This document shows, piece after piece, positions 1 through 64,000 of a stretch of 64,000 bases of DNA. Source of the DNA: a virus. Lineage: Duplodnaviria; Heunggongvirae; Uroviricota; Caudoviricetes. The notes under the pieces were generated by a model. The model was not told where the DNA came from, searched no databases, and worked only from the letters and a program-made list of their open reading frames with translations. Within the stretch, counting starts at the first letter, position 1. Every line of letters starts with the position of its first letter. The DNA is taken from IMG/VR virus record IMGVR_UViG_3300021467_000082; one strand, given 5' to 3'. The position numbers were made by a program, and so were the translations under genes.

Positions 1-106
1 TTTTATAAGTCTCTACATACGTGTATTCCATTAAGCCTTTACAATTATCCTTCGAATAATAAATGCCTCTCCAATTAGGCGTAGTCTTCTTTATGCCAGA
101 CATAAT

Positions 107-295
107 TCACCCCTTTTTTGCTAGATACCAATAATCATAATCAGACAATTCCTCAATTCGGGCCATAATACAACTTCCACACAATAAACCACTTCCTTCT
201 GGTTTCCCATCCGGTTTTATTTTATTCCATAATTCATCTGGAACAACCAGATCTACCTTGTAATATTTTCCACAGTTCTGGCACTTACAACTCAT
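107..295 (-). CDS. small Cys-rich (CxxC...CxxC) zinc-ribbon protein
   Basis: ORF track, 62 aa; CQNCGKYY...CGSC motif pair. Confidence 0.4.
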   Translation of the reverse strand: MSCKCQNCGKYYKVDLVVPDELWNKIKPDGKPEGSGLLCGSCIMARIEELSDYDYWYLAKKG

Positions 296-305
296 AATTA
301 TCTCT

Positions 306-381
306 TGGAGCCCTTGAGAGGATTCGAACCTCCAACCAGCTGATTACAAGTCAGCCACTCTGCCAGTTGAGTTACAAGGGC
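306..381 (-). tRNA. tRNA-Thr (anticodon UGU), CCA encoded
   Basis: Reverse complement folds as a cloverleaf: 7-bp acceptor GCCCTTG/CAAGGGC, D-arm ACTC/GAGT with GG loop, anticodon stem GCTGA/TCAGC with loop CTTGTAA, T-arm GGAGG-TTCGAAT-CCTCT, 3' CCA. Confidence 0.8.
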
Positions 382-557
382 TCAAGTTCTGTTATGGGTT
401 TTCTGTTTTTAAATATTTCATTCCAATACCTTAATTCGTTATCCCCACATTCAATATAATTATGACTATAGTTTACTTGGATTAAATAATCACAATCAAA
501 ACAATCAATCAGATCGATAGTTTTATCGAACCTCTTGCAGTAAACTTTATCACTCAT
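372..557 (-). CDS. hypothetical small protein
   Basis: ORF track, 61 aa; 3' end abuts/overlaps the tRNA-Thr 5' end by about 10 nt. Confidence 0.3.
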   Translation of the reverse strand: MSDKVYCKRFDKTIDLIDCFDCDYLIQVNYSHNYIECGDNELRYWNEIFKNRKPITELEPL

Positions 558-970
558 TTGAGCTCCTCTTCTTCGACAGGTTTAAGTTCTGTCAAATTAC
601 CATCGGTAAATTTTGCTTCGAATTCGTACCATTTCCTATTATCACTTCCTAATTCATATAGAGTGTAAAATCTAAACATACCATGATAATTTAAATCTTT
701 CCATCCAAAAGTTTTCCGCTTCAAAGATCCTATAAGTTGAAATAAGGGGTTTTTGTCCCATTCTTCCTTACCATAATAAGGGCGTTCTTCTTCTGGTACG
801 AATTCATATTCGGCATCTTCTATTAATAATCTGCCGTCTTGCGTTATTTTATACATATCCATTAAATTGTCAAAATCTTTTGTTTGAAACATTTTATCCT
901 GTAAAAATTCGTACCCCTCCAGTGGATATTCTACTATTATTTCGTCATACATTCCCATAATTAACTCCAT
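554..970 (-). CDS. hypothetical protein
   Basis: ORF track, 138 aa; tightly packed between tRNAs. Confidence 0.5.
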   Translation of the reverse strand: MELIMGMYDEIIVEYPLEGYEFLQDKMFQTKDFDNLMDMYKITQDGRLLIEDAEYEFVPEEERPYYGKEEWDKNPLFQLIGSLKRKTFGWKDLNYHGMFRFYTLYELGSDNRKWYEFEAKFTDGNLTELKPVEEEELK

Positions 971-986
971 TTTATAATAAATTAAT

Positions 987-1060
987 TCGGGACCGAGGGA
1001 TTCGAACCCCCGACCTCACGGTCCCAAGCCGTGAGCTCTACCAGACTGAGCTAGGCCCCG
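987..1060 (-). tRNA. tRNA-Pro (anticodon UGG)
   Basis: Reverse complement CGGGGCC-TA-GCTC-AGTCTGGTA-GAGC-T-CACGG-CTTGGGA-CCGTG-AGGTC-GGGGG-TTCGAAT-CCCTC-GGTCCCG-A; canonical cloverleaf, discriminator A, no encoded CCA. Confidence 0.85.
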
Positions 1061-1067
1061 TTTTATA

Positions 1068-1277
1068 TTAATTCCATGTTGATCCGCTATCAATATTCAC
1101 CTTTATCTTATAAATTGTATAATGCTTCAGGATTTCTTCATTATGAACAGGCGTTAGAAATTCTGCCGCTTCTTCTTTACTATTGAAAATTTTCGCTTGA
1201 TCCTTATCTTTGGTTTTGCCTCCATCATCAGCTATGAAATGTTTGCTCATGTTTTCTTGAACAATATATTTTGACAT
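1068..1277 (-). CDS. hypothetical small protein
   Basis: ORF track, 69 aa. Confidence 0.4.
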   Translation of the reverse strand: MSKYIVQENMSKHFIADDGGKTKDKDQAKIFNSKEEAAEFLTPVHNEEILKHYTIYKIKVNIDSGSTWN

Positions 1278-1291
1278 TGGCGTTCTCCTTT

Positions 1292-1365
1292 GGCAGGCCG
1301 GGGAGGATTTGAACCCCCAGTCCCGGATTTGGAGTCCGGTGGTTTACCATTAACCGATCGGCCCT
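1292..1365 (-). tRNA. tRNA-Trp (anticodon CCA), CCA encoded
   Basis: Reverse complement GGGCCGA-TC-GGTT-AATGGTA-AACC-A-CCGGA-CTCCAAA-TCCGG-GACT-GGGGG-TTCAAAT-CCTCC-CCGGCCT-G-CCA; one A:C mismatch at the base of the acceptor stem. Confidence 0.75.
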
Positions 1366-1366
1366 C

Positions 1367-1825
1367 TTAATGTACTTCTATTTCCACTACTTTCATATCA
1401 GGATCTGGCCCGACTACCAACCAATTAAATACGATGTTATCTTTTAGTGCCCTTTTACCTATAAGTATATTATTATATGTGGTAACTATTCTCTTATAAT
1501 CTTGTACTAGCGTGCCTAACGCGTCTTGATATTTATTGTATTTTAAGTCTGTTATTATATTACGATCACTAGTTGAAAGTTTTGCTTTAGTAGTATATAA
1601 ATCGATGGCGTTCCGATATTGTTCTATTCCAACTCTATATTGCTTTAGATTCAAATAAGTCTTATATGATGTACCACTTACTATGCCTATTACTATACCA
1701 AGCATAATACTTACTACAAAAGCGCAGATAAACGTATCTTTCAATCTATTTGGCATGTCTGAGTTCATATAATTGATTATAGATGCGGCCACTACAATTG
1801 CTATACAAACTAATATAAATATCAT
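1367..1825 (-). CDS. membrane protein (N-terminal TM helix), function unknown
   Basis: ORF track, 152 aa; hydrophobic N-terminus; strong SD (GGAGG) about 8 nt upstream at 1830-1838. Confidence 0.55.
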   Translation of the reverse strand: MIFILVCIAIVVAASIINYMNSDMPNRLKDTFICAFVVSIMLGIVIGIVSGTSYKTYLNLKQYRVGIEQYRNAIDLYTTKAKLSTSDRNIITDLKYNKYQDALGTLVQDYKRIVTTYNNILIGKRALKDNIVFNWLVVGPDPDMKVVEIEVH

Positions 1826-1860
1826 AATTCAACCTCCGTAATTCATTTAATGCAGTATAA

Positions 1861-1895
1861 ATAAAAAAGGGATTCAGGTTTAACCCGAATCCCTT
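1861..1895 (-). terminator. rho-independent terminator (minus strand)
   Basis: 9-bp stem AAGGGATTC/GAATCCCTT with an 11-nt loop; on the minus strand it is followed by TTTTTTAT. Confidence 0.6.
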
Positions 1896-2029
1896 GACCA
1901 ATCTTTCTTTTACATCATACAATCAAGGGATAAACGGGTGACTTTGGATTTTCATCCCAATCCACGTATAACTGTGTATGCAGTTTTTGACAGAATTTAC
2001 TTTTGCCCATTTTACCCTCGATTTATTTA

Positions 2030-2180
2030 CAGGCTAGAATTATATCCTAAAAGTAGATATTTATAAAGTTTGCTGAACCTAGCCTTTTATCTTACTTGTA
2101 CAGTTATAGTTACAGGCTGAGTTTATTTATATCCCTTAATGGATGTTTATATGATTTGCTAAACTCAACCTTATCACTTA
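2030..2180. repeat. two imperfect ~55-bp direct repeats (TTACAGGCT...TTTGCTRAAC...AGCC / ...TCAACC) between a gene stop and the terminator
   Basis: Seen in sequence at about 2030-2088 and 2110-2178. Confidence 0.5.
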
Positions 2181-2197
2181 TATTATAAAATATTTTT

Positions 2198-2446
2198 TTA
2201 ATTTTGTAAACCATTTTTTTCATCTGTGTTTAAAATCTCATCATCCTCCGTTTTTTCTTTTCTGACTGCCTTTATATCATATCCTGCTGATATTAAAACT
2301 TTCAACAATTCAAAATCGGCCTTTAATACATTTATAAATAATTCAGCCAATTCGTTATTGTTTACTCTAATAGCGTCCCGCGCATACTCCAAGCCATCTT
2401 CTATGTCTGACGTTCTCGATATTATGAACGTTGTCAACTTTTCCAT
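2198..2446 (-). CDS. hypothetical protein
   Basis: ORF track, 82 aa, helical/acidic. Confidence 0.4.
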   Translation of the reverse strand: MEKLTTFIISRTSDIEDGLEYARDAIRVNNNELAELFINVLKADFELLKVLISAGYDIKAVRKEKTEDDEILNTDEKNGLQN

Positions 2447-2456
2447 TATAACCCCC

Positions 2457-2999
2457 TCATTTCAACTTAATCCAATTATTATCTACTATTTCGCCTAGCT
2501 GCGATGTTTTATAAATTCCATCCTTACGTTTAATTACTATTCCTTCATGTCCGCGTTCCTGCGCTTCCTTTAGGATTTTGAATATTTCATTTGCATTTTT
2601 AAACGGGATTTCTTCAACTTCAATATTGAAAAAGCGTTTTAAAATTTCTAATCGTTCAATTAATGATAAGTATGGTCGAGCAGGCAGAAATATATCGAAC
2701 ATTTTTATCTCCCAAGTACCAGTTTTAATTGCCCTCTTTACTTTATGTTCAGTTTGCATTTTACTAGAAATAATCTCTCCGTCCAATTGATAGTCAAAAC
2801 CTAATACTGGATAATTGACTTTAATGTTTATTGGTTTCCCTTTTCGCGTAAAGCATTCATTATCATTTATAACTATTCGCCATCCTCTATATTTGGGTTG
2901 AATTATCCAATTTTCTGGATCAATGTTCGGCTGTAAAATAGTTGTTGGCCTTGGCGGGTACCATATTATTGCCTTCTCTCTTCTCAGACTCCACACCAT
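2457..2999 (-). CDS. ATP-dependent DNA ligase, C-terminal part of the nucleotidyltransferase domain (motifs III, IV EGIVIK, V WIKLK); ends directly after motif V with no OB domain
   Basis: Motifs FDYQLDGEII, EGIVIKRKDGIYK, NNWIKLK typical of T7/Chlorella-virus-like ligases. Confidence 0.75.
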   Translation of the reverse strand: MVWSLRREKAIIWYPPRPTTILQPNIDPENWIIQPKYRGWRIVINDNECFTRKGKPINIKVNYPVLGFDYQLDGEIISSKMQTEHKVKRAIKTGTWEIKMFDIFLPARPYLSLIERLEILKRFFNIEVEEIPFKNANEIFKILKEAQERGHEGIVIKRKDGIYKTSQLGEIVDNNWIKLK

Positions 3000-3531
3000 C
3001 GTTCTTCTCCTCTATCAATAAAAATTCACTTGCTCTGACTGTGTCTCTTATTTTCTCATATACTTTATAAACAACTCCAGAATTTAATTCTGCCCTGGTC
3101 AATTTTGATAATAGTGTTCTTATGAATAGCCTTAATTTTCTATAACCGTCTTCACCACCATTTATAATACACCTATCAATAACTTGGCTATCATATTGTT
3201 CTGGAGTTATTACCTGGCCACCAATAAACCCCCTAACTGCTCCATCCTCAGTATGAATCACATAGGTACCGATACCACAAAAATTTAATGATTCCACTGA
3301 ATCGGTGTCATAACCTTTCAATTTAAGTTGTTGTTTCTCAAATTCACTTTCAAATTTCCTATATTTCTTTCCGCCTGCTCCTTTGAAACCACGTTTGGCC
3401 GCTGCGAAAAATATGGCCCTAGATAATCCCAACGATTTCGCTTCTTCAGGATCATATCCTATTAATTCTGCTGCTTCTTTGTAGACAATAGCGCACACGG
3501 GAAATCTATTTATCCAATACTTCCTCGCCAT
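2920..3531 (-). CDS. DNA ligase N-terminal part (unknown N-domain plus motif I KNDG near the C-terminus); 80-nt overlap in another frame with 2457-2999
   Basis: LLIEEKNDGVE contains KxDG (adenylation lysine codon at 3004-3006); the ORF stops 25 codons later while motifs III-V continue in the other frame. Confidence 0.65.
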   Translation of the reverse strand: MARKYWINRFPVCAIVYKEAAELIGYDPEEAKSLGLSRAIFFAAAKRGFKGAGGKKYRKFESEFEKQQLKLKGYDTDSVESLNFCGIGTYVIHTEDGAVRGFIGGQVITPEQYDSQVIDRCIINGGEDGYRKLRLFIRTLLSKLTRAELNSGVVYKVYEKIRDTVRASEFLLIEEKNDGVESEKREGNNMVPAKANNYFTAEH

Positions 3532-3654
3532 CTTGGTCCTCCTTTTCTTCTTCTGCTATACGTTTACTTTCTTCATAAAATATTCTTCTCATATTAAAAT
3601 CTGCGTCATGAATTAATATTTGTTCAATTCCTGTATTTGACATAGACATCTCCT

Positions 3655-4182
3655 TCACATTATTTCTTCTTCTGCTGCTAATTTAACTAGCTCGGTGAGA
3701 CTACATGCAGTAATATCGTAAACGGTAAAATAAGCAATAGTCGCATCTATACCTACACTATCATCAACCAAATATTCTACCGCAAATATAAAGAAATCAC
3801 TATGATCCATAAGCCCTGTCTGTTTTAGAATAAGTTCTAATTCATTTCGTTTATCTCCTTCTTCAATAAATATAATATGTTTCAGTTTCGAAGCGTGCAT
3901 CCGTTTTATTCTATTGAATATAGTAGATGCTAATACAGCGATGTCTTCAGAAATATTTGTAAAATTGTATACACAGTAAGCAGCTGTAAATTGTAAATCC
4001 TCGTGTAATTCCCATTCTTTAAGCTTTTCTGAGTGTATCCGCATATCTACATCGATCCAGCCCGTAAATTTTAAAATATTTGCTATAGTATTGGGCACAT
4101 CGTGAAACGTATAAAATCCTTTTTTTACATTGTTCCTTTTAAAGAACTGTTGAAGCGTATCTATAGTAGACCTATAAGTCAT
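3655..4182 (-). CDS. paralog 1 of a tandem triplicated family (YCVYNF...IFxRIKxM...IEEGDKRxELELILKQ), function unknown
   Basis: Clear pairwise similarity among the three adjacent ORFs. Confidence 0.6.
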   Translation of the reverse strand: MTYRSTIDTLQQFFKRNNVKKGFYTFHDVPNTIANILKFTGWIDVDMRIHSEKLKEWELHEDLQFTAAYCVYNFTNISEDIAVLASTIFNRIKRMHASKLKHIIFIEEGDKRNELELILKQTGLMDHSDFFIFAVEYLVDDSVGIDATIAYFTVYDITACSLTELVKLAAEEEIM

Positions 4183-4237
4183 TGTCTGTCCACCTCTCTA
4201 ATTACACTACTTCTCCCACTACATCTTCTCCCCCATA

Positions 4238-4777
4238 CTAATCTAGTTTTATATTTTTCTTTGCTGCTCTTGGTAGGCCAATTAACTTAACAATATTAGA
4301 CACATCGTGGTAAACTGTGAGATAAGCAATTGTTAAGTCTTTCTCATCGTCAGTTATATGATCTGCTACAAAAGTATAGTCCATAAACTCCATTTGTTTT
4401 AATATAAGCTCTAATTTATCTCGTTCGTCGCCTTCTTCAATAAATACAATATATTTACCACGCTCATTCCTTGAAGAATACATATTCTTTATTCTACTGA
4501 ACAAAATAGTTGCTAATGTGTTAACATCATCAACAGTCTTTGTAAAATTGTATACACAATAAGTACATGCGACCCGTAATCGTCCATGTAAGTACAATTC
4601 TGTAGTCTTCCCTGGGTTTATTGACACAGACGGTCCCATATAGCCTGTTGACATTAAAATATTTGTTACTATACTGGGTACACCATGAAATATATAAGGC
4701 CCCTTTCTCACATTATACGTCGCAAAAAATTCTCTAAATTTGTCTATGATAGTTTTATAAGCCATTTTATTCACCAT
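4238..4777 (-). CDS. paralog 2 of the triplicated family
   Basis: Shared motifs CTYCVYNF, LFSRIKNMY, VFIEEGDERDKLELILKQ. Confidence 0.6.
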   Translation of the reverse strand: MVNKMAYKTIIDKFREFFATYNVRKGPYIFHGVPSIVTNILMSTGYMGPSVSINPGKTTELYLHGRLRVACTYCVYNFTKTVDDVNTLATILFSRIKNMYSSRNERGKYIVFIEEGDERDKLELILKQMEFMDYTFVADHITDDEKDLTIAYLTVYHDVSNIVKLIGLPRAAKKNIKLD

Positions 4778-4867
4778 TATCTACATAAACAATATTCCCA
4801 CCCTTATTTAACCGTAATGTGACTTTGCTTTTGTCACCCACCCTATTTTAGATTTACATGTCATAAT

Positions 4868-5602
4868 TTATTCATACAGCCTATGTACTAACTCTTTAAT
4901 GTTGGCTACATCATAACGTAAGTAAAGACATGCTATAGTTATAGCGTATTCAGAATCTTTTTCTGTAAAAAGTTTTACCTCAAAATGAGTTTTTTCATCA
5001 TCAAGTAAACCTGTTCGATTTACCAAGGCGGTCAATTCATCGCGTTTATCTCCCTCTTCAATTAATAGAATAGTCTTTACATCTTCTCCGTCATACATAT
5101 TTTTTATTCGGCCAAATAAAATGGCAGCTAATCTGTCAATATCAGTGTTATCGCCTATAAAATTATATACACAATAATTAATTGTATCGTGTAATGCCGA
5201 TTGTAAATCCCATTCTGCTATTTTATCTGGATCTATTTTATGACTATCCGCGTCTCTAACAACGAAATCTGCTGAATGTAAAGTCATATCTACATTGATG
5301 CAGCCTGTTGCTTTCAAGATCTCAATAATTTTCTGTGGTGCATCTTGAATAACATAATATCCACCAACACCATTTTTATACAAAAAATCGCCTATTTTTT
5401 TTATTAGTGTCTCTTTATTCATATCTGGTTGTTCCTTTTCATTTTTCAACATATCACCAAGATCGGAAACTACTAATCTACCATCTCCATCAATACGTAC
5501 ATTTGTGGTACAATTTACTAAAGTATAATCGTAATTCAAAGTATAATTGCAATTCGTAGTATAATGGTATTTAGTATTGTTATCAAAATAACACATACTC
5601 AT
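4868..5602 (-). CDS. paralog 3 of the triplicated family, with an N-terminal extension
   Basis: Shared motifs NYCVYNF, LFGRIKNMY, LLIEEGDKRDEL. Confidence 0.6.
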   Translation of the reverse strand: MSMCYFDNNTKYHYTTNCNYTLNYDYTLVNCTTNVRIDGDGRLVVSDLGDMLKNEKEQPDMNKETLIKKIGDFLYKNGVGGYYVIQDAPQKIIEILKATGCINVDMTLHSADFVVRDADSHKIDPDKIAEWDLQSALHDTINYCVYNFIGDNTDIDRLAAILFGRIKNMYDGEDVKTILLIEEGDKRDELTALVNRTGLLDDEKTHFEVKLFTEKDSEYAITIACLYLRYDVANIKELVHRLYE

Positions 5603-5606
5603 ATTA

Positions 5607-5933
5607 TCACCCCTTCATGGATTTCTCCATATCTTCTAATTCATAATAAAATTCGTTTTCCATGATTTCATCGCGTATTTGTTTTATCTTTTTTCTATGT
5701 TTGTGATATTCCAGCACATGTTTAATTACATATTTAAACTGTTCGGGGTACTGTGCCTTAAATGCTCGCATGTCAAAAGGGAGATCGTCGTCGCTTAGTT
5801 CTAATTCATTATCGTCGTTACCATTTTCTTTGAAAATAGAATCTTCCAGTTCTAGAGATTCTTCTGCAAATCCTATCACCCCTCCGATTTCTGCAGCCTC
5901 TAAATCTGGATTATTTCCATCAAATATACTCAT
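5607..5933 (-). CDS. acidic hypothetical protein
   Basis: ORF track, 108 aa, D/E-rich. Confidence 0.4.
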   Translation of the reverse strand: MSIFDGNNPDLEAAEIGGVIGFAEESLELEDSIFKENGNDDNELELSDDDLPFDMRAFKAQYPEQFKYVIKHVLEYHKHRKKIKQIRDEIMENEFYYELEDMEKSMKG

Positions 5934-6140
5934 AATTAACTCCTTAATAAAAAGGTTGTCTTGCTATCCGTTCGCCAATCCCGGCATCGCCCGGATTCTC
6001 AGGGTACTTAGATAGCAAGACAAAAAAGCCCTACCCGCCATAACCCACTCGATCTCGCTGCAATTTCGCATTTAGCGAGCAGCACTTCGTGCTTATTTTA
6101 CCATAAGCACGATGCATAACTACTTTAACTTTCATACAAA
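5934..6140. other. structured intergenic region with higher GC than its surroundings and multiple hairpins (possible ncRNA or 3' UTR)
   Basis: Long-range inverted repeat GTCTTGCTATC (5956-5966) / GATAGCAAGAC (6011-6021); hairpin GTGCTTAT-TTTACC-ATAAGCAC; hairpin CTCGCT...AGCGAG. Confidence 0.4.
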
Positions 6141-7511
6141 TTATTTTAGCACATTAGATAAATAATTTTTAGCTTCATCCAGTAATTTATTCTTTCTGTT
6201 TAAATTCTGATCTTCTATTACCAATCCCAAAAGATAATTCAACACGTGTCCAACAGTTGGACCAGGCTTTAAATTAAAATATTCAATTAAATCATCTCCG
6301 CTAATATCTAAGTCCTTAACACTTAGGGCCTTAGATTTCTCATAAACTTCTATAATATGCTCTTCAAACAGTTCCTGTCTATGCGATACTTCACTTAAAT
6401 TTCCACCATTTGCTAATCTATCAGCTCGACGCACTAGAAACAGTGGAAAATTTTCTAGATCTTTCAAATCTTTTTCTTTAATACCTACTTTTTTAATAAA
6501 GCGCCTTATCGCAGAATCTTTCCATTTCTTTGGATCATAATTATACATATGATTATAAACTAAATCACCAACTTCCTTAACCAATTTTGGTTCATATTTA
6601 AGTTTCCTTAAGAACCTTTTAACTATAGTTTTACCCTTAACTTCGTGATTGTAGAAAGTAATTCTACGTTCACCATTTTTCACTATCTCGGCTTGTGTGT
6701 AAGCTTTGCCGATATCATGAAATAAGGCAGCTAATTTTACTTTCAAATCAGGTACGGCATATTCACATGCTAAAACGCAATGCGTAAATACATCATACTT
6801 ATGATATTTCGGATTCTGTTTAACTCCTCTGCACATAGCCAATTCTGGCAATATAGTATATATTAATCCAGAATTCAACAATAATGTGAAATACTTGGAG
6901 GATTTCTTACTCATAACTATTTTATTAAATGCTTCCCTTATTCTATTAACAGTAGTATTATTAATATCCAAATTTTTTGAATTTGCAATTATAGCATGTA
7001 ATAATCTATTATTTAAATCATAACTTAATTCAGCGGCTAGTCCTACCGCTTCAATCATTACTACAGGATCTTTAACTATTACGTAGACAGGGTCATTAAT
7101 AATATCAATAACTTTATTTTTGATTGCTTCAGCCGCACCTGTCAAATCAATAATATTATGATTAGTTACTAATGGAATATACAATCCATGTATGGTGTAA
7201 ATTCTAGTTTGTGCATCCTCTTGCAAACTTATATAAGGATTAATATTACCGTTTAAATCCCTTGGTAATTCAAAAATTGCAATTGTATCTTCGTCTACGA
7301 CTTCTACTATACCTTGTTTCTTCCTAGATGTGACATTATTAAAATGCCTATTTAAATATTTACTAATAGACATCAAAGACAAATTTCTAACTAGGAATCT
7401 ATATTCCGTAGGCCGCTTTCGTCTAACTATATCTCTAGCACAACTACCAGAATAATAGACTTCAGCCTTAGTATCACGTATTAGTTTTCTTGCTATTTGT
7501 TTTATCTTCAT
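6141..7511 (-). CDS. HD-domain protein related to CCA-adding/poly(A) polymerase family enzymes, with a degenerate head motif (SGSCARD, no DxD)
   Basis: N-terminal YYSGSCARDIV resembles the GGxVRD head motif but lacks the catalytic DxD; central HD motif FTHC...LFHDIGKAYTQ. Confidence 0.6.
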   Translation of the reverse strand: MKIKQIARKLIRDTKAEVYYSGSCARDIVRRKRPTEYRFLVRNLSLMSISKYLNRHFNNVTSRKKQGIVEVVDEDTIAIFELPRDLNGNINPYISLQEDAQTRIYTIHGLYIPLVTNHNIIDLTGAAEAIKNKVIDIINDPVYVIVKDPVVMIEAVGLAAELSYDLNNRLLHAIIANSKNLDINNTTVNRIREAFNKIVMSKKSSKYFTLLLNSGLIYTILPELAMCRGVKQNPKYHKYDVFTHCVLACEYAVPDLKVKLAALFHDIGKAYTQAEIVKNGERRITFYNHEVKGKTIVKRFLRKLKYEPKLVKEVGDLVYNHMYNYDPKKWKDSAIRRFIKKVGIKEKDLKDLENFPLFLVRRADRLANGGNLSEVSHRQELFEEHIIEVYEKSKALSVKDLDISGDDLIEYFNLKPGPTVGHVLNYLLGLVIEDQNLNRKNKLLDEAKNYLSNVLK

Positions 7512-8334
7512 AGATTCTACGCCTCATTGCTTTATTTAATCTCTTCTTAAGTTTTCTAACTTTATTACCGACACTAACAGCAGATACACCCATCTCTTTA
7601 GATAATTCTCTTAATGAGGTCTGGTTAACGTAATATTGCCATAATAATTCAAATTCTTCGTCTGTTAATAGATCCATTAACCATTCAATATTCTTACTGG
7701 TATCTAATGAATTGACGACATAATCTTCATAGTCCTCAAATTCAATTAGATTAGCGTTTACATCTGACAATTGTAATGGTAATGGTTCAATCCGCTTTAA
7801 TAAATTATACACAGATACAGATGATCTATTAGCCAACGCCGAGAACTTCTTTGTTGTTTCTTTGATTTTCTTATCTAGTTCAGTACGAACTGTGCGTTTC
7901 TCAGCCAATTCCCATATATCGAAAATATTCAATAGATCAAGCTGTTCCCCAGCTTGACCCAGTAACTCTCTTAACATTATCAGTAATCTAATACCATCCC
8001 TAAGATATTGCGGAATTTTAAGAGAAACTTCTTGCTTAGTTAAAAATTCCCTCATAGCATTCTTTATGTAATAAATAGCAAAGATCTTAAATGATTTATC
8101 TCCAGAACTCCTAGTTTTGTCAAAAGCTCTAACCGCTCTGGCTAAACCTATTAAACCTTCTTGAAATAAATCATCTGGATCTGCACCAAATACAGTATAA
8201 TTCCGAGCTAAAAGGCTTATAATCTGACTAAATTTGTTGTAATTCTCTAAGGCTTCTTCTTCTGTATCACCTAAAAAGAACGGACAAAAATCTTCATCTT
8301 GGCGTATTGGCATCGGTAAACCTCTATACATCAA
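7474..8334 (-). CDS. sigma-70 family RNA polymerase sigma factor
   Basis: Region 2 DDLFQEGLIGLARAVRAFD...YYIKNAMREF; C-terminal region 4 HTH TSLRELSKEMGVSAVSVGNKVRKLKKRL. Confidence 0.8.
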   Translation of the reverse strand: MMYRGLPMPIRQDEDFCPFFLGDTEEEALENYNKFSQIISLLARNYTVFGADPDDLFQEGLIGLARAVRAFDKTRSSGDKSFKIFAIYYIKNAMREFLTKQEVSLKIPQYLRDGIRLLIMLRELLGQAGEQLDLLNIFDIWELAEKRTVRTELDKKIKETTKKFSALANRSSVSVYNLLKRIEPLPLQLSDVNANLIEFEDYEDYVVNSLDTSKNIEWLMDLLTDEEFELLWQYYVNQTSLRELSKEMGVSAVSVGNKVRKLKKRLNKAMRRRIYEDKTNSKKTNT

Positions 8335-9349
8335 TATAAAAATTACTGTTTTGTAATTTAATTAGCCCTCTACCAGCTAAATATTCAATTCCTTTCTCTG
8401 TTATCTCTCTGCCACGCTTTCCACGCACTATTAATCCTCTTTGGATTAAGTACGGCTCCGCAGTCTCGGCTAGAACTTTAGGAGATTCATGCAACATAGT
8501 GGCTAAATTCTCCAGTCCGACAGGGGCGTTTATTTCATATAATGCCTTAAGTAGATTAATATCAGTCTGTGTAAGCCCCGTGTCATCTATACCGGCCAGT
8601 TCAAAAACTAAATTAGCCGCTTCTAATGTAATAGTCTCCTGCTGGGACGCTATTACAAAATCTCTACAACGTTCTAATAAAGATACTAAAATTCTAGGTA
8701 CCCCCCGTCCACGAGACGCTATAACTTCTACTGCGTCTTTTTCAATAGGAATTTCTAGCCGTCTTGCGTGCAATTCTACTATTTTTTTAGACTCTTCCAA
8801 TGTATAAGTACTGAACAGAAACCTTAATTTAAACCGGTCTCTAAACGGCTTTGTCAATTTGCCATCATTTGTAGTTGCTCCAATCAAGGTGAATTCAGGG
8901 CATTTAAAGACCATCTCCTCTTTTACTTTTTTACCAACCGCTTTGATCAATTTTAAATCTTCTCTTGTCAATGGAATATAAAATTCTTCCATTAATATAC
9001 CGAGCATTTCCTGCGCTTGTACGGACAGTCCATGAATCTCATCGATGAATACTATTGTAGGACGAATATATGAAATTTTGTTTCCGTCTTTATCATAACC
9101 CTCTCTATTTAACCGTGCAGCTAACTTTAGTACATCTTTACGTTGCTTAAGAGAATCGCACGCCACGGTTCTAAATTCTGTCCTCAATATTCGTGCTATT
9201 TGTTTTGCAGTGCTCGTCTTCCCGCATCCTGCCGCACCAGCTAACAATATGTGTGGCAGAGCTCTATTTTGTTTTACTGCAGAATGCATAGCTATCGATA
9301 GTTGCTGCCATATTTCGACATTTCCAATTAAATCCATGACACCCTCCAA
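8324..9349 (-). CDS. RuvB-like AAA+ ATPase
   Basis: Walker A GAAGCGKTS, Walker B/sensor VFIDEIHGL, FTLIGATT...PFRDRF, RGVPRILVSLLERCRDFV resembling RuvB sensor-2/winged-helix region. Confidence 0.7.
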   Translation of the reverse strand: MEGVMDLIGNVEIWQQLSIAMHSAVKQNRALPHILLAGAAGCGKTSTAKQIARILRTEFRTVACDSLKQRKDVLKLAARLNREGYDKDGNKISYIRPTIVFIDEIHGLSVQAQEMLGILMEEFYIPLTREDLKLIKAVGKKVKEEMVFKCPEFTLIGATTNDGKLTKPFRDRFKLRFLFSTYTLEESKKIVELHARRLEIPIEKDAVEVIASRGRGVPRILVSLLERCRDFVIASQQETITLEAANLVFELAGIDDTGLTQTDINLLKALYEINAPVGLENLATMLHESPKVLAETAEPYLIQRGLIVRGKRGREITEKGIEYLAGRGLIKLQNSNFYIDV

Positions 9350-9394
9350 TTATAATTTAATCTACATATATTATAACACATAAATCGGAAAGTG

Positions 9395-10204
9395 TCAACA
9401 ACAAAAATATGCGGGGTTAAAATTTTCTTCATCATAGGCAGTAAGATCTGTCGACTGCTTTTTATCATCTTCTTTACTTTTCTCATCATCCTTATCTATT
9501 GGCAAAACAACGGTATATTTATTGGCCCTCAATTTCTCAATCTTTTCATTGAGTGCTTTAATAGCTTTATCCTTATCATATTTTGTTGTTCTCTCGAAAA
9601 CGGTCGTCGTAGTCCACGCGTTATTGATTTCTCCATTTTTAACTATAATTTTCTTACCAGTATTAGTATTAGTGGCAGCACCAGTTGTCGTCTTTTTCTC
9701 TCCTGATTTTGCTGGCCCATCAAGACTAAAATCCAGTGTATTATATTTTTTAAGCGCAATGTAAAGATAGTCATTTTTATGTACTTCAAATTTAGATGTA
9801 TCTATCAAATTGTTCTTTATCGTTTCCCTATTGTCTATAAAAAACTCATAAATTTTGTCCAGTAGCGCAAGAGATGCGTCTTGTTTTAAATTAAATGTGC
9901 GCTTAATAGTTGAATTAACTCCCCAACTATTTGTTCTACGTAATCCTATTGAAATTGTAGTAATATGGAAATATTCAGGATTTAACACAAATATAGCATT
10001 AGTAGCTTTCAATATCAAGTATTTATTAGCCATGCCCTTTAAATATATAGAATAGTTGGTGAAAGGTATAATACCTTTGAAGTATCCAACCAATATTTGT
10101 CTAGTTTTTGCATGGGCGACTTCGACCGCAACATAAACTATATTTTCAAATTCTTTTTCATCCAACATTGTAAGCCTCCACAGTTTTAGCCTTCGCAAAC
10201 ACAA
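9395..10204 (-). CDS. hypothetical protein with a K/D/E-rich C-terminal region
   Basis: ORF track, 269 aa. Confidence 0.5.
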   Translation of the reverse strand: MCLRRLKLWRLTMLDEKEFENIVYVAVEVAHAKTRQILVGYFKGIIPFTNYSIYLKGMANKYLILKATNAIFVLNPEYFHITTISIGLRRTNSWGVNSTIKRTFNLKQDASLALLDKIYEFFIDNRETIKNNLIDTSKFEVHKNDYLYIALKKYNTLDFSLDGPAKSGEKKTTTGAATNTNTGKKIIVKNGEINNAWTTTTVFERTTKYDKDKAIKALNEKIEKLRANKYTVVLPIDKDDEKSKEDDKKQSTDLTAYDEENFNPAYFCC

Positions 10205-10607
10205 TAAGCTTATAATTTCTATTGTAACCTCTACAATAAGCGATTGGTTCCATTCCTAATCTTAAATTATTCCTAATATTTATAGTATTAGTACTACGTA
10301 CCAAACCGTATACATACTTCGTAGGTGCAAAGTCTATACCTTTCTTTAATAATCGCTTTCCAATTCCCTGACTTCTATAATCTGGGTGAACTGCGAGATG
10401 TTTTAATTCCGTCACATACCCGTTCTTTTTTTGTACACCAATTGTACCAATCACTTTATTTCTATCCATTTCTATTATATATGTAATGTCGCTGCTTAAA
10501 ATATAGTGCGGCAATATAGTGTAATAGAATTGATCGCCGATATTTAATAAATGGGCGATCTGAGCAGCAACATCGTTTTTTGTTAAGGATAGAATGAATT
10601 TATTCAT
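10158..10607 (-). CDS. GNAT family N-acetyltransferase
   Basis: Motif A: LAVHPDYRSQGIGKRLLKKGIDFA. Confidence 0.75.
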   Translation of the reverse strand: MNKFILSLTKNDVAAQIAHLLNIGDQFYYTILPHYILSSDITYIIEMDRNKVIGTIGVQKKNGYVTELKHLAVHPDYRSQGIGKRLLKKGIDFAPTKYVYGLVRSTNTINIRNNLRLGMEPIAYCRGYNRNYKLIVFAKAKTVEAYNVG

Positions 10608-11736
10608 TTCTTCTCCTCATTAATAGATCTATTACCGCACGAGCCTCATCGTCGTTTCTCACATTACGTATTACTCTAATGAGACCTTCTTCGCCTTCGT
10701 CTACTGGCGGAAAATTTGCTGCTACTACCTGCGGTGCCTCACCATTGATATTTGCATCTAAGATATTTGCGTTTAAACCCTGATCATCTATCTGGCCACG
10801 CAAATCTACTGCTTGTGCTCCAACGGCTCTTTGTCGCCTATTCAATTCATTTAGTTTCGTATTGAACGCATTTACGTACTTATCAAAAGCCGTTCCTTGC
10901 AGGCCTGGACCGCTGTTTACTTCTATTATATATGGATTATCATTCGTATCTAATGCGCAATCTACAGCTCCAAAATCCAACCCTATTGCTGCAATCGCAT
11001 TAATAGCTGCCGTTTTCAAAGCACTCTTTACATTATTCAGGCTAACACTTCGGAATTTCCATCCTCTGCGATTACTTCTCACTATCCTGTCTGGAATTAT
11101 AACTTCCTTAGAAATTATTTCTAACACCTTATCAATTGTATAATTATCCACGTTCCATTCATTTTTATTGGCGTAATCCAAAACTTTTTCCTTACGCTGT
11201 TCGATCCAATGATTTATATCTGCATTCGGAACTTTCTTTACGGCATAAATAACCTTGCCAAAGGCTACGTGCAGTCTATATTCAGTTTTGACGTCTATAT
11301 ATTCTTGGAAATAATCCGCGCCATCTCCTATTGCATCCTTTACATGTGTCTTCGTCAAACAAACCCAGAGTCCTTTGCCACCTTGATGGAATTTTGTACG
11401 CCCAATTAACGGCAACGATATTACACCTCTGGTAATCTTACCTATAATATCATTTTCTGATCTCTCATATTTTGCAATAGTATTGACCAGATTATTATCT
11501 CGCACCATTATATCCAATGCGTTCAATTTATTTCTGTTTGCTCTAATAGCGTTTGGATGGTTGTATACTGTAATATCAGGATGTATATTAATGTCTCTAT
11601 TCGTTTTGGCACCCCATCCGATAAGCACATCCCCTGGCTGAAGCTCAGGCTTCTCACGCGTTCCATTTATGTTCAAGGTTGTTGCCAACGCTCTACCAGT
11701 TACATCAGTTGCTCCACTATACCATAAATAGATCAT
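10600..11736 (-). CDS. ATP-grasp enzyme (RimK/GshB-like)
   Basis: GRTKFHQGGKGLWVC, QEYIDVKTEYRLHVAFGKVIYAVKK, C-terminal PYIIEVNSGPGLQG. Confidence 0.8.
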   Translation of the reverse strand: MIYLWYSGATDVTGRALATTLNINGTREKPELQPGDVLIGWGAKTNRDINIHPDITVYNHPNAIRANRNKLNALDIMVRDNNLVNTIAKYERSENDIIGKITRGVISLPLIGRTKFHQGGKGLWVCLTKTHVKDAIGDGADYFQEYIDVKTEYRLHVAFGKVIYAVKKVPNADINHWIEQRKEKVLDYANKNEWNVDNYTIDKVLEIISKEVIIPDRIVRSNRRGWKFRSVSLNNVKSALKTAAINAIAAIGLDFGAVDCALDTNDNPYIIEVNSGPGLQGTAFDKYVNAFNTKLNELNRRQRAVGAQAVDLRGQIDDQGLNANILDANINGEAPQVVAANFPPVDEGEEGLIRVIRNVRNDDEARAVIDLLMRRRNE

Positions 11737-13049
11737 AATGTTTCCTCCGCAAATTTTAATTTTCTGTTATATTTCCATGCTGACTTGAAATATGGAGTTA
11801 CCCTCAATTCTTTCTCTTTTAGGCCTCTATTTACCAATTCTATGAATGTATCTATATATTTATTATATTTATTATATGTGGGCAATTCTTTAAGCTTTTG
11901 CAAAATATTTTTAACTAAACTATCATCTAATTCCCCGTGCACCTCTAATATTGGTTTAAGTCCGTCTCGGCCCAGATCTACACCAAATTCTTTACTTACA
12001 GCTAACTCTGGCAATAGATTCATATCATCGCCTAGAAAAGTGTGAGTATCCGTATATATAGGAGTAAATGCTTTAGCAATACCTTTCCTTTCGAGGTACT
12101 TATAATATGCCTCAGCTATTGCTTTAGCTGTGCCCAACACGGCTTTTGCTATTGTTGGATGCTTCAACCAGGCTCCACTAACTACTCTATATTCTAGCCT
12201 GTCTCTGTCGGTACGAAAATCACTTACTCTTCCATAATTAGATTTTCTCCGTCTATAAACTGACTTCTCTGCCCCTTCAATTATCATAAACGGAATAGCC
12301 AAAAGATAATTCAGAATATAATGCAAAACTGTAAACATCGAATATTTGGTATCGGGATCATTAATACCTTCTAATATCAATCTTGGCGTGCCTATGTGAA
12401 TATGACCGCCTATCCCATACACACAGGGCTCAATTGTATCAGGTTCAAAGAAAGGATCGGCATACCATGTGTATTTGTCAATTAACTCGACTTTTTCATC
12501 GTTGGTCAAAATAGTTTTAATATTCTCTATAAATTTGTCCACACTAATCTCTGGCTCTGGCCGTAGTTCGGCTAGTGGACCGTCATGTGCCAGTTTCCCC
12601 ATATGTCCAAGACCTTGAACATGAGAGGCATAAATAAATTGTTTAGAATTCAATAAAACGAATTCTGGATCAGCGCCAATTATTATATCGTCAATTGAAT
12701 CAGCAATCCAAATATTATCTACTTTGTTATCAGCTATATCTCCGCATAGATAATTAAACGTTTCTGAGGTTACAAAGCCAACTCTCAGGTAGTCTTCTTC
12801 TGACATTGTCTTTTTTATTTCTTTTAGGTCGGCGCTATAAGCGTGATATATATTAAGCACTAATCCTCTATTAACTCGTTTTGAAGTATCTCCATCTGGC
12901 CATAACTCAACCACTTTTTCTCTTTCCAGACCAAGATTTTCTCTAGCTTTTCTGCCAATCCTTATTAATTTGCGCTCGCTACGTTTCTCGTTTCTCCTCA
13001 CATTCCTATCCATTTTTTTAGAAACTACTAATATAATTCCGTTTTTCAT
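11733..13049 (-). CDS. amidoligase paralog A (GCS2/YbdK-like carboxylate-amine ligase family)
   Basis: ADPEFVLLN..., AELRPEP, GIGGHIHIGTP; the same motifs recur in 18222-19418 and 34397-35677. Confidence 0.6.
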   Translation of the reverse strand: MKNGIILVVSKKMDRNVRRNEKRSERKLIRIGRKARENLGLEREKVVELWPDGDTSKRVNRGLVLNIYHAYSADLKEIKKTMSEEDYLRVGFVTSETFNYLCGDIADNKVDNIWIADSIDDIIIGADPEFVLLNSKQFIYASHVQGLGHMGKLAHDGPLAELRPEPEISVDKFIENIKTILTNDEKVELIDKYTWYADPFFEPDTIEPCVYGIGGHIHIGTPRLILEGINDPDTKYSMFTVLHYILNYLLAIPFMIIEGAEKSVYRRRKSNYGRVSDFRTDRDRLEYRVVSGAWLKHPTIAKAVLGTAKAIAEAYYKYLERKGIAKAFTPIYTDTHTFLGDDMNLLPELAVSKEFGVDLGRDGLKPILEVHGELDDSLVKNILQKLKELPTYNKYNKYIDTFIELVNRGLKEKELRVTPYFKSAWKYNRKLKFAEETL

Positions 13050-14809
13050 TTTTCTACCTCGACAATTGATTTTATTTTTTCTAACTCCTCAGAATTAAAC
13101 ACCGATCGCAATTTATTAATCGTTTTATCTATATCTTCATGTTTATCATTTTTACCCTGATTAGCTATCAAATTTATTACTAGCTTCTTCAATTCATATA
13201 TATATTGACTACGTTTAGTTGACTTCTCTATCCATTTATAGTCCAGGTCTTCCATCGTTGCAGCCATAAAACCTTCTTTCCAGGCAACCTTATAGACTCT
13301 ATTCGCAATAATGGTAGGACCAAGCGAATCGAGCAAAGCCTCGCTAGTAATATCTATTCGATCCATTAATTCTTCATCACTCAAAAAACCTTTCTTATTT
13401 AATGGTAATTCCTGATACGCTAGTTCTGCTGTTTCTCTCACTTCAACAGGTATAGTATTTATATCGACTTCAACTGTTTCTACATTGTTATTGTCTGTGT
13501 CTTTAGCGTCATCCTTACCATTATTTGTTTCTTTAGCATCATCAACCGTATCTGCTTCTGCCACCGCATAGCTGGTTTTATCTTCTATAGTAACTGGTGG
13601 ACTAGCGACTTCTTCTTCAGAATCCATATCATATCCTAGATTCTCATTAGAATCGACATCAATAATCACCCCATTACTGGCAGTTAGCACCTTATCGCCG
13701 GCTTTTACAACATACTTTTTGGTGATATTATCAAATACTCTACGTGGCACTGCTTTATTTTCTTCCTTTTTAGGCTCTTCTTTGGCATTTTCTTTCTTGT
13801 CAGTTTCAGTTTTATTTTGGGCTGCTGTGTTTCTACTTGCATAACTACTTTGATATCCAGCACTACCGCCTTGATGCCTAGTGCCATAAGAATAGCCAGA
13901 CTTAGTAGTCGTTTGGGTATCAACCCATAATTTGGGATATCTAGCCATCTTCTTACTTTCACTGATATCATCTATTGTCGTATTTTCGTCTACATTAGCA
14001 TCCAAATTAAAGATAACGGCTGTATCGTCTGGCATAGTTTCTAACAACACATTATCTTTCTTGACTAGGCTGGGAAGTAATTCTTTGTCTTGATAATAAT
14101 TCGCTAGCCTTTCATATCGAGGCCATACAGCTGTCCAAAATTTACGTTCTGACATCATCAATAATATACCCAAACTTCTTATCAACACAAACTCTACAGG
14201 CCTTGCATCCCTAAACACCGGTACTTGCTTCAAGTTGTCTGCATTAAACAACACTACTGCAAACTGGCCTTGTAGCCTGGTTACAACTTCTTGAATCATA
14301 TCCAATGTAAATGGTTCAGTGCCTTTTTTCGTAAAATGGTCGAGCAATCTAAATATAGCTTCACTATCGACTTCACCATCTCTCTTGCATTTCAAGCGCT
14401 TAAAAATTTCCTCATGGTTTCTCAAAGTCCCATTATGAATGCCGACCAAATTACCTATTTTAATAGGATGATTATTTACATTTTTATAAGTATTTCCATA
14501 AGTTGCTGCTCTGCAGTGGCCTAAATATACTCTAGCGGGAGTTTCATGTTCTTTCCACACTTTGATAAGCCCGCCATAATATTCGCTTGAATTCCCAAAT
14601 TTATGTATGAAAGAACTTACTTTTTCGCCACGTTTCATACCATAGAAATTGCCATCATTGAATAAAACAGCAGCTCCTACTGCATCTTTGCCCCTTGTCT
14701 CTGTCTCCACTAGCAGCTCAGTAGTAAGAACTCTTAAAACTCTTTGTCTTGTTGCTTCTTCTTTTTTCGTTTTCTTTCCCAGTGTTAAACCAACAACTAT
14801 TCCGCACAT
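13046..14809 (-). CDS. class-II glutamine amidotransferase (Ntn, N-terminal Cys) domain protein with a low-complexity linker and C-terminal extension
   Basis: MCGIVVG..., RGKDAVG, GHCRAATYG...NNHP, GIHNGTLRNHEEI, DSEAIFRLL. Confidence 0.8.
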   Translation of the reverse strand: MCGIVVGLTLGKKTKKEEATRQRVLRVLTTELLVETETRGKDAVGAAVLFNDGNFYGMKRGEKVSSFIHKFGNSSEYYGGLIKVWKEHETPARVYLGHCRAATYGNTYKNVNNHPIKIGNLVGIHNGTLRNHEEIFKRLKCKRDGEVDSEAIFRLLDHFTKKGTEPFTLDMIQEVVTRLQGQFAVVLFNADNLKQVPVFRDARPVEFVLIRSLGILLMMSERKFWTAVWPRYERLANYYQDKELLPSLVKKDNVLLETMPDDTAVIFNLDANVDENTTIDDISESKKMARYPKLWVDTQTTTKSGYSYGTRHQGGSAGYQSSYASRNTAAQNKTETDKKENAKEEPKKEENKAVPRRVFDNITKKYVVKAGDKVLTASNGVIIDVDSNENLGYDMDSEEEVASPPVTIEDKTSYAVAEADTVDDAKETNNGKDDAKDTDNNNVETVEVDINTIPVEVRETAELAYQELPLNKKGFLSDEELMDRIDITSEALLDSLGPTIIANRVYKVAWKEGFMAATMEDLDYKWIEKSTKRSQYIYELKKLVINLIANQGKNDKHEDIDKTINKLRSVFNSEELEKIKSIVEVEK

Positions 14810-15846
14810 GATTGCATACTCCTTTCACCTTTCTTCAGAGTGAAATTCTTTAGAACTGCCCAAATAAATTTCGCTATGTCTATATGGTTCGCGACAAGCA
14901 CATTTTTCTCACCGTCTAACTCCATTAAATCGTCTTTATTGTCAGATCCTCCCAATATATAATTTAATACATAATAATTGCGAGTATAATACGATATATT
15001 ATCAAAAATACTCGATGTTAATTGAATCAAGAGACAATATATATCATCATTGATAAATGTAGGGAAAAAGTCTTCATATTTAAAATATGTTATATTAACT
15101 TTATCCACAGTTGCATAATAGGTATCATGTCCATCTGACAATAAATTTGTATATTTAAACGAACGATTAAATTCCTGAATATACTGTTCTATTATATTAA
15201 GAAGTTTCTCAATATTACTCTTGTTGACATTATTAAATGAGAAATTCACAAATCTATATTTATCCACCAATGCTCTAATATTATAAGGATTGGCTATGTT
15301 TATAGAATGTGCCAACTCCAATCTCTTATAAACATTGCCCGAGTATGTTGGTATTTGTGACAAATCTTCAACATTATTCGTTATGTCATTTTCTAATTTA
15401 ACCGGTTTAATTAAACCATCCACAAGCTCGTCCTTCTCCATGTCTATATTTACTTGTATGTGGTGATCCATAAACATAATGGGTTTATTTATTAGCTTTA
15501 AATCTTCAATCTCTCCTATCGAATGTTTACTACTAATTGTAAGTGGTATCTGTGTTAACTCAAACTTTGGAGTGTTAAATAAAAATACTGGTAAATATAG
15601 ATTGTCCCTATAATCATAATTATTTTTTACAATATTTAGTAAAATTTCTTTTGCTCGTTCAATATTAGCCAAACCTTCCCTATCGTCGGTTTTTACTTTA
15701 GCAAAAGATACGATAAACGGCACCCCTAGCATATCTAGATTCGTTTGATTAAACATCTTCATGCATAGCCGCTTTTTCGCATACGCTAAGAACGAATATT
15801 TAAATGTGATCTCGTCCTCCAATAATTTTATAAATTGTAAATCCAT
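14797..15846 (-). CDS. hypothetical protein
   Basis: ORF track, 349 aa; overlaps neighbours by a few nt (operonic). Confidence 0.5.
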   Translation of the reverse strand: MDLQFIKLLEDEITFKYSFLAYAKKRLCMKMFNQTNLDMLGVPFIVSFAKVKTDDREGLANIERAKEILLNIVKNNYDYRDNLYLPVFLFNTPKFELTQIPLTISSKHSIGEIEDLKLINKPIMFMDHHIQVNIDMEKDELVDGLIKPVKLENDITNNVEDLSQIPTYSGNVYKRLELAHSINIANPYNIRALVDKYRFVNFSFNNVNKSNIEKLLNIIEQYIQEFNRSFKYTNLLSDGHDTYYATVDKVNITYFKYEDFFPTFINDDIYCLLIQLTSSIFDNISYYTRNYYVLNYILGGSDNKDDLMELDGEKNVLVANHIDIAKFIWAVLKNFTLKKGERSMQSCAE

Positions 15847-15854
15847 AGTCTACC

Positions 15855-16628
15855 TCAACCGATAAGATTAGTTTTGAAAATTTTTCCTGTCAACACATCG
15901 ATTCTAACTATTTCGTTTTTTAATGTTATTTCACTACTTCTATTATTAGCAAATCTTCCGTAATTTTCTATTACGCCTAATATTTGAGCAGTCGATGCGA
16001 AAGTTATAACGTTTTCTTTTTTATAAATTCGCATGACTAATGGCGTATAGCTATTATCCCTAAATAGAACAACATATCTAGGATTCTTTCTATAGATAAA
16101 CGCACAGGCCATAGAACCTATGAGACGCGGTACTGTAAATTTAACGCTCTCTATCAGTGATTTACCCATTTTAAGATATTCATCTATCAATCTAAATATA
16201 ATTTCACTGTCCACCTGCCCATTGCGCTTTAACTGTGTATTAGTCTCAAATAAAACATCATCATTAGAAATTACACCATTATGAATACCTATTACATCAG
16301 ATGCTATTATAGGGTGATTGTTAAAATTATTAATAAATGGGCCTTTAGTCTGCGCTCTGGTATGCCCTAATATAGCTTTAGTCCTCGTGCCTATTTGTAT
16401 AGTATCAAATATCTTCTTTACTTCTTCATCTTCCACCAGCTTATTCGAGCGAACATAATTTTTATAAGTATATATTTTATCCTCATTCAAAACTACAATA
16501 CCACTGGCGTCAGATCCTCTAATTGCACATGCTTTAAACATATCTATAAATGAATTCTTCAATTGGTATTCTATAATTCTATTTGGAATTCTCTCTCCAC
16601 AATAGATAATTCCACATAACCCGCACAT
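15855..16628 (-). CDS. class-II glutamine amidotransferase domain protein (short)
   Basis: MCGLCGI..., RGSDASG, GHTRAQTKG...NNHP, GIHNGVISNDD, DSEIIFRLI. Confidence 0.8.
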   Translation of the reverse strand: MCGLCGIIYCGERIPNRIIEYQLKNSFIDMFKACAIRGSDASGIVVLNEDKIYTYKNYVRSNKLVEDEEVKKIFDTIQIGTRTKAILGHTRAQTKGPFINNFNNHPIIASDVIGIHNGVISNDDVLFETNTQLKRNGQVDSEIIFRLIDEYLKMGKSLIESVKFTVPRLIGSMACAFIYRKNPRYVVLFRDNSYTPLVMRIYKKENVITFASTAQILGVIENYGRFANNRSSEITLKNEIVRIDVLTGKIFKTNLIG

Positions 16629-16639
16629 ACTTTGCCTCC

Positions 16640-18259
16640 TTAAATCGAAATAATGGTTCCTAATTTAGAGGACCAGATTAAATTGCCTTCTCTAATTCCA
16701 TCTTCAATATAATTCTTGACGTCATCACTTGTTATCTTTACATCGCTAGTTTCGTTTACAATTTCAGTAACATTTCTTATCCATTCTTCTACATCTGTAC
16801 AATCATCTACTAATCTTAAATCTATAGCCTCATCTATTTTAATTTCCACTTGACTCTCTTTATTTAGTCTCACTTCTAAAGACTTTTCGATATCATCCCA
16901 CTTATCTCCTTCTATACGCCTCAACGCTACTGGCTTGTAAGCCAATTTTTCTAATACATCGTATGCAGGCCCAAGTTTAATTAAGATATTCTTCATTTGA
17001 GCCAACATATCCATAGCCTCTTCTCTAAAATATTCGGCGTGATCTAGCAATTCACTGGTATTACTGAATCTTGGTTCACTATAACTTTTGTGAGCTCCAT
17101 TCAAAATAACGTTTTTCATCTCTTTAGCTTTTGGATCATCCAATACTAATAGGCCATATCTGCTAATTTCTACTGCCTTTATTACAAAGGCGAAATGCAA
17201 ACAGGCCAGTGCCGCGTATATAGATGGACACAGCGTAGCATCTGCTTCCCTAAACTCTATATGAAATATTTCTACATCGCCATCAGGAGAAAAACGGCAA
17301 TTTTTATAATTTACAAAACCGTATTTATTACCGCCAGAATTATTTATAATCTTCTCAGATACTCTATACATCTGGCTTTTAACTGGAGATATATCTAGAA
17401 TGCTAACTCTAAACTTTTCCCATCTTGTCATGTGATTTGGATCTCCTAACGCCATTGTTATCCATGTTAATGCGTTTTGGTACTTCCTAATCAATTGATG
17501 CAAATTTGCCAGTATAATCTCTGGCATAGGCCTTTCCAATTCATTGGTGTTTTCATAGTATGATGCCAAAACATGCATGTGGGCGCCACATCGTTCATTC
17601 ACATATGCACCATGTTTCTTGGCCATATCCAGAATTTTCTTTGACATAGTATAAAATTCCCAATAGTTTACTCTCCTACCTACAGTTATAATCTCTACTC
17701 CACCGTCGTCAACCAAAGACCCATCTTTAGTAATCCGTACAACACCGCTTCCTACTTTACCATATGAACCGCTGGGTTTGAACGCATTTTTAAACTTTTT
17801 CCTCACTTCAGCAGGGGGCAAACTTTTGCGTTGATATTTTTCACATGTTTTACATGCCTTAACAAAATCTTGGCAATTCCAACACCGTGGCGCAAATTCA
17901 TTACAGCCGATTCCTATACATACAAAGCTATAATTTTCACAGTGCTGACAATTCTCAGGCTTACAATCCTCAGATCTGTTACCACACGTTTCTAGCGATG
18001 CAACGTTTCTACAATACGTCGTATTTGCACAGTCACTCCAACATTGCCTATTAGTCATATAATAGCATCCGCACTTTAAATTTCCACCAGCGCATCCATC
18101 TTTACCTTTTGGTAAATTCAACTCGAACTCAATGCCGACTTTCAAGATTCTATACAGTATATCTTTCCAATACCGTATCTCATGGGCATCAAGATGTTTG
18201 TCGATTCTAACATTTTTCTTGTCAGTTATGAATTTCCATTTGTTTCTGTTGTCTCTCAT
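16640..18259 (-). CDS. cysteine-rich protein (about 30 Cys in 110 aa), possibly a divergent amidoligase-like core (GAHMHV)
   Basis: Cys cluster CGCYYMTNRQCWSDC...CKTCEKY; later ERCGAHMHVLAS resembles the HIHIG motif of the paralogs. Confidence 0.4.
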   Translation of the reverse strand: MRDNRNKWKFITDKKNVRIDKHLDAHEIRYWKDILYRILKVGIEFELNLPKGKDGCAGGNLKCGCYYMTNRQCWSDCANTTYCRNVASLETCGNRSEDCKPENCQHCENYSFVCIGIGCNEFAPRCWNCQDFVKACKTCEKYQRKSLPPAEVRKKFKNAFKPSGSYGKVGSGVVRITKDGSLVDDGGVEIITVGRRVNYWEFYTMSKKILDMAKKHGAYVNERCGAHMHVLASYYENTNELERPMPEIILANLHQLIRKYQNALTWITMALGDPNHMTRWEKFRVSILDISPVKSQMYRVSEKIINNSGGNKYGFVNYKNCRFSPDGDVEIFHIEFREADATLCPSIYAALACLHFAFVIKAVEISRYGLLVLDDPKAKEMKNVILNGAHKSYSEPRFSNTSELLDHAEYFREEAMDMLAQMKNILIKLGPAYDVLEKLAYKPVALRRIEGDKWDDIEKSLEVRLNKESQVEIKIDEAIDLRLVDDCTDVEEWIRNVTEIVNETSDVKITSDDVKNYIEDGIREGNLIWSSKLGTIISI

Positions 18260-19418
18260 CGACTAGCCTCCAATTATACTTTAGATTAGCACTAAATTTT
18301 TTCTTACCGGTGACATTCAAAATTGCGTATTTATAATAATTCAAAATAGCTAATTTCTCCTCTTTATATTTCAACATTTTGGTCAAATCATTTACAATAT
18401 TGTTTATCATAGCAACAGCACCGTCTATCTTCTCAGATACTATTGCTTTTTTAACCTCTCCTTTATCTGGAATCGATGGATAAATCATTCTGATATCGTC
18501 ATAGTTGAACTTAAGCTCATTATTAAAATTATCACTGACATACGCTAAACGACTTAACAAATCATTCATCACTATTTTAGATATCGATAAAATTCCATGA
18601 GTATAAATAGGATGTCTTAGTAAATGTCCACCAGGTACTCTATATTCTAATGTCATTTGATCCCACCTATAATCTCCTGGTTTACCATATCTACTAAATC
18701 TTTCTGACCTTCGTACATAATCATCATTACCTTCCGGTAAAATAGCTGATACACCAACATAATAATCTAAAATATCAACTATAAAATCCAACCAATTCAA
18801 TTTTGAAGCACGTAATATTTTCTTTGGCAAACCAAAATGAATATGAAAACCAGCAGACATATTATTACAATGGGATGAACCCAACATAACAATGTCATGT
18901 TTTTTTAATATACCTCTACCAATAATATGGTTATAGACTTTCCTTAATAATACATTTATATGAGCTGTCACTTTTATAGGATTGCTAGACGGCATTGGCC
19001 TCAATTCTGCTAGTCCACAATCATTTCCTATTTCTCCATAATGAGGGAAGAAATGACTAGCTGGAATAGCAAATCCAGTTCTACCATCTACCAAATGAAA
19101 TTCTGGATCACATCCCAACATTACATCGCTAGCAGGAGCGACTGAAATAATTTTATTTCTTCTTAATAAATTATATGTATTACTGCTAACATATGCAACC
19201 TCGCTACCTCTTTCAACATCTTCCTTATACGCAATGCTAACCTGAAGTGCTATAGTATTAATCGCAGTTTTTATATCTAAAAAAAGCCCGGTCATAAGAC
19301 CGAGCTTTTCTCTATATACTTGAGGTATTCTAATTAACCTATCTTCAACTGAACCTAATGGAGATTGTTTTGTATCCATTAAACTCGACGGTCTTATTCT
19401 TAGTTTCATAAGCACCAA
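18222..19418 (-). CDS. amidoligase paralog B
   Basis: GCDPEFHLVD, CGLAELRPMP, GFHIHFGLP. Confidence 0.6.
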   Translation of the reverse strand: MVLMKLRIRPSSLMDTKQSPLGSVEDRLIRIPQVYREKLGLMTGLFLDIKTAINTIALQVSIAYKEDVERGSEVAYVSSNTYNLLRRNKIISVAPASDVMLGCDPEFHLVDGRTGFAIPASHFFPHYGEIGNDCGLAELRPMPSSNPIKVTAHINVLLRKVYNHIIGRGILKKHDIVMLGSSHCNNMSAGFHIHFGLPKKILRASKLNWLDFIVDILDYYVGVSAILPEGNDDYVRRSERFSRYGKPGDYRWDQMTLEYRVPGGHLLRHPIYTHGILSISKIVMNDLLSRLAYVSDNFNNELKFNYDDIRMIYPSIPDKGEVKKAIVSEKIDGAVAMINNIVNDLTKMLKYKEEKLAILNYYKYAILNVTGKKKFSANLKYNWRLVDERQQKQMEIHN

Positions 19419-19435
19419 CTCCTTTAATAAACATT

Positions 19436-21238
19436 TTACGCCTCCTCTATCATTGCTCCCATTTTATTATAAACTTCAACTCTATGCCAAAACTGAGCTC
19501 TCAAAATACCTATGTTCTCATCTACATAATCATATAGGATGGCTTCATCCTTACCCTCAGCCTTTCTTTGTATACGACCAAGAGCTTGTTCTGTAAATGT
19601 CTTATTTTTAAATGGCAACACCAAAAAGCCTCGGTTTAGCTTTGGGACATCAAAACCTTCGCCCAACAAATGAAACGTTGTAACTAGTACTGTTATCTCG
19701 TCATTTTCCAATCTAAGTACTTGTTCTTCATTATAGGTTTTAGAATAATCGCCAGTAGCCAATCCAGTTTTTGGCCATTTATCTTTTATTTTTCTATACA
19801 ACTCTTCACAATAATTCTTTCTTACTGATATTACTAGACAATAATTTCCTTTTCTCGCTTCAGCAATAATATCATCTATAATTCGATTGGTCCTTGCTTC
19901 ACTTTCTGTTATTGCTTGTATAGCGCGGCTATAATTATTGCCTATGTATGTTGCGTAATCCAAAGGGACTTTCTTAATGACTGTCTTATCAACAAGATTC
20001 ACGCCTGCCACTTCCCTTGGGATATGCGCAGTAATATCTCCAATAGAAGCATACATTAGATCTTCTAACCCATCTCTTCTATTTGGAGTTGCGGTCAATC
20101 CATATAAATAATAACTTGAAAAATTAGAAATCACCTCCGTAAATGTTTTACTAGGCGTATGATGACAGTTCGAACTTAATATACCATTAGCAATGAATAA
20201 ATGTTCAGTAGTGGTAAAGTCATATACTGTAGTTGGTTTATTATTTACTATTTTTCCTAAAACTGGCATGCATTTGTAATATCTACCATTATAGTTTATA
20301 TCTATACCATCATTAGTAAATTGTACGTCTACTAATAGTAAATCTCCCTCCTTTATATTACTCATAGTTCCAAATGTAACCGTTTTTATATTGATGTTTT
20401 CCATTGGAACATATGGCAATTTATGAGTTGGAGTGCCCTCTAATATACCAAAGCCACCTTGTAAAATAACCGTTTTATCTGTTTTTCTAGCAAACTTGTT
20501 TGTTACTCGACCGAATGGTGTTATATCACCGTCTTTTATATCTTCTATATTTTTTACTGAACCATCAAGCATCAAAATCTTAGTTCCAGCAACTAAACAT
20601 TCATCAACTATCACTAACCCAAATTTACGGCCTAATTCGGGTAGATATTCTCTGCGCCTAATCAGAGTTTGAACTAACGCAATCGTTATCTTGTCGCCCA
20701 GTTCAACCTCTCCACCGCCAATAAAACCTATCTTGCCGATATTTTCTAAGAACATGTTGATACGATCCATAACCTGATTAGCAAGCCTGTTGGTATGAGT
20801 TATCCACAGCATGGGCTGGAATAAAGAAGCAAATAGGTAAAGAGCCATTACTGTCTTGCCACTTCCTGGCGGCGCTAACAGTATACCATTAGGATGTTTC
20901 AATAAATTCCTTTTTGCTGCCTTTTGGTACAGAAACGGTTTAATTTTACTTTCTACTGTTATCGGCGGTAATAATATTCTGTTGTCTATTATTTCTAAAG
21001 GCACTTGTTTATATATAAGACCCTTTTCGATGACCTGTAAATACCCTCTTGGAATAATTATGCCCCCTGGCGTAGTTTGAGCCATGTAAATAAATTCGGG
21101 TATGTTGCCAACATATCGTCCATATTTAATGGCTTCATCAAATACTGGATTCCTAAATGTTAAAGCAGTAAGAAGCCAGTCTCTGAGCTCTTTGGGAACA
21201 TCTAATAATGTAATATGGTGATCAATTATTAATTTCAT
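19436..21238 (-). CDS. SF2 DNA/RNA helicase (motif I APPGSGKT, II DE-CHH, III GLTATPNRRDG) carrying a mini-intein in motif II
   Basis: Helicase motifs present; VIVDE|C...SSN|CHHTP architecture. Confidence 0.85.
   Translation of the reverse strand: MKLIIDHHITLLDVPKELRDWLLTALTFRNPVFDEAIKYGRYVGNIPEFIYMAQTTPGGIIIPRGYLQVIEKGLIYKQVPLEIIDNRILLPPITVESKIKPFLYQKAAKRNLLKHPNGILLAPPGSGKTVMALYLFASLFQPMLWITHTNRLANQVMDRINMFLENIGKIGFIGGGEVELGDKITIALVQTLIRRREYLPELGRKFGLVIVDECLVAGTKILMLDGSVKNIEDIKDGDITPFGRVTNKFARKTDKTVILQGGFGILEGTPTHKLPYVPMENINIKTVTFGTMSNIKEGDLLLVDVQFTNDGIDINYNGRYYKCMPVLGKIVNNKPTTVYDFTTTEHLFIANGILSSNCHHTPSKTFTEVISNFSSYYLYGLTATPNRRDGLEDLMYASIGDITAHIPREVAGVNLVDKTVIKKVPLDYATYIGNNYSRAIQAITESEARTNRIIDDIIAEARKGNYCLVISVRKNYCEELYRKIKDKWPKTGLATGDYSKTYNEEQVLRLENDEITVLVTTFHLLGEGFDVPKLNRGFLVLPFKNKTFTEQALGRIQRKAEGKDEAILYDYVDENIGILRAQFWHRVEVYNKMGAMIEEA
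20168..20599 (-). mobile_element. mini-intein (144 aa, residues C214-N357) inserted in helicase motif II DECHH; no homing-endonuclease domain seen
   Basis: N-terminal CLVAGTKILMLDG (Cys1 block A), C-terminal FIANGILSSN followed by the +1 Cys; the host motif reconstitutes as VIVDECHH. Confidence 0.8.
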
Positions 21239-21253
21239 AGGTACACCCTGCCA

Positions 21254-21946
21254 TCACAGGTCTAAAATCATTTCTAACTCTTTCTTCCACTCCTCATTAT
21301 CGTTGAAGAAACATGTAGTCGTAATTTTTTTATCTTTTTCATCTACTTTCTTACTTGAACTATATACAATGATTTCTCTTTTCACAGCCGTATCCGTAGC
21401 TTTTTCTTCATCCTTGCTGAACGGCATGCCTTTTTTAACTTTCTTAATTGCGCTCTTTATTCTTCTCCTAATACTTTTACGATCTTTTGGTCTTAATCTT
21501 CGTTGTAATTCTGGTAAATCAGATAAATCATAATCTATACCAATTAATCCAGGATTAATTCCAGAGTATGTTTCATAAATATGAGCTCTCGATTCTGCAT
21601 CAAGCTTTTCATTATTTTGGTTAAGAAAAGCCTCATAGCACACTATTTGATTCTTAGTAGGCAAACAGGATTCAGTGCGATGTTTACATATATCTCGACA
21701 TACAATAGCAGAAAAAGCTGAAAATGACCTCAACATAAATAACCTGTCATCAGCCAATTTCTCTAACACTAATATATAAAATAAAAACTCAGTAAATTTT
21801 TTCTCGTTACTCGTAAATAATAACCTACAGAATTCATTCTGAACCACAGTATTACATAATTTACATACATTGCGGCATATATGCTCTTTGAATAATTTTG
21901 ATTGCCCGCTTTCACTCATTTTTATTTCTTGCTGTTGTGATTGCAT
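21254..21946 (-). CDS. hypothetical protein
   Basis: ORF track, 230 aa. Confidence 0.5.
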   Translation of the reverse strand: MQSQQQEIKMSESGQSKLFKEHICRNVCKLCNTVVQNEFCRLLFTSNEKKFTEFLFYILVLEKLADDRLFMLRSFSAFSAIVCRDICKHRTESCLPTKNQIVCYEAFLNQNNEKLDAESRAHIYETYSGINPGLIGIDYDLSDLPELQRRLRPKDRKSIRRRIKSAIKKVKKGMPFSKDEEKATDTAVKREIIVYSSSKKVDEKDKKITTTCFFNDNEEWKKELEMILDL

Positions 21947-22400
21947 CTTTAAAAACCTCTTTCACAGTTTTGCCATCAGGCAATTTCCAAAAAGTCCACC
22001 CGCTTCTACGAACACCACTTACAGCTTCAGCGGCAGCAGATAGACTCTCATATCTTTTGTCTCCTATCCAGAATGCTCCATCTTTAACTTGGAGAAAATA
22101 ATTCAATCCCTTGGTAGTTCCATACAAAACTGTGCCTTCAGGAATTTCGGCCTTTCTTTCATTCTTTTTCTGCTCTATCAATTCTGCGATAATCCTATCA
22201 TGTTCTTTGTTCAAATCATCTCTCAATTCTTTTACCATTCTGAATAAATTATCCAAACCACTAGTCAAATGAAATATTCTTTGTTCAAGCTCCGATATTT
22301 TATCAGCTTTAGGCTCCTCTTCCACCTCAACTATTTCTTCTGGCTCAGCATCTAAAGCCACACATTTCAACTTATCTAATTTCATTTCTGGCATGTTCAA
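21912..22400 (-). CDS. hypothetical coiled-coil protein
   Basis: ORF track, 162 aa. Confidence 0.4.
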   Translation of the reverse strand: MNMPEMKLDKLKCVALDAEPEEIVEVEEEPKADKISELEQRIFHLTSGLDNLFRMVKELRDDLNKEHDRIIAELIEQKKNERKAEIPEGTVLYGTTKGLNYFLQVKDGAFWIGDKRYESLSAAAEAVSGVRRSGWTFWKLPDGKTVKEVFKDAITTARNKNE

Positions 22401-22965
22401 AACCCTCCATAATACTTTTTAATCTATCAAATGAAACCGGGTAAAAATCGTTATTATCTACTCCAACATCATATTGGAGTCCTTCTGGCCTCAATCTGCC
22501 ATGTGAGTGTCCATGTACTTGCCAACTTCCATAATGTGACATAGGCCATACCCTCATAGCCCAATGACATGCTATTATAAATTGATCTCTATACTTCCTC
22601 ACCTCCAAATACTCTAAATCTTTATAAATACGTTTAATAGGTGAGTCGTGATCCCCTTTTATAAAAACATGGGTCCCATTTAACTCATTAATTATTTCCT
22701 TGGTGACTCTTTTAGAGGCAAATGAGAAATCTCCAACATGAACCACTATATCTCCATTTGAGACTAGTTCATTATGCCTCCTAATCAATTCTTCAGTCAT
22801 TTCGTCTAAACTCTTAAATGGCCTATTAGAATACTTTATAATATTTTTATGATAATAATGCTCATCAGCAGTATAAAATAACATATCTGCCTCCTTACAA
22901 TTAAAAGTGGGCGCTAGGAAAATGGCTGAAAACCCGGCGCCCACATAGAGGAGGTACGTTCCCAT
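22372..22965 (-). CDS. calcineurin-like metallophosphoesterase
   Basis: VHVGDFSF, GDHD, GHSHG motifs. Confidence 0.75.
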   Translation of the reverse strand: MGTYLLYVGAGFSAIFLAPTFNCKEADMLFYTADEHYYHKNIIKYSNRPFKSLDEMTEELIRRHNELVSNGDIVVHVGDFSFASKRVTKEIINELNGTHVFIKGDHDSPIKRIYKDLEYLEVRKYRDQFIIACHWAMRVWPMSHYGSWQVHGHSHGRLRPEGLQYDVGVDNNDFYPVSFDRLKSIMEGFEHARNEIR

Positions 22966-23336
22966 TACATCGGGAAGCCTTGCTGGCTAGACTGAGGCTG
23001 CTGCGCTTCTTGCTTAGGAACGTATCCTAGTGATAATGAAATTAGCTTGAAAGCATGCTTCAAGTTTCCAGAAGCATCCTTCCAATTTTTATACTGACAT
23101 TCCAACAGCAATTCATGGCCTGGTCTAACATACTGTTCTACAACACCGGCCTGTTTACCTTGAGTATAGACAGTAATTTCCATGGGTCTGTTTGTCCACT
23201 GTCCATCAGATTGCTGTACTCTATCGTTAACGGTAAAATTTATGACGGCCTGTTTATTACCATTAGCATCAGTCGAAATTTGCGGTTGGCCATTAACTTT
23301 ACCTACAAAAATACATCTGTTATAATCCATAATCAA
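22965..23336 (-). CDS. single-stranded DNA-binding protein (OB fold), no canonical acidic tip
   Basis: Pattern IFVGKVNGQPQ...AVINFTV...MEITVYTQGKQAGVVEQYVRPGHELLLECQYKNW matches the bacterial SSB OB core. Confidence 0.65.
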   Translation of the reverse strand: MIMDYNRCIFVGKVNGQPQISTDANGNKQAVINFTVNDRVQQSDGQWTNRPMEITVYTQGKQAGVVEQYVRPGHELLLECQYKNWKDASGNLKHAFKLISLSLGYVPKQEAQQPQSSQQGFPM

Positions 23337-23368
23337 TCTCCTTTCATTCTATTTAAATCATTTCATTA

Positions 23369-24871
23369 TTAGATTTCTTCACCAGTTCTTGGATCTATAA
23401 TTATATATTTCTCCAATGTCCTATCCATCACCGCAATAGGAGATAAATCCTCTCCGGAGAAAATACTTGCTAGAATTGATGGGCTAAACCCAGACACCAA
23501 AGCTGTTTTCGTCTTATAAGCTAATGCTGGTGAACCAGCATAACCAGCTGTATTCCAATAGACTATCTTTGGAGGAATATAGCCAGCTTCTTCAAATTTC
23601 GCTAAACACCTCTCGACCGGTGTACGCCCTTTTTCAATTCTAACAGGGACGTATGCAGCAGCCGTGAATTGCATATCAGATATTATTAATAGTGTAGTAG
23701 GCATTTGTTCTTGTTTCAAATTGAAAAATTTGGCGACTTTCAATATGGACATTAATGCTTTATCAATTCTAGTAGCTCCAACCGCGCCATCAAAAATCGC
23801 TTCATTTCTCACCGCTTGTGCGAATGTCATGCCTGACCAATCTTTAAACTCACTTTCACTACAGAAAGCTATGAATTTTCTATAAAATGGATTATCTTTG
23901 CCGATTTTATCTGAACAATATAGTGCCATGCCAATGGAAACATGTACCGCTTCTACAGACCCACCAATTATAGATCCCATTGATGCCGACGTATCTGCTA
24001 TGACAATTATCTTTTCATTGGTGCCCTCTAAAAAATTTGGTAACGCTTCAAATTGGGCATTAGCTATTTCATCATCACCGTGCATAACAGTCCTTACACA
24101 ATCATGCGGAAATAGCGCATCAGAATGTACTTTTGCCTCACCCTTTACAAGCGCTTCTTTGTATTTCTCAAATCTTTCAGCATCATGTCTATTAAAAGCG
24201 TTGGTATAACGTGCCATTGCTACAGAAGGCACGGTTTCATAATTTATTTCTTTCCACATGTTATGGCACATTTTGTGCTCAACTATATGGTCCTTTCTTA
24301 TATCGGCCAAGAACCGTCTAAAATTCGCTATTGTCATTCCCAAGGCCTTTCTAAGTGGAGCATACTCTCGTTTTGCCCATTTCGCAGCTAATACCGTTTT
24401 AGATTTCAAAGCGTTGGCCCATAATTCTACCGCAGCCCTTTCTGCTTTTGTATTAAATAATGCTTTAAGATCGTCCCATCTACCAACAACAGGCAACCAT
24501 CCGATATTCGCAGTAATCCATTCTGGTGCATTATCTCCTAACCAGTTATAAATGGACCTGGCTCCGCTGCGATTGCCAGCCCCTCCTCTACAATCGCGTA
24601 GCCACAACAATAGTTTCATTGATGTCACAGGATCTACTACCCATACTTTTTGGAATAATCCCAAAGCAGATTCTTCTTGGCCATAAAAACTTCGTCTGTT
24701 TTCGAATAAAGACCCAGCTTTACTGAAAAATTCTATTGCGTGATCCATACTAAATTCATACTGCAAAGCACCTTCGTTTGTCCTTTTCATATTAAATCCT
24801 CCTTTCAGGCTGATATTTTGGAGGCCAGCTGTTGGTTTGCTGTAATCAGCCTTTCCATAATTATAGCACAA
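23369..24871 (-). CDS. vWA-domain protein with a long N-terminal helical domain; possibly TROVE/Ro60-like
   Basis: C-terminal MIDAS IIVIADTSASMGS with a classic vWA fold; size and architecture (about 300-aa N-domain plus vWA) fit Ro60/Rsr; RNA-repair genes nearby. Confidence 0.55.
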   Translation of the reverse strand: MCYNYGKADYSKPTAGLQNISLKGGFNMKRTNEGALQYEFSMDHAIEFFSKAGSLFENRRSFYGQEESALGLFQKVWVVDPVTSMKLLLWLRDCRGGAGNRSGARSIYNWLGDNAPEWITANIGWLPVVGRWDDLKALFNTKAERAAVELWANALKSKTVLAAKWAKREYAPLRKALGMTIANFRRFLADIRKDHIVEHKMCHNMWKEINYETVPSVAMARYTNAFNRHDAERFEKYKEALVKGEAKVHSDALFPHDCVRTVMHGDDEIANAQFEALPNFLEGTNEKIIVIADTSASMGSIIGGSVEAVHVSIGMALYCSDKIGKDNPFYRKFIAFCSESEFKDWSGMTFAQAVRNEAIFDGAVGATRIDKALMSILKVAKFFNLKQEQMPTTLLIISDMQFTAAAYVPVRIEKGRTPVERCLAKFEEAGYIPPKIVYWNTAGYAGSPALAYKTKTALVSGFSPSILASIFSGEDLSPIAVMDRTLEKYIIIDPRTGEEI

Positions 24872-24895
24872 AAATCAACTTTTGTTAACTTATTT

Positions 24896-27800
24896 TTAAC
24901 ATCCTATTGCATTTTGTTGATTTGGAACAACCAGTTTATCAATATAATCGGATAACAATCTATACACATCTCTCATTTTCGTCGTTGTTAGAATATCCTT
25001 AACCTTCATCTTCTCGGCTTTGAGCCGCTCTAGCTTGTCTTCTATACTCTCAGTTTGTGTTTGCAGCAATCTTTTCAACATAAAGCTTGGCAGATCAGCT
25101 GCGCTGTCTTGCAGATGATCCAACAATCCAAATGGGCCAAGGCTAGCTCTAGTTGCAAAATAAATTCTATTTCTTTTTCTCACTATGAAGTTAATTATTT
25201 TACTTCCTCCTCTGGCCTTTGCTCTAGCATGAAATTCTTTTAGATTCTGTATACCCAGCTTTGCCGCTTCAGATTTAATCAAATTACACAACAACTCGCT
25301 AGGACGCCTGTCAAATCCCAGACTGACCATGGCATCTACGTCAGCTACACATATTGCATCAGTAGCTTCTTCTTGCAGAGATTTGATTCCATGCTTCTGC
25401 TTAAAAACAGTATTGCCAAGAAAATCCAGCAACAGCTCTAGATGAGCATGTTCTTCAGTTTCAGAATATGGTACATTTCTTTCTACTATTCTCATTAGAT
25501 TATATGCCAACGCAATTACTGGTCCAGTATGACTTTTAACACCAGTTGCTTTTCGTACCAACTCTGCATGTTCTTCATTAGTCGGTTTTGGAAAATAGCA
25601 TATATTGAAATCATCAAACGTCATTTCCTGTATCCTTGGAACTTTCTTACTATTCATTTTATTTATAGCATCAATACATACTTTATTTGGATTATGAAAC
25701 TCCTTTCTCAAAGCTTCTCTTGCCTCTGCAGTATGAAACGATGCCAAGAACAAAGTATCTCCATCAAAATCTAAACTTAAACTTACCAGACTATTTCCAC
25801 TTACTCGAATAACATATCTACACAGTGGATCATCGGTTATTTGCACTTTCTGGGGCCTAATAGACATAAATCCCAAGCAGGGAAATCTTTCTACCAATAC
25901 AATATCCCCAGTCTTCACGTTCAATTGCTGCGCCATATCTCTATGAATCTCAATCGTATTTGGCGGTAGATTATCAGCCAGCGCAGCTACTCCATGCGCA
26001 GAATAAGGATACCTTATAGCCATTCCATATGTGCTCAATTCTCCTCTCTTTGTTCCCATGCTCCTGGCAACTACCCTAAAATACTGCGAAACAGCCCTCA
26101 TAAGTTCATTTTGATTGATTATACTTTTGTCCTCTACAAATTCATGGGTTAGTTGAACAATCCTATTTACCAAAATTCCTACTTGGCTTAGTCCCCACTT
26201 TCCAGATGGATGCCGCCAGCATCTGCGCAGTAGAGCATTTGGAATAAATATTTGATTATATCGATAGACATCATATGTATTTGTATCAACATCATCATCT
26301 GGCAATCCCATAGAAAAATCTTCTTTATCCTGTTTATTAACAACAGCTTGAAAATAACAAGGCAGCCGCATTATAAACCCATCAGCAAAAAATTCTTCAT
26401 CTACAATTGTTCCTTTTATTTCATCAATTGTATGAAGAAAACCTCGGCGCAAATCAACGAATCTAATATCTTCAGCATCAATAATTGGATAGTTAGTGTC
26501 TACTTCTCCTTTAGCAGAATGTAGAATCCTAATTTCGTCTTTAATAATTTCTACTCCTTGTGCATGAGACATTACTTCTTTTATTATAGGGTTGCCAGGA
26601 CCGAACCTAGTTACTAGCGCTTTAATTTCAACATGACTAAATTTCAACCCAGAAGTTCGCAGCTCTCTATTATTCGTAATCCATGCCTTCTTATCGTCCC
26701 ATATTTGATCTTCTGGATCTTTGGTTACGCCCCAAAACATCTTACCTACAACTGCCTGGAATTCTCCACAATATGTTCTAATCATCCAAGAACCATCTTC
26801 TGGAAATCCCTTGGCTTTTAACGCAGCCTTAATTTTACCTTTAGTAACTATATATTCATCGTCTATAACTATTGGATCATCGCCTTCATTCAGATTATTA
26901 GCGAGCATTTCCAATAGTTGGCCAAAATTCTTTCTTTTATTAATAGACGTTCCAGATATGATAACATCGATAGGCACTTCCTCACCGGTTTTTGGATTAA
27001 TGGCTACACCAAGATCCATAAACTTAACAATGCCTTTATTTGCGTGCAGATTGGAAAATTTACTACCGTCTTTCAAAAACCTCTTTCCTTCAACAGTGAT
27101 AATCGTTGCTTTAATTGGCATATTATCCAATTCAACCACAACTCCATTAATGGTCAAGATTTTACCCTCATCACAGCGAAGATCCATTATAACTGGCTTG
27201 CCATCCGGAGAGAAACCTAACTTATCTCCGAATCTTATATTGTCGCCTTCCTCAACTAGGATCTTATCGCCATATATTGTAAACTTCTTATTTACTGTAT
27301 GCGATAGACTCAATAGTCGTTTATCAACCAAAATCTGATCTTCAAAAGTCAAAGGCGTATCCAAAATTGCAGTCGTAAGATTCCAACCCCTTCTTTCAAA
27401 CCCCTTGTCTATAAGTTTCTGCATACTCTTGGTTCTTATCCTAGGCAGCTCATCGCCTTGCATACACAGAGTGGAATATAGATTTCTTTGTGGATTGTGG
27501 AACATTCCAAATGGGGTTATCCTCCGCATATCTAGATCCAGCAGATAATTCTTATCAGCTAATACACCGTCGCTTAAGCCTATTGCAGTCCAGCCAAACT
27601 TTTGATAATATTTTCTATTTTTTTCTACTTGATACTCCAGCCTTTTATTTGGATCTTGAAGTCTATTAAATTCAGGATCTATTATGATGATCCTATGATT
27701 CATGGCCCATGTATTCATGTCAGTTTCATGAATTGGCATTGTATTTACTATTTCATCTATCAATCTCTGAGTACTCATTACCATATAACTGACTTGATTA

Positions 27801-28174
27801 TTCTTGAAGGACCTTGCAATTTTCGCTACCATTGGGGTTCCACTTTCAATATGTGGAAAGATTACATTTACATCGTCCAATAGTAGTTTTTCAATAACTT
27901 GCAAATAAGACAATTCTTCTTGCTTCTCTTCTAGCCAATACCTAGATACTGCTCTCTTAATCCCATTTCTAATTATGAATACCAGGCCATTTTCTATTAC
28001 AGGGAGTGGTATTTCCAAAGCTTTGCTTATTTCTGCATTTTCAAATATAAACCATAAACTATGCTCTACAATTTTAGTTTTTATGTTAGCCGTTACTTTT
28101 GCAAAAGTTTTGTTTCTGTTAAACTCATTCTTCACCCTTTCGGCCAAGATTATGGCCTCATCCATCGGCTCCAT
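24896..28174 (-). CDS. multisubunit RNA polymerase subunit: beta C-terminal half fused to beta-prime N-terminal half
   Basis: Beta motifs SKFSNLHANKGIV (GNKGV), SINKRKNFGQLLE (PSRMNxGQ-like), HVEIKALVTRFG (GEMEVWAL-like), followed by the beta-prime catalytic SLDFDGDTLF (NADFDGD). Confidence 0.8.
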   Translation of the reverse strand: MEPMDEAIILAERVKNEFNRNKTFAKVTANIKTKIVEHSLWFIFENAEISKALEIPLPVIENGLVFIIRNGIKRAVSRYWLEEKQEELSYLQVIEKLLLDDVNVIFPHIESGTPMVAKIARSFKNNQVSYMVMSTQRLIDEIVNTMPIHETDMNTWAMNHRIIIIDPEFNRLQDPNKRLEYQVEKNRKYYQKFGWTAIGLSDGVLADKNYLLDLDMRRITPFGMFHNPQRNLYSTLCMQGDELPRIRTKSMQKLIDKGFERRGWNLTTAILDTPLTFEDQILVDKRLLSLSHTVNKKFTIYGDKILVEEGDNIRFGDKLGFSPDGKPVIMDLRCDEGKILTINGVVVELDNMPIKATIITVEGKRFLKDGSKFSNLHANKGIVKFMDLGVAINPKTGEEVPIDVIISGTSINKRKNFGQLLEMLANNLNEGDDPIVIDDEYIVTKGKIKAALKAKGFPEDGSWMIRTYCGEFQAVVGKMFWGVTKDPEDQIWDDKKAWITNNRELRTSGLKFSHVEIKALVTRFGPGNPIIKEVMSHAQGVEIIKDEIRILHSAKGEVDTNYPIIDAEDIRFVDLRRGFLHTIDEIKGTIVDEEFFADGFIMRLPCYFQAVVNKQDKEDFSMGLPDDDVDTNTYDVYRYNQIFIPNALLRRCWRHPSGKWGLSQVGILVNRIVQLTHEFVEDKSIINQNELMRAVSQYFRVVARSMGTKRGELSTYGMAIRYPYSAHGVAALADNLPPNTIEIHRDMAQQLNVKTGDIVLVERFPCLGFMSIRPQKVQITDDPLCRYVIRVSGNSLVSLSLDFDGDTLFLASFHTAEAREALRKEFHNPNKVCIDAINKMNSKKVPRIQEMTFDDFNICYFPKPTNEEHAELVRKATGVKSHTGPVIALAYNLMRIVERNVPYSETEEHAHLELLLDFLGNTVFKQKHGIKSLQEEATDAICVADVDAMVSLGFDRRPSELLCNLIKSEAAKLGIQNLKEFHARAKARGGSKIINFIVRKRNRIYFATRASLGPFGLLDHLQDSAADLPSFMLKRLLQTQTESIEDKLERLKAEKMKVKDILTTTKMRDVYRLLSDYIDKLVVPNQQNAIGC

Positions 28175-28217
28175 ACCTCCTCCTTTTATGAGTTATGAGT
28201 TACAAGATCAGTATTGT

Positions 28218-29417
28218 CTATATAACCTCATACAAACGGGAAAGAGCCGCTTTATCAAATTTTCTCATTGTCCTAAATTCCTCCATAAACTTCTTTAGTT
28301 CACTGTCATTTAAACTATTTTTGTACCCTAATGTACGCAATAACATTTTGCTCACCTCTATGGGTATAAGATTGCTACATACAGCGGCACTGATTACTGT
28401 AAACACTGAATAGGCTTGGTGGTAATATTTCTCGAATAATTGAATATTATTGTTATGTTCTGATAATGGCACACGACGTAAATGTTTTACATCATCTATT
28501 ATATTTTCTACATTGGAATTATTTATGCACCTTACTATATAAATATGTTCAATAAGCCTATCAATCATAATTTTGCTAAGCGTAGTGTAGAATTTTGCTT
28601 TAAATGTTTGTATATTTTCACATATCCTTAACCTATCTACTCTAGAGAAATTGTAAGCGTCTGCAACTAGTAATCTGGGAGATCGTAAACGTTGCATAAA
28701 GACATTTACATCATTTGCATCGTTATCAGCATCAACAACTGGTACAAAATCAGCATCAACAACTGGTACAAAGCCATCACAAAGCTGAATACCTGGATGA
28801 ATAAGATATGTCGTTAATAACGACGCAATAAAAGCGTTATACTGTGCTTTTGTTATCATTGCATAATAGCGCCCGTACGGATAGTTAAGATTGTCATCAG
28901 CAAATTGTCTAACATTCCCATCAGAAATTAGAGATAGATAAGCAAAGTTCTTAAACGTATTGTTTAAACCATAGATCATTGCTACAAGCCATGCTAAAAA
29001 TTCATCGCGGCTTTTCAGTACATTGCTAGGCTCTTTTCTAATGAATACAATTGGTAAAACATATTTCTCCCTCTTTAGTAATATGTCTAATTCATGGCCA
29101 CATAATACACACGGTGCAGATAAATTGATTAAAAGTGCATCAAGTGATTGTAAACCATGTCTGCTACCGTTAAAAACATTCACGCCACTTAGTATAGCAT
29201 GCTTAACATTTCGTGCTAAATTAATATTTAACAACATGAATTTACGTTCCGGCTTCGGAGCCACCATTATAACGTCTAATAATATACATTGCATAGTAGG
29301 TTGTAAGAAAGCACTTATCACATAACCTGCTCTACCAGCTACAACTGAGCCTCGCTTTCTAGAACTTTTGGTTATATATATTCTATCCCCTAAATTAAGC
29401 ATATTGCACCTCACCAA
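28218..29417 (-). CDS. hypothetical protein containing an in-frame duplicated octapeptide (DFVPVVDA x2)
   Basis: ORF track, 399 aa; 24-bp tandem duplication at 28725-28772. Confidence 0.5.
   Translation of the reverse strand: MVRCNMLNLGDRIYITKSSRKRGSVVAGRAGYVISAFLQPTMQCILLDVIMVAPKPERKFMLLNINLARNVKHAILSGVNVFNGSRHGLQSLDALLINLSAPCVLCGHELDILLKREKYVLPIVFIRKEPSNVLKSRDEFLAWLVAMIYGLNNTFKNFAYLSLISDGNVRQFADDNLNYPYGRYYAMITKAQYNAFIASLLTTYLIHPGIQLCDGFVPVVDADFVPVVDADNDANDVNVFMQRLRSPRLLVADAYNFSRVDRLRICENIQTFKAKFYTTLSKIMIDRLIEHIYIVRCINNSNVENIIDDVKHLRRVPLSEHNNNIQLFEKYYHQAYSVFTVISAAVCSNLIPIEVSKMLLRTLGYKNSLNDSELKKFMEEFRTMRKFDKAALSRLYEVI
28725..28772. repeat. 24-bp perfect tandem duplication (ATCAGCATCAACAACTGGTACAAA x2) inside a CDS
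   Basis: Seen directly in sequence. Confidence 0.85.
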
Positions 29418-30183
29418 ATGGAAATCTCTCGCCTATAACTTCGTCAAGAACCGAAAGTACAGATACAAAAAACTCATTGTTGCCAGAGTTTAGCCCGCCG
29501 CGTCCGAATTCATTGATAACCTCTCGTATATTTCTACGAACCATTTGTATATAGCTGCGTATAATATTCGCCTTCTCTGCAAACGCATAGTGTAACTCAA
29601 ACAATTCATTAGCTCTATATGCTTCATGGTCGGGGCCTTCGTAATGGGATCTGAGTAGTTCCCTTATATCTTTATCTGTCTCGCCAAAATTTATAAGTCT
29701 AACTATATTATCTAAATAAGCACTTACATGTATTTCGCCACGCAAATGGCGAGTTAACGGTCGTCCTTCTTTAACATCTTGTATGAGACGATCCAATCTA
29801 GCAGGCCTATGGCCATAATTATTGCCCGCCACTCGATAGGCATTAACCATAGCTACCAAATACGCCATGAACACTATATAATCGCATTCTAGCAAATTTG
29901 TTTTTGGCAGCTTTGTTACGGTATGAGAATGAGTTAAGAAGTCATTCTTTATACCTTCCGCTAAAGCTGTTTCTGGATCTATAATCGGAAGTCTTAATTT
30001 AGCACCCATTATCCTTGGTTTGCCAGTCTTACCGACTCTGTAAAAAATACAGTCATATAACCATCCGATACTTTGAGTAACGGAAGGGAAATATGCTATA
30101 AAACCAAGCGATCCTGGCAAAATTTTTGATCTTGTAAGTTTGTCTTCTACTTTAATAGCTTCGCCACAAAGATAAAAATGCAT
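29395..30183 (-). CDS. hypothetical protein
   Basis: ORF track, 262 aa. Confidence 0.5.
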   Translation of the reverse strand: MHFYLCGEAIKVEDKLTRSKILPGSLGFIAYFPSVTQSIGWLYDCIFYRVGKTGKPRIMGAKLRLPIIDPETALAEGIKNDFLTHSHTVTKLPKTNLLECDYIVFMAYLVAMVNAYRVAGNNYGHRPARLDRLIQDVKEGRPLTRHLRGEIHVSAYLDNIVRLINFGETDKDIRELLRSHYEGPDHEAYRANELFELHYAFAEKANIIRSYIQMVRRNIREVINEFGRGGLNSGNNEFFVSVLSVLDEVIGERFPFGEVQYA

Positions 30184-30199
30184 TGTATGTCTCCTCCAC

Positions 30200-30553
30200 T
30201 TATGTTACTATATGATATTCGTCACCACACACAGTTTTATAACAAAATACTGTCTCCTTTGCTTTATAATGAATGGTAGTAAATAATATCTCAGGAGTAA
30301 TAATTATTACTCGTTTGTTCTTCTTTAATTGAGTAGAAGCAAATATCAACCTTGTATTATTACACTGTACAGATACAGGTTCTATGCTAGCAGAAGTAAA
30401 CACTGCTTTAGCTGCACCTTTAGTATTCAAAACGGCCTCTGCTTCTCTGCGGGTTACCATTCCTACCAGTCTACCCTTAAACGAAATCTCCTCTTTCTTC
30501 TTGCGATTTATATATCTTATCTCCTTAATATCAGCCATCTTCCTCTTCCCCAT
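30200..30553 (-). CDS. hypothetical protein
   Basis: ORF track, 117 aa. Confidence 0.4.
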   Translation of the reverse strand: MGKRKMADIKEIRYINRKKKEEISFKGRLVGMVTRREAEAVLNTKGAAKAVFTSASIEPVSVQCNNTRLIFASTQLKKNKRVIIITPEILFTTIHYKAKETVFCYKTVCGDEYHIVT

Positions 30554-31019
30554 ACACCTTTTTGCAATCTATAGGAATTGTGGTAGCAGTAATTTGAATG
30601 CTAGGAGTTAGCGGCGCTCCTAATATAATCGCAAAATCATCTATCGCAAAATCGTCTCCAATCATATTTTCTATTTCCTCTGTTAACTCTTCTACAGTGT
30701 CATACGGTGTGCAATCTACCGTGTTTCCGAACCCTTCACTAAGTAAATATAGGCCCATTTTGCTGAACTTAAACGGTATCTCATATGGTAATTCCTTAGG
30801 ATCTAAAACTAGGCCATAAAAAATAGATGTTGGATCATCTAAAGAGAAAATAAGATTATCAAATTCACTTTGAGGCATTTTCCTAAGTTCGCCATTAATT
30901 TCCGCTTTTGTAGTGGATGCTATAAATAAGCCTGGCGTGCTAACTACATAGACATTAGTTCCAATATAATCTTTGAATTGACTTATAGATCTAATAAGAG
31001 CCATAACTCGCCTCCACAA
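30531..31019 (-). CDS. hypothetical protein
   Basis: ORF track, 162 aa. Confidence 0.45.
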   Translation of the reverse strand: MWRRVMALIRSISQFKDYIGTNVYVVSTPGLFIASTTKAEINGELRKMPQSEFDNLIFSLDDPTSIFYGLVLDPKELPYEIPFKFSKMGLYLLSEGFGNTVDCTPYDTVEELTEEIENMIGDDFAIDDFAIILGAPLTPSIQITATTIPIDCKKVYGEEEDG

Positions 31020-31539
31020 TATCTTTATTATATGTAAGGAATATATTTAATAAAAATTTGAACGCTGGCGAATATTTGTTTGGATTATCAGCGATATCTT
31101 CTATAAGTTCGCCTAACGGTAGAATTATAATACCATCAAGCTCTTCCTCATTGATTGTAATGACTTCCTTGGTCGGATCTAGCAAGTACGAATATAATTT
31201 TACAAACTCGTTATTAGTTACACCACAAGCACTGACATATGCTATTTCCTCAAGCTCCTCTGATTCAACATCCAGCCCAAGCTCTTCCTTTGTTTCCCTA
31301 ATAGCTGCTTCGAGATATGACTCGCCGTATCTTACGTGACCTGATACTGACGAGCTCAATAACCCACCATTCTCTGTGTGTTTGGCTTTTTGTTGAACAA
31401 TAAAATATCCGCCAAACACCTCTATGAAAACATGGACAGCCCTATGGAAAAATCCGTTCTCATGTAAATAATCTTTCCCATATACTATACGTAAGGGAAC
31501 ATCATGTTCATCAACTACCCAAAAAATTTCGTCATGCAT
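30991..31539 (-). CDS. Nudix hydrolase
   Basis: Nudix box GHVRYGESYLEAAIRETKEELGL. Confidence 0.8.
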   Translation of the reverse strand: MHDEIFWVVDEHDVPLRIVYGKDYLHENGFFHRAVHVFIEVFGGYFIVQQKAKHTENGGLLSSSVSGHVRYGESYLEAAIRETKEELGLDVESEELEEIAYVSACGVTNNEFVKLYSYLLDPTKEVITINEEELDGIIILPLGELIEDIADNPNKYSPAFKFLLNIFLTYNKDIVEASYGSY

Positions 31540-31990
31540 TTTGTGCCCCCAGAACCTTGCTGTTATATAATATTCTTTCTATAATCCTATGCTGCTGAGT
31601 TGTCGACAATTCACTACCTATCAATACTGCAAAATTCTCAATATCTTCGTTAAGACTTTGCATTTGCTCTTCTATATATCCTACACAACCATCCATTGTT
31701 TCAAAATCTGCAAAATCATAATCATCTGCGATTACGTAAGCCACTTCGTCCATATCTAAATCATATGGCAACTCTTCAGCTTTGTAGGCATATCCTCTTA
31801 ATAACATGGTTTTTGTAAGACTTAAGCGAGACTGAAGGTTATGACTCCGTACATATTTTATAATGTTTAAGATAGTAGTAGACGCTACATACTCGATTAT
31901 TGAGTCAGTTACGTCAAATAGCAAGAAATAGACTTCTTCGCCTTCAAACTCTCGCAAGGCGTGCACAGTGGTAGCAACCTTATCTTTCAT
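31532..31990 (-). CDS. hypothetical protein
   Basis: ORF track, 152 aa. Confidence 0.45.
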   Translation of the reverse strand: MKDKVATTVHALREFEGEEVYFLLFDVTDSIIEYVASTTILNIIKYVRSHNLQSRLSLTKTMLLRGYAYKAEELPYDLDMDEVAYVIADDYDFADFETMDGCVGYIEEQMQSLNEDIENFAVLIGSELSTTQQHRIIERILYNSKVLGAQNA

Positions 31991-32747
31991 CGTTTCCCCC
32001 TACTAATTCTACATCTTCAGCATAATCTACTCTTTCATGGTAATTACTAGCAACATCTGCTATAATTGCTTCTTGAATAGATTTTAAGTTACCCAATACC
32101 ACAGTTACATTGTCAAATTGACCATCTAAATGCAGTTTATTATAAATATTAGACACTATGGCTCGTGGATCATGCTTTGCTTTGGAATCTCTATATATAG
32201 CTCTAGAAGCAGCTTCTACTTGATCACAAAACATTAGAATTAAAGATTCCAAAGTATTCGGACGTTGAGTCTTATATCTAAACTCATCTATTCGATCAAT
32301 CTCCACTTTTTCAGCTATTGACTTCAACACACATGTACCATGATGCTGGCTGGCTATTTTAATTACCTCCATAGGAAAATCGTTTGCTACCAAAATTGCT
32401 ACCGTATCAGATACATGTCTTGTTATTAATTGGTAGCTAATTTCCGGTGTTAACTCATCATGTATGTTTTTGCCTTCTCTTTGATTTTCAGTAAATATTT
32501 CCGGGTTCCACATTTTACCTATGTCATGATACATCGCCGCTATCTTTAATGTCTCCGATTCCATTCCAACACTAGCACAAACATTCTCTATCATTCCTAC
32601 TAATGATTGTGCATGCTTATAGCTGCCTGGCGCTTTCTCTCTGAATTCTTTTAGCAGCGGAAAGTTAGAATCCAAATAACCTAATTCTTTTTCTTCTTTC
32701 TTCACTGCTTCTTTGGTTTCCTCAATCAACTCGACATTCTCCGACAT
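31980..32747 (-). CDS. HD/HDIG-domain phosphohydrolase
   Basis: H...AAMYHDIGK...D motif arrangement. Confidence 0.7.
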   Translation of the reverse strand: MSENVELIEETKEAVKKEEKELGYLDSNFPLLKEFREKAPGSYKHAQSLVGMIENVCASVGMESETLKIAAMYHDIGKMWNPEIFTENQREGKNIHDELTPEISYQLITRHVSDTVAILVANDFPMEVIKIASQHHGTCVLKSIAEKVEIDRIDEFRYKTQRPNTLESLILMFCDQVEAASRAIYRDSKAKHDPRAIVSNIYNKLHLDGQFDNVTVVLGNLKSIQEAIIADVASNYHERVDYAEDVELVGGNDER

Positions 32748-33457
32748 TTGCTGCCTCCAATTTTATCCTTATATAAGGTAACGAATTTTTCAAAATCATA
32801 TTTCAGAAAATCTCTCATTATGCATTGATAAGCAACTACACCAGGATCTGTTATTCTCATTATTTCGGGATGAAATTGTACGCCAAAACCATTAATATTG
32901 GTAAAGATAGCGCCTTCAACTTCTTGCACATCATCATCTACCTGTCTACAGTTCTCATCGAAATAAAGCCGGGCAATGCTTGGCTCAGTCCAAATTAATG
33001 GTATTGCTTTATTATTTACCTTTACCAACTGATGGTGTGTGCTAGATACCAAGTATTGACTCTTAAACGGTGCAAAGTACGCATTGTGATATGGAGGATG
33101 CCTCGCTATATGTTGATACATCTTACCACCAGCCATCACATTGATAAATTGGAATCCTCGGCAAATGCCACTTACTTTAACACTATGTTTTAGACATACA
33201 TCGAAGATTTCTTGTTCAAGGCGGTCTCGTTTATGGTTAACATAACTCATACCGTCAATCTTCCCGCCATAGAATCCTGGAGATACATCTTCTCCACCAG
33301 TAAACAATACCATATCTATATCTGTATAGTGCATTTCGATAATATCTGTTATCCGTTTAGCGTCATGTATGATATCCTCAGTAGAGTACAATATTCTAAC
33401 AAAACCTTGAATTGGAAATGAATAGACTGAAGGCCCTACCACTACGATGTTATGCAT
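32726..33457 (-). CDS. class-I glutamine amidotransferase-like protein (peptidase C26/gamma-glutamyl hydrolase-like)
   Basis: Nucleophile elbow GICRGFQ and VQFHPE (His-Glu of the triad). Confidence 0.7.
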   Translation of the reverse strand: MHNIVVVGPSVYSFPIQGFVRILYSTEDIIHDAKRITDIIEMHYTDIDMVLFTGGEDVSPGFYGGKIDGMSYVNHKRDRLEQEIFDVCLKHSVKVSGICRGFQFINVMAGGKMYQHIARHPPYHNAYFAPFKSQYLVSSTHHQLVKVNNKAIPLIWTEPSIARLYFDENCRQVDDDVQEVEGAIFTNINGFGVQFHPEIMRITDPGVVAYQCIMRDFLKYDFEKFVTLYKDKIGGSKCRRMSS

Positions 33458-34382
33458 TTGCAGCCCCCTTTTTCGCTTTTTTACTCTCCTTTTTCTTATC
33501 CCTTGGAATGATAAATTTGTATTTACCCTTATTCGTATTATACAGCTCTAAATAACAATCCATTTCCTTTTTTGTCTCTGCATTTACCAAGTTTTTTAAC
33601 TCACCTGTAAACAATTCTTTAAGTGTTACTTCAGTCTTTACAGAATCTATTTGACTACAAATTTCGTTTATAGCCGACATGCATGTGAATTTACCTTCAT
33701 AAACGTCGGTTTTATCATATTTATGGAAATCGCTTACAAATAATTTCAACGCTATAGGAACTGCTAATGGGAGCACACAATTATACAAGTCCTTATGTGT
33801 ACGAGTACGTTCTCCATAATATCTCGTAACATTTATTATGTGATGGACAGTATTGTCTACGGTCAATCTTGATGCCGCTACAAAAGCACTATAAAACGGT
33901 AGCCCTACGTCGTAAAATGTTAATATAGTCCGCACGAACGTAGGCCATTCGACCAAATATCTTATAGCTGATACATAGACATACAATTGATTTTTTGTAT
34001 AATTGTCAAACTTTATTATAACATATGGATGTTGAGCACCAAATTTAATTGATACGTCTTCTCCTATTAATTTAAATTTTTTACATAGCTTTAACCACTT
34101 CTTAATTTCTGCAGCCGTTAAATAATGTAATTGCTGCAAATTAATATCAGTTAAGCAATAAGCTAAAGCGTTATATGCTTTTGGTATACCATATCTAATC
34201 TTCGAAAAACAAACTTCTCCTGACAAAGATTGTTTCTTTTTAAGATTTTCAACATAGTTTAATGTGATATACTTTGTTGCTTTATTAGTGCGAAATAAGT
34301 GATATTTTACATCATAAGGCCGTACTCTTTCTGCTAAGTCCAATATGAATTGATTGTCAAATTGTGGTAATACTAAATTCAT
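33450..34382 (-). CDS. hypothetical protein
   Basis: ORF track, 310 aa. Confidence 0.5.
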   Translation of the reverse strand: MNLVLPQFDNQFILDLAERVRPYDVKYHLFRTNKATKYITLNYVENLKKKQSLSGEVCFSKIRYGIPKAYNALAYCLTDINLQQLHYLTAAEIKKWLKLCKKFKLIGEDVSIKFGAQHPYVIIKFDNYTKNQLYVYVSAIRYLVEWPTFVRTILTFYDVGLPFYSAFVAASRLTVDNTVHHIINVTRYYGERTRTHKDLYNCVLPLAVPIALKLFVSDFHKYDKTDVYEGKFTCMSAINEICSQIDSVKTEVTLKELFTGELKNLVNAETKKEMDCYLELYNTNKGKYKFIIPRDKKKESKKAKKGAANA

Positions 34383-34396
34383 TGTTCCCTCCTCAA

Positions 34397-35677
34397 TTAA
34401 CCTAGTGATCTAACAAGCGATTCCTCATAACGCAAAGCTTTCTTAACACCAAGCAATCGCGTCAAACGTCTCCTTGTACCAGATAGAAAACTATTGCTAT
34501 TTCCCCAATTGTAATAGTACGTAGATCTATTACCATGTAATGCCCATTCTTCATACATATTGCTGCTTATAAGTTCATCTGTTCCATTCATTATGAGATA
34601 ATCAAAAAGAGTTATTGGATTTAAACCGACATAATCATCTGAATACACATGAGGTTTTCTAGAATAGTTAGAATACAAAAAATTTGTCGATTTACTAAGA
34701 GAACCTATCAATGCTCTGACCGAACGCCAAACTTTCTTAGCATATACAACGTCTGATTCATTTATTGCGCCCCTTACATCTTCTTCACTTATATTAATAG
34801 TTTGCAATAATTTTTCATAACCGTACTTCCTATACGCAAAAGCCGTCCCTAAGCTGGCCAGGCCTAACACCATAGAGACAAAAATTGGAGATTTAAGCCA
34901 CCAACAGCTTAGACTACGATATTCAATTCCATATGGCGTAGGCCTAAAACACCCGGCTTTGCCATACTTGGATCTTCGCCTTTTAGCGGCTGGCGAATTA
35001 TCAAATGGTAACGTCAATAAATTAACGAAGAAATCCAGAGACTTAACCCATCTAATATGCTCTTTTTCACTTGTGATCATCTCACGTTGCCTAGAATAGT
35101 AGGGATCAGCGAGTCCGCCACCATATTCAATACCTACTAAACCTATATGAATGTGGCCTCCCGCGTATCTATATGGATGTTTTTCCGCGTTCATCTCTGG
35201 CGTATTCACAGTGAGCGTATAGGCATTGTAATCTGGCATACACCCAAAGATCTTTGCGTCGTCATGGGCTTGATCCAATATTCGCTTTTGTACTTTAACA
35301 GACGGCTTTAGCGTAATTCTATTTCCTTCTATCATATCAGCAGCTGTAGTTAAAATACGTTTTGTTCTCATGATAAAGTACACTCTACAATAAGTCGGCG
35401 TGATCCCAAATTCAGCTTGAATGCCATCAAAATATAATTTACCAATCGCCTCTCCTACACCTAACCACCTGTCATCAGGTTCTTGCTTTATAATAAGTGG
35501 TTTAGTTTTATGGGGAAAAAATTTATCTGAGTTTAGAATTGTGCCTTTCTTATTTGCTACGAAAAACTCAGGGTCCGCCCCAAAATAGAGAGTCGGTTTT
35601 AGCCCACAGCTTAATTTTCTTTTCATACCGGTTGTTATTTCAGACAACTTAATCCGCTTCATCACTGGACCTCCCAT
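34397..35677 (-). CDS. amidoligase paralog C
   Basis: GADPEFFVAN, GGHIHIGLVG. Confidence 0.6.
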   Translation of the reverse strand: MGGPVMKRIKLSEITTGMKRKLSCGLKPTLYFGADPEFFVANKKGTILNSDKFFPHKTKPLIIKQEPDDRWLGVGEAIGKLYFDGIQAEFGITPTYCRVYFIMRTKRILTTAADMIEGNRITLKPSVKVQKRILDQAHDDAKIFGCMPDYNAYTLTVNTPEMNAEKHPYRYAGGHIHIGLVGIEYGGGLADPYYSRQREMITSEKEHIRWVKSLDFFVNLLTLPFDNSPAAKRRRSKYGKAGCFRPTPYGIEYRSLSCWWLKSPIFVSMVLGLASLGTAFAYRKYGYEKLLQTINISEEDVRGAINESDVVYAKKVWRSVRALIGSLSKSTNFLYSNYSRKPHVYSDDYVGLNPITLFDYLIMNGTDELISSNMYEEWALHGNRSTYYYNWGNSNSFLSGTRRRLTRLLGVKKALRYEESLVRSLG

Positions 35678-36395
35678 TTATATATAAGTATTTTTCCACA
35701 ATCCCTCTGTACTTTTCTGTTGTAAAATCAGCTTCGTAATCAACGGCAAAATATGACACGTCATTAATGTTTAACTCTTTATATATGAATGTACCATTTT
35801 TATAAACAGCATCTAACTCATGCCAATCTATTCCTCTCTCTTGCAACATATTAAGCATATCAGAGACCTTTTTATTTTGGAGTTCTTTTTGAGAGAAAAC
35901 AGACCTGGCTAACATATGAACAGAATTTCTTATCCAGTCTTTTTGCCGCCATATAAAATAATTACAGACCTCCTCTTTTGGAATGTTAAACGCACGGCAA
36001 TCGAATACTGCATAATTAATTTCAAACATTTGTGATAGCCACCTAGAAAAGTTTACAGACATCATAGCAGCGGCAACAGATACGAGTTTTTGTAGGTTAT
36101 AATCGAACCAAGCTGAAGTGTTCAATTGATCGAAATCTGTCAGTAGAATTGACACTTCATCTGATTGAATATAGGCACATTTCGCACCTTGTATTTCCTC
36201 ACATACGTTTCCAGCAGCATAAACCATTCCCTTTATAAATGTTTCATCAAAAGGTTTCTGCATACACTTACATAATGTGTGGAAAGCTTTTCCATCTAAT
36301 CGTAAAATAACTGGAGTTCTACGAGTCAGTTTTACTCTGTATCTGCTCTCGTAGTTTTCTTTCATCCTATCTCCAATAGACGTTCTATTCTTCAT
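35649..36395 (-). CDS. Thg1-like protein (tRNA-His guanylyltransferase/3'-5' polymerase family)
   Basis: ILRLDGKAFH and IQSDEVSILL match Thg1 VVRLDGRNFH / GQSDEYSFVF; 29-nt overlap with the upstream amidoligase. Confidence 0.75.
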   Translation of the reverse strand: MKNRTSIGDRMKENYESRYRVKLTRRTPVILRLDGKAFHTLCKCMQKPFDETFIKGMVYAAGNVCEEIQGAKCAYIQSDEVSILLTDFDQLNTSAWFDYNLQKLVSVAAAMMSVNFSRWLSQMFEINYAVFDCRAFNIPKEEVCNYFIWRQKDWIRNSVHMLARSVFSQKELQNKKVSDMLNMLQERGIDWHELDAVYKNGTFIYKELNINDVSYFAVDYEADFTTEKYRGIVEKYLYINGRSSDEAD

Positions 36396-36480
36396 TTTTC
36401 TCTCCTATTTTTCAAGGACCGCTATGTTTACTATTAGATCTTAAGCCTTTATAAGATTTTTATTCTTCATAGCACCCTCC

Positions 36481-37200
36481 TCAATTAATATTTATATTTC
36501 TCTCTAATTGTTGTAGATTATAATATCTTATCAAGATATTAGTAACATATCTTAGTTCATAACTTTTACCTTTTGGCTTTGTCAATCCGGTGTGATACCT
36601 ATTAAGAGCCACAACTATATTTCCTTTTGCCTCTTTAATATACTTACTTAATATTTTCACACCGCATTTTATATTATTATCTATCCAAAACAATTTATTT
36701 TTCACGCTTACTCCATTATCTTTCAAAATAGGATGTTCTTTCCACGTAGAAAATCTTACCTGCATCAAACCTACAGCTCCAGCTTTGCTTTGTACCAACG
36801 GCCTAAAGTTCGATTCTTCATAAATTAGGGAGACCACTAATAGTGGATCAACATTTTGCTCTTCACATACTTCCAATATAGTCTTTGCTATCAGTTTACG
36901 TAGAGGTTCAGATAATTTGGGCTGTAAATGTTCAATTATACCACTTAATTGATCCACACTGATATCGCATTTATTATCATTAACCTCTATAACCTTAACA
37001 GGTTGCACAGATTGCTTCGAGCTCAAACATTCCTGCAATTTGTCATTTAACTCTTCGTTGATATTAGTAAGTTGTTGGACAGTTTTACTATATTTTGTAA
37101 TATTTGTTACAGCAGTATACCATGCAAAACCTTGTGCAATAATTAAAACTAAAACAAAAGCGACTAATATATACTTATACAATTTTGACATTTTTATCAC
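36481..37200 (-). CDS. lytic transglycosylase (SLT domain) with an N-terminal membrane anchor
   Basis: LLVVSLIYEESNFRPLVQSKAGAVGLMQV (ES...AxGLMQ) plus an N-terminal TM helix. Confidence 0.8.
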   Translation of the reverse strand: MIKMSKLYKYILVAFVLVLIIAQGFAWYTAVTNITKYSKTVQQLTNINEELNDKLQECLSSKQSVQPVKVIEVNDNKCDISVDQLSGIIEHLQPKLSEPLRKLIAKTILEVCEEQNVDPLLVVSLIYEESNFRPLVQSKAGAVGLMQVRFSTWKEHPILKDNGVSVKNKLFWIDNNIKCGVKILSKYIKEAKGNIVVALNRYHTGLTKPKGKSYELRYVTNILIRYYNLQQLERNININ

Positions 37201-37205
37201 CTTTA

Positions 37206-37451
37206 TTATGGATCTACTCTCTCCACTACCTTATCTATGAAATTTTGTAATGCTCGTGTAGCGTGAATAGAATCCACTACTATATTCTTTTTAGTGGAAA
37301 ATAGAGGTACTTTCGTTTTCTTGTTATATTTTACTGCAACCACTTTGTTTTCATCAGAGTCATGTTTAAATACTGCAACGATATCATTGTCAGATATTGA
37401 AAGAGCCTCAAAATCAAAACGTGATAGATCAACAGTGTTAATGGTTTCCAT
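37206..37451 (-). CDS. hypothetical small protein
   Basis: ORF track, 81 aa. Confidence 0.4.
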   Translation of the reverse strand: METINTVDLSRFDFEALSISDNDIVAVFKHDSDENKVVAVKYNKKTKVPLFSTKKNIVVDSIHATRALQNFIDKVVERVDP

Positions 37452-38829
37452 TTTGTTCCTCCTTTTCCAATTCGTTATAAGCTTGTAGTATTAAGTCATG
37501 GAGTTGACTTTTGTAATCAGAAATAGATTCATCCATTATTTTATCAGCAACCATTCTTTTTATTTTACCAACTAGAGGAGATGGTTTGATATTGCATAAT
37601 TTCATTATCAAATTACCATCTATTAAATCGACCAACGGTCTGTTATATGCTAATTGTTTCTGCCTTTCAATAATCTCATTTATTTTTTCTAATTTTCGAT
37701 CAAAGCTACCATAATGCATGAATTCTTCGCCTCGCGAAAACTCATCTGCCCACGCCACCTCTACTAATGTATCAAAGTATGGACTTTCTGCTATTCTTGC
37801 TATTTTAGATGGGCGCATATTTAATATATGATTGAACTTCATGTGATTTCTTACGGCGAATAATATACGATCTTTTTCCATATTTGAGAATTTTAATCGA
37901 GTTAATATATGCTCGGCTATATCTGTACCTGCCACCTCATGTCTATAATAGTGAACACCCTTCTCATCTTCGCTAAAGGTAACCCCTTTACCAATATCAT
38001 GAAGCAATATTGCCATCAGCGTAGTGAAATCATTTGTTCTAGCTATCTCCAAGCACTTTATAACATGATCAAATACCGTTGTTCCTTCTGGATGATGTCT
38101 CATATTATGTTTGTAGTATTTTAAAATAGACACTTCAGGAATGATTTTGGACAATAGACCAAAATAATCGCTCAATTTAATAAAATTAGTAAATTCTTTT
38201 ACTCCATATTTGCTGGCCTTATAAAACTCTCCCCTAATTCTTTCCGGGGCTATTTTAATTATCTTACTATTATATCTCCTTATGGCCATTCTAGTTTTAT
38301 TTTCGATGTTGAATCCAAGCGCTGCAAACCTTATTGCTCTAAGCATTCTTAAATAATCTTCTGAGAATCTCTCTGACGGATCTCCTACCGTTCTTAGTAT
38401 CTTATTTTCAAGATCTTCCTTACCACCGACCTTATCTATAATATTGCCATGTTTATCCATAGCCATGGCATTTATAGTGAAGTCCCGACGCATAATATCT
38501 TCATCTAACGATACGCCTATCTTAACAGACTCTGGCCTCCTCCCATCCAGATATTTTCCATCAGATCTAAACTGTGCGATTTCAAAATACATGTCTTTAT
38601 AACATATTAAGCATATGCCAAAATCTTTTGATTGGCCTATATTATAAGTATCGAAAATCTCTTCCAAAATTTTGAGCGGGCAATTTGTAGTGATATCAAC
38701 GTCTTCAGCTCTGCGCCCGCTCAAAATATCCCTTACAGTGCCGCCTACTATATACGCTTCATATCCTAATGCTTCTATTTCACTTAGCAGCTTCATAGCT
38801 ACAAGTACATTTTTAGACAACATTGCCAT
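37438..38829 (-). CDS. cca: CCA-adding enzyme (tRNA nucleotidyltransferase, class II with HD domain)
   Basis: Head IVGGTVRDILSG...EDVDITT, neck RLRAIRFAA, HD motif LLHDIGK. Confidence 0.85.
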   Translation of the reverse strand: MAMLSKNVLVAMKLLSEIEALGYEAYIVGGTVRDILSGRRAEDVDITTNCPLKILEEIFDTYNIGQSKDFGICLICYKDMYFEIAQFRSDGKYLDGRRPESVKIGVSLDEDIMRRDFTINAMAMDKHGNIIDKVGGKEDLENKILRTVGDPSERFSEDYLRMLRAIRFAALGFNIENKTRMAIRRYNSKIIKIAPERIRGEFYKASKYGVKEFTNFIKLSDYFGLLSKIIPEVSILKYYKHNMRHHPEGTTVFDHVIKCLEIARTNDFTTLMAILLHDIGKGVTFSEDEKGVHYYRHEVAGTDIAEHILTRLKFSNMEKDRILFAVRNHMKFNHILNMRPSKIARIAESPYFDTLVEVAWADEFSRGEEFMHYGSFDRKLEKINEIIERQKQLAYNRPLVDLIDGNLIMKLCNIKPSPLVGKIKRMVADKIMDESISDYKSQLHDLILQAYNELEKEEQNGNH

Positions 38830-38842
38830 ACCCCAATTATAC

Positions 38843-40177
38843 TTAGTCTTTCAAATTTATAATAGGCTTTATTACATCAACAATTTCAGCTGTAGGCGCA
38901 ATGGCTTCTTTAATGATGTTTGAATCTTTGTATGCGTTTTTAGTTTCATCAGCAGGTATTGAAGAAGCAAATATACCTGCCGCTCTCATTCTTTCAGCCG
39001 CCTTTTCTACATCCACTAATTCTTTTGCCTTGTTTCGAGATAACATACGCCCAGCACCATGAGGAGCCGAATAATTCCATTCTTGGTTAGCTAACCCCTT
39101 GCATATTAATGTTCCATCTTCCATGTTAAGTGGAATTAGGATGAATTTAGTATATGCTGATATTGCGCCTTTACGAATTATAAAATCGGAAAAATCGATG
39201 TAATTATGAACAGATTCTATTTCATAAGGTTGAGGATCATGTAGACCCATAACGTTTTCAGATACGATCTTACCAATCAACCTTCGATTTTCCTTGGCAT
39301 ATACAGTAGTGAAAATCATGTCATGCAAATAACCATATGCGTCTTCCCCTTCCAAATACTCAAGGCCTTTAGCAACTTTGTTATCCATCTCCAAATAAGC
39401 TCTCAACTGTTTTATGGCTTCTGGTATTAACTTACGCTGGGCTTTTGTAGTGTGTGTACGTTTAATTTCTTCTAGCCCCGCTTTAAATTTTTCTTGCTTC
39501 TTCTCATTCATCTTCCTAATTGGAGTACCCTGCCAATATTCACATATCTTTTTACCGAAATTTCTAGATCCACTATGGATTGTCAGCCAAAGAGATCCAG
39601 TGCTATCTCTTCCTACCTCAATGAAATGGTTTCCGCCTCCAACGGTGCCTAAACTATTAACTGCTCGCCCAGCGTCGATTCCAATGATCTCACATTTTGA
39701 TATGAACCAATCGTAATCATAGGAAATTGGTTCCACATTCGTAGAAAAAGTCTTATTAAATTTTGACCAAAAGGTTCTGGCAATCTTTCTAACTTCTTCC
39801 CAGGGGAAATCTTTCTCCATATTAATTATTGGATTTTCATGTATTTCGTATCCGAAGGGCACTTTTGCTCTGATAGAAATGTCCAACTGCTCTAAATTTT
39901 TTATATCTCTTATAGGAAGTTTTCTCGCATAGACACCGCACCCAATATCTACTCCAACAACATTCGGCACTAGTTTGGTCGTCAGAGGCATAGTAAATCC
40001 AATAACAGCCCCTTTTCCAGCATGACAGTCCGGCATAATTGCCACTGGGTTGGTAAAGGCAGGATTATTAAGAAAGGACACTATCTGTGATAATGTAGTT
40101 TCATCTACATTGTCTATCATAATTTTGGCCTTAGTATATTTACCTACCATTTCAAACACGGCACTGTCCTCCATCAA
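38843..40177 (-). CDS. rtcB: RtcB RNA ligase (3'-phosphate/5'-OH)
   Basis: MPDCHAGKGAVIGF, GGGNHFIEV, HSGSRNFG, SAPHGAGRM. Confidence 0.9.
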   Translation of the reverse strand: MMEDSAVFEMVGKYTKAKIMIDNVDETTLSQIVSFLNNPAFTNPVAIMPDCHAGKGAVIGFTMPLTTKLVPNVVGVDIGCGVYARKLPIRDIKNLEQLDISIRAKVPFGYEIHENPIINMEKDFPWEEVRKIARTFWSKFNKTFSTNVEPISYDYDWFISKCEIIGIDAGRAVNSLGTVGGGNHFIEVGRDSTGSLWLTIHSGSRNFGKKICEYWQGTPIRKMNEKKQEKFKAGLEEIKRTHTTKAQRKLIPEAIKQLRAYLEMDNKVAKGLEYLEGEDAYGYLHDMIFTTVYAKENRRLIGKIVSENVMGLHDPQPYEIESVHNYIDFSDFIIRKGAISAYTKFILIPLNMEDGTLICKGLANQEWNYSAPHGAGRMLSRNKAKELVDVEKAAERMRAAGIFASSIPADETKNAYKDSNIIKEAIAPTAEIVDVIKPIINLKD

Positions 40178-40196
40178 AGTTTAATTTTGTTTACCC

Positions 40197-40919
40197 TCAT
40201 AGCTTCCTCATTTTTTTCTTCTTTATTAATTCTACCAATACATCGCCATGGCAGGGCAAAGGTTTACAATAACAACCAAGCCTCTTTCCTTCTAATTCAT
40301 CTAATGCGGCCAACAAATCAGGTCTAGTTAACACGTAATTTCTGTATTTTTCTATTACCTCTTCACGTGTCCCATCTATACCAATTCTAAATGGGTTTCC
40401 CCATTTGCTTCCCCTTCCAATATAGACATCGTAGGGTTCATGTTTGAGGTTGACTACCCTTGTCTTTGGTTTGTATTCTGGTATTATAGTATTTACTTTG
40501 GTTATTTTATCATTTACGACAAGAATTATTATGATTGGAATATTATATTTTTTGATGGCAAGATCTATCATATGCTTTGTACCTGTGGATTTACCATCCC
40601 ATATGGCAACTACTACGTCTTTTTGTGTCAACATTTTAATCATTTCTTCGTTTCGTTTCATACCGGCTAAGGCGTTATATTCTTTGCCAAATCTATTGCA
40701 CTTTCTCACAACTGGAGGACTCACGTCCTCCCACCTTGCCTGCACCTCAAACAATTTAACCTCATTAGCCAATGCCCACTTTCGGGCCAGCGAATCAACT
40801 CCGCCGGCCCCACCTTCAATTACTGCTGTGGCTGTACTTGAAAACTTGTCAAGTATCTGCTTGACTATATCATAGTTAGTAATACTCCTACTTCCAGATA
40901 CTAATATCTTCATTTTCAT
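40197..40919 (-). CDS. two-domain protein: N-terminal SLOG/DUF2493-like (VSGSRS...EGGAGGVDSLA) plus C-terminal DUF4326-like (GSKWGNPF...CYCKP.PCHGDVL); paralog of 50951-51670
   Basis: Shared architecture and motifs between the two ORFs. Confidence 0.5.
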   Translation of the reverse strand: MKMKILVSGSRSITNYDIVKQILDKFSSTATAVIEGGAGGVDSLARKWALANEVKLFEVQARWEDVSPPVVRKCNRFGKEYNALAGMKRNEEMIKMLTQKDVVVAIWDGKSTGTKHMIDLAIKKYNIPIIIILVVNDKITKVNTIIPEYKPKTRVVNLKHEPYDVYIGRGSKWGNPFRIGIDGTREEVIEKYRNYVLTRPDLLAALDELEGKRLGCYCKPLPCHGDVLVELIKKKKMRKL

Positions 40920-41082
40920 ATACCTTTACATCTTCTGGTTCCATATTCCATTTAACGGACGCCCAGCATTTTGCACAAATGAACCCAGTCCCTTCGAATG
41001 GGTTCCCGCAAATTGCACAATTGTCTAGTGTATTTGGGTCTATAGTTTTTGGAACGAAATTTATTTTATCCCTCATGTCCAT
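40888..41082 (-). CDS. small zinc-ribbon protein
   Basis: CAICGNPFEGTGFICAKC. Confidence 0.4.
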   Translation of the reverse strand: MDMRDKINFVPKTIDPNTLDNCAICGNPFEGTGFICAKCWASVKWNMEPEDVKVYENEDISIWK

Positions 41083-41098
41083 TTTTGCACCTCTACTG

Positions 41099-41569
41099 CT
41101 AATTTATATCTAGAGGAGGGACATAATCTCTCCATGACACACCCTTTTCGACTTCCTGCTTCAATCTGTTTTGTGTTATTTCAAGTGAGGCTTCTTCTAT
41201 AATGCTCTTCAACCAATCGCTTGATATATCTACAATTTTAGAATCGTCACCGATCAATAACCCCATAATTTCTTTACCAGCTTTACTCTTAACAAATTTT
41301 AACGCTTCTTGAAGTTCTTCAACTTCAAATTTGTCTTCATAAAGTTTCGTTAGTCTATTTATCAATTCTTCACTATTAGCTTCCGCTTTATCGTACACAA
41401 GCTGTCTAAAATTGGAATCTAAACTGCCCATAATATATAGGTAATCTAGGCCCATAATAACCCTGTCCTTTACATTCAACTCGGCCAATAATTCTTTAAT
41501 TAGATCTTGTTTAACCATTGATTTCCACCTCTTCGAGTTTTTCGAGCTTTTCAGCTGCTTCTTCATCAA
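41099..41569 (-). CDS. hypothetical protein
   Basis: ORF track, 156 aa. Confidence 0.45.
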   Translation of the reverse strand: MMKKQLKSSKNSKRWKSMVKQDLIKELLAELNVKDRVIMGLDYLYIMGSLDSNFRQLVYDKAEANSEELINRLTKLYEDKFEVEELQEALKFVKSKAGKEIMGLLIGDDSKIVDISSDWLKSIIEEASLEITQNRLKQEVEKGVSWRDYVPPLDIN

Positions 41570-41693
41570 TAAAATTTCGCCAATCTTTTTCTTTTTTTCT
41601 GTTATACTCTTTTCTTACCTTCTTCGTTTTGTTAGGAGTGACAGCTTTACCAACCTGATATTTGTATTTCATATCTTTTAGAGTCTTTCCCAT
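41511..41693 (-). CDS. small basic protein
   Basis: ORF track, 60 aa. Confidence 0.3.
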   Translation of the reverse strand: MGKTLKDMKYKYQVGKAVTPNKTKKVRKEYNRKKEKDWRNFIDEEAAEKLEKLEEVEING

Positions 41694-41878
41694 TGTTTAC
41701 TCCTTACTAATCTTCTTCAATATACACAATCTTAAACTAAGGGATAACCACTGCTTTACTTGATGTATAAACGATAATTGGTCTTTAGCTATATGGTAAC
41801 TTATACTATTCAATTTTTCAACGCGTATAAATTCCATATTTTTAAACTTCCCGACCTGTGTTGCGGGCTTTAGCTATA

Positions 41879-42076
41879 TTAACCATTTGTATCTTCAACA
41901 CATTTTTTCAACTCTTCCAAAAGGATTTTAGCACCATAGGCAAATTCAATAGCCTTGTGACACCATGAATCACTGTTCTCTGGCCCAATTGTAATGTCTT
42001 CACAGTAATTATATTCGTCCATGTATGGGCAATTAACTACTGCAAAATCATCTACGAACAAACATTTTCTATTCAT
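41879..42076 (-). CDS. hypothetical small Cys-containing protein
   Basis: ORF track, 65 aa. Confidence 0.35.
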   Translation of the reverse strand: MNRKCLFVDDFAVVNCPYMDEYNYCEDITIGPENSDSWCHKAIEFAYGAKILLEELKKCVEDTNG

Positions 42077-42106
42077 GACACCTCCTATTGAAACGGGAAA
42101 AGCCGC

Positions 42107-42499
42107 CTATGTATTTGCTACGGCCTCACGCACCTTCCAATCTTTGATTACTGGGTATAGCCTTGATACTCGGTCGAAATAAACATCATTCATTACATAT
42201 ATCAAAACTTTTTTACCATCAATTTTTATGTATTTACGTTTGTAGTACCCATACTGCACGCCTTCCAATTGATCCAAGAGTTTTAACAGCTCTTTTTCAT
42301 TACCTTTAAAATCCAAGAGTTCAACGACAATTTCATCGTTTTCATCTCCCGTTTCAAAGGCTGCTGGATAGTCGCCCAGATCGAACATTTTGAAGCCTCT
42401 TAGAGTTTTTATTTTTCTACTCGTAATTTTTCCAAACTCTTTAAAAGCACCTGCTCTACTTTCTCCTTCTCTTAACGTACCATATACAGCAATACGCAT
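42107..42499 (-). CDS. gamma-glutamyl cyclotransferase-like (AIG2/GGCT fold) protein
   Basis: N-terminal IAVYGTLREGE (YGTL..G motif) and size about 130 aa. Confidence 0.6.
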   Translation of the reverse strand: MRIAVYGTLREGESRAGAFKEFGKITSRKIKTLRGFKMFDLGDYPAAFETGDENDEIVVELLDFKGNEKELLKLLDQLEGVQYGYYKRKYIKIDGKKVLIYVMNDVYFDRVSRLYPVIKDWKVREAVANT

Positions 42500-42527
42500 T
42501 ATAAATCTCCCTGTTATAAAATTTATA

Positions 42528-42551
42528 CGGGCGGCGAATTATCGCCGCCCG
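42528..42551. terminator. strong GC hairpin (10-bp perfect stem CGGGCGGCGA/TCGCCGCCCG, loop ATTA); likely minus-strand terminator
   Basis: Seen in sequence; on the minus strand it is followed by A/T-rich TATAAATTTTAT. Confidence 0.45.
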
Positions 42552-42811
42552 ATAGGCCTATAATAGCATGAATTTAATGGCAGTTACTTTCAGCAAGGTT
42601 TATCTTCGTAACCTGCATGGCCTTCAACAATACCAGTACCACCAGCATCAATGTCTCCACGATCTCCGTCCAACACAATTGATCGTTGAAATTTAACTCT
42701 CTCGTTGATTTTCCAATACCAACAATTGAGTTCTCTGGTAAGCAGCCAAACTGCAAATATTATAGCCTCAAATGCAATGGCTCTGGTGCGTTTGGTGCCA
42801 TAAGTTACCTC

Positions 42812-43321
42812 CTAAAGCGATTGCTTTCCTATCTTTCCCTCTATTTCCTGGCCAATATCTGCAATACCTTTTAACGTTCCGATGAGCACAGTTAGATCGT
42901 CTGGAGTGGCAATTATAACATTAGTGCCATTTTCCCATACAAATCTAATTTTGTTCTTTACCAACATAACCTGTGGCTTACCGTATCTCTTAAATTGATC
43001 CATCATTTCAGCGAAAATTTTTATGTTTTTACAATAAAAAGCCAAACATTTAAATTGGTTTTGATAGAACAATAGAAATACACCAATGGTACTATTGTAT
43101 GGCCAATTTTCTGCATACACCTCAACTTTGCCTAATTTCATAACGATGAATATTGAATCGCCGAATTCGTTAGGGCTAGCTCCCCAAGGTATGCCTTTCC
43201 ATCCTTCTGGCAGAGTGCTATTTCCATATGGAGTGTTGCTTTTATTTCCATTAGTGAGTCCAAAGGCTAAAGCCGGCAACACCAAAAGCATTATAAGGCT
43301 AATAAGAACGGCTTTCTTCAT
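42812..43321 (-). CDS. secreted protein with a signal peptide
   Basis: MKKAVLISLIMLLVLPALAFG N-terminus. Confidence 0.5.
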   Translation of the reverse strand: MKKAVLISLIMLLVLPALAFGLTNGNKSNTPYGNSTLPEGWKGIPWGASPNEFGDSIFIVMKLGKVEVYAENWPYNSTIGVFLLFYQNQFKCLAFYCKNIKIFAEMMDQFKRYGKPQVMLVKNKIRFVWENGTNVIIATPDDLTVLIGTLKGIADIGQEIEGKIGKQSL

Positions 43322-43563
43322 GATTGATTCTCCCTTCGTCTCATAAGCTCATGTTTATATCGGCCAAGTCGGTTTGCTACTATACCCAATATCATATGAT
43401 CGACTTCTAACCTATTGTTCCTTTGCTTTATAATCTCTAACGCTTCATTATGGACATCAATAGATTCTTGATCAATATTATCATTCATTATACCGTCAAT
43501 TATGGCCGTGACATGAAAAAGTACGGCTTTACGATCATTTGCGTCCATCGTTAACTCCATCAT
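43318..43563 (-). CDS. hypothetical small protein
   Basis: ORF track, 81 aa. Confidence 0.35.
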   Translation of the reverse strand: MMELTMDANDRKAVLFHVTAIIDGIMNDNIDQESIDVHNEALEIIKQRNNRLEVDHMILGIVANRLGRYKHELMRRRENQS

Positions 43564-43892
43564 TTAAACTCCGGTGGCAGATCGAAAGCTGATTTATCTA
43601 CTGGCGACTCAGTTTTTTCTTGCTTATTCTTCAATAATCCTTTTAATAACGTAACAAGCATATCCATCGCCGATACATCACTTCCTACAGCTTTTACTAC
43701 CGCCTCTCTGTTGACTGCATCTTCCATCAGTTCCTTAAACAACTGGTTATGGGCCTCCTCTCGATCGACCTCATCAGGGATATCTGCTTCCATACCAAGC
43801 TCGAACCTGAAAAATTCATAGTCTTTTCCAAATTTTATGGTCCGGCCTACAGAAGCAGATATCCTCCTATTTTTAAATTCAATAGTAGACAT
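43560..43892 (-). CDS. hypothetical protein
   Basis: ORF track, 110 aa. Confidence 0.4.
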   Translation of the reverse strand: MSTIEFKNRRISASVGRTIKFGKDYEFFRFELGMEADIPDEVDREEAHNQLFKELMEDAVNREAVVKAVGSDVSAMDMLVTLLKGLLKNKQEKTESPVDKSAFDLPPEFK

Positions 43893-43907
43893 TCATTATG
43901 CTCCTTA

Positions 43908-44180
43908 TTACAACACGATATTAACAAGAACACTCTTATCTTTGTAATATCTGGTAGCTCTGGCGATAAAGCCTTCTAAATCCTTTTTAATAGATTTTGG
44001 AGCAGTAATTGAACGATTACATAAGGCTCTTTCTATAGCTATCTTTTTACCAAAATCTTTATCAAATTTGTCCCTCCGATGGCACATAGACCATCCGAAT
44101 TTAACCTTATCCTCATTTACTGGCACTGCAACCACGACACCCTTCTTCTTTTTGCCCTTCCTAATGTACTTGATTAACAT
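43908..44180 (-). CDS. small basic protein
   Basis: ORF track, 90 aa. Confidence 0.35.
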   Translation of the reverse strand: MLIKYIRKGKKKKGVVVAVPVNEDKVKFGWSMCHRRDKFDKDFGKKIAIERALCNRSITAPKSIKKDLEGFIARATRYYKDKSVLVNIVL

Positions 44181-44201
44181 GATAATACCTCCTTTTTGTG
44201 A

Positions 44202-44516
44202 TTATGAATTAAAAGATTCAACGGGGATAAATTCCCCACGCTCTGATATTAATATATCAGATAACGGCTCCCTTAAAAACTTATTTTTCCTGTTTTTGCC
44301 ATCAAAAAATGATACAGCGGTAGGGTAATCTTCCATTATTACATGTATAAATTCCATGAGAGATTCATCATTTTCAAACTTTAGAGTACCACATTTTTTG
44401 TTGTCACTAAACAACACCAACACACTAAACCCATCCCTATCTCTTATCAGTTTGGCACCGTCTAGCGGGCTTTTTAGTTCATAATAATAGGTAGTCATGT
44501 TATTATTCCTCCTCAC
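44202..44516 (-). CDS. hypothetical protein
   Basis: ORF track, 104 aa. Confidence 0.4.
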   Translation of the reverse strand: MRRNNNMTTYYYELKSPLDGAKLIRDRDGFSVLVLFSDNKKCGTLKFENDESLMEFIHVIMEDYPTAVSFFDGKNRKNKFLREPLSDILISERGEFIPVESFNS

Positions 44517-44856
44517 TAGGCATGATTAAACCAAAAGGCCCTTTAATAGAAAAAGGCGCTATGATTGCCCATAACCTATCTTTCAATGTCAATTTTTTCA
44601 TAAAGAAAAACACTTCTCCATTAGTTACAAATGCTTCAATCATAAGATTCTTGACCTCATCATATAGTATTGGATTTCTTTCTTTTGTTTCCTCAATAAA
44701 CTTCCTCCTTTCTCTATACAAATAAGTCTCTTTGTATCTCTGGTAGGCTAAATTCAACAAAGCCATACTCCACGGGTTGTATGGCGACCATTTTATTTTG
44801 ACCCAAACAGTGTATATTTTGATTAACCAATTGGAAATAGTTGTTTTAATACTCAC
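44503..44856 (-). CDS. hypothetical protein
   Basis: ORF track, 117 aa. Confidence 0.4.
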   Translation of the reverse strand: MSIKTTISNWLIKIYTVWVKIKWSPYNPWSMALLNLAYQRYKETYLYRERRKFIEETKERNPILYDEVKNLMIEAFVTNGEVFFFMKKLTLKDRLWAIIAPFSIKGPFGLIMPSEEE

Positions 44857-44858
44857 AT

Positions 44859-45212
44859 TTATCCTCCTATCATTATCAAGCCAATAATGCTATAACACAC
44901 AACAATAAAATATACAGAGGCTATAGCATATAGACTGATTATTAAAGTTTTGTTAAAATAAATTAAACGAAACAATCTCTTTATACCCACAAAACATATC
45001 AGTAATAACGATACTGCCTGTTTTACGAAAAACAGTCCATCAATCCCATGCGTTTCTATTATAGCTCCTAGCAAAGGGTTCAACTCTATAATTACACCTT
45101 TATCCAGAAGCAAAGAAGTAATGAGAAAATCAAGTGAGTTTAGTGTTATTAATACTAACATTACAAAAAGACTCACTCGCTCTCTATCAAATTGTTCTAT
45201 ATTGATCTTCAT
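44859..45212 (-). CDS. multi-pass membrane protein (holin-like candidate)
   Basis: Three hydrophobic segments in 117 aa. Confidence 0.4.
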   Translation of the reverse strand: MKINIEQFDRERVSLFVMLVLITLNSLDFLITSLLLDKGVIIELNPLLGAIIETHGIDGLFFVKQAVSLLLICFVGIKRLFRLIYFNKTLIISLYAIASVYFIVVCYSIIGLIMIGG

Positions 45213-45498
45213 CTGCTACTCCATCATTCTCTAAAGAGCCATTAAAATAAGTTTATGGAATAACTAATTTGACCAGCCTTCCTTCACATTTATGACAAAT
45301 ATAGTTTTCTAGTTGATCATAAAGATACGATGCCCTATGCTTGGCCTTAACAGGACTTATGACTACATCTCCCTTACCATATTATTTCTCTCCCAATTCC
45401 TGAATTCTTCAAGTTCTAATTTCTTTCTGAAATGTCTTATACACCTCCTACCTGATATATGCGAACTATGAATGAGCACAAATAGGAGGCCTACCTTT

Positions 45499-46017
45499 TT
45501 ACATTACCTTCTCTTTTTGGCTTCGCGACACTTTTTCATTGTTTGTCACCGTTTTTTTCTCAGTTGTATTTGCACCTTCTGTTTCCATGTTTGCCGTCCG
45601 TATCCTTTCCATTACATCATCTAATAGCGACAAAAACTCTTCCCTACTGAACTTGTATACTTCACCTACCGCCTCTCCTGCGGCTTTAAGATTATTAGGA
45701 GTTATATATTTACTAGCCAACATAGCAATAAATAAATTACGATTAGGGAAGATAATAGCAACAAAAAGACATATTGTACCAATTATACACAATCTTTTTG
45801 TAAGCCTTGAAAGATTCTTTACCACCTTACGCGTATACAATCTCGCAGGCCTACGATGAATAGTTTCATCCAACAAGTCGCTGCGCATACAACCGACTAT
45901 AATTCTTATAACGATAGCAGCTATAATTGCAATAGCCCCACCAATTATACCTGTTGCAATAAAAGTATTTAACTTATATACTATATAAATTAGCCAAGGG
46001 CTTATTATCGGTTCCAT
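45499..46017 (-). CDS. membrane protein
   Basis: Two or three TM segments and a charged C-terminus. Confidence 0.45.
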   Translation of the reverse strand: MEPIISPWLIYIVYKLNTFIATGIIGGAIAIIAAIVIRIIVGCMRSDLLDETIHRRPARLYTRKVVKNLSRLTKRLCIIGTICLFVAIIFPNRNLFIAMLASKYITPNNLKAAGEAVGEVYKFSREEFLSLLDDVMERIRTANMETEGANTTEKKTVTNNEKVSRSQKEKVM

Positions 46018-46282
46018 TATTACTTACCCCCTGCTGTGAAATTATTCAATGTTTCCCTAAACCCCACAAATTGTTCATAAAGTAATGTTTACGCTAACAT
46101 CAGTCTATTGTTTTTGCTGAAAGCTTCTTTCATGACTTTATTCCATCTGGCTTGAAGTTTTGGAGCTGAAGTTGATATTCTTCAGGTGCATTATCAATGA
46201 AATCTTTTACTATTTTTCTTTGTTTTAACCTCGAAAAGAAATCGGTTCTTCTTGTATAGTTTACATAATTTATCATAAGACT

Positions 46283-46507
46283 TCATAACAGATTCCTATC
46301 AACTTTATCTTGGCCAAAGTCTTTTACAACTTTTCCATCAATAACTGCTACCTCCCTAATATGTAAGCGTTGTTCTTTCAATAGATCGCGTAGTCTATGT
46401 AATTTACAACGCTCAAAATAAACATCCGTCGCAGGATCTTCTGTATAGATGACGAGATAATCCTTATCTTTGTCCTTCGATTTTTTCATCAATGCCTCCT
46501 TTACCAA
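46283..46507 (-). CDS. small protein, tandem paralog 1
   Basis: Similar to 46501-46710 (YLVIYTEDP...ERCKLHRLRDLLKEQRLH..AVIDG.VVKDF). Confidence 0.45.
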   Translation of the reverse strand: MVKEALMKKSKDKDKDYLVIYTEDPATDVYFERCKLHRLRDLLKEQRLHIREVAVIDGKVVKDFGQDKVDRNLL

Positions 46508-46710
46508 TCCTTATCGAAACCTTTTACAAGTGTTCCTTCGATAATTGCAATGTCTCTGTAATGTAAACGATATTTTTCCAGTAAATTTCGTATTTCATTT
46601 GACTTGCAGTATTCGATACAGATATCACCATCAGCTTCTTTTTGGTAAACGACAATATATCGTTTACCATCATTTTTCGTTTTTTTCATTGGTGCTCTCC
46701 TAACAAACAT
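46501..46710 (-). CDS. small protein, tandem paralog 2
   Basis: YIVVYQKEADGDICIEYCKSNEIRNLLEKYRLHYRDIAIIEGTLVKGF. Confidence 0.45.
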   Translation of the reverse strand: MFVRRAPMKKTKNDGKRYIVVYQKEADGDICIEYCKSNEIRNLLEKYRLHYRDIAIIEGTLVKGFDKDW

Positions 46711-46731
46711 TATCGAACCTCTCTACTAGGC

Positions 46732-46962
46732 TTACATAATATTTTCCATCTGATCTATCCATAATTTTTTTAAACTCATAACTGAACATATGAAAGCACT
46801 GCACGTTAATCTTCTACCTTCATTTACAACACAAGCGCTTGGACTTGCTTCATAACATTCGAGACAGCACATCCCCATGCAAATGTGTGAACAGAAATCT
46901 CTCAAACCAGATTTCACCATAAAATTTTCTATAAGATTTAGCGCTTCTTCATAGTTTAACAT
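46732..46962 (-). CDS. small Cys-rich protein
   Basis: 10 Cys in 76 aa. Confidence 0.35.
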   Translation of the reverse strand: MLNYEEALNLIENFMVKSGLRDFCSHICMGMCCLECYEASPSACVVNEGRRLTCSAFICSVMSLKKLWIDQMENIM

Positions 46963-46997
46963 TGTTCGTATTTCCTATCAATTAATTCATGAAAAAT

Positions 46998-47237
46998 TTA
47001 CAGCTCGCTCCCCTTTTTCCTACCTAATACACAGCCAAATCCATCCTGTATGTACAATTTATCCAACCATATCAGTTTAGAATTATCAAGCTGTAGAACC
47101 TTCAATAATCTCTCACAATGGCCTCCCATCTGAGGGCCTTCATCAGGATCTACAGCCTTATGCCACTTCCCGCGTTCGAAATATTTACACTCTTTACACT
47201 TAATCATTGACCACCTCCTCCTTTTTGTAACCATCAT
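46998..47237 (-). CDS. small zinc-finger protein
   Basis: CKECKYF...GGHCERLL. Confidence 0.35.
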   Translation of the reverse strand: MMVTKRRRWSMIKCKECKYFERGKWHKAVDPDEGPQMGGHCERLLKVLQLDNSKLIWLDKLYIQDGFGCVLGRKKGSEL

Positions 47238-47446
47238 TTCTTTTTGCGCCTGTTTACACGCCTACTTTGACGCTGTGTTTTTCTTTTCCTTTTCTTCTTA
47301 GATCGTTTCTTACCCACGGCTTTTGTCATAGGGTTGACATTAGATGCTGGTTTCACTGTGGGATTGAGAAGGGGAGATCTATTCATGGCAAGTAATCCCT
47401 GCGCTGCCAAGGATAAGTAAAGATCTATTTTCGATTTGGAAGACAT
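47234..47446 (-). CDS. small protein with an extremely basic C-terminus (KKRSKKKRKRKTQRQSRRVNRRKKK)
   Basis: ORF track, 70 aa. Confidence 0.4.
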   Translation of the reverse strand: MSSKSKIDLYLSLAAQGLLAMNRSPLLNPTVKPASNVNPMTKAVGKKRSKKKRKRKTQRQSRRVNRRKKK

Positions 47447-47663
47447 TACTTACTCCTCTTATACATATTTTACGCGCCTTCTGTACTTACTACCAAGTAC
47501 TCATATGGGCATGAAGAAATCTCATTTATTATTCTCCAAAATGCACCATAATCAATTATTACCTTATCATTTTTGTAATCTACCGAAAATTCTATCTTTT
47601 TTATCTCATCACCATTTTTAAAAATCAAGAATCTTCTCAAACTCATTTTTATTCCTCCTTTTA

Positions 47664-48026
47664 TTACCTCGCAAAATAGTAATAGGCTATAAATAATACC
47701 GCATAATGAAGAGCTTGATCAATACATATTACATCCGCACATCTGCGTAACTTGCCTTTTCCGTAGAAATAGTGAGATATATTAGATGATAACAAGTCTA
47801 TAATGAAATGAGATGAGAACACAACAGCTATAAACGGCAAATTCCAAAAAACGACTGCAAACGGTACAGTGTAAAGCAAACAATGTAAGACCAGCACCGA
47901 CTTACGCTCGTGCTTTGCCGTTGAAATACTTTCTGGTTGCAAAACAAGATCGCTATACAAATGCAAACCCATCAATACCAATAATTCAACAATTAATTCC
48001 ATAATTCCCCTTTTTTTAAAAAACAA
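47664..48026 (-). CDS. membrane protein
   Basis: Multiple hydrophobic segments. Confidence 0.4.
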   Translation of the reverse strand: MFFKKRGIMELIVELLVLMGLHLYSDLVLQPESISTAKHERKSVLVLHCLLYTVPFAVVFWNLPFIAVVFSSHFIIDLLSSNISHYFYGKGKLRRCADVICIDQALHYAVLFIAYYYFAR

Positions 48027-48070
48027 ACGGGCACTACGGTATTAACCATAGCACCCGTAAAAAATTATAA

Positions 48071-48949
48071 TTACTTAGAATTTACAAACGGCGTTACATT
48101 CTGGCCTTCAGTTACAATAACCTTGTCTCCTTCGCCTGCTCGTTCATATAACTTCAGTCTAGCCTCAATCTCTCTCATCTTCAGGTATTTATCATTCAAG
48201 GCGTTACCCAAAATCTTGATATAAGCGGCCTCTGCTTCGGCTTCAGCTACGCGGACTATTTTCATTTTTTGTGCAATTTTTAACCTATTTTCAGCCTTTA
48301 ACAACTCCATTGCCTGTTTAGCTTTCTCTTCTTGGATTTCTATCTCTCTTCTTCGCTTCTTTTCAACCGCTTTTGTTATCACATCTGGGTAATCGAAGTT
48401 AGAAGTGGCCAACATCCGCAATTCCATAGGAGTATTTCCTAACGCCTTTTCTAACCGAATTTGAATGGCTTTTGTAATTGCTTCCCTATTATCCCTTATC
48501 TGAGTGGTTTCATATTTGGAAACTATTGTTCTCGCAATAGAACGTGCTACTGGTTTTACATAAGTGTTGTACAAAACGGTATAAGGAAGTTTACCAACTT
48601 TTCCATCGTATTTAATTCTAGCGCCCTGTAAGCTTAACAAGTCATATAGGTCTTTATCAGTCTTAATCCTAGGTCTTACGCGAACTTTCAAATCAAATTT
48701 GAAATTTAAATCGTCTTTACACAACACGCTCAATCTTTCAACACCCACATAGTCATTGATAGGGACGAGAATAAGCTTATCCCTACCCCAGCACGCATGT
48801 CTGCCCGGCTGTAACGCCTTACCATCGAGTCCACTTGGTTGTAGCCTCATCCCTACATAACCAGGTGGAACTTCGCCACTACAGCCAATCATGGAAAACG
48901 CAAACACTACCAGAATCAAACTGAGCAATTTTCCTTTTAAATTTTTCAT
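48071..48949 (-). CDS. SPFH/band-7 domain protein with a lipoprotein-like signal
   Basis: Signal with Cys (FSMIGCSG); band-7-like core and C-terminal coiled coil EKKRRREIEIQEEKAKQAMELLKAE. Confidence 0.65.
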   Translation of the reverse strand: MKNLKGKLLSLILVVFAFSMIGCSGEVPPGYVGMRLQPSGLDGKALQPGRHACWGRDKLILVPINDYVGVERLSVLCKDDLNFKFDLKVRVRPRIKTDKDLYDLLSLQGARIKYDGKVGKLPYTVLYNTYVKPVARSIARTIVSKYETTQIRDNREAITKAIQIRLEKALGNTPMELRMLATSNFDYPDVITKAVEKKRRREIEIQEEKAKQAMELLKAENRLKIAQKMKIVRVAEAEAEAAYIKILGNALNDKYLKMREIEARLKLYERAGEGDKVIVTEGQNVTPFVNSK

Positions 48950-48963
48950 AACAAATCCTCCTT

Positions 48964-49377
48964 TTAATTAGTCTTTGCTTTTTTTAATGCTTCCTCAATA
49001 TATTTATCGGCTTCTTCCTTATCCTTGACAAAAGATTCATTTTGACGTTTCAGTTCCATAGGTTTTTTCTCTTCTGCCTCCTTAGCTAATTCCTCTTCTG
49101 ATTTCTCATCCGGCATTTCACTTACTATTTTATACATGCCTTCTGTCTCAGATGGTGGTAACGATGTAGGTTTGCCAGGCCCAAATGAAACAAAGAATAA
49201 TAATGTTAGTACTATGATAATCCCAGCTACACTAACTGCTTGGAGAAACACAATTTTACTTTGTGTATTCATATACTTTATGATCCGTTCTATAAATATT
49301 ACGACAAAACCTGTCAATATTAACGCGATTCCAAAATATACCCAAATACTTAAATCTCCTCCAAAATTGAATTGCAT
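48964..49377 (-). CDS. membrane protein with an acidic tail (possible SPFH partner)
   Basis: Two TM segments plus an E/K-rich tail; adjacent to the SPFH gene. Confidence 0.4.
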   Translation of the reverse strand: MQFNFGGDLSIWVYFGIALILTGFVVIFIERIIKYMNTQSKIVFLQAVSVAGIIIVLTLLFFVSFGPGKPTSLPPSETEGMYKIVSEMPDEKSEEELAKEAEEKKPMELKRQNESFVKDKEEADKYIEEALKKAKTN

Positions 49378-49489
49378 TTTTGACCTCCGTTTATCTCTTT
49401 TCGTTTAGCAAACTGGCAATTTTTCCAATTCATAAACAACTTCACTAAGACCGCCACGATGTCCTCTTTCCCACGCCAAATCAAACGCT

Positions 49490-49780
49490 TTATCGGCGTC
49501 GGAGGTGGTCTGCTAACCCACAGTGTTCTAAAGCGTCTCTCTTAAATATCTGATTTACCTTAGATCGAGCCTTATAATATGTTTTTAATGCAGCAGCGTA
49601 CTCATCAAGCCTTTTTGCATGTTCTTCTTTAACTGGTACACCGTATTCAAGACAAAAATTTGGAACGTTATTAACGATAAAAAGGAAATAATGGCCGTTC
49701 TTACATCTATTAGCAGGCCTTTTTGGTTTTGTGAGGTATCTATAGTTACCTTTTTCTATTTTAGCATAAATAGAGCTCAT
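49490..49780 (-). CDS. hypothetical protein
   Basis: ORF track, 96 aa. Confidence 0.35.
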   Translation of the reverse strand: MSSIYAKIEKGNYRYLTKPKRPANRCKNGHYFLFIVNNVPNFCLEYGVPVKEEHAKRLDEYAAALKTYYKARSKVNQIFKRDALEHCGLADHLRRR

Positions 49781-49838
49781 TGAATAAGCAACCCCCTTTT
49801 ATGAAATTGCTACATTGAATTTTTTAGTAATTTTAAAA

Positions 49839-50567
49839 TCAAAGCTTAAGCTGTATCACGTCGTCTTCCGGCCAGCATAATTTAGACCATGTAAGAACGC
49901 CAAATTTGTTATAAATTGATGCATACCAATAGATTTTTCCATTAATAGTAAGTTGAAGCACTTGGTTAGGCTTTTGAGGTGTGTATTTATAAAGAAAATT
50001 ATTAATCGCTTCTTCTAAGACGACACGGAATTTATATACAAAAGACGCATATCGTGTTACCTGTCTTTCGACTTCATAATATCGTTGGCCAAGCTTAAGG
50101 TTTTTAGGGTGTTTAGGCTTAGGCACCCATTCAAACGAAACATATTTGCTTGATGATGTACATCCGTTGTCCTTCACTGTATAAAACCACCATAATCCTT
50201 CTGGGTTATTCTTTACGTGGACCGGCTGAACGTGACAGCCGCCAGTTCTTAATACTGCGTCATTAATAGGTTTCCATTTCTTATCTATAAATTTTAACCA
50301 GCGAGATCGCACGACCGAATACCTAGCTTCTAATTTATCAATATCATCTAAAACTGATTTCCGCACTCTAACATTATTAACGGTAATAAACCACTTCTTC
50401 ACTTTCTTGCTGTCTTTATATATCCATCCATCTTTTTTAAACTTATATTGATCGGATATCTCTTTATTGGCACCAACAATCGACAATACACTCCTGTCAG
50501 TTGGTATCTCAATATACATATTGCCAATGATAACTTTATTTTCGTGCCTTTCCATCAGAATAGCCAT
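49839..50567 (-). CDS. hypothetical protein
   Basis: ORF track, 242 aa. Confidence 0.5.
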   Translation of the reverse strand: MAILMERHENKVIIGNMYIEIPTDRSVLSIVGANKEISDQYKFKKDGWIYKDSKKVKKWFITVNNVRVRKSVLDDIDKLEARYSVVRSRWLKFIDKKWKPINDAVLRTGGCHVQPVHVKNNPEGLWWFYTVKDNGCTSSSKYVSFEWVPKPKHPKNLKLGQRYYEVERQVTRYASFVYKFRVVLEEAINNFLYKYTPQKPNQVLQLTINGKIYWYASIYNKFGVLTWSKLCWPEDDVIQLKL

Positions 50568-50950
50568 TATTTACCCCCATTCATGGTACAAGTGATAATA
50601 CCGTGTTATGTGTCTGAAAATCACTTTGGTTCTCCCCGTATATAATCACGCACTTCCATTAATATTTTACCTAGTTTGTTACAGCCTCCCATGTAAACTG
50701 CTTGATAGTATTCATGTTCTGACCCTTTCAATTGTGTAATATACAGTTAAGATGCTTTTAAGTTATTCAAAAGCTTGACAGCTTCAAATAAACTTTCTTA
50801 CCCTTTCTATTTTTTATAAGTATGCTATCATTAGTGCTATTGCTATAGCCATACACACAGATGCCGTAGTCTCTGTATTCCACCTTTTCATTCTCTTACC
50901 CCTTTTAGGATTGAATGGTTCTGGATCAATATTTAAACTGATTTAGTTTC

Positions 50951-51670
50951 TTATTTTAATCTATTTTCTAATAATTCTACTAACACATCACCATGACATG
51001 GCTCAGGCTTGCAATAACAACCTAAACGTTTGCCTCTTAACTCCTCCAAATCATTCAGCAAATCCGGCCTACTCATTATATATTGTTTATACTTCTCTAT
51101 CACCTCCTCGCGGGTACCATCTACTCCGATTTTAAACGGGTTTCCCCATTTACTACCTTGGCCAATATAAACATCATATTTTTCATGGCGTAAATTTACT
51201 ACTTTGGCTTCGCTGGCTGGTTTCATATTTATCACGTCTATCTTATCTCCGTTTACCAATATCAAAATTACATTTCGTCCATAACTTTTAGCTGTTTCAA
51301 TCATGTGGTTTGTACCTGGTGAATGCCCGTCCCAAAATGCTAAAAGAGTATCGCCTAATTTTACCATTTCTTCATTTCTTTTGAAGCCGGCCAAGGCGTT
51401 GTATTCCTTGCCGTATCTATTATATTTCTTCTTGACTGGCGGGCTCATATTATCCCACTTAGCAAGCACTTCGATACATTTTATATTATTTTCCAAAGCC
51501 CACTTTTTTGCCAATGAGTCTACTCCTCTAGCGCCTCCTTCTATTATACATTCTATATCTCTCATACTGTTTAATACTGCCGATACTAATTCATAATTTG
51601 TTATAGATCTACTACCGGACACTATTAATTTCATAATCACCTCATCTAATGGTGCCCAGCGGGCAGCCAA
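50951..51670 (-). CDS. SLOG/DUF2493-like plus DUF4326-like two-domain protein (paralog of 40197-40919)
   Basis: IVSGSRSITNY...IEGGARGVDSLAKKWA; GSKWGNPF...CYCKPEPCHGDVL. Confidence 0.5.
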   Translation of the reverse strand: MAARWAPLDEVIMKLIVSGSRSITNYELVSAVLNSMRDIECIIEGGARGVDSLAKKWALENNIKCIEVLAKWDNMSPPVKKKYNRYGKEYNALAGFKRNEEMVKLGDTLLAFWDGHSPGTNHMIETAKSYGRNVILILVNGDKIDVINMKPASEAKVVNLRHEKYDVYIGQGSKWGNPFKIGVDGTREEVIEKYKQYIMSRPDLLNDLEELRGKRLGCYCKPEPCHGDVLVELLENRLK

Positions 51671-51675
51671 TCCTT

Positions 51676-51867
51676 TTATAGAAAATTAATACCTCTATAA
51701 TATAATAATATTAAAAGTGTGATTCCTAAACTTATTGTTAATAGACAAGCACATAATGATATAACGAAATCTTTTGTCTTATACCCACATACAAACTTTG
51801 CTCTGTATATAAAAGCCACTACTACTAAACACAAAAGTATAAACGTAGCTATAATATAAAAACACAT
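51676..51867 (-). CDS. small membrane protein
   Basis: ORF track, 63 aa, hydrophobic. Confidence 0.35.
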   Translation of the reverse strand: MCFYIIATFILLCLVVVAFIYRAKFVCGYKTKDFVISLCACLLTISLGITLLILLYYRGINFL

Positions 51868-51914
51868 ACTTAATCCTCCATAGTCAAATTACATGTTATT
51901 CTAACGACTATCTC

Positions 51915-52259
51915 TTATGTATTCTCATTCAACATTTCCCCCCTGTTAGATATAGTCACTGCATATACACTAATAGTGGCATCTTTAAATTTACCTTTTC
52001 CTATATTATCATCGCCACAAGTGTTTTCGAAAACGTACTCCATGTATTCCTTATTATCAAATAGTAAAAATACATACGGACTTTGTAACCAGATATCCAA
52101 AACTTCAGACTTATCTTTAGTCCACGCGAGGCTTTTACCTAATTCATCAACTTCACAATTTTCTGGGACGTGTAAAAATATACCATATTTCTTTTTGTCG
52201 GCGCAAACGTGCCGCATAGCATCGATGATTGAAACCTTCTCATATGTTATAGGCTTCAT
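51915..52259 (-). CDS. hypothetical protein
   Basis: ORF track, 114 aa. Confidence 0.4.
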   Translation of the reverse strand: MKPITYEKVSIIDAMRHVCADKKKYGIFLHVPENCEVDELGKSLAWTKDKSEVLDIWLQSPYVFLLFDNKEYMEYVFENTCGDDNIGKGKFKDATISVYAVTISNRGEMLNENT

Positions 52260-52270
52260 ACTATCCTCCT

Positions 52271-52525
52271 TTATTCAATTATATCTAATTGAACAACTTC
52301 CATTTCTCCATTTACCAACTTTAATGGTGTTGCTAAGATATATGTTTCTAATTTTATGATACCTCCTTTATAGGACAATTTATTATCTATATCAATATAT
52401 CCTCTTAACCTGATAGCTGTTCCATCAGTGAAGATTATAACAGAATTTGGCCAATCGTTGTTTATTTCTTTAATAGTTTTACCTACCATAAATTTCTTTA
52501 TTCTTTTTTGAGTAAGCCAGCCCAT
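52271..52525 (-). CDS. hypothetical protein
   Basis: ORF track, 84 aa. Confidence 0.35.
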   Translation of the reverse strand: MGWLTQKRIKKFMVGKTIKEINNDWPNSVIIFTDGTAIRLRGYIDIDNKLSYKGGIIKLETYILATPLKLVNGEMEVVQLDIIE

Positions 52526-52719
52526 TTTATCCCCTATTATTTCAGACCTACAATTTTATACTCAAATGGATACATCGAAATTTTATCCAATAGATCTTGT
52601 AGAGCACCGAAGTCAATTATAGCTTTATCATTTCTAAGATCCAAATCAAATTCCAATTCCTTCCTCCTATCATCAATATTAAATATTAGGAATCTTTTCA
52701 AAGCACCCATTTCTTCCTC

Positions 52720-53070
52720 CTATAAATTGCGCAATACTTTATCTTCATCCCACAGTGTCTCTTTAATCCAATTACCGTCTTCATCAACCAATGCCGTAAA
52801 AATATTCGGGCCGCTAGACCAGGGATCTAATTGCACTTTTTCATACACTTTGGAACCGTCCTTCAGAAAATACACATTAAGAGGGTACTTACCACCGAAC
52901 ATAGAATGCCAATGATAACGATCTCCTTTTTCGGATTTGTATGCCTCAATTTCTGAAATAGGTTTGTTATTCTCATCGTAAGTAATCTGTTTGAGTTTTA
53001 TACATTTCTCATCCAAAAACTTGCGAGCAGCCTCGCTTAGACCAATAAACCAATCTGTTCTACTCATCAC
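52720..53070 (-). CDS. hypothetical protein
   Basis: ORF track, 116 aa. Confidence 0.4.
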   Translation of the reverse strand: MMSRTDWFIGLSEAARKFLDEKCIKLKQITYDENNKPISEIEAYKSEKGDRYHWHSMFGGKYPLNVYFLKDGSKVYEKVQLDPWSSGPNIFTALVDEDGNWIKETLWDEDKVLRNL

Positions 53071-53268
53071 TACCTCCTTATATTAACTGATTCGCCCATT
53101 TTAGAGCTAGGGTAGAATTTTTGAAACACATAATCCCCAATGTCTATGATAGAGCTTCAACTACTTCATCCTCTGGATAATAAAGTTAATATGTAGGATT
53201 GTAAACTATTGCGCTTTCCCTATTTATCGTAACAACTTTATAAGCTATCATTTAAACTCTTCAAGCCA

Positions 53269-54096
53269 CTATGAATCTCCCAGTATTATATTGTTATACA
53301 AATCAAATACAATGTTTTCCCATAATTGTACAATTACATCCACATCAAGGCTTAAGTTTTTCGGGCATTTGTGTTTATATTCACAATCCTCACATGACAT
53401 AAATCTCACACTATGCAATAACACACAATAAGGATGAACTTCCTTCAATGCGACTTTATTCCAGTTAGCTACTAACAAATTGTCAAATGCTAACATTAAA
53501 TTGCGTTGTATTTTAGTGAATAATAAACTGACATCACCATCATCAAGAGTGACAATTTGTTTAATAGCTATATCAGATTCTCTCTCTAACATAGTATTTA
53601 ATACAATTGTAAATTGACGTAATGCTTTCCTAGCTAATTGTATACTAAATATTGGTTTATAAATTACTCCACCAGACAATTTATGTTTTGCTTTCAACAT
53701 ATGCCAGATGCTTTTTATCAAATTTTCGCCTACAATAGAAATTATAGATGTAAACTCTTCCGTTATTTTATCATAGGTGGAACCATCCTTGTGACATATA
53801 CCATGTTCTTTAGCATAGAGGCATTTTTCGCATCCTTTTTCACCGACATCGTAGCAATAAGGACATATACTGTAATCAAACATTTCGAGTGTAGAGCAGA
53901 TAGATAGATCAAGTTGATCAAACATTTTTTCAGCTCTATCAAGAGCTATGTTTGATAGTATTTCTTCGTCCTTTTTCGTAAAGAATTCTTTGCCTACCTC
54001 GCCCAAAAGAGAGGCTTTATATCGCATAAATTCAACTAGTACTTTGCGTTTTGCTATACGCTTGTCTTTCATTTGACCCCCCTTTCTCTGAATCAA
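53269..54096 (-). CDS. Cys-rich hypothetical protein
   Basis: CPYCYDVGEKGCEKC...HGICHKDG and CEDCEYKHKC clusters. Confidence 0.5.
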   Translation of the reverse strand: MIQRKGGQMKDKRIAKRKVLVEFMRYKASLLGEVGKEFFTKKDEEILSNIALDRAEKMFDQLDLSICSTLEMFDYSICPYCYDVGEKGCEKCLYAKEHGICHKDGSTYDKITEEFTSIISIVGENLIKSIWHMLKAKHKLSGGVIYKPIFSIQLARKALRQFTIVLNTMLERESDIAIKQIVTLDDGDVSLLFTKIQRNLMLAFDNLLVANWNKVALKEVHPYCVLLHSVRFMSCEDCEYKHKCPKNLSLDVDVIVQLWENIVFDLYNNIILGDS

Positions 54097-54310
54097 AAAG
54101 CTCTATAGCTTGGATGCATTTCTCTCTCCTTCCGTTCTCTATGGTACTGAGAGCGGCGGCGCAAAGCAATTCTGCATTAGGATTATTATTGACAAGCGTT
54201 TCATATAATTTTTTATACCTTTCCGGATTTGGAACCTTGCTTAGGAATCTACTCATATTTTTTCTATACATAATCATCTTCTTTGAAAAAGATTTTACAG
54301 TAAAAATCAA
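54032..54310 (-). CDS. hypothetical protein
   Basis: ORF track, 92 aa. Confidence 0.35.
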   Translation of the reverse strand: MIFTVKSFSKKMIMYRKNMSRFLSKVPNPERYKKLYETLVNNNPNAELLCAAALSTIENGRREKCIQAIELFDSEKGGSNERQAYSKTQSTS

Positions 54311-54383
54311 AAGAAGCGCAGCAGCATGTTTATGTATGATTTCCTCCTACTCATTTTGCGCCCCGTATTGGGCGCAGTTTTAA

Positions 54384-54551
54384 TTAGCCTTTTGATCTGA
54401 AAATAACCAGAAGTATGGCAATTCCAACCAAGGCTACCCAAAGAGGCCAAAGTTTAACCAACAGAATAAAATCATCCACCGTAGCAACAATAACAACTTT
54501 GTACCAAGGCAAATTCCAAATAGCTTCTAAAACTTCTCCTAATGTTGTCAT
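54384..54551 (-). CDS. small (~55 aa) hydrophobic peptide, not in the ORF track
   Basis: Manual read of the minus strand: SD AAGGAGGG 8 nt upstream of ATG (revcomp of 54549-54551); MTTLGEVLEAIWNLPWYKVVIVATV... Confidence 0.4.
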   Translation of the reverse strand: MTTLGEVLEAIWNLPWYKVVIVATVDDFILLVKLWPLWVALVGIAILLVIFRSKG

Positions 54552-55093
54552 AATAAACCCTCCTTATTTTTTATTGATTACAAATGTAATTCCTTTGTGA
54601 TAACACATACTTACACCACATAATCCCTAAGTTCATGAAATTCTTTTCAATTTTTGATTTGATATGTAGTACGCACTTCATCATTACAGATAGTATTAAT
54701 AATCTTCTATATTTATATGAATATTTAATCATTTCAATAATTTATATCACCACCTCTCTTATACTCATCAAAACGGGCCAGCGCCGCGCCGGGGCTAGAA
54801 CAAAAGTGTCAAAACCGCAATAAATATATATAACACAACCAACAAATCCTACTAATATATAAGTAATAAACATACCATCTGAATTAACCAGCAATTTTGA
54901 TTAGTTATTTCATCATGATCCAGTTATTATCCATGCGACGCTTCTATTAATCATCACTAGCTCAATTTACCATAGCGAATTGACTTCCTAATTGGTACTA
55001 CAAATTGATACAAATCACCCAATGAATTGACAATTAATTGATGATAAACTATTGATTTTATTAATTAATAGTTGAATCGTTGCAGTTCATTTT

Positions 55094-55117
55094 ATTGGTA
55101 TTTTATTGGTATTTACG
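55094..55117. repeat. 11-bp tandem repeat (ATTTTATTGGT x2)
   Basis: Seen in sequence. Confidence 0.6.
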
Positions 55118-55208
55118 TTATTATATTATGTTATGCTTAATTATATCATACTAACTGGTCATTGTTCAATAATTCATAATATTTTCAATAGTTTATTGCA
55201 TCAATCGT

Positions 55209-55357
55209 CGATGAATTGTCATTGATTATTAAGATGCATAGTTGATATAGTTATATATATTTGATGAATTGTACAATATTTCTATTAATTTTAATATGTT
55301 ATGGCACTATGACTCAACTAATTTCAATATATTATAGCATTATATCTTGATGAATTG
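55209..55357. repeat. three dispersed ~19-bp direct repeats (TGATGAATTGTnnnnnATT) at about 55209, 55262 and 55339
   Basis: Seen in sequence. Confidence 0.6.
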
Positions 55358-55384
55358 TATGATATTATATTGTGTCTTTATATT

Positions 55385-55420
55385 GTTTCAATATTTTCAA
55401 TATTTTCAATATTTTCAATA
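55385..55420. repeat. 9-bp tandem repeat (CAATATTTT x3.5); the TATTTTCAATAGTTTATTG element also occurs at 55182-55200
   Basis: Seen in sequence. Confidence 0.8.
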
Positions 55421-55486
55421 GTTTATTGATGATCTTATGTAATGTTTTATGTAATACTTTATTATATTTTTTTATTAAATTGTGTA

Positions 55487-55550
55487 GTCGATCGATCACA
55501 CTTTCGACGTCGAAAATTTTTGAAATCGATTTCACACTTCGCGTCGATCG
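55487..55550. repeat. palindromic ATCGATCGA-containing elements (TCGATCGATCACACTTTCGACGTCGAAA ... CGCGTCGATCGAT); similar TCGATCGATTGATCGATCGA at 56250-56280
   Basis: Seen in sequence. Confidence 0.6.
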
Positions 55551-55588
55551 ATAAAATAAATAGATAATTCAATAACTTATTATATCAA

Positions 55589-55702
55589 TCAAATAGGCAA
55601 AATACCACAAATAATCGCAAGAATATTAATAACTATTAATGCCAATAGCGTAATAAAATACCAATCACTGAATAATTCTCTAAATTTTGCTCCAAAGTCC
55701 AT
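55589..55702 (-). CDS. tiny (37 aa) hydrophobic peptide with a strong SD, not in the ORF track
   Basis: Minus strand GGAGGATTGACA-ATG; MDFGAKFRELFSDWYFITLLALIVINILAIICGILPI. Confidence 0.35.
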   Translation of the reverse strand: MDFGAKFRELFSDWYFITLLALIVINILAIICGILPI

Positions 55703-55714
55703 TGTCAATCCTCC

Positions 55715-55750
55715 AATTATATAATAATATCAAATTATATAATAATATCA
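55715..55750. repeat. 18-bp tandem repeat TTATATAATAATATCAA x2 (TATAAT-like -10 elements on the minus strand); a related copy lies at 55855-55875
   Basis: Seen in sequence; each copy sits immediately upstream of a tiny peptide gene. Confidence 0.6.
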
Positions 55751-55755
55751 ATTAA

Positions 55756-55842
55756 TTAAATTGACCTGAATAGGGTAAAGAGCGCCAGTCCTATTAAGAT
55801 CCATAATATAACGGCAATCCAATCGTCAAACATATCCTTCAT
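55756..55842 (-). CDS. tiny (28 aa) hydrophobic peptide with an SD, not in the ORF track
   Basis: Minus strand GGAGACCAAA-ATG; MKDMFDDWIAVILWILIGLALFTLFRSI. Confidence 0.3.
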   Translation of the reverse strand: MKDMFDDWIAVILWILIGLALFTLFRSI

Positions 55843-55919
55843 TTTGGTCTCCAATTGTATAATAATATTAATATGTTATAGCACATCCAATGAACACAAA
55901 GCATACAAAAATAATTGCA

Positions 55920-56189
55920 CTATTCTCTCTCCATCTCATTTTGTTCCATTAGCATTAATTGTTTAAATGCTGCTCTTTCAGAACAAGATTCTTTTGTAGC
56001 CGCCGACCATTCCTCTCGGCAAACTTTAAAGAATTTCAACCAGTTAGCTTTGAGCCGGTCAAACTTAAACGCCACAACTAATGCGAAATGCAGTGCTGCC
56101 CAATAGAAAATAGTTAATATGATTAATAGCTTTATTAACAATTCCACCATATAGGATCTACTAAATTCTTTAAACCATAACCAATTCAT
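55920..56189 (-). CDS. small membrane protein
   Basis: ORF track, 89 aa; SD GGAGGT 7 nt upstream; hydrophobic segment LIKLLIILTIFYWAALHFALVVAF. Confidence 0.5.
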   Translation of the reverse strand: MNWLWFKEFSRSYMVELLIKLLIILTIFYWAALHFALVVAFKFDRLKANWLKFFKVCREEWSAATKESCSERAAFKQLMLMEQNEMERE

Positions 56190-56369
56190 TTTTCTACCTC
56201 CAATATCAAATTGTTAATAAATTCAATACCTTATTATTAATTTGCCATCGATCAATACATCGATCGATTGATCGATCGACAATAGGCCAAAAAATTAAAT
56301 ATAATAATTTCAGTATGTTAGTTTACTTTTCCCTATATAGGGTATATAAAATTTAATACCACCAAATGT

Positions 56370-56490
56370 CTATAAACTCAATGTATAAACTTAATATATA
56401 AACTTAGTATATATACTGAGTTTATAAACTCAGTGTATAAATTTAGTATACAAATTCAGTTCATATACTCAGTTCACAAACTGAGTATAT
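56370..56490. repeat. iteron-like array: about 8 imperfect 13-bp direct repeats (CTCAGTGTATAAA / CTGAGTTTATAAA / TTAGTATATA...)
   Basis: Seen in sequence, immediately upstream of the only plus-strand gene and at the strand-switch point. Confidence 0.65.
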
Positions 56491-56591
56491 AAATTTACCA
56501 TTTTTTTCATGTTTATCACTTTTTAGTTTACAAACTCTATTTTTTGTGCTATAATATATAAAGGTACAAGTAAATCTGTGCCAAATTCAAT

Positions 56592-56597
56592 AGGAGG
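56592..56597 (+). promoter_or_regulatory. Shine-Dalgarno AGGAGG for the 56606 plus-strand gene
   Basis: AGGAGG 8 nt upstream of ATG. Confidence 0.7.
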
Positions 56598-56605
56598 TAT
56601 AGATT

Positions 56606-57076
56606 ATGATATTCGTATTTTACAATGAAGAATATGATGCGTACAAATTTATGTTTAATACTAATGGCGTATTAAATACGGTGGCTAATGAGAAATTAGT
56701 TAGTGTCATTGAAGGGGATAGGAATGATTTAAAAACTATTAAAAAGCTTCTCCAAACTCCTAGCGGCTGGGCGCCGGCTAGTGAACAGGTAAAAAAATTC
56801 ATATTTAATAGAGAAATGGATGTAACTGTTACAATTGCTATGTACAAAGATAGAATGTTCATTTCTTTATCTGATATTGCACAAACAAAACGTTACTTGC
56901 GTAGGGAATTGTATTATGATGTTAAGACGGATTATATTGAATATTGTCTTTCATCGCATAAATTTGCCGAAATGATTAATTCCTTGGAGAGATTTCATAT
57001 TAAGCACTCCGTTTATCAATTAAATGATGAATCAAGGCAAATTTTAGCCGGTTTTGAGGAGTACAAAAAACCTTAA
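56606..57076 (+). CDS. hypothetical protein; the only convincing plus-strand gene in the window
   Basis: ORF track, 156 aa; strong RBS; low-GC codon usage like the rest of the window. Confidence 0.65.
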   Translation: MIFVFYNEEYDAYKFMFNTNGVLNTVANEKLVSVIEGDRNDLKTIKKLLQTPSGWAPASEQVKKFIFNREMDVTVTIAMYKDRMFISLSDIAQTKRYLRRELYYDVKTDYIEYCLSSHKFAEMINSLERFHIKHSVYQLNDESRQILAGFEEYKKP

Positions 57077-57199
57077 TTTTGTTATAAAAATTAGCCAATT
57101 TCACATCAATTTTTTGAATTTTGTTTCCAAAGAATAGTGTATTCGACATGAAATCAGCCGTTTTGTTACGTAAATTTAAACGGGTTAAGCGTAAATTTT

Positions 57200-57439
57200 T
57201 CATTTTGTTTTTACCATATTTTCCAGGACAAATTCCAACGTTTTATCCGCCAAGACGGTCATTTCAGATAATGTCTTGGATAAATAGGATGTCCATTCAT
57301 CTATTTGTTCTTTTGGTATTTCTATATCATTTTGAACTATAGCCCCGGCCATGGCAATCTTATTCCCTATTTGACGCCATGTTTTAAACAGCCTTTCCCT
57401 CATTACAGTCTTCTCATCTAATTCCTTATGTATTTCCAT
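57200..57439 (-). CDS. hypothetical protein
   Basis: ORF track, 79 aa. Confidence 0.4.
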   Translation of the reverse strand: MEIHKELDEKTVMRERLFKTWRQIGNKIAMAGAIVQNDIEIPKEQIDEWTSYLSKTLSEMTVLADKTLEFVLENMVKTK

Positions 57440-57780
57440 TACTTCACCCCCTCTGTATCTAGTCTTTTCTTATATTTCTTTACTATTTTCTCTAACTTCT
57501 CCTTTTCTCTTTTCATTATATGTTTTATTCTGTATTCCGGTTTCAAAGAACTTTCTACTTCTTCTTCATAATACTTTTCTTGTGGTGTTTTATATTCATC
57601 TGGATCAATTTCCAATGGTTCTACTTTAGGCTTTTTCACTTGACTTGATTTACTTTCCTTTCCAAAGCGATAACCAATCCAGCCCGCCAAAAGAGATACT
57701 AGGGTTATGCAAAATAATTCGGGTGAATACAAAATACTAAACAATAATAAAAATAATACTATATAGCCCATATCCATCAC
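57439..57780 (-). CDS. membrane protein (N-terminal TM) with a K/E-rich tail
   Basis: ORF track, 113 aa; SD GAGGTG upstream. Confidence 0.5.
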   Translation of the reverse strand: MMDMGYIVLFLLLFSILYSPELFCITLVSLLAGWIGYRFGKESKSSQVKKPKVEPLEIDPDEYKTPQEKYYEEEVESSLKPEYRIKHIMKREKEKLEKIVKKYKKRLDTEGVK

Positions 57781-57850
57781 CTCATACTCTGCAATTGGAT
57801 TTGTGTGGATGATAAATTTAAACGGGTTTGATGTAAATTTTTTTGTTTAT

Positions 57851-57887
57851 GATTAAAAAATGGGGAATCCCCATATGGGGACTCCCC
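57851..57887 (-). terminator. 26-bp near-perfect palindrome GGGGAATCCCCATATGGGGACTCCCC, followed on the minus strand by ATTTTTTAAT; rho-independent terminator of the high-GC block
   Basis: Seen in sequence; lies exactly at the compositional boundary. Confidence 0.6.
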
Positions 57888-57926
57888 TGGTTTAGGCGTG
57901 CTACTTAGTAGTACGAAAGTTGAAAC

Positions 57927-58652
57927 TTACATAGCGAATGGATCGGGCGTTGCTACTGCTTGGCCCTGAGTGTTTACAGGCGCTGTTTGGCCTTGGTTGG
58001 CCTGGGCGAGCTGTTCCTGCAATGCCCTAATCTGCGCTTCCAGTGCATTCAGTGCTTCATTGCCTTGAGCTGTGGGCGCAGCGGGTGCTCCAGGCTGTGT
58101 CATGGTCTGTGGCCCTAGGAATCCCTGGCCTTTGATGAAGACCCTGGCATTTCCATACATGCCGGTCTGGGCAACCACAGCAGGATTATAATCCACGAAC
58201 GGCTGCGCATCGACATGCAGCAAGTATTCAGCTGTGACAGTGCAATTAGGCGGCAATAGGCCTTCCGCCTTGGCACGCTGAATATTGGCATTGATCCTGG
58301 CACTCAGCTCTTTCATCGAATCTCTACCGAATTCGAACTTATCGACATGAACGGTAGTAATTCGATATATTTCTCTTTTACCATTGGCCTTTACCCTGCC
58401 GGTGTCGATGGAGTGGGATTTCAGTCTACCCATTACATTGATGCAGCGGCCTTTCTTCAGATATAGTGCAGCCATTTGGGCATACTTACCCCAGAATACC
58501 AGGGTATATTCATCCCTTATATCCCGGCCATCTCTTGTCTTGCTATTGTGGATAGCAGTGAGAATGGTCCTATGCTTGCTGGGATCATTGTGAGGGAAGA
58601 AAGTAGGATTACCGGCCACATAAACGTTGGACAATTGTACGATATTACTCAT
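57927..58652 (-). CDS. ssb: single-stranded DNA-binding protein with Q/A/P-rich linker and a C-terminal ...TPDPFAM tip
   Basis: OB core EYTLVFWGKYAQMAALYLKKGRCINVMGRLKSH...YRITTVHVDKFEF closely parallels the bacterial SSB consensus. Confidence 0.8.
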   Translation of the reverse strand: MSNIVQLSNVYVAGNPTFFPHNDPSKHRTILTAIHNSKTRDGRDIRDEYTLVFWGKYAQMAALYLKKGRCINVMGRLKSHSIDTGRVKANGKREIYRITTVHVDKFEFGRDSMKELSARINANIQRAKAEGLLPPNCTVTAEYLLHVDAQPFVDYNPAVVAQTGMYGNARVFIKGQGFLGPQTMTQPGAPAAPTAQGNEALNALEAQIRALQEQLAQANQGQTAPVNTQGQAVATPDPFAM

Positions 58653-58742
58653 TTGGAACCTCCTTTTAATGTAATGTTTGTTTATGGTTGAAATGCTTTT
58701 CTTTTGGCTACAATGTTTGTTGTAGCACGCCTAAACTCCTCA

Positions 58743-59222
58743 TCAATCGGTCTGAGCCGCTATTAGCGGGTCTATCATTTGAACAACCCACTCTTCTTCA
58801 GACTCTTCGTTGCGACAGACCGAAAACTGTACTTCCTGACGCGTAATAGGTATGGACAGATCCTCTCCGGATTCATTTTGAATGCAGAAGTCAACGTCCC
58901 ACTTTGCTTTCTTTTTGTTTCTTGCGATAACTACGCTGAGTCCATATACGCATCCTACCATTGGCAGTAAATATTCATGTTCCTGTAGCCATTCGCTGAA
59001 TTTGGCGTGATCGAACATGAATGTGAATTCGTATAAATATCTATTATTGTCGATGTCTATTACTTTTATTTTACTCTCAATCACCACTCCAATCGGTCTC
59101 TCCGAACGGAGGGTCGAGTCCGAGGAAATCGTACCATTCTTCAGCATCTTCTCTAAATTCGATGCCGCTTTGATCAATGTCTTCCTCAGGTACACATCCG
59201 ATATATTCTTCGTAATCATCAT
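58743..59222 (-). CDS. hypothetical protein (true start may be an internal Met; overlaps the next ORF)
   Basis: ORF track, 159 aa; high GC. Confidence 0.4.
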   Translation of the reverse strand: MMITKNISDVYLRKTLIKAASNLEKMLKNGTISSDSTLRSERPIGVVIESKIKVIDIDNNRYLYEFTFMFDHAKFSEWLQEHEYLLPMVGCVYGLSVVIARNKKKAKWDVDFCIQNESGEDLSIPITRQEVQFSVCRNEESEEEWVVQMIDPLIAAQTD

Positions 59223-59511
59223 TCACCTCCTTTATTTCTTCGATTGGTTCATATTCGTCCATCAGTGCCAATTGGTGCATTTGCTCTTCGATCATTGCTA
59301 TTTTCATCAGAGCTACATCTTTTGGCAATATTCTTAATGGTTTATTGGAACTTGGGTCGAGAATGAACATGACTTCATCCCCGACCCGGAATCCTTCATT
59401 GTCAAAGGTAGCGACTCCACCTGGGATCTTCGCTTTTATCTTGGTTTTATCTTTGCTTACCCATATCACGGTTCCGGAATAAGCTTTAGTCCAATCCATC
59501 TGTACCTCCAA
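59077..59511 (-). CDS. acidic hypothetical protein
   Basis: ORF track, 144 aa. Confidence 0.45.
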   Translation of the reverse strand: MEVQMDWTKAYSGTVIWVSKDKTKIKAKIPGGVATFDNEGFRVGDEVMFILDPSSNKPLRILPKDVALMKIAMIEEQMHQLALMDEYEPIEEIKEVNDDYEEYIGCVPEEDIDQSGIEFREDAEEWYDFLGLDPPFGETDWSGD

Positions 59512-60037
59512 AGTAATTCAATACGAAATCTGGAATTCCAGCTTGGTCAACTTCTGGAATTTCCATGTCATCAGTTTGAGACGCCGCCTGCGTTTGTGCA
59601 AACTGATTCATTTGAGGAGTAGGCTGATATTGCTGCGTAGCAGGCTGGGTAGGCTGGGCTGGACGATAAGCTGGCGTTCTGGCTGGATAAAATTGACCAT
59701 CTTGAATGCGGCCTGTGAACTGGTCCAGAGCGGTGTTTATGATCCATGCAATCTTGGAACCGGCTCTCGCCATTTTGGCATATTCACTGCCTTTATTTGG
59801 ATTTTGCTCAAGAATCCTGATGGTTATTGTCTGACCATTGATCATCAGGGGAATATCAAATCCTCTCAATGTAGCCTGGCCAGTTACAGAGTTCTTAAAC
59901 CAACGGCCACGACATCTACCATTGATAATTGCCGGATGGACCAATTCTACCGTAGTAATGTCGCTATTGACGGCCTTGCTCTCAAAAATCAGAGCCCACG
60001 CCTTCTTAACCAATGCCATTTTTTCTTGATTTGTCAT
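59486..60037 (-). CDS. hypothetical protein with a Q/P-rich linker and acidic ...DDMEIPEVDQAGIPDF segment
   Basis: ORF track, 183 aa. Confidence 0.5.
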   Translation of the reverse strand: MTNQEKMALVKKAWALIFESKAVNSDITTVELVHPAIINGRCRGRWFKNSVTGQATLRGFDIPLMINGQTITIRILEQNPNKGSEYAKMARAGSKIAWIINTALDQFTGRIQDGQFYPARTPAYRPAQPTQPATQQYQPTPQMNQFAQTQAASQTDDMEIPEVDQAGIPDFVLNYFGGTDGLD

Positions 60038-60055
60038 CTTGTACCTCCTCTGTTT

Positions 60056-60817
60056 TTATTTACAATCAAACGCTTCATAGGCCGTGAGATAATATTTATT
60101 ATCTACCTTTTGGCCTATTACGCCTTCGTCAATTCGGGCCATGAGCCGCTCTATCTCGTCTATCTCAATTTCTTTGGTCAGCGCTGCGATGGTTGATAAT
60201 TCTGCCGCGGCGTTGGTGCCATTCAGTTGTAGCTCTTCTTTCACTTTGTTTGGCATTTTAGGCATAATGTGTTGAAAGACGTTTAGTATTAATTGGCCCA
60301 GATAACCCATTTCTTCTATTCTTGGCAGATTGTGATGTGCTAGATAATCTGCCATTAGGGCTAGGCCGTTTTCAGTGGCTTGTACCTCATATTCTCTTGG
60401 CAGCTCGTCTAGTTGTGCCAATTGTGGTTCTTCTTTCAATTGCCATGCATGAATCAGTTCATGATAGAGTCCATAAACTAGGGACATCCAGACGGCAGCA
60501 CTTAGTCTGATGCCTCTTCTAATCCACGTCGCGTCAGTAATTACTGCGTCCATATTAATTAGTATTGTCTTGGACTTAGGGGCAAATCCAGCAAACCCTC
60601 CCATATCCTTCAATTGAATTTCTCTTCCTTCCTTCAATTTAAATTTGTCTGTAGCCTTGCCGATTAGAATTTCATCAACAAGGCTTTCGTCTATGGATTG
60701 GGTTAGTTCTGTAAACTGCTTGGGCAATTCTACTGTTGTCAATATTACCATTTCTACACCTCCTTTTTTATTATTATCGTTAATTCGGGATGAGCCGATA
60801 TTGGCGAGTTGATTCAT
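60056..60817 (-). CDS. putative zinc metallopeptidase (HExxH)
   Basis: YHELIHAW (HELIH motif). Confidence 0.5.
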   Translation of the reverse strand: MNQLANIGSSRINDNNKKGGVEMVILTTVELPKQFTELTQSIDESLVDEILIGKATDKFKLKEGREIQLKDMGGFAGFAPKSKTILINMDAVITDATWIRRGIRLSAAVWMSLVYGLYHELIHAWQLKEEPQLAQLDELPREYEVQATENGLALMADYLAHHNLPRIEEMGYLGQLILNVFQHIMPKMPNKVKEELQLNGTNAAAELSTIAALTKEIEIDEIERLMARIDEGVIGQKVDNKYYLTAYEAFDCK

Positions 60818-60888
60818 TTGTCTGTGGCGTACCTATTCATTTGGTAGGTAGCCACAGACGTAGATCTTCACCGGGACGCTGACCCTTC

Positions 60889-61398
60889 TTATTTATGGCA
60901 GACTATAAACCTGTCGTCCAGGATTGGTTCTAATATTGGCTTCACCTCCCTTCTCCAGTCTAATTCTCCGGCCCCGCAACCAGGTCGAGGCATATACACT
61001 TCTGTAATTCCGAATTTATCAATCATCATCCTCAATTCAATTGTACTTTTGCGGATTATGTCAATATCCGCTCTGGCGGCCCAACCAGGAACTGTATCAC
61101 CTAATCTAAACTTGGCCGCCATATGCCTCACTACATTATTACCATTGTTAATAACTTTATCTGGTTTAACGGGAAATGAAATTAAGTGTTTACCGTCTAA
61201 TTGTTTGCCTAAGTAAATGACTCTATTACCATAGCGCTTAATAGCTTGGCCTAATGTATAGGCTATTCGAGGATAACGCTGTGTGGCCTCTTTTGCGCAT
61301 CCCCGACCCATAACACATTGGCCATTTGTTTTAACGAATCCATTTGTGGTTATTACAACTGTTCTACCATCCCATATATCACCTTGTCGTTCTATCAC
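60889..61398 (-). CDS. macro-domain-like protein
   Basis: GDIWDGRTVVITTNGFVKTNGQCVMGRGCAKEA and VYMPRPGCGAGELDW resemble macro-domain ADP-ribose-binding loops. Confidence 0.5.
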   Translation of the reverse strand: MIERQGDIWDGRTVVITTNGFVKTNGQCVMGRGCAKEATQRYPRIAYTLGQAIKRYGNRVIYLGKQLDGKHLISFPVKPDKVINNGNNVVRHMAAKFRLGDTVPGWAARADIDIIRKSTIELRMMIDKFGITEVYMPRPGCGAGELDWRREVKPILEPILDDRFIVCHK

Positions 61399-61933
61399 TT
61401 TTACACCTCCTTTCTCTATTCAACCTATTCATATTTTTCAGTGTTATTATGCCTCCCAGTATGAACTGCTCTGGCTCTGTTACTTTTTTGTTAACAAATG
61501 TTATGAAGTCATTTACCGACATTAGATCGACGGTTAACAAATGTTTCTCGCCTTTCCTATCGGTTCCGACTTGATATATTTTACCTTCGTGCATTGTGAA
61601 TGTCACTCCATCTATTTTAACGTCAATGCCATTCCATAATGCTTTTAGGACTGTTACTATTGGCGGAATATTCATTTGACACCCCTTTTCATATAAATGA
61701 ATTAATGGTTTCAAGTAGCGAGCGGAGCGGGGTAGCAGAGCACTTCGGCGGGTGGGTCGCACTTGTGCGGATGAGCCGTACACCCATGGTTTTTTCACCA
61801 CCGATTTGCCCACCCTAAGTGCTCTGCTATTATTCATGTTCACCTCCTTTCGTTTAGAATGGTTAGAATGGGCAGTCATCATCATCCACAACAGCATTGG
61901 CAAATAGATCAAGCGGCACCGCCTCGCCATCAT
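61379..61933 (-). CDS. hypothetical protein
   Basis: ORF track, 184 aa. Confidence 0.45.
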   Translation of the reverse strand: MMARRCRLIYLPMLLWMMMTAHSNHSKRKEVNMNNSRALRVGKSVVKKPWVYGSSAQVRPTRRSALLPRSARYLKPLIHLYEKGCQMNIPPIVTVLKALWNGIDVKIDGVTFTMHEGKIYQVGTDRKGEKHLLTVDLMSVNDFITFVNKKVTEPEQFILGGIITLKNMNRLNRERRCKSDRTTR

Positions 61934-62621
61934 CTGACTTGACCGATGCTCCGGCGCCTGGTTGGGCCACAGGGCTAGATTGCGGAGGTCGCTGCATCAA
62001 CGAGTTTACCACTTGTTGCAGCTGGATAAGCTGCGCCTGCAAAGCCTGAATGTCCGCTGTGGGTTGCTGTGGCTCAGGCGCTGTGCCCACTTCAGCCACT
62101 TTGCGAGGATGGGAGATTATTTTGATGGAATCGCCGTATTCCGTGAATACAGATAGGGATATCTCTACGGCGGCCTCCCCTGCCCTGGTTTGGAAGGGAA
62201 TCAGTATTGGCTGATGATTCATAACAATTATCTCTACCAACGCGCCCTTCCTCATGTTCTCATGTTCGGTTGGGATTTCCGGAGGAGTGTGGATGCTAGC
62301 CCCAAAACCAAACACCTTAAATCGATAATACGGCCTGAGGCCGCCAGTGGAGGCCCTATGCTTCTCATACCTCTCCTTTTCCTTATCAGTTAGCATTGGA
62401 TAAATGGTTCCCTCAGAAATAGCCATTGTTTTCTGGCCATCCCTGGTAGTCAACCACTGAAGTGGGCTATGGCACTGTGGACATGTACTATGGGTGAAAT
62501 GCGAGTACATCTTTCCACATTGCGGACACTTCATATCCCATAGATAATTATCATGCCCCAAATACCCTCTAATCTTCATTGCGAAATTCACATGCATCTT
62601 CTGGTCCTGTCTTGTTGCCAT
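61863..62621 (-). CDS. zinc-ribbon protein with a Q-rich linker and canonical SSB-like acidic C-terminus (DDDDCPF)
   Basis: CPQCGKMY...CPQCH ribbon; QALQAQLIQLQQ linker; terminal DDDDCPF. Confidence 0.5.
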   Translation of the reverse strand: MATRQDQKMHVNFAMKIRGYLGHDNYLWDMKCPQCGKMYSHFTHSTCPQCHSPLQWLTTRDGQKTMAISEGTIYPMLTDKEKERYEKHRASTGGLRPYYRFKVFGFGASIHTPPEIPTEHENMRKGALVEIIVMNHQPILIPFQTRAGEAAVEISLSVFTEYGDSIKIISHPRKVAEVGTAPEPQQPTADIQALQAQLIQLQQVVNSLMQRPPQSSPVAQPGAGASVKSDDGEAVPLDLFANAVVDDDDCPF

Positions 62622-62986
62622 GATAACTCCCCCTTTCTCTTATCTATAGATTTGGTCAACCTCTTCAAATGACCCCGTCAATTCTGCCAATTCTAAACAA
62701 TACTCGTATTGGCAGTCCAAACACTCCTTACATTCAGTTGGTGTGTTATCACAATATTCACACCATGGGATTGCAGGGATTGGAGCGTTGTGGTACTCTA
62801 TTTCAGCCATTTTTCTCCTCCTTTCGAGATTTATAGGTATTATATGCCCTAAGTGCCTTATCCTCTATCTCCCCGTCTGAAAACACCTCCTCTCTATCGG
62901 GTTTGGCCGTTACGACACCCGTAAAACTCCTATTAACTATTTCTTGGATTTTTTCTAGTGGGAATAAGTTTTTCATGCTCCACCTC

Positions 62987-63370
62987 CTATTTTATTAGTT
63001 GGAATGTAAATACGGACAATCTGTTAGTTTTTCGCTTATCGACCTCTGACACCTTATAACCACGATTGATTAAAATGCGCCTCATCCTCCATAGTGCCAG
63101 AGCAATACCGTCCTTAGGAGTGCAGAAGCGCTCCGGTCTTTTCACCCTTTGCCAGGTTTTCCCATTGTCAAGGGATCTAGACGGAATAGACCAGCGTTTG
63201 AAAACACGATTGTAAGTCTGTCGATAAATAACTCTCATGATTATACCTCCTTTCCTAGGCCCGAAGATCAACTGGCCTGCCCTCCTTTGTGTGTGGCAGG
63301 TAGAGTACTGGCCGCTCCTCTGGTTTTTCGGTCTTGGAACAGTGCGCCAACCTAAAATACTTAGCCCCAA
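62987..63370 (-). CDS. basic hypothetical protein
   Basis: ORF track, 127 aa. Confidence 0.4.
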   Translation of the reverse strand: MGLSILGWRTVPRPKNQRSGQYSTCHTQRRAGQLIFGPRKGGIIMRVIYRQTYNRVFKRWSIPSRSLDNGKTWQRVKRPERFCTPKDGIALALWRMRRILINRGYKVSEVDKRKTNRLSVFTFQLIK

Positions 63371-63441
63371 TTAATATCTCCTTATGTCTATGCATGTGAC
63401 CACCTCCTCCTCGGTTGTCTCATTGGTTATAAATAAGTCGA

Positions 63442-63633
63442 TTATAAGTTTTTAACGTTAATCTTCACCTCCTTTCCGTCTACCACTTCAAAGTGGCCGT
63501 ATTGAACATCCTTGTAGCCGGCCCGGCGCAGGCTCAAGATATCACCAAGAATATCCTTACCCCTGCCGGATATACTCAAATAGTTCCATGGTGAATTAGC
63601 ATCTTCCCTATATCTTACATTATAAATTCTCAT
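63442..63633 (-). CDS. hypothetical small protein
   Basis: ORF track, 63 aa. Confidence 0.35.
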   Translation of the reverse strand: MRIYNVRYREDANSPWNYLSISGRGKDILGDILSLRRAGYKDVQYGHFEVVDGKEVKINVKNL

Positions 63634-63736
63634 AACAACCTCCTAACCAAGTAATCTATTAGATATCATTATATAAAACATGACAACCGCGAAATACTCC
63701 GTTAATGTCAAGCCTTGACAAACCTCAATTTGGGCA

Positions 63737-63949
63737 TTAATGAATTCTGTCATTACCTCCATAGAACCCTCCTTGCCCTCTGGCCTTGACTCCGACGTAT
63801 TCTCCACCATAGTTTATCTCCCCTTTGAAACTGAATTGTCCATCATGCAGAAATAACTTAGACAATGCCCAATTAGCGAATTTCCTCATTATTTGCCTCC
63901 TTTTCTTCTTCAGGGTGAAATACACCACATTGCGCACAATGGCCGACAT
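63737..63949 (-). CDS. hypothetical small protein
   Basis: ORF track, 70 aa. Confidence 0.35.
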   Translation of the reverse strand: MSAIVRNVVYFTLKKKRRQIMRKFANWALSKLFLHDGQFSFKGEINYGGEYVGVKARGQGGFYGGNDRIH

Positions 63950-63962
63950 CTCTTAGGTCATA

Positions 63963-63991
63963 AGGTAGGCGTACCCCCCCCCCGCCTACAT
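63963..63991. repeat. inverted repeat GTAGGCG ... CGCCTAC flanking a 10-C homopolymer
   Basis: Seen in sequence near the window end. Confidence 0.5.
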
Positions 63992-64000
63992 CACTTGCAA

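What the first reader, a model, noticed from the sequence alone, without database searches (positions are those of the whole stretch)
24896..28174. RNA polymerase subunit that fuses the beta C-terminal half to the beta-prime N-terminal half, alongside a phage sigma-70 family factor
The 1092-aa ORF contains beta-subunit hallmarks in its first ~500 residues (GNKGV-like HANKGIV, PSRMNxGQ-like SINKRKNFGQLLE, GEMEVWAL-like HVEIKALVTRFG). The universally conserved beta-prime Mg-binding motif DFDGD (SLDFDGDTLF) lies at about residue 820. Multisubunit RNAPs of jumbo phages are usually split into separate beta and beta-prime fragments, so a natural betaC-beta-prime-N fusion polypeptide is notable. The remaining halves must be encoded outside this window. 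The same window also encodes a sigma-70 family protein (7474-8334, regions 2 and 4 recognisable). That raises the question of whether this phage RNAP is sigma-dependent, unlike known phiKZ-type enzymes, or whether the sigma redirects the host RNAP.
Basis: partly seen in the sequence, partly recalled or inferred. Interest (0 to 1): 0.65.

Follow-up and report, generated by a model that had tools for sequence, protein, structure and literature searches.

The report
Compact one-chain phage RNA polymerase
An uncultured large phage encodes a 1092-residue protein that packs the catalytic parts of both big subunits of cellular RNA polymerase into one chain; it belongs to a widespread, apparently undescribed phage family that usually also carries its own sigma factor.

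Summary
Window 24896-28174 (-) is an intact 1092-aa ORF with a beta-type catalytic barrel (aa ~263-485) followed by a beta-prime-type barrel (aa ~717-811, DFDGD at 802-806). All eight residues reported invariant in two-barrel RNA polymerases are conserved in 147/147 full-length relatives.

Family length is constant, and a rare two-gene form sums to the same size. An invariant helix sits where the bridge helix is expected.

I read it as a self-contained minimal DNA-dependent RNA polymerase. A sigma-70-family gene (7474-8334) keeps the same syntenic position in 10 of 12 distant relatives. It most likely redirects host polymerase, but use by the phage enzyme is not excluded. This is a new variant of a known kind.

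The parts
24896..28174 (-). Gene for the 1092-aa single-chain two-barrel RNA polymerase
28175..28190 (-). Ribosome-binding site (AAAGGAGGAGGT) directly upstream of the ATG
   Evidence: Sequence read.
27305..27388 (-). First half of the beta-type barrel with the FED motif (aa 263-290; E278, D279)
   Evidence: Aligns to E. coli beta 797-823; 0 of 300 shuffles reach the score. D279 is conserved in 147/147. Translation checked.
27077..27304 (-). Small all-beta insert inside the beta-type barrel (aa 291-366), at the position of the flap/wall (SBHM) insert of cellular beta. This is an inference.
26720..27076 (-). Second half of the beta-type barrel (aa 367-485) with GSKFSNLHANKGIV and SINKRKNFGQLLE; the catalytic lysines are K372 and K380
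   Evidence: HMMER alignments to bacterial beta. Pfam Rpb2_6 covers 332-463. K372 and K380 are conserved in 147/147. Translation checked.
26645..26719 (-). Flexible linker (aa ~486-510); this is where the two-gene relatives are split
   Evidence: The pLDDT 10-residue blocks for 491-510 drop to 63-65. P0216 ends and P0184 begins here.
25742..26026 (-). Beta-prime-type barrel (aa 717-811) with ERFPCLG (R763, P765) and DFDGD (D802, D804, D806)
   Evidence: Pfam Rpb1_2 covers 748-820 and is found in 43/43 members. All five residues are conserved in 147/147. The best local alignment of 759-808 falls on E. coli beta-prime 421-466. Translation checked.
25475..25579 (-). Candidate bridge helix (aa 866-900, ...KATGVKSHTGPVIALAYNLMRIVE...)
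   Evidence: Single 35-residue helix in the model. It holds the densest run of invariant residues in the family, 876-898. G884, Y891 and R895 are conserved in 147/147. The assignment is an inference from position; pairwise alignment to E. coli beta-prime was not significant.
25376..25459 (-). Candidate trigger-loop base (aa 906-933, ...LLDFLGNTVFKQKHGIKSL...)
   Evidence: Helix 906-928 followed by a loop. Invariant residues are G920, N921, F924, Q926, K927, H928 and G929. H928 is conserved in 147/147. The assignment is an inference only.
7474..8334 (-). Sigma-70 family factor (regions 2 and 4), syntenic with the polymerase across the phage family
   Evidence: TIGR02937 71.5 bits against a cut-off of 42.9. 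Pfam Sigma70_r2. A homologue lies directly after RuvB in 10 of 12 RNAP-bearing IMG/VR contigs.
19436..21238 (-). SF2 (ResIII/DExH) helicase with weak matches to RadD- and XPB-type models, conserved 3-4 genes downstream of the polymerase in 19 of 20 related loci
   Evidence: Pfam ResIII E 1e-19. NCBIfam RadD and XPB models give weak, far sub-threshold matches. Synteny.
21912..22400 (-). DUF2924-like small protein, conserved next to the polymerase in 19 of 20 loci
28218..30183 (-). Two fast-evolving ORFs (399 and 262 aa) directly upstream of the polymerase; a related pair occupies the same position in a 45%-identical relative
   Evidence: No family or PDB match. The 262-aa ORF shows weak similarity to L004:7788-8723, E 2e-4. 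The gene order matches in L004.

Best explanation
The ORF encodes a self-contained, single-chain DNA-dependent RNA polymerase of the two-barrel (beta/beta-prime) superfamily. It is a drastically reduced beta::beta-prime fusion.

Proposed mechanism. The N-terminal module (aa ~1-485) supplies the beta-type double-psi barrel, with E278/D279 and lysines K372/K380 to hold the incoming NTP and the second metal. The C-terminal module (aa ~510-1092) supplies the beta-prime-type barrel, with R763/P765 and the Mg-binding triad D802/D804/D806. It also supplies a clamp-like connector, a bridge helix (aa ~866-900) and a trigger-loop-like element with invariant H928. The two barrels face each other to form one active site, as in cellular RNAP.

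Proposed role. The enzyme is made after infection, because its gene sits among replication and RNA-repair genes in a long co-directional array. It then transcribes one temporal class of phage genes. The phage sigma-70-family factor, encoded 17 kb downstream in the same conserved block, redirects the host RNAP to another class.

What is shown: the fold, the catalytic residues, family-wide conservation, the fused and split forms, and the synteny.

For: All eight residues listed as invariant in two-barrel polymerases by Ruprich-Robert and Thuriaux (PMC2919709) are present and conserved in 147/147 full-length relatives. The 8-residue K-to-K spacing is the same as in Rpb2.

Size is constant across more than 325 clusters. 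Independent two-gene variants have their own Shine-Dalgarno sequences and start codons and add up to the same length.

No other Pfam RNAP domain was found in the window's ORFs of 150 aa or more, and PHROGs gave none for the unknown ORFs it was run on.

There is precedent: the ~100 kDa single chain YonO is a processive DNA-dependent RNAP that transcribes SPbeta late genes (PMC5467207), and P23-45 gp64 is active alone.

Sigma region 2.2, DLFQEGLIGLARA, is invariant across the eight sigma relatives aligned. From my own knowledge of sigma-70 region 2.2 it is close to the bacterial consensus. That fits binding to an ordinary bacterial beta-prime clamp helix.

The best sigma-70-type promoter matches cluster in an AT-rich, gene-poor stretch at 55-56.6 kb, which suggests that host RNAP starts the programme.
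Against: No biochemical data exist for any member.

Additional small or very divergent subunits cannot be excluded. The yeast-plasmid Orf6 enzyme is thought, from my own knowledge, to need a small Orf7 subunit. AR9 and phiKZ nvRNAPs need a fifth promoter-specificity subunit. Two unknown ORFs sit just upstream of the gene, and an equally conserved 539-aa unknown lies in the block.

Only 64 kb of the genome was readable here, while related viral contigs reach 228-298 kb.

The tight co-inheritance of the sigma gene is equally compatible with sigma serving the phage enzyme.
Confidence: 0.55

Rival explanations
1. It is the catalytic core of a multi-subunit phage polymerase. Further phage proteins would be required for activity or for promoter-specific initiation. 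These could be divergent beta-N-like or beta-prime-C-like pieces, an Orf7-like small subunit, or a gp226/gp68-like specificity factor.
Against: Family size is constant, and the split form adds no extra sequence. About 900 of 1092 residues are already accounted for by superposition on beta plus beta-prime. No RNAP-like hit was found in any other ORF scanned. The upstream ORFs evolve too fast for obligate core subunits. The 539-aa protein sits inside an amidoligase/amidotransferase cluster, not next to the polymerase.
Confidence: 0.25
2. The phage sigma-70-family protein is the initiation factor of this mini-polymerase. That would make it a sigma-dependent non-cellular RNAP.
For: The sigma gene is retained at the same position of the same ~20-kb block in 10 of 12 relatives whose polymerases are only 38-45% identical. 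It is also found in the closest relatives. Published surveys describe phage-encoded two-barrel RNAPs and sigma factors as belonging to different jumbo-phage groups (PMC7598289; PMC7824862), so this pairing is unusual. The model has a helical hairpin (aa 664-706) just before the beta-prime barrel, where the sigma-binding clamp helices lie in beta-prime (the positional reading is an inference), and a flap-like insert.
Against: Sigma region 2.2 stays close to the bacterial consensus, while the polymerase has lost all sequence similarity outside the barrels. Two of 12 relatives lack sigma at that position. Many phages encode sigma factors purely to redirect host core. Synteny within a conserved core block is not specific evidence of physical interaction. 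No interaction test was possible with these tools.
Confidence: 0.12
3. It is not a transcriptase. It would be a two-barrel enzyme with another role, such as RNA-dependent RNA synthesis like QDE-1, or priming or DNA synthesis like archaeal PolD.
Confidence: 0.05

Closest known systems
Yeast linear-plasmid (pGKL2) Orf6-type Rpb2::Rpb1 fusion polymerase (982 aa) and its relatives in giant eukaryotic viruses
   Same: One chain of about 1000 aa in beta-then-beta-prime order. About half of each parent subunit is deleted and the two barrels are retained (PMC2919709). In the published scheme, 'derivatives with fused DPBB domains' fall in the cellular-type clade (PMC10770324).
   Different: Those are eukaryotic cytoplasmic plasmids and viruses; this is a bacterial or archaeal virus. 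No sequence was available here for a direct comparison, so relatedness is untested. An independent reduction is as likely as shared ancestry.
Split multisubunit non-virion RNAPs of jumbo phages (phiKZ, AR9)
   Different: [quoted passage not shown] Their phages encode no sigma factor. This protein is one chain of 1092 aa in a sigma-encoding phage.
YonO of Bacillus prophage SPbeta
   Same: A single-chain (~100 kDa) two-barrel enzyme with the same barrel order. It is proven to be a processive DNA-dependent RNAP for late phage genes (PMC5467207). It is the best functional analogy.
   Different: No detectable sequence relationship: hhalign probability 0.1%, BLASTP E 0.12. The YonO/RdRP clade lacks the insert in the beta barrel. 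This protein matches cellular beta directly by phmmer.
P23-45 gp64 / P74-26 gp62 non-virion RNAP, P23-45 gp96 tape-measure-fused RNAP, crAss-like phi14:2 gp66, and Neurospora QDE-1
   Different: Their structural scores are clearly lower than those of the multisubunit enzymes. Sequence similarity is at most marginal: gp96 gives E 0.07 over the DFDGD region.
mReC phages with deep-branching beta and beta-prime (Weinheimer and Aylward 2020)
   Same: Uncultured tailed phages, some over 200 kb, that encode cellular-type RNAP subunits.
   Different: mReC enzymes are two separate proteins of at least 800 aa each, with COG0085/COG0086 scores of at least 80 and an NADxDGD motif. This protein scores 21-36 bits on the Pfam domains and has LDFDGD. 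On those grounds I would not expect that screen to have captured it; it was not scored against the COG models themselves.

Membership tests
Two-barrel (double-psi beta-barrel) RNA polymerase superfamily | The eight invariant active-site residues: three Asp of DxDxD, R and P of RxP (beta-prime/Rpb1 side), one Asp and two Lys (beta/Rpb2 side) (PMC2919709) | tested here: met
   D802, D804, D806, R763, P765, D279, K372 and K380 are each conserved in 147/147 full-length relatives. The K-to-K spacing is 8, as in Rpb2 K979/K987.
Two-barrel (double-psi beta-barrel) RNA polymerase superfamily | Two DPBB folds facing each other, with the beta-type barrel N-terminal to the beta-prime-type barrel when fused | tested here: met
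Cellular-type (multisubunit-derived) clade, as opposed to the YonO/RdRP/crAss clade | SBHM (flap/wall) insert within the beta barrel, which Iyer et al. 2021 report as absent from RdRPs and YonO | tested here: inconclusive
Cellular-type (multisubunit-derived) clade, as opposed to the YonO/RdRP/crAss clade | Greater similarity to beta/beta-prime than to single-chain QDE-1-like enzymes | tested here: met
DNA-dependent two-barrel RNAPs | Switch 2 and funnel elements, which Ruprich-Robert and Thuriaux report as shared by DNA-dependent enzymes and absent from RdRPs | tested here: inconclusive
   MGTKRGELSTYGMAIRYPYSAHG (aa 706-728; invariant K709, G711, M718, R721, P723) resembles GRFRQNLLGKRVDYSGRSV by eye only. 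The local alignment to E. coli beta-prime did not pick this region. About 400-417 residues superpose on Rpb1-type subunits.
YonO-like family | Detectable sequence homology to YonO | tested here: not met
Split multisubunit jumbo-phage RNAP (phiKZ type) | [quoted passage not shown] | tested here: not met
   One 1092-aa chain, or two genes of 506 and 537 aa in a subclade. No further RNAP-like ORF was found in 64 kb. The rest of the genome was not available.
Active RNA polymerase | Template-dependent RNA synthesis that is abolished by mutating the Asp triad | not testable with these tools
   This requires biochemistry.
Sigma-70 family (ORF 7474-8334) | Regions 2 and 4 score above the curated family cut-off | tested here: met
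   TIGR02937 71.5 bits against a cut-off of 42.9. Sigma70_r2 35.1 bits against 24. Region 4 is below its cut-off, 20.6 against 25.7.

The most novel reading that the evidence does not exclude
The conserved phage sigma-70-family protein is the dedicated initiation factor of this 1092-aa single-chain polymerase. That would give a two-protein, sigma-dependent transcription machine: a minimal 'holoenzyme' about a quarter the size of the bacterial one. It might preserve, or have re-invented, the sigma-to-clamp-helix and sigma-to-flap contacts on a stripped-down beta::beta-prime core.
Probability: 0.12. Interest if true: 0.9.

Novelty: new variant of a known kind. Interest (0 to 1): 0.6.

Why it matters
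Single-chain relatives of cellular RNA polymerase are rare, and each has been informative. YonO showed how little of the enzyme is needed for processive transcription. crAss gp66 linked phage enzymes to RNAi polymerases. P23-45 showed a clamp-less form.

This family differs in three ways. It is abundant, with hundreds of clusters and viral contigs up to ~300 kb from many samples. It is structurally nearer to true beta/beta-prime than the others. It also exists in both fused and two-gene forms, so it gives a natural series for asking which parts of beta and beta-prime are dispensable.

It also breaks the reported dichotomy that large phages either bring their own two-barrel polymerase or bring a sigma factor for the host enzyme. 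Here both are co-inherited in one block. That makes the division of labour, or a possible sigma-dependent mini-polymerase, directly testable with two recombinant proteins.

A compact enzyme related to multisubunit RNAPs could also be useful as a tool.

Tried and rejected
1. Cultured relatives. tblastn of the whole protein, megablast of 12 kb, and tblastn of the conserved 539-aa neighbour against 50,697 GenBank phage records found nothing. A relaxed tblastn of aa 329-828 gave only barrel-core hits at E 0.1 or worse, to jumbo-phage subunits and the P23-45 tape measure protein. RuvB hits looked like bacterial fragments.

2. YonO membership was rejected.

3. mReC membership was rejected on the published criteria.

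4. Mapping further beta and beta-prime motifs by pairwise alignment to E. coli RpoB/RpoC. Only the FED segment was significant. The GEMEVWAL-like, bridge-helix and trigger-loop segments were no better than shuffles. hhalign against single E. coli sequences recovered only 70 columns of beta.

5. Host assignment. The six genome-collection hits are MAG bins of six unrelated phyla, including archaea and Patescibacteria. I read these as mis-binned phage contigs, so they give no host.

6. Search for a phage-specific promoter. No long motif recurs in the 39 intergenic gaps. Sigma-70-like sites are not enriched overall.

7. Walking along IMG/VR contigs by exact-match search gave only ~2 kb per scan. 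I replaced it with a search anchored on the downstream amidotransferase.

8. The ~2000-aa proteins that share the beta-prime barrel region are a different kind of element. P0210 lies beside a TraG/VirD4-like coupling protein. They are not a second polymerase of this phage, as far as can be seen.

9. The list of 23 published two-barrel families (PMC10770324) could not be read in enough detail to check whether this family is among them.

10. A sigma-polymerase complex model was not attempted.
Full report
**1. What is there.**

Window 24896-28174 on the minus strand is an uninterrupted ORF of 1092 codons. A strong Shine-Dalgarno sequence (AAAGGAGGAGGT) sits directly before the ATG. All long ORFs around it lie on the same strand, and the region has about 35% G+C.

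Pfam finds RNA_pol_Rpb2_6, the beta-type catalytic domain, at aa 332-463 with E 7e-9, above the gathering score. It also finds RNA_pol_Rpb1_2, the beta-prime-type catalytic domain, at aa 748-820 with E 3e-4, just below the gathering score. Across a 43-member alignment of the family, Rpb1_2 is found in 43/43 members and Rpb2_6 in 42/43. No other RNAP domain appears.

phmmer against PDB sequences aligns aa 359-423 to bacterial beta. In that alignment GSKFSNLHANKGIV pairs with GDKLANRHGNKGVV, and SINKRKNFGQLLE pairs with PSRMNLGQILE. A family profile improves this match to E 2e-7 over aa ~345-486.

FEDQILVD (aa 277-284) aligns to E. coli beta FEDSILVS, and none of 300 shuffles reached that score. 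DFDGD is at aa 802-806, window 25757-25771.

The Mg motif is at 802, not ~820. The proposed GEMEVWAL equivalent (HVEIKALVTRFG) has no statistical support.

**2. It is a family, not a one-off.**

A search of 5.8 billion protein clusters returned more than 325 relatives. Nearly all are 1,090-1,200 aa and align over 94-100% of the query. All come from metagenomes, and none carries a functional name.

An exhaustive HMMER search of 1.84 billion representatives found about 25 full-length clusters at the 50% identity level, plus fragments.

Members occur on 13 IMG/VR viral contigs of 45-298 kb, and on other contigs up to 327 kb. Six members sit in MAG bins assigned to six unrelated phyla, which I read as mis-binned phage DNA.

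No cultured or deposited phage has a detectable homologue.

**3. Active-site test.**

Ruprich-Robert and Thuriaux list eight residues as invariant in all two-barrel polymerases: Rpb1 D481/D483/D485-type triad, Rpb1 R446 and P448, Rpb2 D837, and Rpb2 K979 and K987 (PMC2919709).

The counterparts here are D802/D804/D806, R763, P765, D279, K372 and K380. Each is conserved in 147/147 relatives, and the two lysines keep the 8-residue spacing. This is strong evidence for a functional polymerase active site under selection.

**4. Fold.**

An AlphaFold2 model built on the 43-sequence alignment is confident, with mean pLDDT 87.4 and pTM 0.81.

Roughly 490 + 410 of the 1092 residues therefore have structural counterparts in beta and beta-prime. 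The protein is nearer to multisubunit enzymes than to the YonO/QDE-1/crAss group.

YonO itself shows no sequence similarity. No chain described as YonO appeared in the PDB sequence or fold search lists, so there was no structural comparison with it.

**5. Architecture (partly inferred).**

Reading the model's secondary structure together with the conservation pattern gives this layout:
- aa 1-262: an N-terminal module. It contains HNPQRNLYSTL (aa 226-236), which by my recollection resembles the Rpb2 motif HNQSPRNTYQ. This was not tested.
- aa 263-290: first half of the beta barrel (FED).
- aa 291-366: an all-beta insert at the position of the flap/wall insert of cellular beta.
- aa 367-485: second half of the beta barrel.
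- aa ~486-510: a low-confidence linker.
- aa 510-716: a connector with a helical hairpin at 664-706.
- aa 717-811: the beta-prime barrel.
- aa 866-900: a 35-residue helix that holds the family's densest run of invariant residues (ATGVKSHTGPVIALAYNxMRIxE). I interpret it as the bridge helix.
- aa 906-933: a helix-loop with invariant GN.VF.QKHG, a possible trigger-loop base with H928.
- A helical C-terminal domain follows.

**6. Fused and split forms.**

Two distant relatives are separate proteins. P0216 (506 aa) covers profile positions 138-490, and P0184 (537 aa) covers 519-1055.

On two independent contigs from different samples, the first gene ends and the second begins with a 14-16 nt overlap. 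Each second gene has its own start codon (TTG or GTG), preceded by GAGGAGGA or GGAGGA. The break coincides with the low-pLDDT linker of the fused protein.

The enzyme is therefore built from two modules that can be one chain or two, and the two-gene form adds nothing in length. This supports the 'fusion' idea but undercuts the idea that large pieces are missing.

**7. Are the 'other halves' elsewhere?**

I found no support for this.
- All 53 other ORFs of 150 aa or more in the window were scanned with Pfam (one more, 26721-27338 on the plus strand, lies inside the RNAP gene and was taken as spurious). The unknown ones were also scanned with PHROGs or NCBIfam. None shows an RNAP domain.
- There is precedent: YonO (839 aa) and P23-45 gp64 work alone.

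The point cannot be closed, however. Only 64 kb of the genome was available, while related viral contigs reach 228-298 kb, and divergent subunits of jumbo-phage RNAPs are hard to recognise. Some reduced enzymes also need one extra small or specificity subunit. Examples are AR9 gp226 and, from my own knowledge, Orf7 of the yeast plasmid.

**8. Genomic context.**

In 20 related loci whose polymerases are 38-46% identical, the gene order is conserved. The polymerase is followed in turn by:
- an SSB-like gene, found in 9 loci
- a DUF2924-like gene
- an SF2 ResIII/DExH helicase with weak RadD/XPB-type matches
- a phiEco32-type COOH-NH2 ligase
- a 539-aa unknown
- two class-II amidotransferases

Apart from the SSB-like gene, these neighbours are found in 17-19 of the 20 loci. 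A Peptidase_C26 amidotransferase and another ligase lie upstream. Iyer et al. noted an SF2 helicase linked to RNAP genes in group 1 jumbo phages.

In the window a Ro60/TROVE-like RNA-binding protein lies directly downstream of the polymerase. RtcB, a Thg1-like enzyme, two CCA-adding-type enzymes and three tRNAs are nearby.

This is the neighbourhood of replication and RNA-metabolism genes, not of virion genes. I therefore infer that this is a non-virion enzyme.

**9. The sigma factor.**

ORF 7474-8334 is a genuine sigma-70 family member.

Its word-searchable homologues are few (9 hits) and diverge faster than the polymerase. It shows 59-60% identity where the polymerase is 84% identical, and 43% where the polymerase is 67% identical. 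The hits appear to lie on the same contigs, judging by matching contig lengths.

I re-anchored on the downstream amidotransferase and so extended 12 RNAP-bearing IMG/VR loci. In 10 of them a sigma homologue (hmmsearch E 1e-19 to 6e-51; 23-34% identity) lies directly after RuvB, exactly as in the window. In 2 of them the block diverges after RuvB and no sigma is seen within 5 kb.

Published overviews state that RNAP-encoding jumbo phages lack sigma factors, while jumbo phages without their own RNAP encode them. This lineage has both, which is its most unusual feature.

Which polymerase does the sigma serve? Region 2.2, DLFQEGLIGLARA, is invariant across the eight sigma relatives aligned. From my own knowledge it is close to the bacterial consensus. 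The polymerase, by contrast, has lost all recognisable sequence outside the barrels. I take this as favouring host core RNAP as the partner. This is an inference, and no tool here could test binding.

The best sigma-70-type promoter matches cluster divergently in an AT-rich, gene-poor stretch at 55.1-56.6 kb, although the total count equals the shuffle expectation. No phage-specific long promoter motif recurs in the intergenic gaps.

**10. Comparison with what is known, and novelty.**

[quoted passage not shown] It works most like YonO or P23-45 gp64, as a single-chain phage transcriptase. Its architecture is most like the yeast-plasmid Orf6 Rpb2::Rpb1 fusion of 982 aa. Its fold is nearest to multisubunit enzymes, including the phiKZ and AR9 subunits.

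It is not a YonO homologue. It does not meet the published mReC criteria. It is not a phiKZ-type split enzyme.

I found no paper describing this family in five full-text searches (one further query failed on a term-length error) and in the reviews I read. I could not check the alignments of the 23 catalogued two-barrel families, so prior cataloguing cannot be excluded.

I rate it a new variant of a known kind.

**11. Confidence.**
- It is a real, selected two-barrel polymerase gene: about 0.95.
- It is a catalytically active DNA-dependent RNAP: about 0.8.
- It needs no further core subunit: about 0.6.
- The sigma serves the host enzyme rather than this one: about 0.7-0.8.

The combined best explanation is given 0.55.

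Noticed in passing
window 20168-20599 (-), inside the helicase gene 19436-21238: A 144-aa mini-intein interrupts motif II of the SF2 helicase (VIVDE|CLVAGTKILM...FIANGILSSN|CHHTPS). The L004 homologue has no insert. The L018 and L023 homologues are ~340-360 aa longer, so they may carry larger inserts (position not examined). NCBIfam's intein C-terminal model scores above its cut-off.
   Followed up: yes
window 55100-56600: An AT-rich stretch (GC ~0.30) with few genes holds the best sigma-70-like -35/-10 matches, arranged divergently: minus strand at 55120-55751, plus strand at 56276-56555. The only sizeable plus-strand ORF (56606-57076) lies next to it. It may be an early promoter or control region, but the total site count is not above shuffles.
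   Followed up: partly
window 58000-64000: G+C jumps from 0.30-0.33 to 0.43-0.45 at about 58 kb. The ORFs there are an SSB-like protein (57927-58652), a phosphatase-like protein (60889-61398) and unknowns. The reason for the compositional shift is unexplained.
   Followed up: partly
window 23369-24871, 35649-36395, 38843-40177, 6141-7511, 37438-38829, 306-1364: A dense RNA-repair and tRNA set: a Ro60/TROVE-vWA-like protein (phrog_850, E 2e-92) right after the polymerase, a Thg1-like enzyme, RtcB ligase, two CCA-adding/poly(A)-polymerase-like enzymes with HD domains, and tRNA-Thr, tRNA-Pro and tRNA-Trp. No Y-RNA-like Rfam match was found.
   Followed up: partly
window 10600-19418 and 32726-35677: A large, strongly conserved cluster of phiEco32-type COOH-NH2 ligases (three copies), an ATP-grasp enzyme, three amidotransferases and a 539-aa unknown. 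The unknown is as conserved as the polymerase: present in 19 of 20 loci at 33-46% identity, with no family or PDB match. The cluster's product or target is unknown.
   Followed up: partly
window 28218-31019: Four consecutive unknown ORFs (399, 262, 117 and 162 aa) lie upstream of the polymerase. They evolve fast, and by eye their N-termini look alike, like a small beta-rich domain. A positional counterpart in L004 shows only E 2e-4 similarity.
   Followed up: partly
proteins P0214 (988 aa), P0222 (907 aa), P0209 (1413 aa): Other single-chain beta+beta-prime proteins from high-GC sources carry near-cellular motifs (GDKLSNRHGQKGV, NADFDGDQ). They may be a separate family of compact fused polymerases. 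Their origin and context were not examined.
   Followed up: no
L027 9387-16223 (protein P0210, 2278 aa): A giant protein shares the beta-prime barrel region with the query. It lies next to a TraG/VirD4-like coupling protein and an AAA ATPase, which suggests a two-barrel polymerase on a conjugative-type element.
   Followed up: partly
L004 5662-6726: A TnpB/Cas12f-like gene (OrfB_IS605) is inserted antisense within the otherwise co-directional conserved block of a related phage contig.
   Followed up: no
BFVD entries A0A8S5SD80_1 and A0A172Q0S6: The closest predicted viral structures to the model are two entries. One is a 'minor tail protein' of Siphoviridae sp. ctnpt50 (TM 0.47 over 1262 columns). 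The other is an uncharacterised 798-aa protein of Acinetobacter jumbo phage vB_AbaM_ME3 (TM 0.49). They may be further unrecognised single-chain two-barrel polymerases, one of them in a cultured phage.
   Followed up: no
window 40197-40919 and 50951-51670: Two paralogous genes combine a YspA/SLOG-type domain with DUF4326.
   Followed up: no

Follow-up and report, generated by a model that had tools for sequence, protein, structure and literature searches.

A Thg1-like gene that appears to have been inserted beside a conserved amidoligase submodule in an uncultured jumbo phage

Within the 64,000-nucleotide stretch of phage DNA analyzed here as a whole (the window), a gene for a carboxylate-amine ligase overlaps a gene for a Thg1-like protein, and a class-I glutamine amidotransferase-fold gene is found nearby. 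Does this coupling indicate that the ligase acts on tRNA or other RNA, as the original prediction suggested, or are these genes of unrelated pathways that are merely co-expressed neighbors, which it offered as a fallback? An open reading frame (ORF) check of the window found all four of the predicted genes and their motifs, each on the minus strand (Table 1). The observation as a whole is confirmed, its interpretation is partly supported, and the fallback is the reading that the evidence favors. We consider it probable that the locus holds two unrelated things side by side, an inserted Thg1-like gene and a three-gene amidoligase submodule with gamma-glutamyl-type write-and-remove chemistry.

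Table 1. Features of the amidoligase and Thg1-like locus and its surroundings in the window
Feature	Coordinates	Strand	Matches or content
Predicted Thg1-like protein (bacterial-type TLP)	35649..36395	-	PF04446, PHROG 4717, 4KGK
Inserted segment, ~825 bp (approximate boundaries)	35681..36507	-	New SLT tail, 9-codon mini-ORF 36441-36470, Thg1 gene
Predicted COOH-NH2 ligase type 2, paralog C ("ligase C," phiEco32-type)	34397..35662	-	PF14395, PHROG 3815
310-aa protein, unannotated family	33450..34382	-	Conserved 5' partner of C26 gene
Peptidase_C26/class-I glutamine amidotransferase-fold protein (C26)	32726..33457	-	PF07722
Syntenic followers of C26	30991..32747	-	HD 31980-32747, 152-aa unknown, NUDIX 30991-31539
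SLT lytic transglycosylase	36481..37200	-	PF01464 at 9e-16; ancestral upstream neighbor of ligase C
GGACT/AIG2-like gamma-glutamylamine cyclotransferase	42107..42499	-	PF06094 at 5e-14
First amidoligase module (module 1)	10158..19418	-	GNAT, ATP-grasp, ligase A, two class-II GATases, two unknowns, ligase B

The Thg1-like assignment withstood profile searches. The protein matched PF04446 at 100.5 bits (cutoff, 29.2; E value, 8.8e-29) over profile positions 3 to 130 of 130 and PHROG 4717 at 1e-80, and it contains both RLDGKAFH and QSDEVS. Its best solved relative is a Bacillus thuringiensis TLP (4KGK; Phmmer E value of 3e-54 over 236 residues), and the metal-binding carboxylate motifs of bacterial TLPs are kept, with D33 (RLDGKAFH) and D79/E80 (QSDEVS) aligning with RIDGAHFH and QSDEIS of the Bacillus protein. 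We take these residues to be the metal-binding carboxylates equivalent to D29, D76, and E77 of human Thg1. Compared with the match to the bacterial TLP, that to human THG1 was far weaker (2e-7), and the eukaryotic HINNLYN-type segment is absent; the region aligned to CHINNLYN reads WIRNSVHML. Judged from these alignments, the subtype is that of a bacterial TLP rather than of the eukaryotic Thg1 that adds G-1 to tRNA-His, and the predicted role is repair of tRNA 5' ends as a 3'-5' nucleotidyl transferase. Scattered large phages carry TLP genes alongside RtcB and CCA-adding enzymes, and Thg1 is sporadic in the RNA repair sets of jumbo phages (PMC7824862). The window gene would be a sporadic accessory of this phage's RNA repair toolkit, which includes RtcB, a CCA-adding enzyme, and YAcAr-DUF4326.

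The amidoligase assignment was equally well borne out. Ligase C matched PF14395 at 48.2 bits (cutoff, 25; 1e-12), covering only profile positions 108 to 220 of 254, and PHROG 3815 at 6e-42 over residues 30 to 318, and it contains GADPEF and GGHIHIG. Full-length homologs number 157. D79, E84, GGHxHxG, R229, R230, Y233, G234, R240, and E247-Y-R249 are invariant and GxDPEFF is nearly so; GxDPEF, D...E, GGHxHxG, R...YG...R, and EYR are likewise invariant or nearly invariant in sets of 16 and 33 sequences that include paralogs A (11733 to 13049) and B (18222 to 19418) of the window. The existence of these two paralogs agrees with the description of the locus as a second submodule. Neither has the insert of about 45 aa or the C-terminal extension of ligase C. 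The association with glutamine amidotransferase and ATP-grasp proteins was found as well, C26 lying two genes downstream of ligase C and GATase-II (two copies), ATP-grasp, and GNAT genes lying in module 1. A search for sequence relatives of ligase C in the PDB found none. On the basis of its family, ligase C is a predicted ATP-dependent carboxylate-amine ligase of the GCS2/glutamine synthetase-like superfamily. For the substrates of phage PF14395 ligases, a literature search yielded predictions only (cell wall, metabolite, or protein tag), with no experiments and no characterized member.

The class-I amidotransferase-like protein matched PF07722 at 76.2 bits (cutoff, 20.5; 4e-21) and PF00117 at 23.4 bits (cutoff, 22.8; 5e-5). 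The Cys-His-Glu triad proposed for it is intact: C99 (in GICRG of the motif GICRGFQ) and H196/E198 (in QFHPE of VQFHPE) align with 3FIJ (Lin1909) and with 7D4R, a "probable glutamine amidotransferase" of Pseudomonas aeruginosa, and in the variant 7D53 it is the 7D4R histidine aligned to H196 that is replaced by asparagine. Twelve orthologs and homologs all conserve the triad, FTGGxD, and SxHHQ without change. PuuD (6VTV) is a further PDB relative, and two of the named PDB or NCBIfam relatives, PuuD and gamma-glutamyl-CDP-amidate hydrolase, are gamma-glutamyl-X hydrolases. All of the NCBIfam matches, to the equivalogs PuuD, gamma-glutamyl-CDP-amidate hydrolase, and GuaA, fell far below the cutoffs (24.8 against 266 for PuuD and 35.5 against 250 and 25.3 against 198 for the other two), which places C26 within the family but identifies it with no named enzyme. 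Its sequence would fit either a gamma-glutamyl-amide hydrolase or a glutaminase. It looks like the former because it scores 76 bits with Peptidase_C26 and 23 bits with the GATase profile, has hydrolase relatives, and is accompanied by GGACT. The GGACT gene is likewise upstream in lineages L006, L008, L014, and L015 and may contribute to this gamma-glutamyl chemistry.

The 310-aa ORF between ligase C and C26 was correctly described as having no known function, in that Pfam, PHROG, and NCBIfam searches gave no match, but it is not the filler that it was taken for. In amidoligase systems, including that of the cultured phage TC6, members of the family immediately precede the C26 gene on its 5' side; they have an invariant Cys and an invariant R-x3-E. 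That this ORF is a conserved partner of C26, as its gene order indicates, is a new result of the analysis. Its predicted structure is confident and matched no known fold, and its role is a guess because the fold is not recognizable.

The overlap of ligase C with Thg1 is real, but its reported length of 29 nt is not. The ORF of ligase C had been taken as 34397 to 35677; translation likely begins at the second ATG (35662), 7 nt after a Shine-Dalgarno sequence (GGGAGG), and the protein has 421 aa in public gene calls (P0001). The two genes therefore share 14 nt. Across the whole window, 29 of 77 same-strand junctions overlap, as do 22 of 37 in the dense array from 6141 to 41693, and the overlaps at this locus are real yet not distinctive. 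Overlapping junctions are the norm in the window.

Relatives of the phage indicate how the overlap arose. In L008, L010, L013, and L015, the gene immediately upstream of the ligase is SLT, and in L015 it overlaps the ligase start by 14 nt, identical to the Thg1 overlap in the window. DNA homology with the SLT genes of relatives ends near 36505 and restarts inside the ligase, and homology with other Thg1 genes is restricted to 35682 to 36384 (82% over 703 nt in L018). The Thg1 reading frame, with its end ...SSDEAD*, continues through the ancestral end of SLT, ...NEAD*, which overlaps the ligase start; the window protein differs from bacterial TLPs in its last 10 or so residues (INGRSSDEAD), which derive from the former SLT 3' end. 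Read against the relatives, the junction shows that an insertion of about 825 bp put Thg1 exactly at the old SLT/ligase overlap. The 14-nt overlap is inherited from the SLT/ligase junction, because the Thg1 ORF now ends in the former SLT tail. Loss of a ligase-adjacent Thg1 in every other lineage is a less parsimonious alternative, since Thg1 sits at different loci in those lineages.

The relatives compared were seven independent metagenomic lineages with 37 to 61% identity (61% for L008/L009 and L015; 37 to 41% for L010, L012, L013, and L014). All seven retain the order ligase, 310-aa homolog, C26, HD, x, and NUDIX, and none has Thg1 beside the ligase, an adjacency that is confined to this phage and near-identical contigs. 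A 270-kb relative carries its Thg1 (61% identity) some 26 kb away, immediately behind RtcB, and an 80%-identical Thg1 adjoins a DNA methyltransferase gene and a homolog of the window gene at 46998 to 47237. Among 80 viral ligase loci from IMG/VR, taking genes within 6 kb of the ligase, 65 have C26, whereas none has Thg1, RtcB, or a CCA-adding gene. In the cultured phages TC6 and IME234, C26 lies inside a GATase-II/ligase/ATP-grasp module. The HD protein is a PgpH-type phosphodiesterase homolog (4S1B at 5e-40) and the NUDIX protein matches PF00293; because the two follow C26 in all seven relatives but in none of the 80 classical loci, their link to the cassette is probably clade-specific and one of synteny rather than function. 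In four of the seven lineages (L008/L009, L013, L014, and L015), the ligase block follows a CCA-adding gene, and in L014 and L015 it follows RtcB as well; a link of the block to RNA metabolism through synteny is possible.

Gene order and homology establish ligase C, the partner of about 300 aa, and C26 as a conserved submodule of the phiEco32-type amidoligase system. The phiEco32-like amidoligase/GATase systems (PF14395 COOH-NH2_lig; Iyer, Abhiman, Burroughs & Aravind 2009, Mol Biosyst 5:1636) are among the closest known. They share with the window a ligase family above the Pfam threshold, its linkage to a C26-type class-I GATase, a partner 5' of C26 as in TC6 (TC6_056/TC6_055), and class-II GATase, ATP-grasp, and GNAT genes, which lie elsewhere in the window phage genome. 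The window system differs in distributing three ligase paralogs over two modules, in the order ligase-partner-C26 rather than partner-C26-GATaseII-ligase, and in belonging to an uncultured jumbo-phage clade in which it lies beside SLT, HD, and NUDIX; the function is a prediction in every case. Ligase C, at about 420 aa, also belongs to a subfamily of its own, its insert bearing a conserved FGCxPDxNAYT and its C-terminal extension measuring about 100 aa. In PuuA/PuuD and the Pseudomonas gamma-glutamyl-polyamine pathway, a glutamine synthetase (GS)-like gamma-glutamyl-amine synthetase is joined by a C26 gamma-glutamyl-amide hydrolase. The window similarly pairs a GS/GCS-superfamily carboxylate-amine ligase with a Peptidase_C26 enzyme that aligns with PuuD and 7D4R and conserves the catalytic Cys and His/Glu. 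However, ligase C resembles GCS2/PF14395 rather than the glutamine synthetases of the PuuA type, the cassette has an extra obligate partner, and C26 lies far below the PuuD cutoff. PafA/Dop (Pup ligase and depupylase, with a GS-like fold) is also among the closest known systems.

A different role for the partner is conceivable, if rather unlikely: with C26 it would form a two-subunit glutamine amidotransferase in which C26 is the glutaminase and the partner an acceptor or channel, passing NH3 to an acyl-phosphate made by ligase C, for example on a peptidoglycan precursor. The two genes adjoin or overlap each other at 57 of the 65 loci, with a partner of about 240 to 400 aa in 52 of these, which is typical of glutaminase/synthase pairs; C26 has the full class-I triad with weak PF00117 and GuaA matches; and the conserved upstream neighbor, SLT, is a peptidoglycan hydrolase. 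A cell-wall role has been proposed for phiEco32-type systems in work cited in PMC10580990. MurT/GatD, which amidates a peptidoglycan precursor, also combines an ATP-dependent ligase with a small class-I GATase-fold protein, and the window has a cell-wall enzyme next door, but this is an analogy only, given a Mur ligase fold rather than a GS/GCS-like one and a different GATase subfamily. Against an amidotransferase stand the far higher Peptidase_C26 than GATase score, the two class-II GATases already present in module 1, a partner for which no similarity to known synthase subunits was found, and the lack of SLT among the 80 classical ligase loci.

Quite improbable is a part for the cassette in phage DNA nucleobase hypermodification, whereby a modified base or nucleotide would receive an amino acid or amide and HD and NUDIX would process nucleotides. 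Amidoligase and amidotransferase Pfam domains do co-occur with thymidine hypermodification genes in some viral contigs (PMC8989533), and HD and NUDIX follow the cassette in this clade. However, no 5-hmU DNA kinase, aGPT-Pplase, dUMP hydroxymethylase, or TET/JBP was found among about 50 ORFs scanned in the window, itself part of the genome; the HD protein resembles a cyclic-dinucleotide phosphodiesterase, not a dNTPase; and HD and NUDIX are missing from all of the classical loci. The originally suggested functional unit, in which the amidoligase would add an amino acid or amide to tRNA or other RNA that Thg1 repairs or prepares, has in its favor a shared strand, the stop/start overlap, and a block that lies downstream of RtcB, CCA-adding, and YAcAr-DUF4326 genes in the window and behind a CCA-adding gene in four relative lineages, but it is hardly credible and is largely refuted by comparative genomics already, given an inherited overlap in a window full of overlaps, an adjacency missing in all seven relatives, Thg1 at two other loci in related phages, RNA repair genes at 0 of 80 other viral ligase loci, and, to our knowledge, other enzyme folds behind the known amino-acid-bearing tRNA modifications (t6A, lysidine, agmatidine, glutamyl-queuosine, and acp3U).

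For the preferred reading, an inserted Thg1-like gene next to an unrelated three-gene submodule, the cassette most likely makes and hydrolyzes gamma-glutamyl-type amides. A carboxylate, with the gamma-carboxyl of glutamate as the most plausible candidate, would be activated by ligase C at the expense of ATP and then joined to the amine of a small molecule or of a peptide or cell-envelope precursor; the target would not be tRNA. C26 and its obligate 5' partner would later hydrolyze the gamma-glutamyl-type amide, a scheme resembling that of PuuA and PuuD, and the GGACT encoded nearby may provide a second route of gamma-glutamyl removal. The overlap of Thg1 with the ligase would then be uninformative as to whether the cassette acts on tRNA, because Thg1 was merely inserted beside a conserved cassette.

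The window carries a dense gene array of ~35% GC, nearly all of it on the minus strand, with three tRNA genes, and a near-identity DNA search of GenBank phages gave no match to the region. The four ORFs of the original prediction were present at the positions given there and with the motifs ascribed to them, and profile searches upheld the Thg1, ligase, and Peptidase_C26 (C26) assignments. The 310-amino-acid (aa) ORF 5' of the C26 gene, here called the partner, gave zero matches in Pfam, PHROGs, and NCBIfam. The label of a second submodule is accurate because a classical ligase module, with paralogs A and B, is present as well. PDB sequence searches with the ligase and the 310-aa protein yielded no usable match, and in IMG/VR, single-protein searches turned up no ligase loci other than distant ones and gave no hit to the 310-aa ORF.

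Coordinates of the cassette and of other features noticed in the window
Feature	Position	Strand	Matches and remarks
Thg1 domain protein	35649-36395	-	PF04446, 100.5 bits; PHROG 4717, 1e-80
phiEco32-type COOH-NH2 ligase (ligase C)	34397-35677	-	PF14395, 48.2 bits; PHROG 3815, 6e-42
310-aa ORF (partner)	33450-34382	-	no profile match
Peptidase_C26/class-I GATase (C26)	32726-33457	-	PF07722, 76.2 bits
First, classical amidoligase module	10158-19418		two further ligase paralogs, GNAT, ATP-grasp, two class-II GATases
GGACT/AIG2-like gamma-glutamylamine cyclotransferase (GGACT)	42107-42499	-	
Mini-ORF	36441-36470	-	9 codons, MKNKNLIKA-stop; own Shine-Dalgarno GAGGAGG
Predicted fused RNA polymerase (RNAP)	24896-28174	-	1092-aa single polypeptide; beta-type barrel (Rpb2_6), then beta'-type barrel with DFDGD (Rpb1_2)
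DUF2828 + DUF7788 protein	23369-24871	-	500 aa; directly downstream of RNAP gene
HD protein	31980-32747	-	soluble homolog of the HD domain of PgpH, a c-di-AMP phosphodiesterase (Listeria Lmo1466, PDB 4S1B, E = 5e-40)
YAcAr (SLOG)-DUF4326 fusions, two paralogs	40197-40919; 50951-51670	-	one directly upstream of RtcB
CCA-adding/poly(A) polymerase family, two genes with HD domains	37438-38829; 6141-7511	-	head domain of 6141-7511 far more divergent
Sigma-70-like factor (regions 2 and 4) and RuvB-like AAA+ protein	7474-9349	-	just downstream of first amidoligase module
Two overlapping ORFs	2457-2999; 2920-3531	-	2457-2999 matches only the C-terminal half of an ATP-dependent DNA/RNA ligase adenylation domain
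Region of higher GC	58000-64000		GC rises from ~0.30-0.38 to 0.43-0.45; looser gene spacing

The overlap of ligase C with Thg1 had been taken as a hint of ligase chemistry on tRNA. It exists, but the predicted length of 29 nt probably does not hold. Ligase C most likely starts at the second ATG (35662): this codon is preceded, at 7 nt, by a GGGAGG Shine-Dalgarno sequence, and public gene calls, 421 aa long, begin there, so that the 426-aa ORF had no exact match. From that start the overlap is 14 nt. Nor is the overlap special. With the longest ORFs used, overlaps occur at 29 of the 77 same-strand junctions of the window and at 22 of the 37 in the array at 6141-41693. Pattern scans gave no excess over shuffled sequence for promoters (57 versus 51.9 ± 8.1) or terminators (3 versus 5.1 ± 2.3).

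Comparison with relatives points to how the junction arose. On L015, a metagenomic contig of a related phage, the lytic transglycosylase (SLT) ORF ends in ...RNEAD-stop and crosses the ligase start (ATGAGGCGGATTAA) with a 14-nt overlap. The SLT ORF of the window stops early (...LERNININ-stop) and is followed by a short spacer and then by Thg1, whose C terminus (...YINGRSSDEAD-stop) reads through the same ancestral sequence (ATGAAGCGGATTAA), unlike Thg1 homologs, which terminate at ...EKYLYEVEQ. Since DNA similarity to the SLT of relatives ends near 36505 and similarity to other Thg1 genes is restricted to 35682-36384, an ~825-bp Thg1-bearing segment was inserted at a pre-existing SLT/ligase overlap. 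Thg1 overlaps the ligase because its ORF reads through the old junction, and the predicted translational coupling is inherited, not evolved for Thg1. Just past the end of SLT, in the spacer, lies the mini-ORF. It shares 13 of its first 14 nt with the start of Thg1 (ATGAAGAATA.AA) and may be a scar of insertion or recombination.

A metagenome protein collection contains 157 full-length homologs of ligase C, and ligase neighborhoods were compared in seven independent lineages. These include the contigs L008/L009 and L015, with ligases 61% identical to that of the window, and L010 (270 kb), L012, L013, and L014, with 37 to 41% identity. The order common to all seven is ligase, an optional ~105-aa ORF, 310-aa homolog, C26, HD, an unknown gene, and NUDIX, with the 310-aa homolog in six of seven, and the conserved block continues towards the fused RNAP gene. 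The gene directly upstream of the ligase is SLT in L008/L009, L010, and L015; in L013, a 129-aa ORF separates the two. A functional link between ligase and Thg1 is not supported by this comparison: the genes adjoin in none of the seven lineages, and Thg1 resides at other loci in related phages. On the 270-kb contig, Thg1 (61% identical) is ~26 kb from the ligase block, immediately following RtcB and preceding RNase H. The most similar Thg1 (80% aa and 82% nt identity), from the same metagenome as L009, adjoins a DNA methyltransferase gene, with a homolog of window gene 46998-47237 at 1.5 kb. Another, 71% identical, has a radical-SAM gene as its neighbor and RtcB at a distance of 2.4 kb.

Among solved structures, the Thg1-like protein is nearest to 4KGK, the Thg1-like protein of Bacillus thuringiensis (3e-54); it keeps the carboxylate motifs and lacks the eukaryote-specific segment. 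Thg1-like proteins repair 5'-truncated tRNAs. Just upstream of Thg1, the window encodes RtcB, a CCA-adding enzyme, and a YAcAr-DUF4326 protein. In jumbo-phage RNA-repair sets, Thg1 is a sporadic member with RtcB and CCA-adding enzymes (PMC7824862). RtcB is in pieces in the related contigs L014 (1645-3631) and L016 (2758-5991), and a LAGLIDADG-type ORF between the L016 pieces suggests an intein or homing-endonuclease interruption.

A wider view came from 80 diverse IMG/VR loci encoding a COOH-NH2 ligase relative, in which genes within 6 kb of the ligase were counted. A C26-type gene was present in 65, ATP-grasp in 47, and a class-II GATase in 39; Thg1, RtcB, CCA-adding, HD, and NUDIX genes were each found in none. 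Amidoligase chemistry on tRNA has no comparative support, and the fallback of the original prediction, that Thg1 and the ligase cassette are unrelated neighbors, is the one supported. A functional tie of HD and NUDIX to the cassette was likewise rejected in favor of synteny particular to this clade, since neither gene occurs at any of these 80 classical loci. The cultured phages TC6 and vB_ValP_IME234 carry the same ligase/C26 module. With its genes rearranged, the cassette represents a variant of an already known phage amidoligase/GATase system, reportedly predicted by Iyer et al. in 2009, for which we found no experimental test in the literature that could be searched.

Ligase C keeps the invariant acidic, His, and Arg motifs of its family and forms a subfamily of its own, characterized by an insert, a C-terminal extension, and four cysteines (C92, C141, C238, and C253) that are invariant in 33 orthologs. 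Two of the cysteines sit in the subfamily-specific insert and an AGCFRPTPYG motif, and paralogs A and B are without the insert bearing C141. The cysteines could form a metal site or disulfide. In C26, the anticipated Cys-His-Glu triad is intact (Cys99, His196, and Glu198, invariant among 12 aligned homologs).

Grouped at 50% identity, the partner family comprises 280 representative clusters. Of the 65 IMG/VR loci with C26, 57 have an ORF that abuts the 5' end of this gene, and in 52 of those it measures 236 to 403 aa. Profile-profile comparison matched the main cluster of these ORFs, which takes in TC6_056 and, from IME234, the C-terminal half of a 494-aa protein, to the 310-aa family (96.4% probability, E = 1e-9, 161 columns); the ligase family, as a control, gave 0.1%. 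One Cys and an R-x3-E motif are the invariant residues in common. The partner was predicted as a confident model in which no known fold was recognised. A distant homolog, P0260, comes from a contig of only 3.6 kb, and neither ligase nor C26 is seen within that short view. The C26 partner is a conserved component, a modest new insight.

Since a GS/GCS-superfamily carboxylate-amine ligase is paired with C26 and GGACT is conserved nearby, the pairing most simply suggests that a gamma-glutamyl-type amide would be formed and later removed, with a small molecule or peptide as the proposed target. PuuA/PuuD would offer an analogy in this formation and removal. C26 scores much higher on Peptidase_C26 than on GATase, and its named relatives include two gamma-glutamyl-X hydrolases, PuuD and gamma-glutamyl-CDP-amidate hydrolase; no equivalog threshold was reached. 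Published proposals for phage amidoligase systems include cell-wall modification, metabolite synthesis, and protein tagging. Several relatives conserve the GGACT gene upstream of their RNA-repair block, and it may be part of the same chemistry as the amidoligase modules. The main rival, which we consider doubtful, is a MurT/GatD-like amidotransferase, with the partner as acceptor subunit, C26 as glutaminase, and the ligase as activator. A role in DNA hypermodification (PMC8989533) is very improbable, its hallmark genes being absent among the window ORFs scanned.

Other genes bear on the phage itself. The 24896-28174 product is predicted to be a compact fused two-barrel RNAP. The phage looks like a member of an uncultured jumbo-phage clade, because this RNAP had no tblastn match in 50,697 GenBank phage records and recurs at 59 to 84% identity in relatives from metagenomes, one of them on a 270-kb contig. 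The HD gene is the best conserved of its block (57 to 86% identity in relatives), and its product could degrade cyclic nucleotides, for host takeover or counter-defence. The two ORFs within 2457-3531 may together represent a ligase gene that is split or frameshifted, and the GC shift may mark a module boundary.

The attractive notion of a novel amino-acid chemistry acting on tRNA can be dropped, and the Thg1/ligase overlap, as an insertion relic, cautions against inferring function from overlaps in dense phage genomes. The distinct ligase subfamily, in a compact three-gene cassette, is one addition to a widespread amidoligase/GATase system. We think it unlikely that the partner is a new enzyme or acceptor subunit obligate with C26, in a trio making a novel gamma-glutamyl or amide-linked metabolite or macromolecule modification needed in early infection. 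If it were, the cell envelope, protein, or nucleic acid would be candidate macromolecule targets, and the product would be required early in infection in many phage lineages. The unannotated C26 partner, which cultured phages of Pseudomonas and Vibrio carry as well, offers a tractable handle for biochemistry.

Follow-up and report, generated by a model that had tools for sequence, protein, structure and literature searches.

Do the RNA-processing genes of this phage constitute one system for repairing tRNAs, and if so, which genes belong to it? The preliminary description of the window, i.e. the whole 64,000-nt stretch of phage DNA analyzed here, had answered that an RtcB ligase, a Thg1-like polymerase and a CCA-adding enzyme, together with dispersed HD, Nudix and Ro60-like genes and three tRNAs, seem to form a complete toolkit against tRNA-targeting defenses. 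Every gene it named is present on the minus strand where it had been placed, and its reading of them as one system finds partial support. The phage is non-jumbo (source contig at least 79 kb) and belongs to an uncultured lineage with no DNA-level relative in INPHARED, where its RNA polymerase likewise finds no match; comparisons were made with relatives from four sampled phage lineages (L174, L176, L178 and L179), among which L176 and L179 share 87% and 53% RNA polymerase identity with the window phage, respectively.

Three RNA-end enzymes in a compact cluster

Positions 35649–40177 of the minus strand, approximately 4.5 kb, carry genes for a Thg1-like protein (TLP), a CCA-adding enzyme (CCA1) and RtcB, all three with their catalytic residues kept. 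Profile matches (PF04446, PF01743 and PF01139, respectively) confirm the families first proposed, and the catalytic features on which those proposals depended, namely the RtcB ligands, TLP carboxylates and CCA1 motifs, are all present.

CCA1 (37438–38829, minus strand) is a CCA-adding enzyme of class II and carries an HD domain at its C terminus. It matches PolyA_pol PF01743 with 109.5 bits as well as PolyA_pol_RNAbd and HD, and resembles CCA-adding enzymes in the PDB (6ibp, 6.6e-50; 1miv, 4e-43). Aligned to 6ibp, it keeps all head motifs (GGxVRD, DVD, RRDFTINA and EDxLRxLRAxRF). Its score against the NCBIfam equivalog PRK13299 is 241.5, under the cut-off of 290, and it is therefore a family member, not an equivalog. 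Syntenic orthologs share 70% identity in L174 and L176 and 51% in L179; of the four related lineages sampled, three thus conserve CCA1, which is absent beside the HD–Nudix module of L178 discussed below.

RtcB (38843–40177, minus strand; likely start the ATG at 40174, as placed by gene callers) belongs to the 3'-phosphate/5'-OH RNA ligases and matches PF01139 with 189.8 bits (cut-off 27) over model positions 1–425 of 426. Its VGVDIGCGV, GGGNHFIEV, IHSGSRNFG, SVHNY and APHGAGR segments align to the motifs of P. horikoshii and T. thermophilus RtcB, with D77/C80, H184, H201, the SVHNY histidine and the GMP-accepting histidine of APHGAGR kept; as judged from this alignment, the Mn2+ ligands (Asp, Cys and three His) and the GMP-accepting His are intact, and the predicted activity is GTP/Mn-dependent joining of 3'-P or 2',3'>P to 5'-OH. 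Across four aligned phage RtcBs, D76, C79, H183, H200 and H372 (numbered from the ATG start) are invariant, and the SVHNY histidine is displaced in one. The protein scores under every NCBIfam equivalog cut-off and therefore represents a divergent subfamily. Membership of the PrfH-coupled, ribosome-repairing RtcB2 group was rejected on a sub-threshold TIGR03073 score (83.6 bits, cut-off 271.8) and on the lack of a release-factor-like neighbor; the ORFs scanned included no PrfH-like gene. EcRtcB1 repairs cleaved tRNAs and EcRtcB2 is restricted to 16S rRNA repair (PMC9304027), and because of the latter the substrate is not readable from the family alone. Besides the window phage, L176 and L179, two of the four relative lineages, also carry RtcB in the variable region that separates a GGACT gene from CCA1; the window protein is 40% identical to that of the close relative L176 and 66–72% identical to that of the distant L179. 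This discordance with the rest of the genome points to repeated recruitment next to CCA1, and marks RtcB as an accessory gene exchanged horizontally.

TLP (35649–36395, minus strand) is a predicted templated 3'–5' RNA polymerase of the bacterial tRNA 5'-end-repair type. It matches Thg1 PF04446 with 100.5 bits and the Bacillus thuringiensis TLP (BtTLP; PDB 4kgk) at 3e-54 over its full length (residues 6–241), compared with only 2e-7 for human Thg1. Residues D34, D79 and E80 correspond to the BtTLP catalytic carboxylates D30, D75 and E76, and M161 to BtTLP M158, the TLP-type Met that replaces the eukaryotic Asn at the activation site (PMC3701042); E16 and R32 are also kept. By these alignments the protein belongs to the TLP clade, nearer to bacterial TLPs than to eukaryotic Thg1. 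Bacterial TLPs have been shown in vitro to repair tRNAs with truncated 5' ends (PMC3701042). The gene is missing from the matching site in all four relatives and is a recent insertion, seen only in the window phage.

The cluster genes run head to tail with gaps of 5–85 nt or overlaps, and are therefore probably co-transcribed; packing is tight and co-directional, and terminator-like sites are not in excess. Two genes unrelated to RNA lie inside, also on the minus strand: an SLT lytic transglycosylase (36481–37200; PF01464, 57.9 bits), which is not an RNA enzyme, has a hydrophobic, putatively membrane-spanning N-terminal stretch and adjoins CCA1 in L174 and L176 too, and, between it and CCA1, an 81-aa ORF (37206–37451) with no Pfam or PHROG match, whose orthologs in L174 and L176, of 84–90 aa, are found at the equivalent position. 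Breaking up the cluster as they do, these two count against reading it as a tRNA-repair module. Directly upstream of RtcB lies an SLOG(YAcAr)–DUF4326 fusion gene (40197–40919, minus strand; assigned by Pfam), with a paralog at 50951–51670, which is missing at this position in L174 and L176. ADP-ribose phosphate processing has been predicted for the DUF4326 clade (PMC9503650), and any tie of this gene to RNA repair is uncertain.

Of 50,697 phage records, 699 contain RtcB and 162 contain TLP, a rarity that makes three such genes within 4.5 kb something other than a random draw, with the caveat that the stretch from the GGACT gene to the amidoligase gene is also a variable accessory-gene region, its gene content varying among all relatives. 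The three-gene cluster was found in none of 160 IMG/VR loci centered on TLP or RtcB, and even pairs were rare (RtcB at 3 of 80 TLP loci, a CCA enzyme at 4 of 80 RtcB loci). TLP directly adjoins RtcB in two unrelated IMG/VR phages (L022 and L015), and tRNAs lie within 10 kb of 34 of the 80 RtcB loci; together, these make a tRNA connection of TLP and RtcB plausible. The corresponding count for TLP loci is 22 of 80, and at one locus (L001) RtcB sits within an array of at least 11 tRNA genes. At the cluster locus, the close relative L174 lacks both RtcB and TLP, and the set is therefore dispensable.

Genes dispersed through the window

The Nudix (30991–31539) and HD phosphohydrolase (31980–32747) genes are correctly assigned to their families by Pfam; their inclusion in the toolkit is not supported. 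Together with an intervening 152-aa ORF they span 30991–32747 of the minus strand, as part of a module ordered COOH-NH2 ligase, hypothetical, C26 amidotransferase, HD, hypothetical, Nudix that is present in all four relatives. L178 keeps this ligase–C26–HD–Nudix module without CCA1, RtcB or TLP alongside, which assigns both genes to a separate conserved module. A split ATP-dependent ligase (2457–3531) scores 46 bits against DNA_ligase_A_M and 25.4 bits against RNA_ligase (cut-off 27), and is probably a DNA ligase.

The gene at 23369–24871 (minus strand), described previously as Ro60/TROVE-like, is so by fold and not by profile. Its product, whose true start probably lies approximately 30 aa downstream, combines an alpha-helical repeat ring with a vWA domain carrying a MIDAS motif, in which DxSGS is invariant; it matches DUF2828 (104.7 bits) and DUF7788 (94.3 bits) in Pfam and phrog_850, annotated "RNA-binding protein" (2e-92). 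TROVE PF05731 was not detected at E<=0.01, and a phmmer search of the PDB gave no Ro60 match up to E<=10. When an AF2 model (pLDDT 80, pTM 0.80) was searched with Foldseek, the best six matches were all Ro60 (E 1e-7 to 6e-6; the next at E=0.16), including 1yvr (1.4e-7), 9l5y from phage phiLo (second best), 2i91, 2nvo and 1yvp; the model thus indicates a Ro60-like fold. The suggested pairing with RtcB fares poorly: the genes lie 14 kb apart, and one relative retains the Ro60-like gene but has no RtcB at the syntenic position. The Ro60-like protein is widespread among phages, being encoded by 693 cultured ones, many of them outside the main RtcB-carrying genera listed. RtcA and RtcR were not found among the ORFs scanned, and an rsr-rtcBA-type operon was rejected on this result and the 14-kb distance. 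The preliminary description had called for a search for Y-RNA-like ncRNAs; no Y RNA was detected in the window, either with the Rfam gathering threshold or with the limit relaxed to E<=1. The gaps flanking the Ro60-like gene, of 24 and 32 nt, leave no space for an RNA gene.

The second CCA paralog that had been proposed, CCA2 (6141–7511, minus strand), retains the HD ligands and has lost the CCA-adding motifs. It matches PolyA_pol at E=1.4e-5, and PDB 3wfo in the body, HD and tail only (residues 143–443). Motif alignment shows a degenerate nucleotidyltransferase head, in which DxD has become E-Y-R, RRD Q-T-R-I and EDxxR K-D-P-V-V, a loss common to 20 members of this 776-member family. With the catalytic DxD and RRD and the templating EDxxR gone, a role as CCA-adding enzyme was rejected. 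The HD ligands H244, H265–D266, H289, H321 and D364 are invariant in the family, and this combination of lost head motifs and kept ligands makes CCA2 a probable phosphoesterase. In relatives, the gene always follows RuvB-like and sigma-like genes. Directly 3' of it lies a conserved structured non-coding element (5934–6140, minus strand; core motif 6034–6056; MFE -73.7 kcal/mol, z=-5.3) with no Rfam match. The motif CGAGATCGNGTGGG...GGNNGGGA follows CCA2 in six of seven lineage members, occurs once in the window and has no further copy across 3.8 Mb of compared loci; a hairpin downstream of it is preserved via compensatory changes. This dead-head family with its adjoining element is the most novel lead from the window. 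It is conceivable, if doubtful, that an undescribed RNA-handling unit is formed not by the accessory RtcB and TLP but by genes of the lineage core. In it, CCA2 would serve as a catalytically dead scaffold that retains its body for tRNA binding and whose HD phosphoesterase, still live, acts on tRNA-like 3' ends (e.g. removing 2',3'-cyclic or 3'-phosphates). The element would act as partner or substrate of CCA2, and might be a Y-RNA-like molecule to which the Ro60-fold DUF2828 protein binds as well. The element lies 17 kb from the Ro60-like gene.

A candidate tRNA end-repair module and its alternatives

We consider the cluster most likely, with a probability of roughly 0.6, to be an accessory tRNA end-repair and maintenance module, built piecemeal around a conserved CCA-adding enzyme. 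Family membership, catalytic residues, gene order and evolutionary pattern are observed; from them we infer a tRNA substrate, a counter-defense purpose and cooperation of the three enzymes. RNases of the host or of competitors would cut tRNAs to leave 2',3'-cyclic-phosphate (or 3'-phosphate) and 5'-OH ends, which RtcB would seal directly with GTP and Mn2+, without a separate kinase or phosphatase. CCA1 would restore trimmed 3'-CCA ends, its HD domain perhaps first clearing blocking 3' phosphates, and would also mature the CCA-less phage tRNA-Pro, while TLP would refill 5'-truncated acceptor stems with the 3' strand as template.

The enzymes might instead serve routine maturation of tRNAs encoded by the phage itself, with CCA1 adding CCA and RtcB and TLP processing odd precursors (intron-containing or 5'-mismatched); this has a minor but real chance of being the better account. 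ARAGORN and Rfam confirm three minus-strand tRNA genes: tRNA-Trp (CCA anticodon; 1291–1364) and tRNA-Thr (UGU; 306–381), which encode their 3' CCA, and tRNA-Pro (UGG; 987–1060), which ends in ...CCCGA followed by ATT and therefore needs a CCA-adding enzyme. That need favors maturation, as do the conservation in the lineage of both CCA1 and the Trp/Pro/Thr(/Glu) tRNA set, the frequent position of phage RtcB genes beside tRNA arrays, and a 183-nt tRNA match in the relative L271 that may contain an intron. However, two of the three window tRNAs encode CCA, none shows an intron, and their acceptor stems are paired except for an A7–C66 mismatch and a G1–U72 wobble in tRNA-Trp, which gives no call for 5' rebuilding; moreover, relatives keep the tRNAs, whereas the accessory genes RtcB and TLP vary. 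Hosts with CCA-less tRNA genes already own a CCA-adding enzyme, which also counts against this account.

It is improbable that the genes lack any functional coupling, RtcB, TLP and SLOG–DUF4326 having landed independently, with unrelated substrates, in an accessory-gene hotspot bounded by the GGACT and amidoligase genes. The shifting content of this stretch, the interleaved SLT gene and 81-aa ORF and the absence of the full cluster from all 160 other loci fit such a history, and RtcB and TLP lie on opposite sides of the CCA1–orf–SLT block and therefore entered in separate events. Against it, RNA ends are the target of all the inserted enzymes, two different RtcB types adjoin CCA1 within the lineage, and the TLP–RtcB adjacency recurs in unrelated phages. 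Highly improbable is an RtcB acting on 16S rRNA cut by colicin-E3-like ribotoxins, on cleaved mRNA or in 5'-phosphate capping, with CCA1 and TLP acting separately: weak partial similarity to TIGR03073 and PRK09588, the "release factor H-coupled" annotation of related phage RtcBs and the 16S rRNA specificity of EcRtcB2 (PMC9304027) are outweighed by an RtcB2 score far under cut-off (84 vs 272 bits), the lack of a PrfH-like gene among scanned ORFs and tRNA-related genomic neighbors in this and other phages.

Relation to known systems

Like T4 Pnkp/Rnl1, the window phage encodes an enzyme set that would reverse tRNA breakage. In T4, a kinase-phosphatase heals the ends and an ATP-dependent ligase seals 3'-OH/5'-P, in a system that is experimentally proven. 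The window RtcB would instead join 3'-P and 5'-OH directly, the window ORFs scanned yielded no polynucleotide kinase, and CCA1 and TLP would add end-rebuilding functions that T4 is without. TLP resembles BtTLP in full-length similarity, catalytic carboxylates and TLP-type Met, the one being phage-encoded and the other bacterial. Alongside E. coli multifunctional Cca and Aquifex-type class-II HD enzymes, CCA1 shares the head–neck–body–tail-plus-HD layout with all motifs, whereas CCA2 lacks the catalytic and templating head motifs and therefore falls outside the active nucleotidyltransferase group.

The co-occurrence of RtcB and a Ro60-fold protein in a single genome recalls the bacterial rtcBA and rsr-yrlA-rtcBA operons; here, however, the genes are 14 kb apart, with no RtcA, RtcR or Y RNA detected and a protein of DUF2828 type rather than Pfam TROVE. 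Thermus phage phiLo likewise encodes a Ro60-fold ring with a vWA domain, but carries Y-RNA-like (Yrl) genes directly upstream of it (PMC12135203), where the window gene has only its short flanking gaps.

The idea of phage anti-defense RNA repair is itself not new: Iyer, Aravind and co-workers, citing Burroughs & Aravind 2016, describe the RNA-repair repertoire of jumbo phages (RtcB, CCA-adding enzyme, Thg1, TROVE proteins and tRNAs) as counter-defense (PMC7824862, section 3.4.9), with Thg1 only sporadic in their survey. The window differs in representing a non-jumbo, uncultured lineage with three of these enzymes packed into 4.5 kb. Rather than a new type of system, the cluster is a genuine and unusually compact case of a phage RNA-repair kit already catalogued.

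A compact minus-strand cluster of RNA end-processing enzymes

GC content in the AT-rich window is about 35% over roughly the first 58 kb, and nearly all of the window's long ORFs lie on the minus strand. In transcription order on that strand, the locus opens with a SLOG(YAcAr)-DUF4326 fusion (40197-40919), followed by an RtcB ligase (38843-40177; gene callers start it at ATG 40174), CCA1 (37438-38829; a class-II CCA-adding enzyme carrying HD at its C terminus), an 81-aa ORF (37206-37451), an SLT lytic transglycosylase (36481-37200) and a Thg1-like protein (TLP; 35649-36395). The last of these, TLP, overlaps at its end with the beginning of a phiEco32-type COOH-NH2 ligase (34397-35677). Co-transcription of the genes within 35649-40919 is likely, because the intergenic gaps are 5-20 nt or replaced by overlaps, with the exception of 85 nt ahead of TLP, and promoter-like and terminator-like sites are not over-represented in a consensus scan. 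The 85-nt gap itself holds a 9-codon mini-ORF (36440-36469, minus strand; MKNKNLIKA) with its own Shine-Dalgarno sequence; this mini-ORF and TLP open with nine identical bases (ATGAAGAAT), and the former may be a remnant left when TLP was inserted. The SLOG(YAcAr)-DUF4326 fusion has a paralog at 50951-51670 (minus strand). DUF4326 is a predicted rhodanese-phosphatase-like domain that processes ADP-ribose-derived phosphates (PMC9503650), a prediction from which both fusions would suggest counter-defence against nucleotide signalling.

A preliminary description proposed a complete tRNA-repair system centred on RtcB, a Thg1-like protein and a CCA-adding enzyme. These three assignments hold: each is backed by profile matches and retained catalytic residues, and in none of the three genes did a profile search reject the family or a catalytic residue prove missing. 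RtcB spans the whole PF01139 model (189.8 bits) and retains the Asp/Cys pair (VGVDIGCGV), the GMP-accepting histidine (APHGAGR) and the histidines of GGGNHFIEV, IHSGSRNFG and SVHNY. It falls under all NCBIfam equivalog cut-offs, including that of the PrfH-coupled RtcB2 model (84 vs 272 bits), and its best NCBIfam matches are intein-containing RtcB models. It is thus a divergent family member. TLP matches PF04446 and aligns over its full length with the Bacillus thuringiensis TLP structure 4kgk (3e-54), compared with only 2e-7 for human Thg1. The residues important in the B. thuringiensis protein, E12, R28, D30, D75, E76 and M158, the last replacing a eukaryotic Asn (PMC3701042), correspond to E16, R32, D34, D79, E80 and M161 of the window TLP. 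In CCA1, motifs A, B and D are all preserved, and its matches to CCA-adding enzymes of solved structure reach 7e-50.

Gene order in relatives and rarity of the cluster

Megablast of the cluster against INPHARED phages and tblastn of the window RNA polymerase against 50,697 phage records each gave no match, hence no cultured relative was available for comparison. This polymerase (24896-28174, minus strand) is a protein of 1092 aa that carries beta-type (Rpb2_6) and beta'-type (Rpb1_2) domains together, and is 53-87% conserved in metagenomic relatives. Exact-protein matching with the ATG-start RtcB identified five metagenome contigs of the same phage, identical in gene order and without variation; the TTG-start form matched none. 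A Band-7/SPFH domain protein (48071-48949, minus strand) is also conserved in other contigs of the window phage.

An IMG/VR scan with the single RtcB protein recovered one relative only, and four related lineages were reached via homologs of the COOH-NH2 ligase adjoining the cluster. In L174/L175 (RNA polymerase 84% to the window), CCA1, a small ORF, SLT and the ligase are found, and both RtcB and TLP are absent. L176/L177 (87%) carry RtcB, a 120-aa ORF, CCA1, a small ORF, SLT and the ligase, again with TLP absent; their RtcB is 40% and their CCA1 69% identical to those of the window. L179 (53%) has RtcB and CCA1 upstream of the ligase, at 66-72% and 51% identity respectively, and TLP is absent. 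L178 (60%) has neither RtcB nor TLP at the locus, and the 10 kb upstream of its ligase holds no gene with a Pfam annotation. From these gene orders and identities it follows that CCA1 is the stable element of the locus; that RtcB is an accessory gene, exchanged or replaced within the lineage and repeatedly placed in the variable stretch upstream of CCA1; and that TLP is an insertion specific to the window phage, on the opposite side of the CCA1-orf-SLT block from RtcB. The RtcB genes of L179 (4645-6631) and of another phage locus, L001 (8480-10777), are interrupted near residues 115-183, ahead of the GGGNHF active-site motif; the interruption measures about 0.5 kb in L179 and about 1.2 kb in L001, and Rfam detected no group I intron in either gene.

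The Nudix and HD genes that the preliminary description counted among the repair enzymes do exist, but are assigned to a separate module. The series of ligase, C26 amidotransferase, HD, Nudix and then RNA polymerase is kept in all four relatives, and these two genes travel with the amidoligase module rather than with the RNA enzymes. On this synteny, and on their weak best families (generic HDIG for the HD gene, IPP-isomerase-like for the Nudix gene), a role in RNA end-healing or decapping was rejected. The window is unusually rich in amidoligase genes (10158-19418, 32726-35677 and 42107-42499), with three phiEco32-type COOH-NH2 ligases (11733-13049, 18222-19418 and 34397-35677), a RimK-like ATP-grasp protein (10600-11736), a GNAT protein (10158-10607), two class-II glutamine amidotransferases (13046-14809 and 15855-16628), the C26 amidotransferase (32726-33457), which weakly resembles gamma-glutamyl-CDP-amidate hydrolase, and a gamma-glutamyl cyclotransferase (42107-42499). 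The joint occurrence of all these genes suggests a peptide or nucleotide modification pathway.

Among the 50,697 phage records, 699 carry RtcB and 162 carry TLP. IMG/VR was scanned with TLP and RtcB alignments, and the 10-kb flanks of the best 80 loci for each were inspected. RtcB lies near TLP in 3/80 TLP loci, directly adjoining it in two of these three (L022 and L015), and a CCA enzyme in 1/80; of the RtcB loci, four have a CCA enzyme and none has TLP. With the three-gene combination in 0/160 loci and so few pairs, the cluster is rare, and pairwise links recur.

Dispersed genes and a structured element downstream of CCA2

The Ro60-like gene (23369-24871, minus strand) and CCA2 (6141-7511, minus strand), previously described as a second CCA paralog, are lineage-core genes (orthologs P0002 and P0124; longest contig 62,058 bp). 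The longest contig for the ligase ortholog P0244 is likewise 62,058 bp, and the P0244 locus lacks RtcB. The proposed Ro60/TROVE-like character of the vWA protein stands for the fold but not for the sequence: its Pfam matches are DUF2828 and DUF7788 rather than TROVE, and phmmer against the PDB gives no Ro60. When its AlphaFold model (26 homologs, pLDDT 80, pTM 0.80) is searched with Foldseek, the best six matches are Ro60 proteins over the full length (E 1e-7 to 6e-6), including Xenopus Ro, Deinococcus Rsr and Thermus phage phiLo Ro60, and the seventh has E 0.16. These matches, together with an invariant MIDAS motif (DxSGS), support a predicted Ro60-like architecture at the level of the fold.

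CCA2 was aligned as a family of 20 members together with CCA1. Its HD-domain ligands are invariant, but the CCA-type nucleotidyltransferase motifs are lost: the DxD carboxylates are not kept (E-Y-R in the window's CCA2), and neither the RRD Asp nor the templating motif EDxxR remains. The PDB match is confined to the body, HD domain and tail. We read CCA2 as a putative scaffold that would bind tRNA-shaped RNA and keep a live phosphoesterase. A sigma-70-like gene and a RuvB-like AAA gene (7474-8334 and 8324-9349) always precede it.

Directly 3' of CCA2 lies a 207-nt non-coding stretch (5934-6140, minus strand) whose predicted fold is highly stable (z=-5.3). Its invariant, G-rich core motif, CGAGATCGNGTGGG-N3-4-GGNNGGGA (6034-6056), follows CCA2 in 6/7 lineage members (the element lies in relatives at L180 7372-7589, L181 7372-7582, L268 ~4318, L269 ~4088 and L271 ~4537), despite CCA2 proteins that are 45-80% identical. 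A hairpin downstream of the motif is found in 5/6 motif-bearing members; its outer stem varies in sequence and keeps its pairing (GTCTTGCTATC, TTACTTATC, TGGTAGA), with two compensatory changes among the three closest relatives. The window contains the motif once, and, chance matches from the pattern scan aside, it is absent elsewhere in 3.8 Mb of compared loci; a repeated promoter is ruled out because the motif is single-copy and missing from the lineage's other loci. A metagenome pattern scan returned one true homolog and five chance matches inside GC-rich coding sequence, and IMG/VR holds no close CCA2 relatives (best 36%). The element has no Rfam match. Its possible roles include that of an ncRNA partnering CCA2 or the Ro60-like protein, and that of a cis element such as a 5' leader. 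Rfam searches of the window and relatives, at the gathering threshold and at E<=1, detected neither Y RNA nor any other known ncRNA besides tRNAs.

Three other non-coding gaps were also folded. Those at 45213-45498 and 50568-50950 gave no signal, and that at 1923-2197 (minus strand), upstream of the tRNA region, holds two similar long hairpins (z=-3.9). An ATP-dependent ligase (2457-3531, minus strand) is divided between two ORFs that overlap in different frames: the first stops at KNDG, the adenylation motif (..IEEKNDGV), while the second holds the remaining DNA_ligase_A_M. Relatives L180 and L181 share this layout, which may therefore reflect programmed frameshifting or an enzyme made in two parts. 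Within 58001-64000, GC rises to 43-45% from about 30-37%, and the ORFs are nearly without family matches (one weakly SSB-like, one PHROG 'phosphatase' at 60889-61398).

Proposed function and known repair systems

The cluster is best read as an accessory module that would maintain and repair tRNA ends. RtcB would seal 2',3'>P/5'-OH breaks, CCA1 would rebuild or add CCA, with its HD domain possibly clearing 3' phosphates, and TLP would refill 5'-truncated acceptor stems. The enzyme chemistry is established family knowledge (PMC3701042, PMC9304027); the tRNA substrate and counter-defence purpose we infer from genomic association and the phage RNA-repair framework (PMC7824862, section 3.4.9). A non-tRNA substrate for RtcB is kept as a rival, given that EcRtcB2 acts specifically on rRNA (PMC9304027). 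In the IMG/VR sets, 34/80 RtcB loci and 22/80 TLP loci have tRNA genes within 10 kb, raw counts that are supportive rather than statistical, and the RtcB of L001 sits within an array of at least 11 tRNAs. Alternatively, the cluster might mature the phage's own tRNAs. The three tRNA genes expected in the window are present, and 3' CCA is encoded in tRNA-Trp and tRNA-Thr and missing from tRNA-Pro. In the relative L271, a tRNA covariance-model match of 183 nt (5759-5941) may be an intron-containing tRNA gene. Finally, RtcB, CCA1 and TLP might be co-located by coincidence in an accessory-gene hotspot.

Defences that cut or trim tRNAs are being found at a rapid pace, including PrrC, RloC, PARIS, retron effectors, Septu and OLD. 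To our knowledge, T4 Pnkp/Rnl1 is still the sole experimentally proven phage repair answer, and we know of no physiological role for bacterial-type Thg1-like proteins. The cluster, in which a ligase that seals in one step sits beside enzymes for rebuilding the 3' CCA and the 5' end, is small and clonable. It suits tests of whether all three types of tRNA damage are repaired by phages, and would supply such a role for Thg1-like proteins of the bacterial type. Relatives make the kit's assembly visible: the CCA enzyme stays, and the RtcB and TLP genes that surround it can be swapped.

The suggested resemblance to the Ro60-like/RtcB pairing of rsr-rtcBA operons was not borne out, as the Ro60-like gene lies 14 kb from RtcB, no RtcA turned up among the scanned ORFs and Y RNA was not detected. 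Unlike T4 Pnkp/Rnl1, the window cluster has a 3'-phosphate ligase, and the scanned ORFs include no kinase-phosphatase. Its parts list and logic are those of catalogued phage RNA-repair repertoires, which comprise RtcB, CCA-adding enzyme, Thg1, ROT/TROVE proteins and tRNAs (PMC7824862, section 3.4.9). The idea of phage RNA repair is thus already published, and the value of this cluster, notable among such systems for its compactness and visible assembly history, is therefore that of a good test case rather than a new concept.
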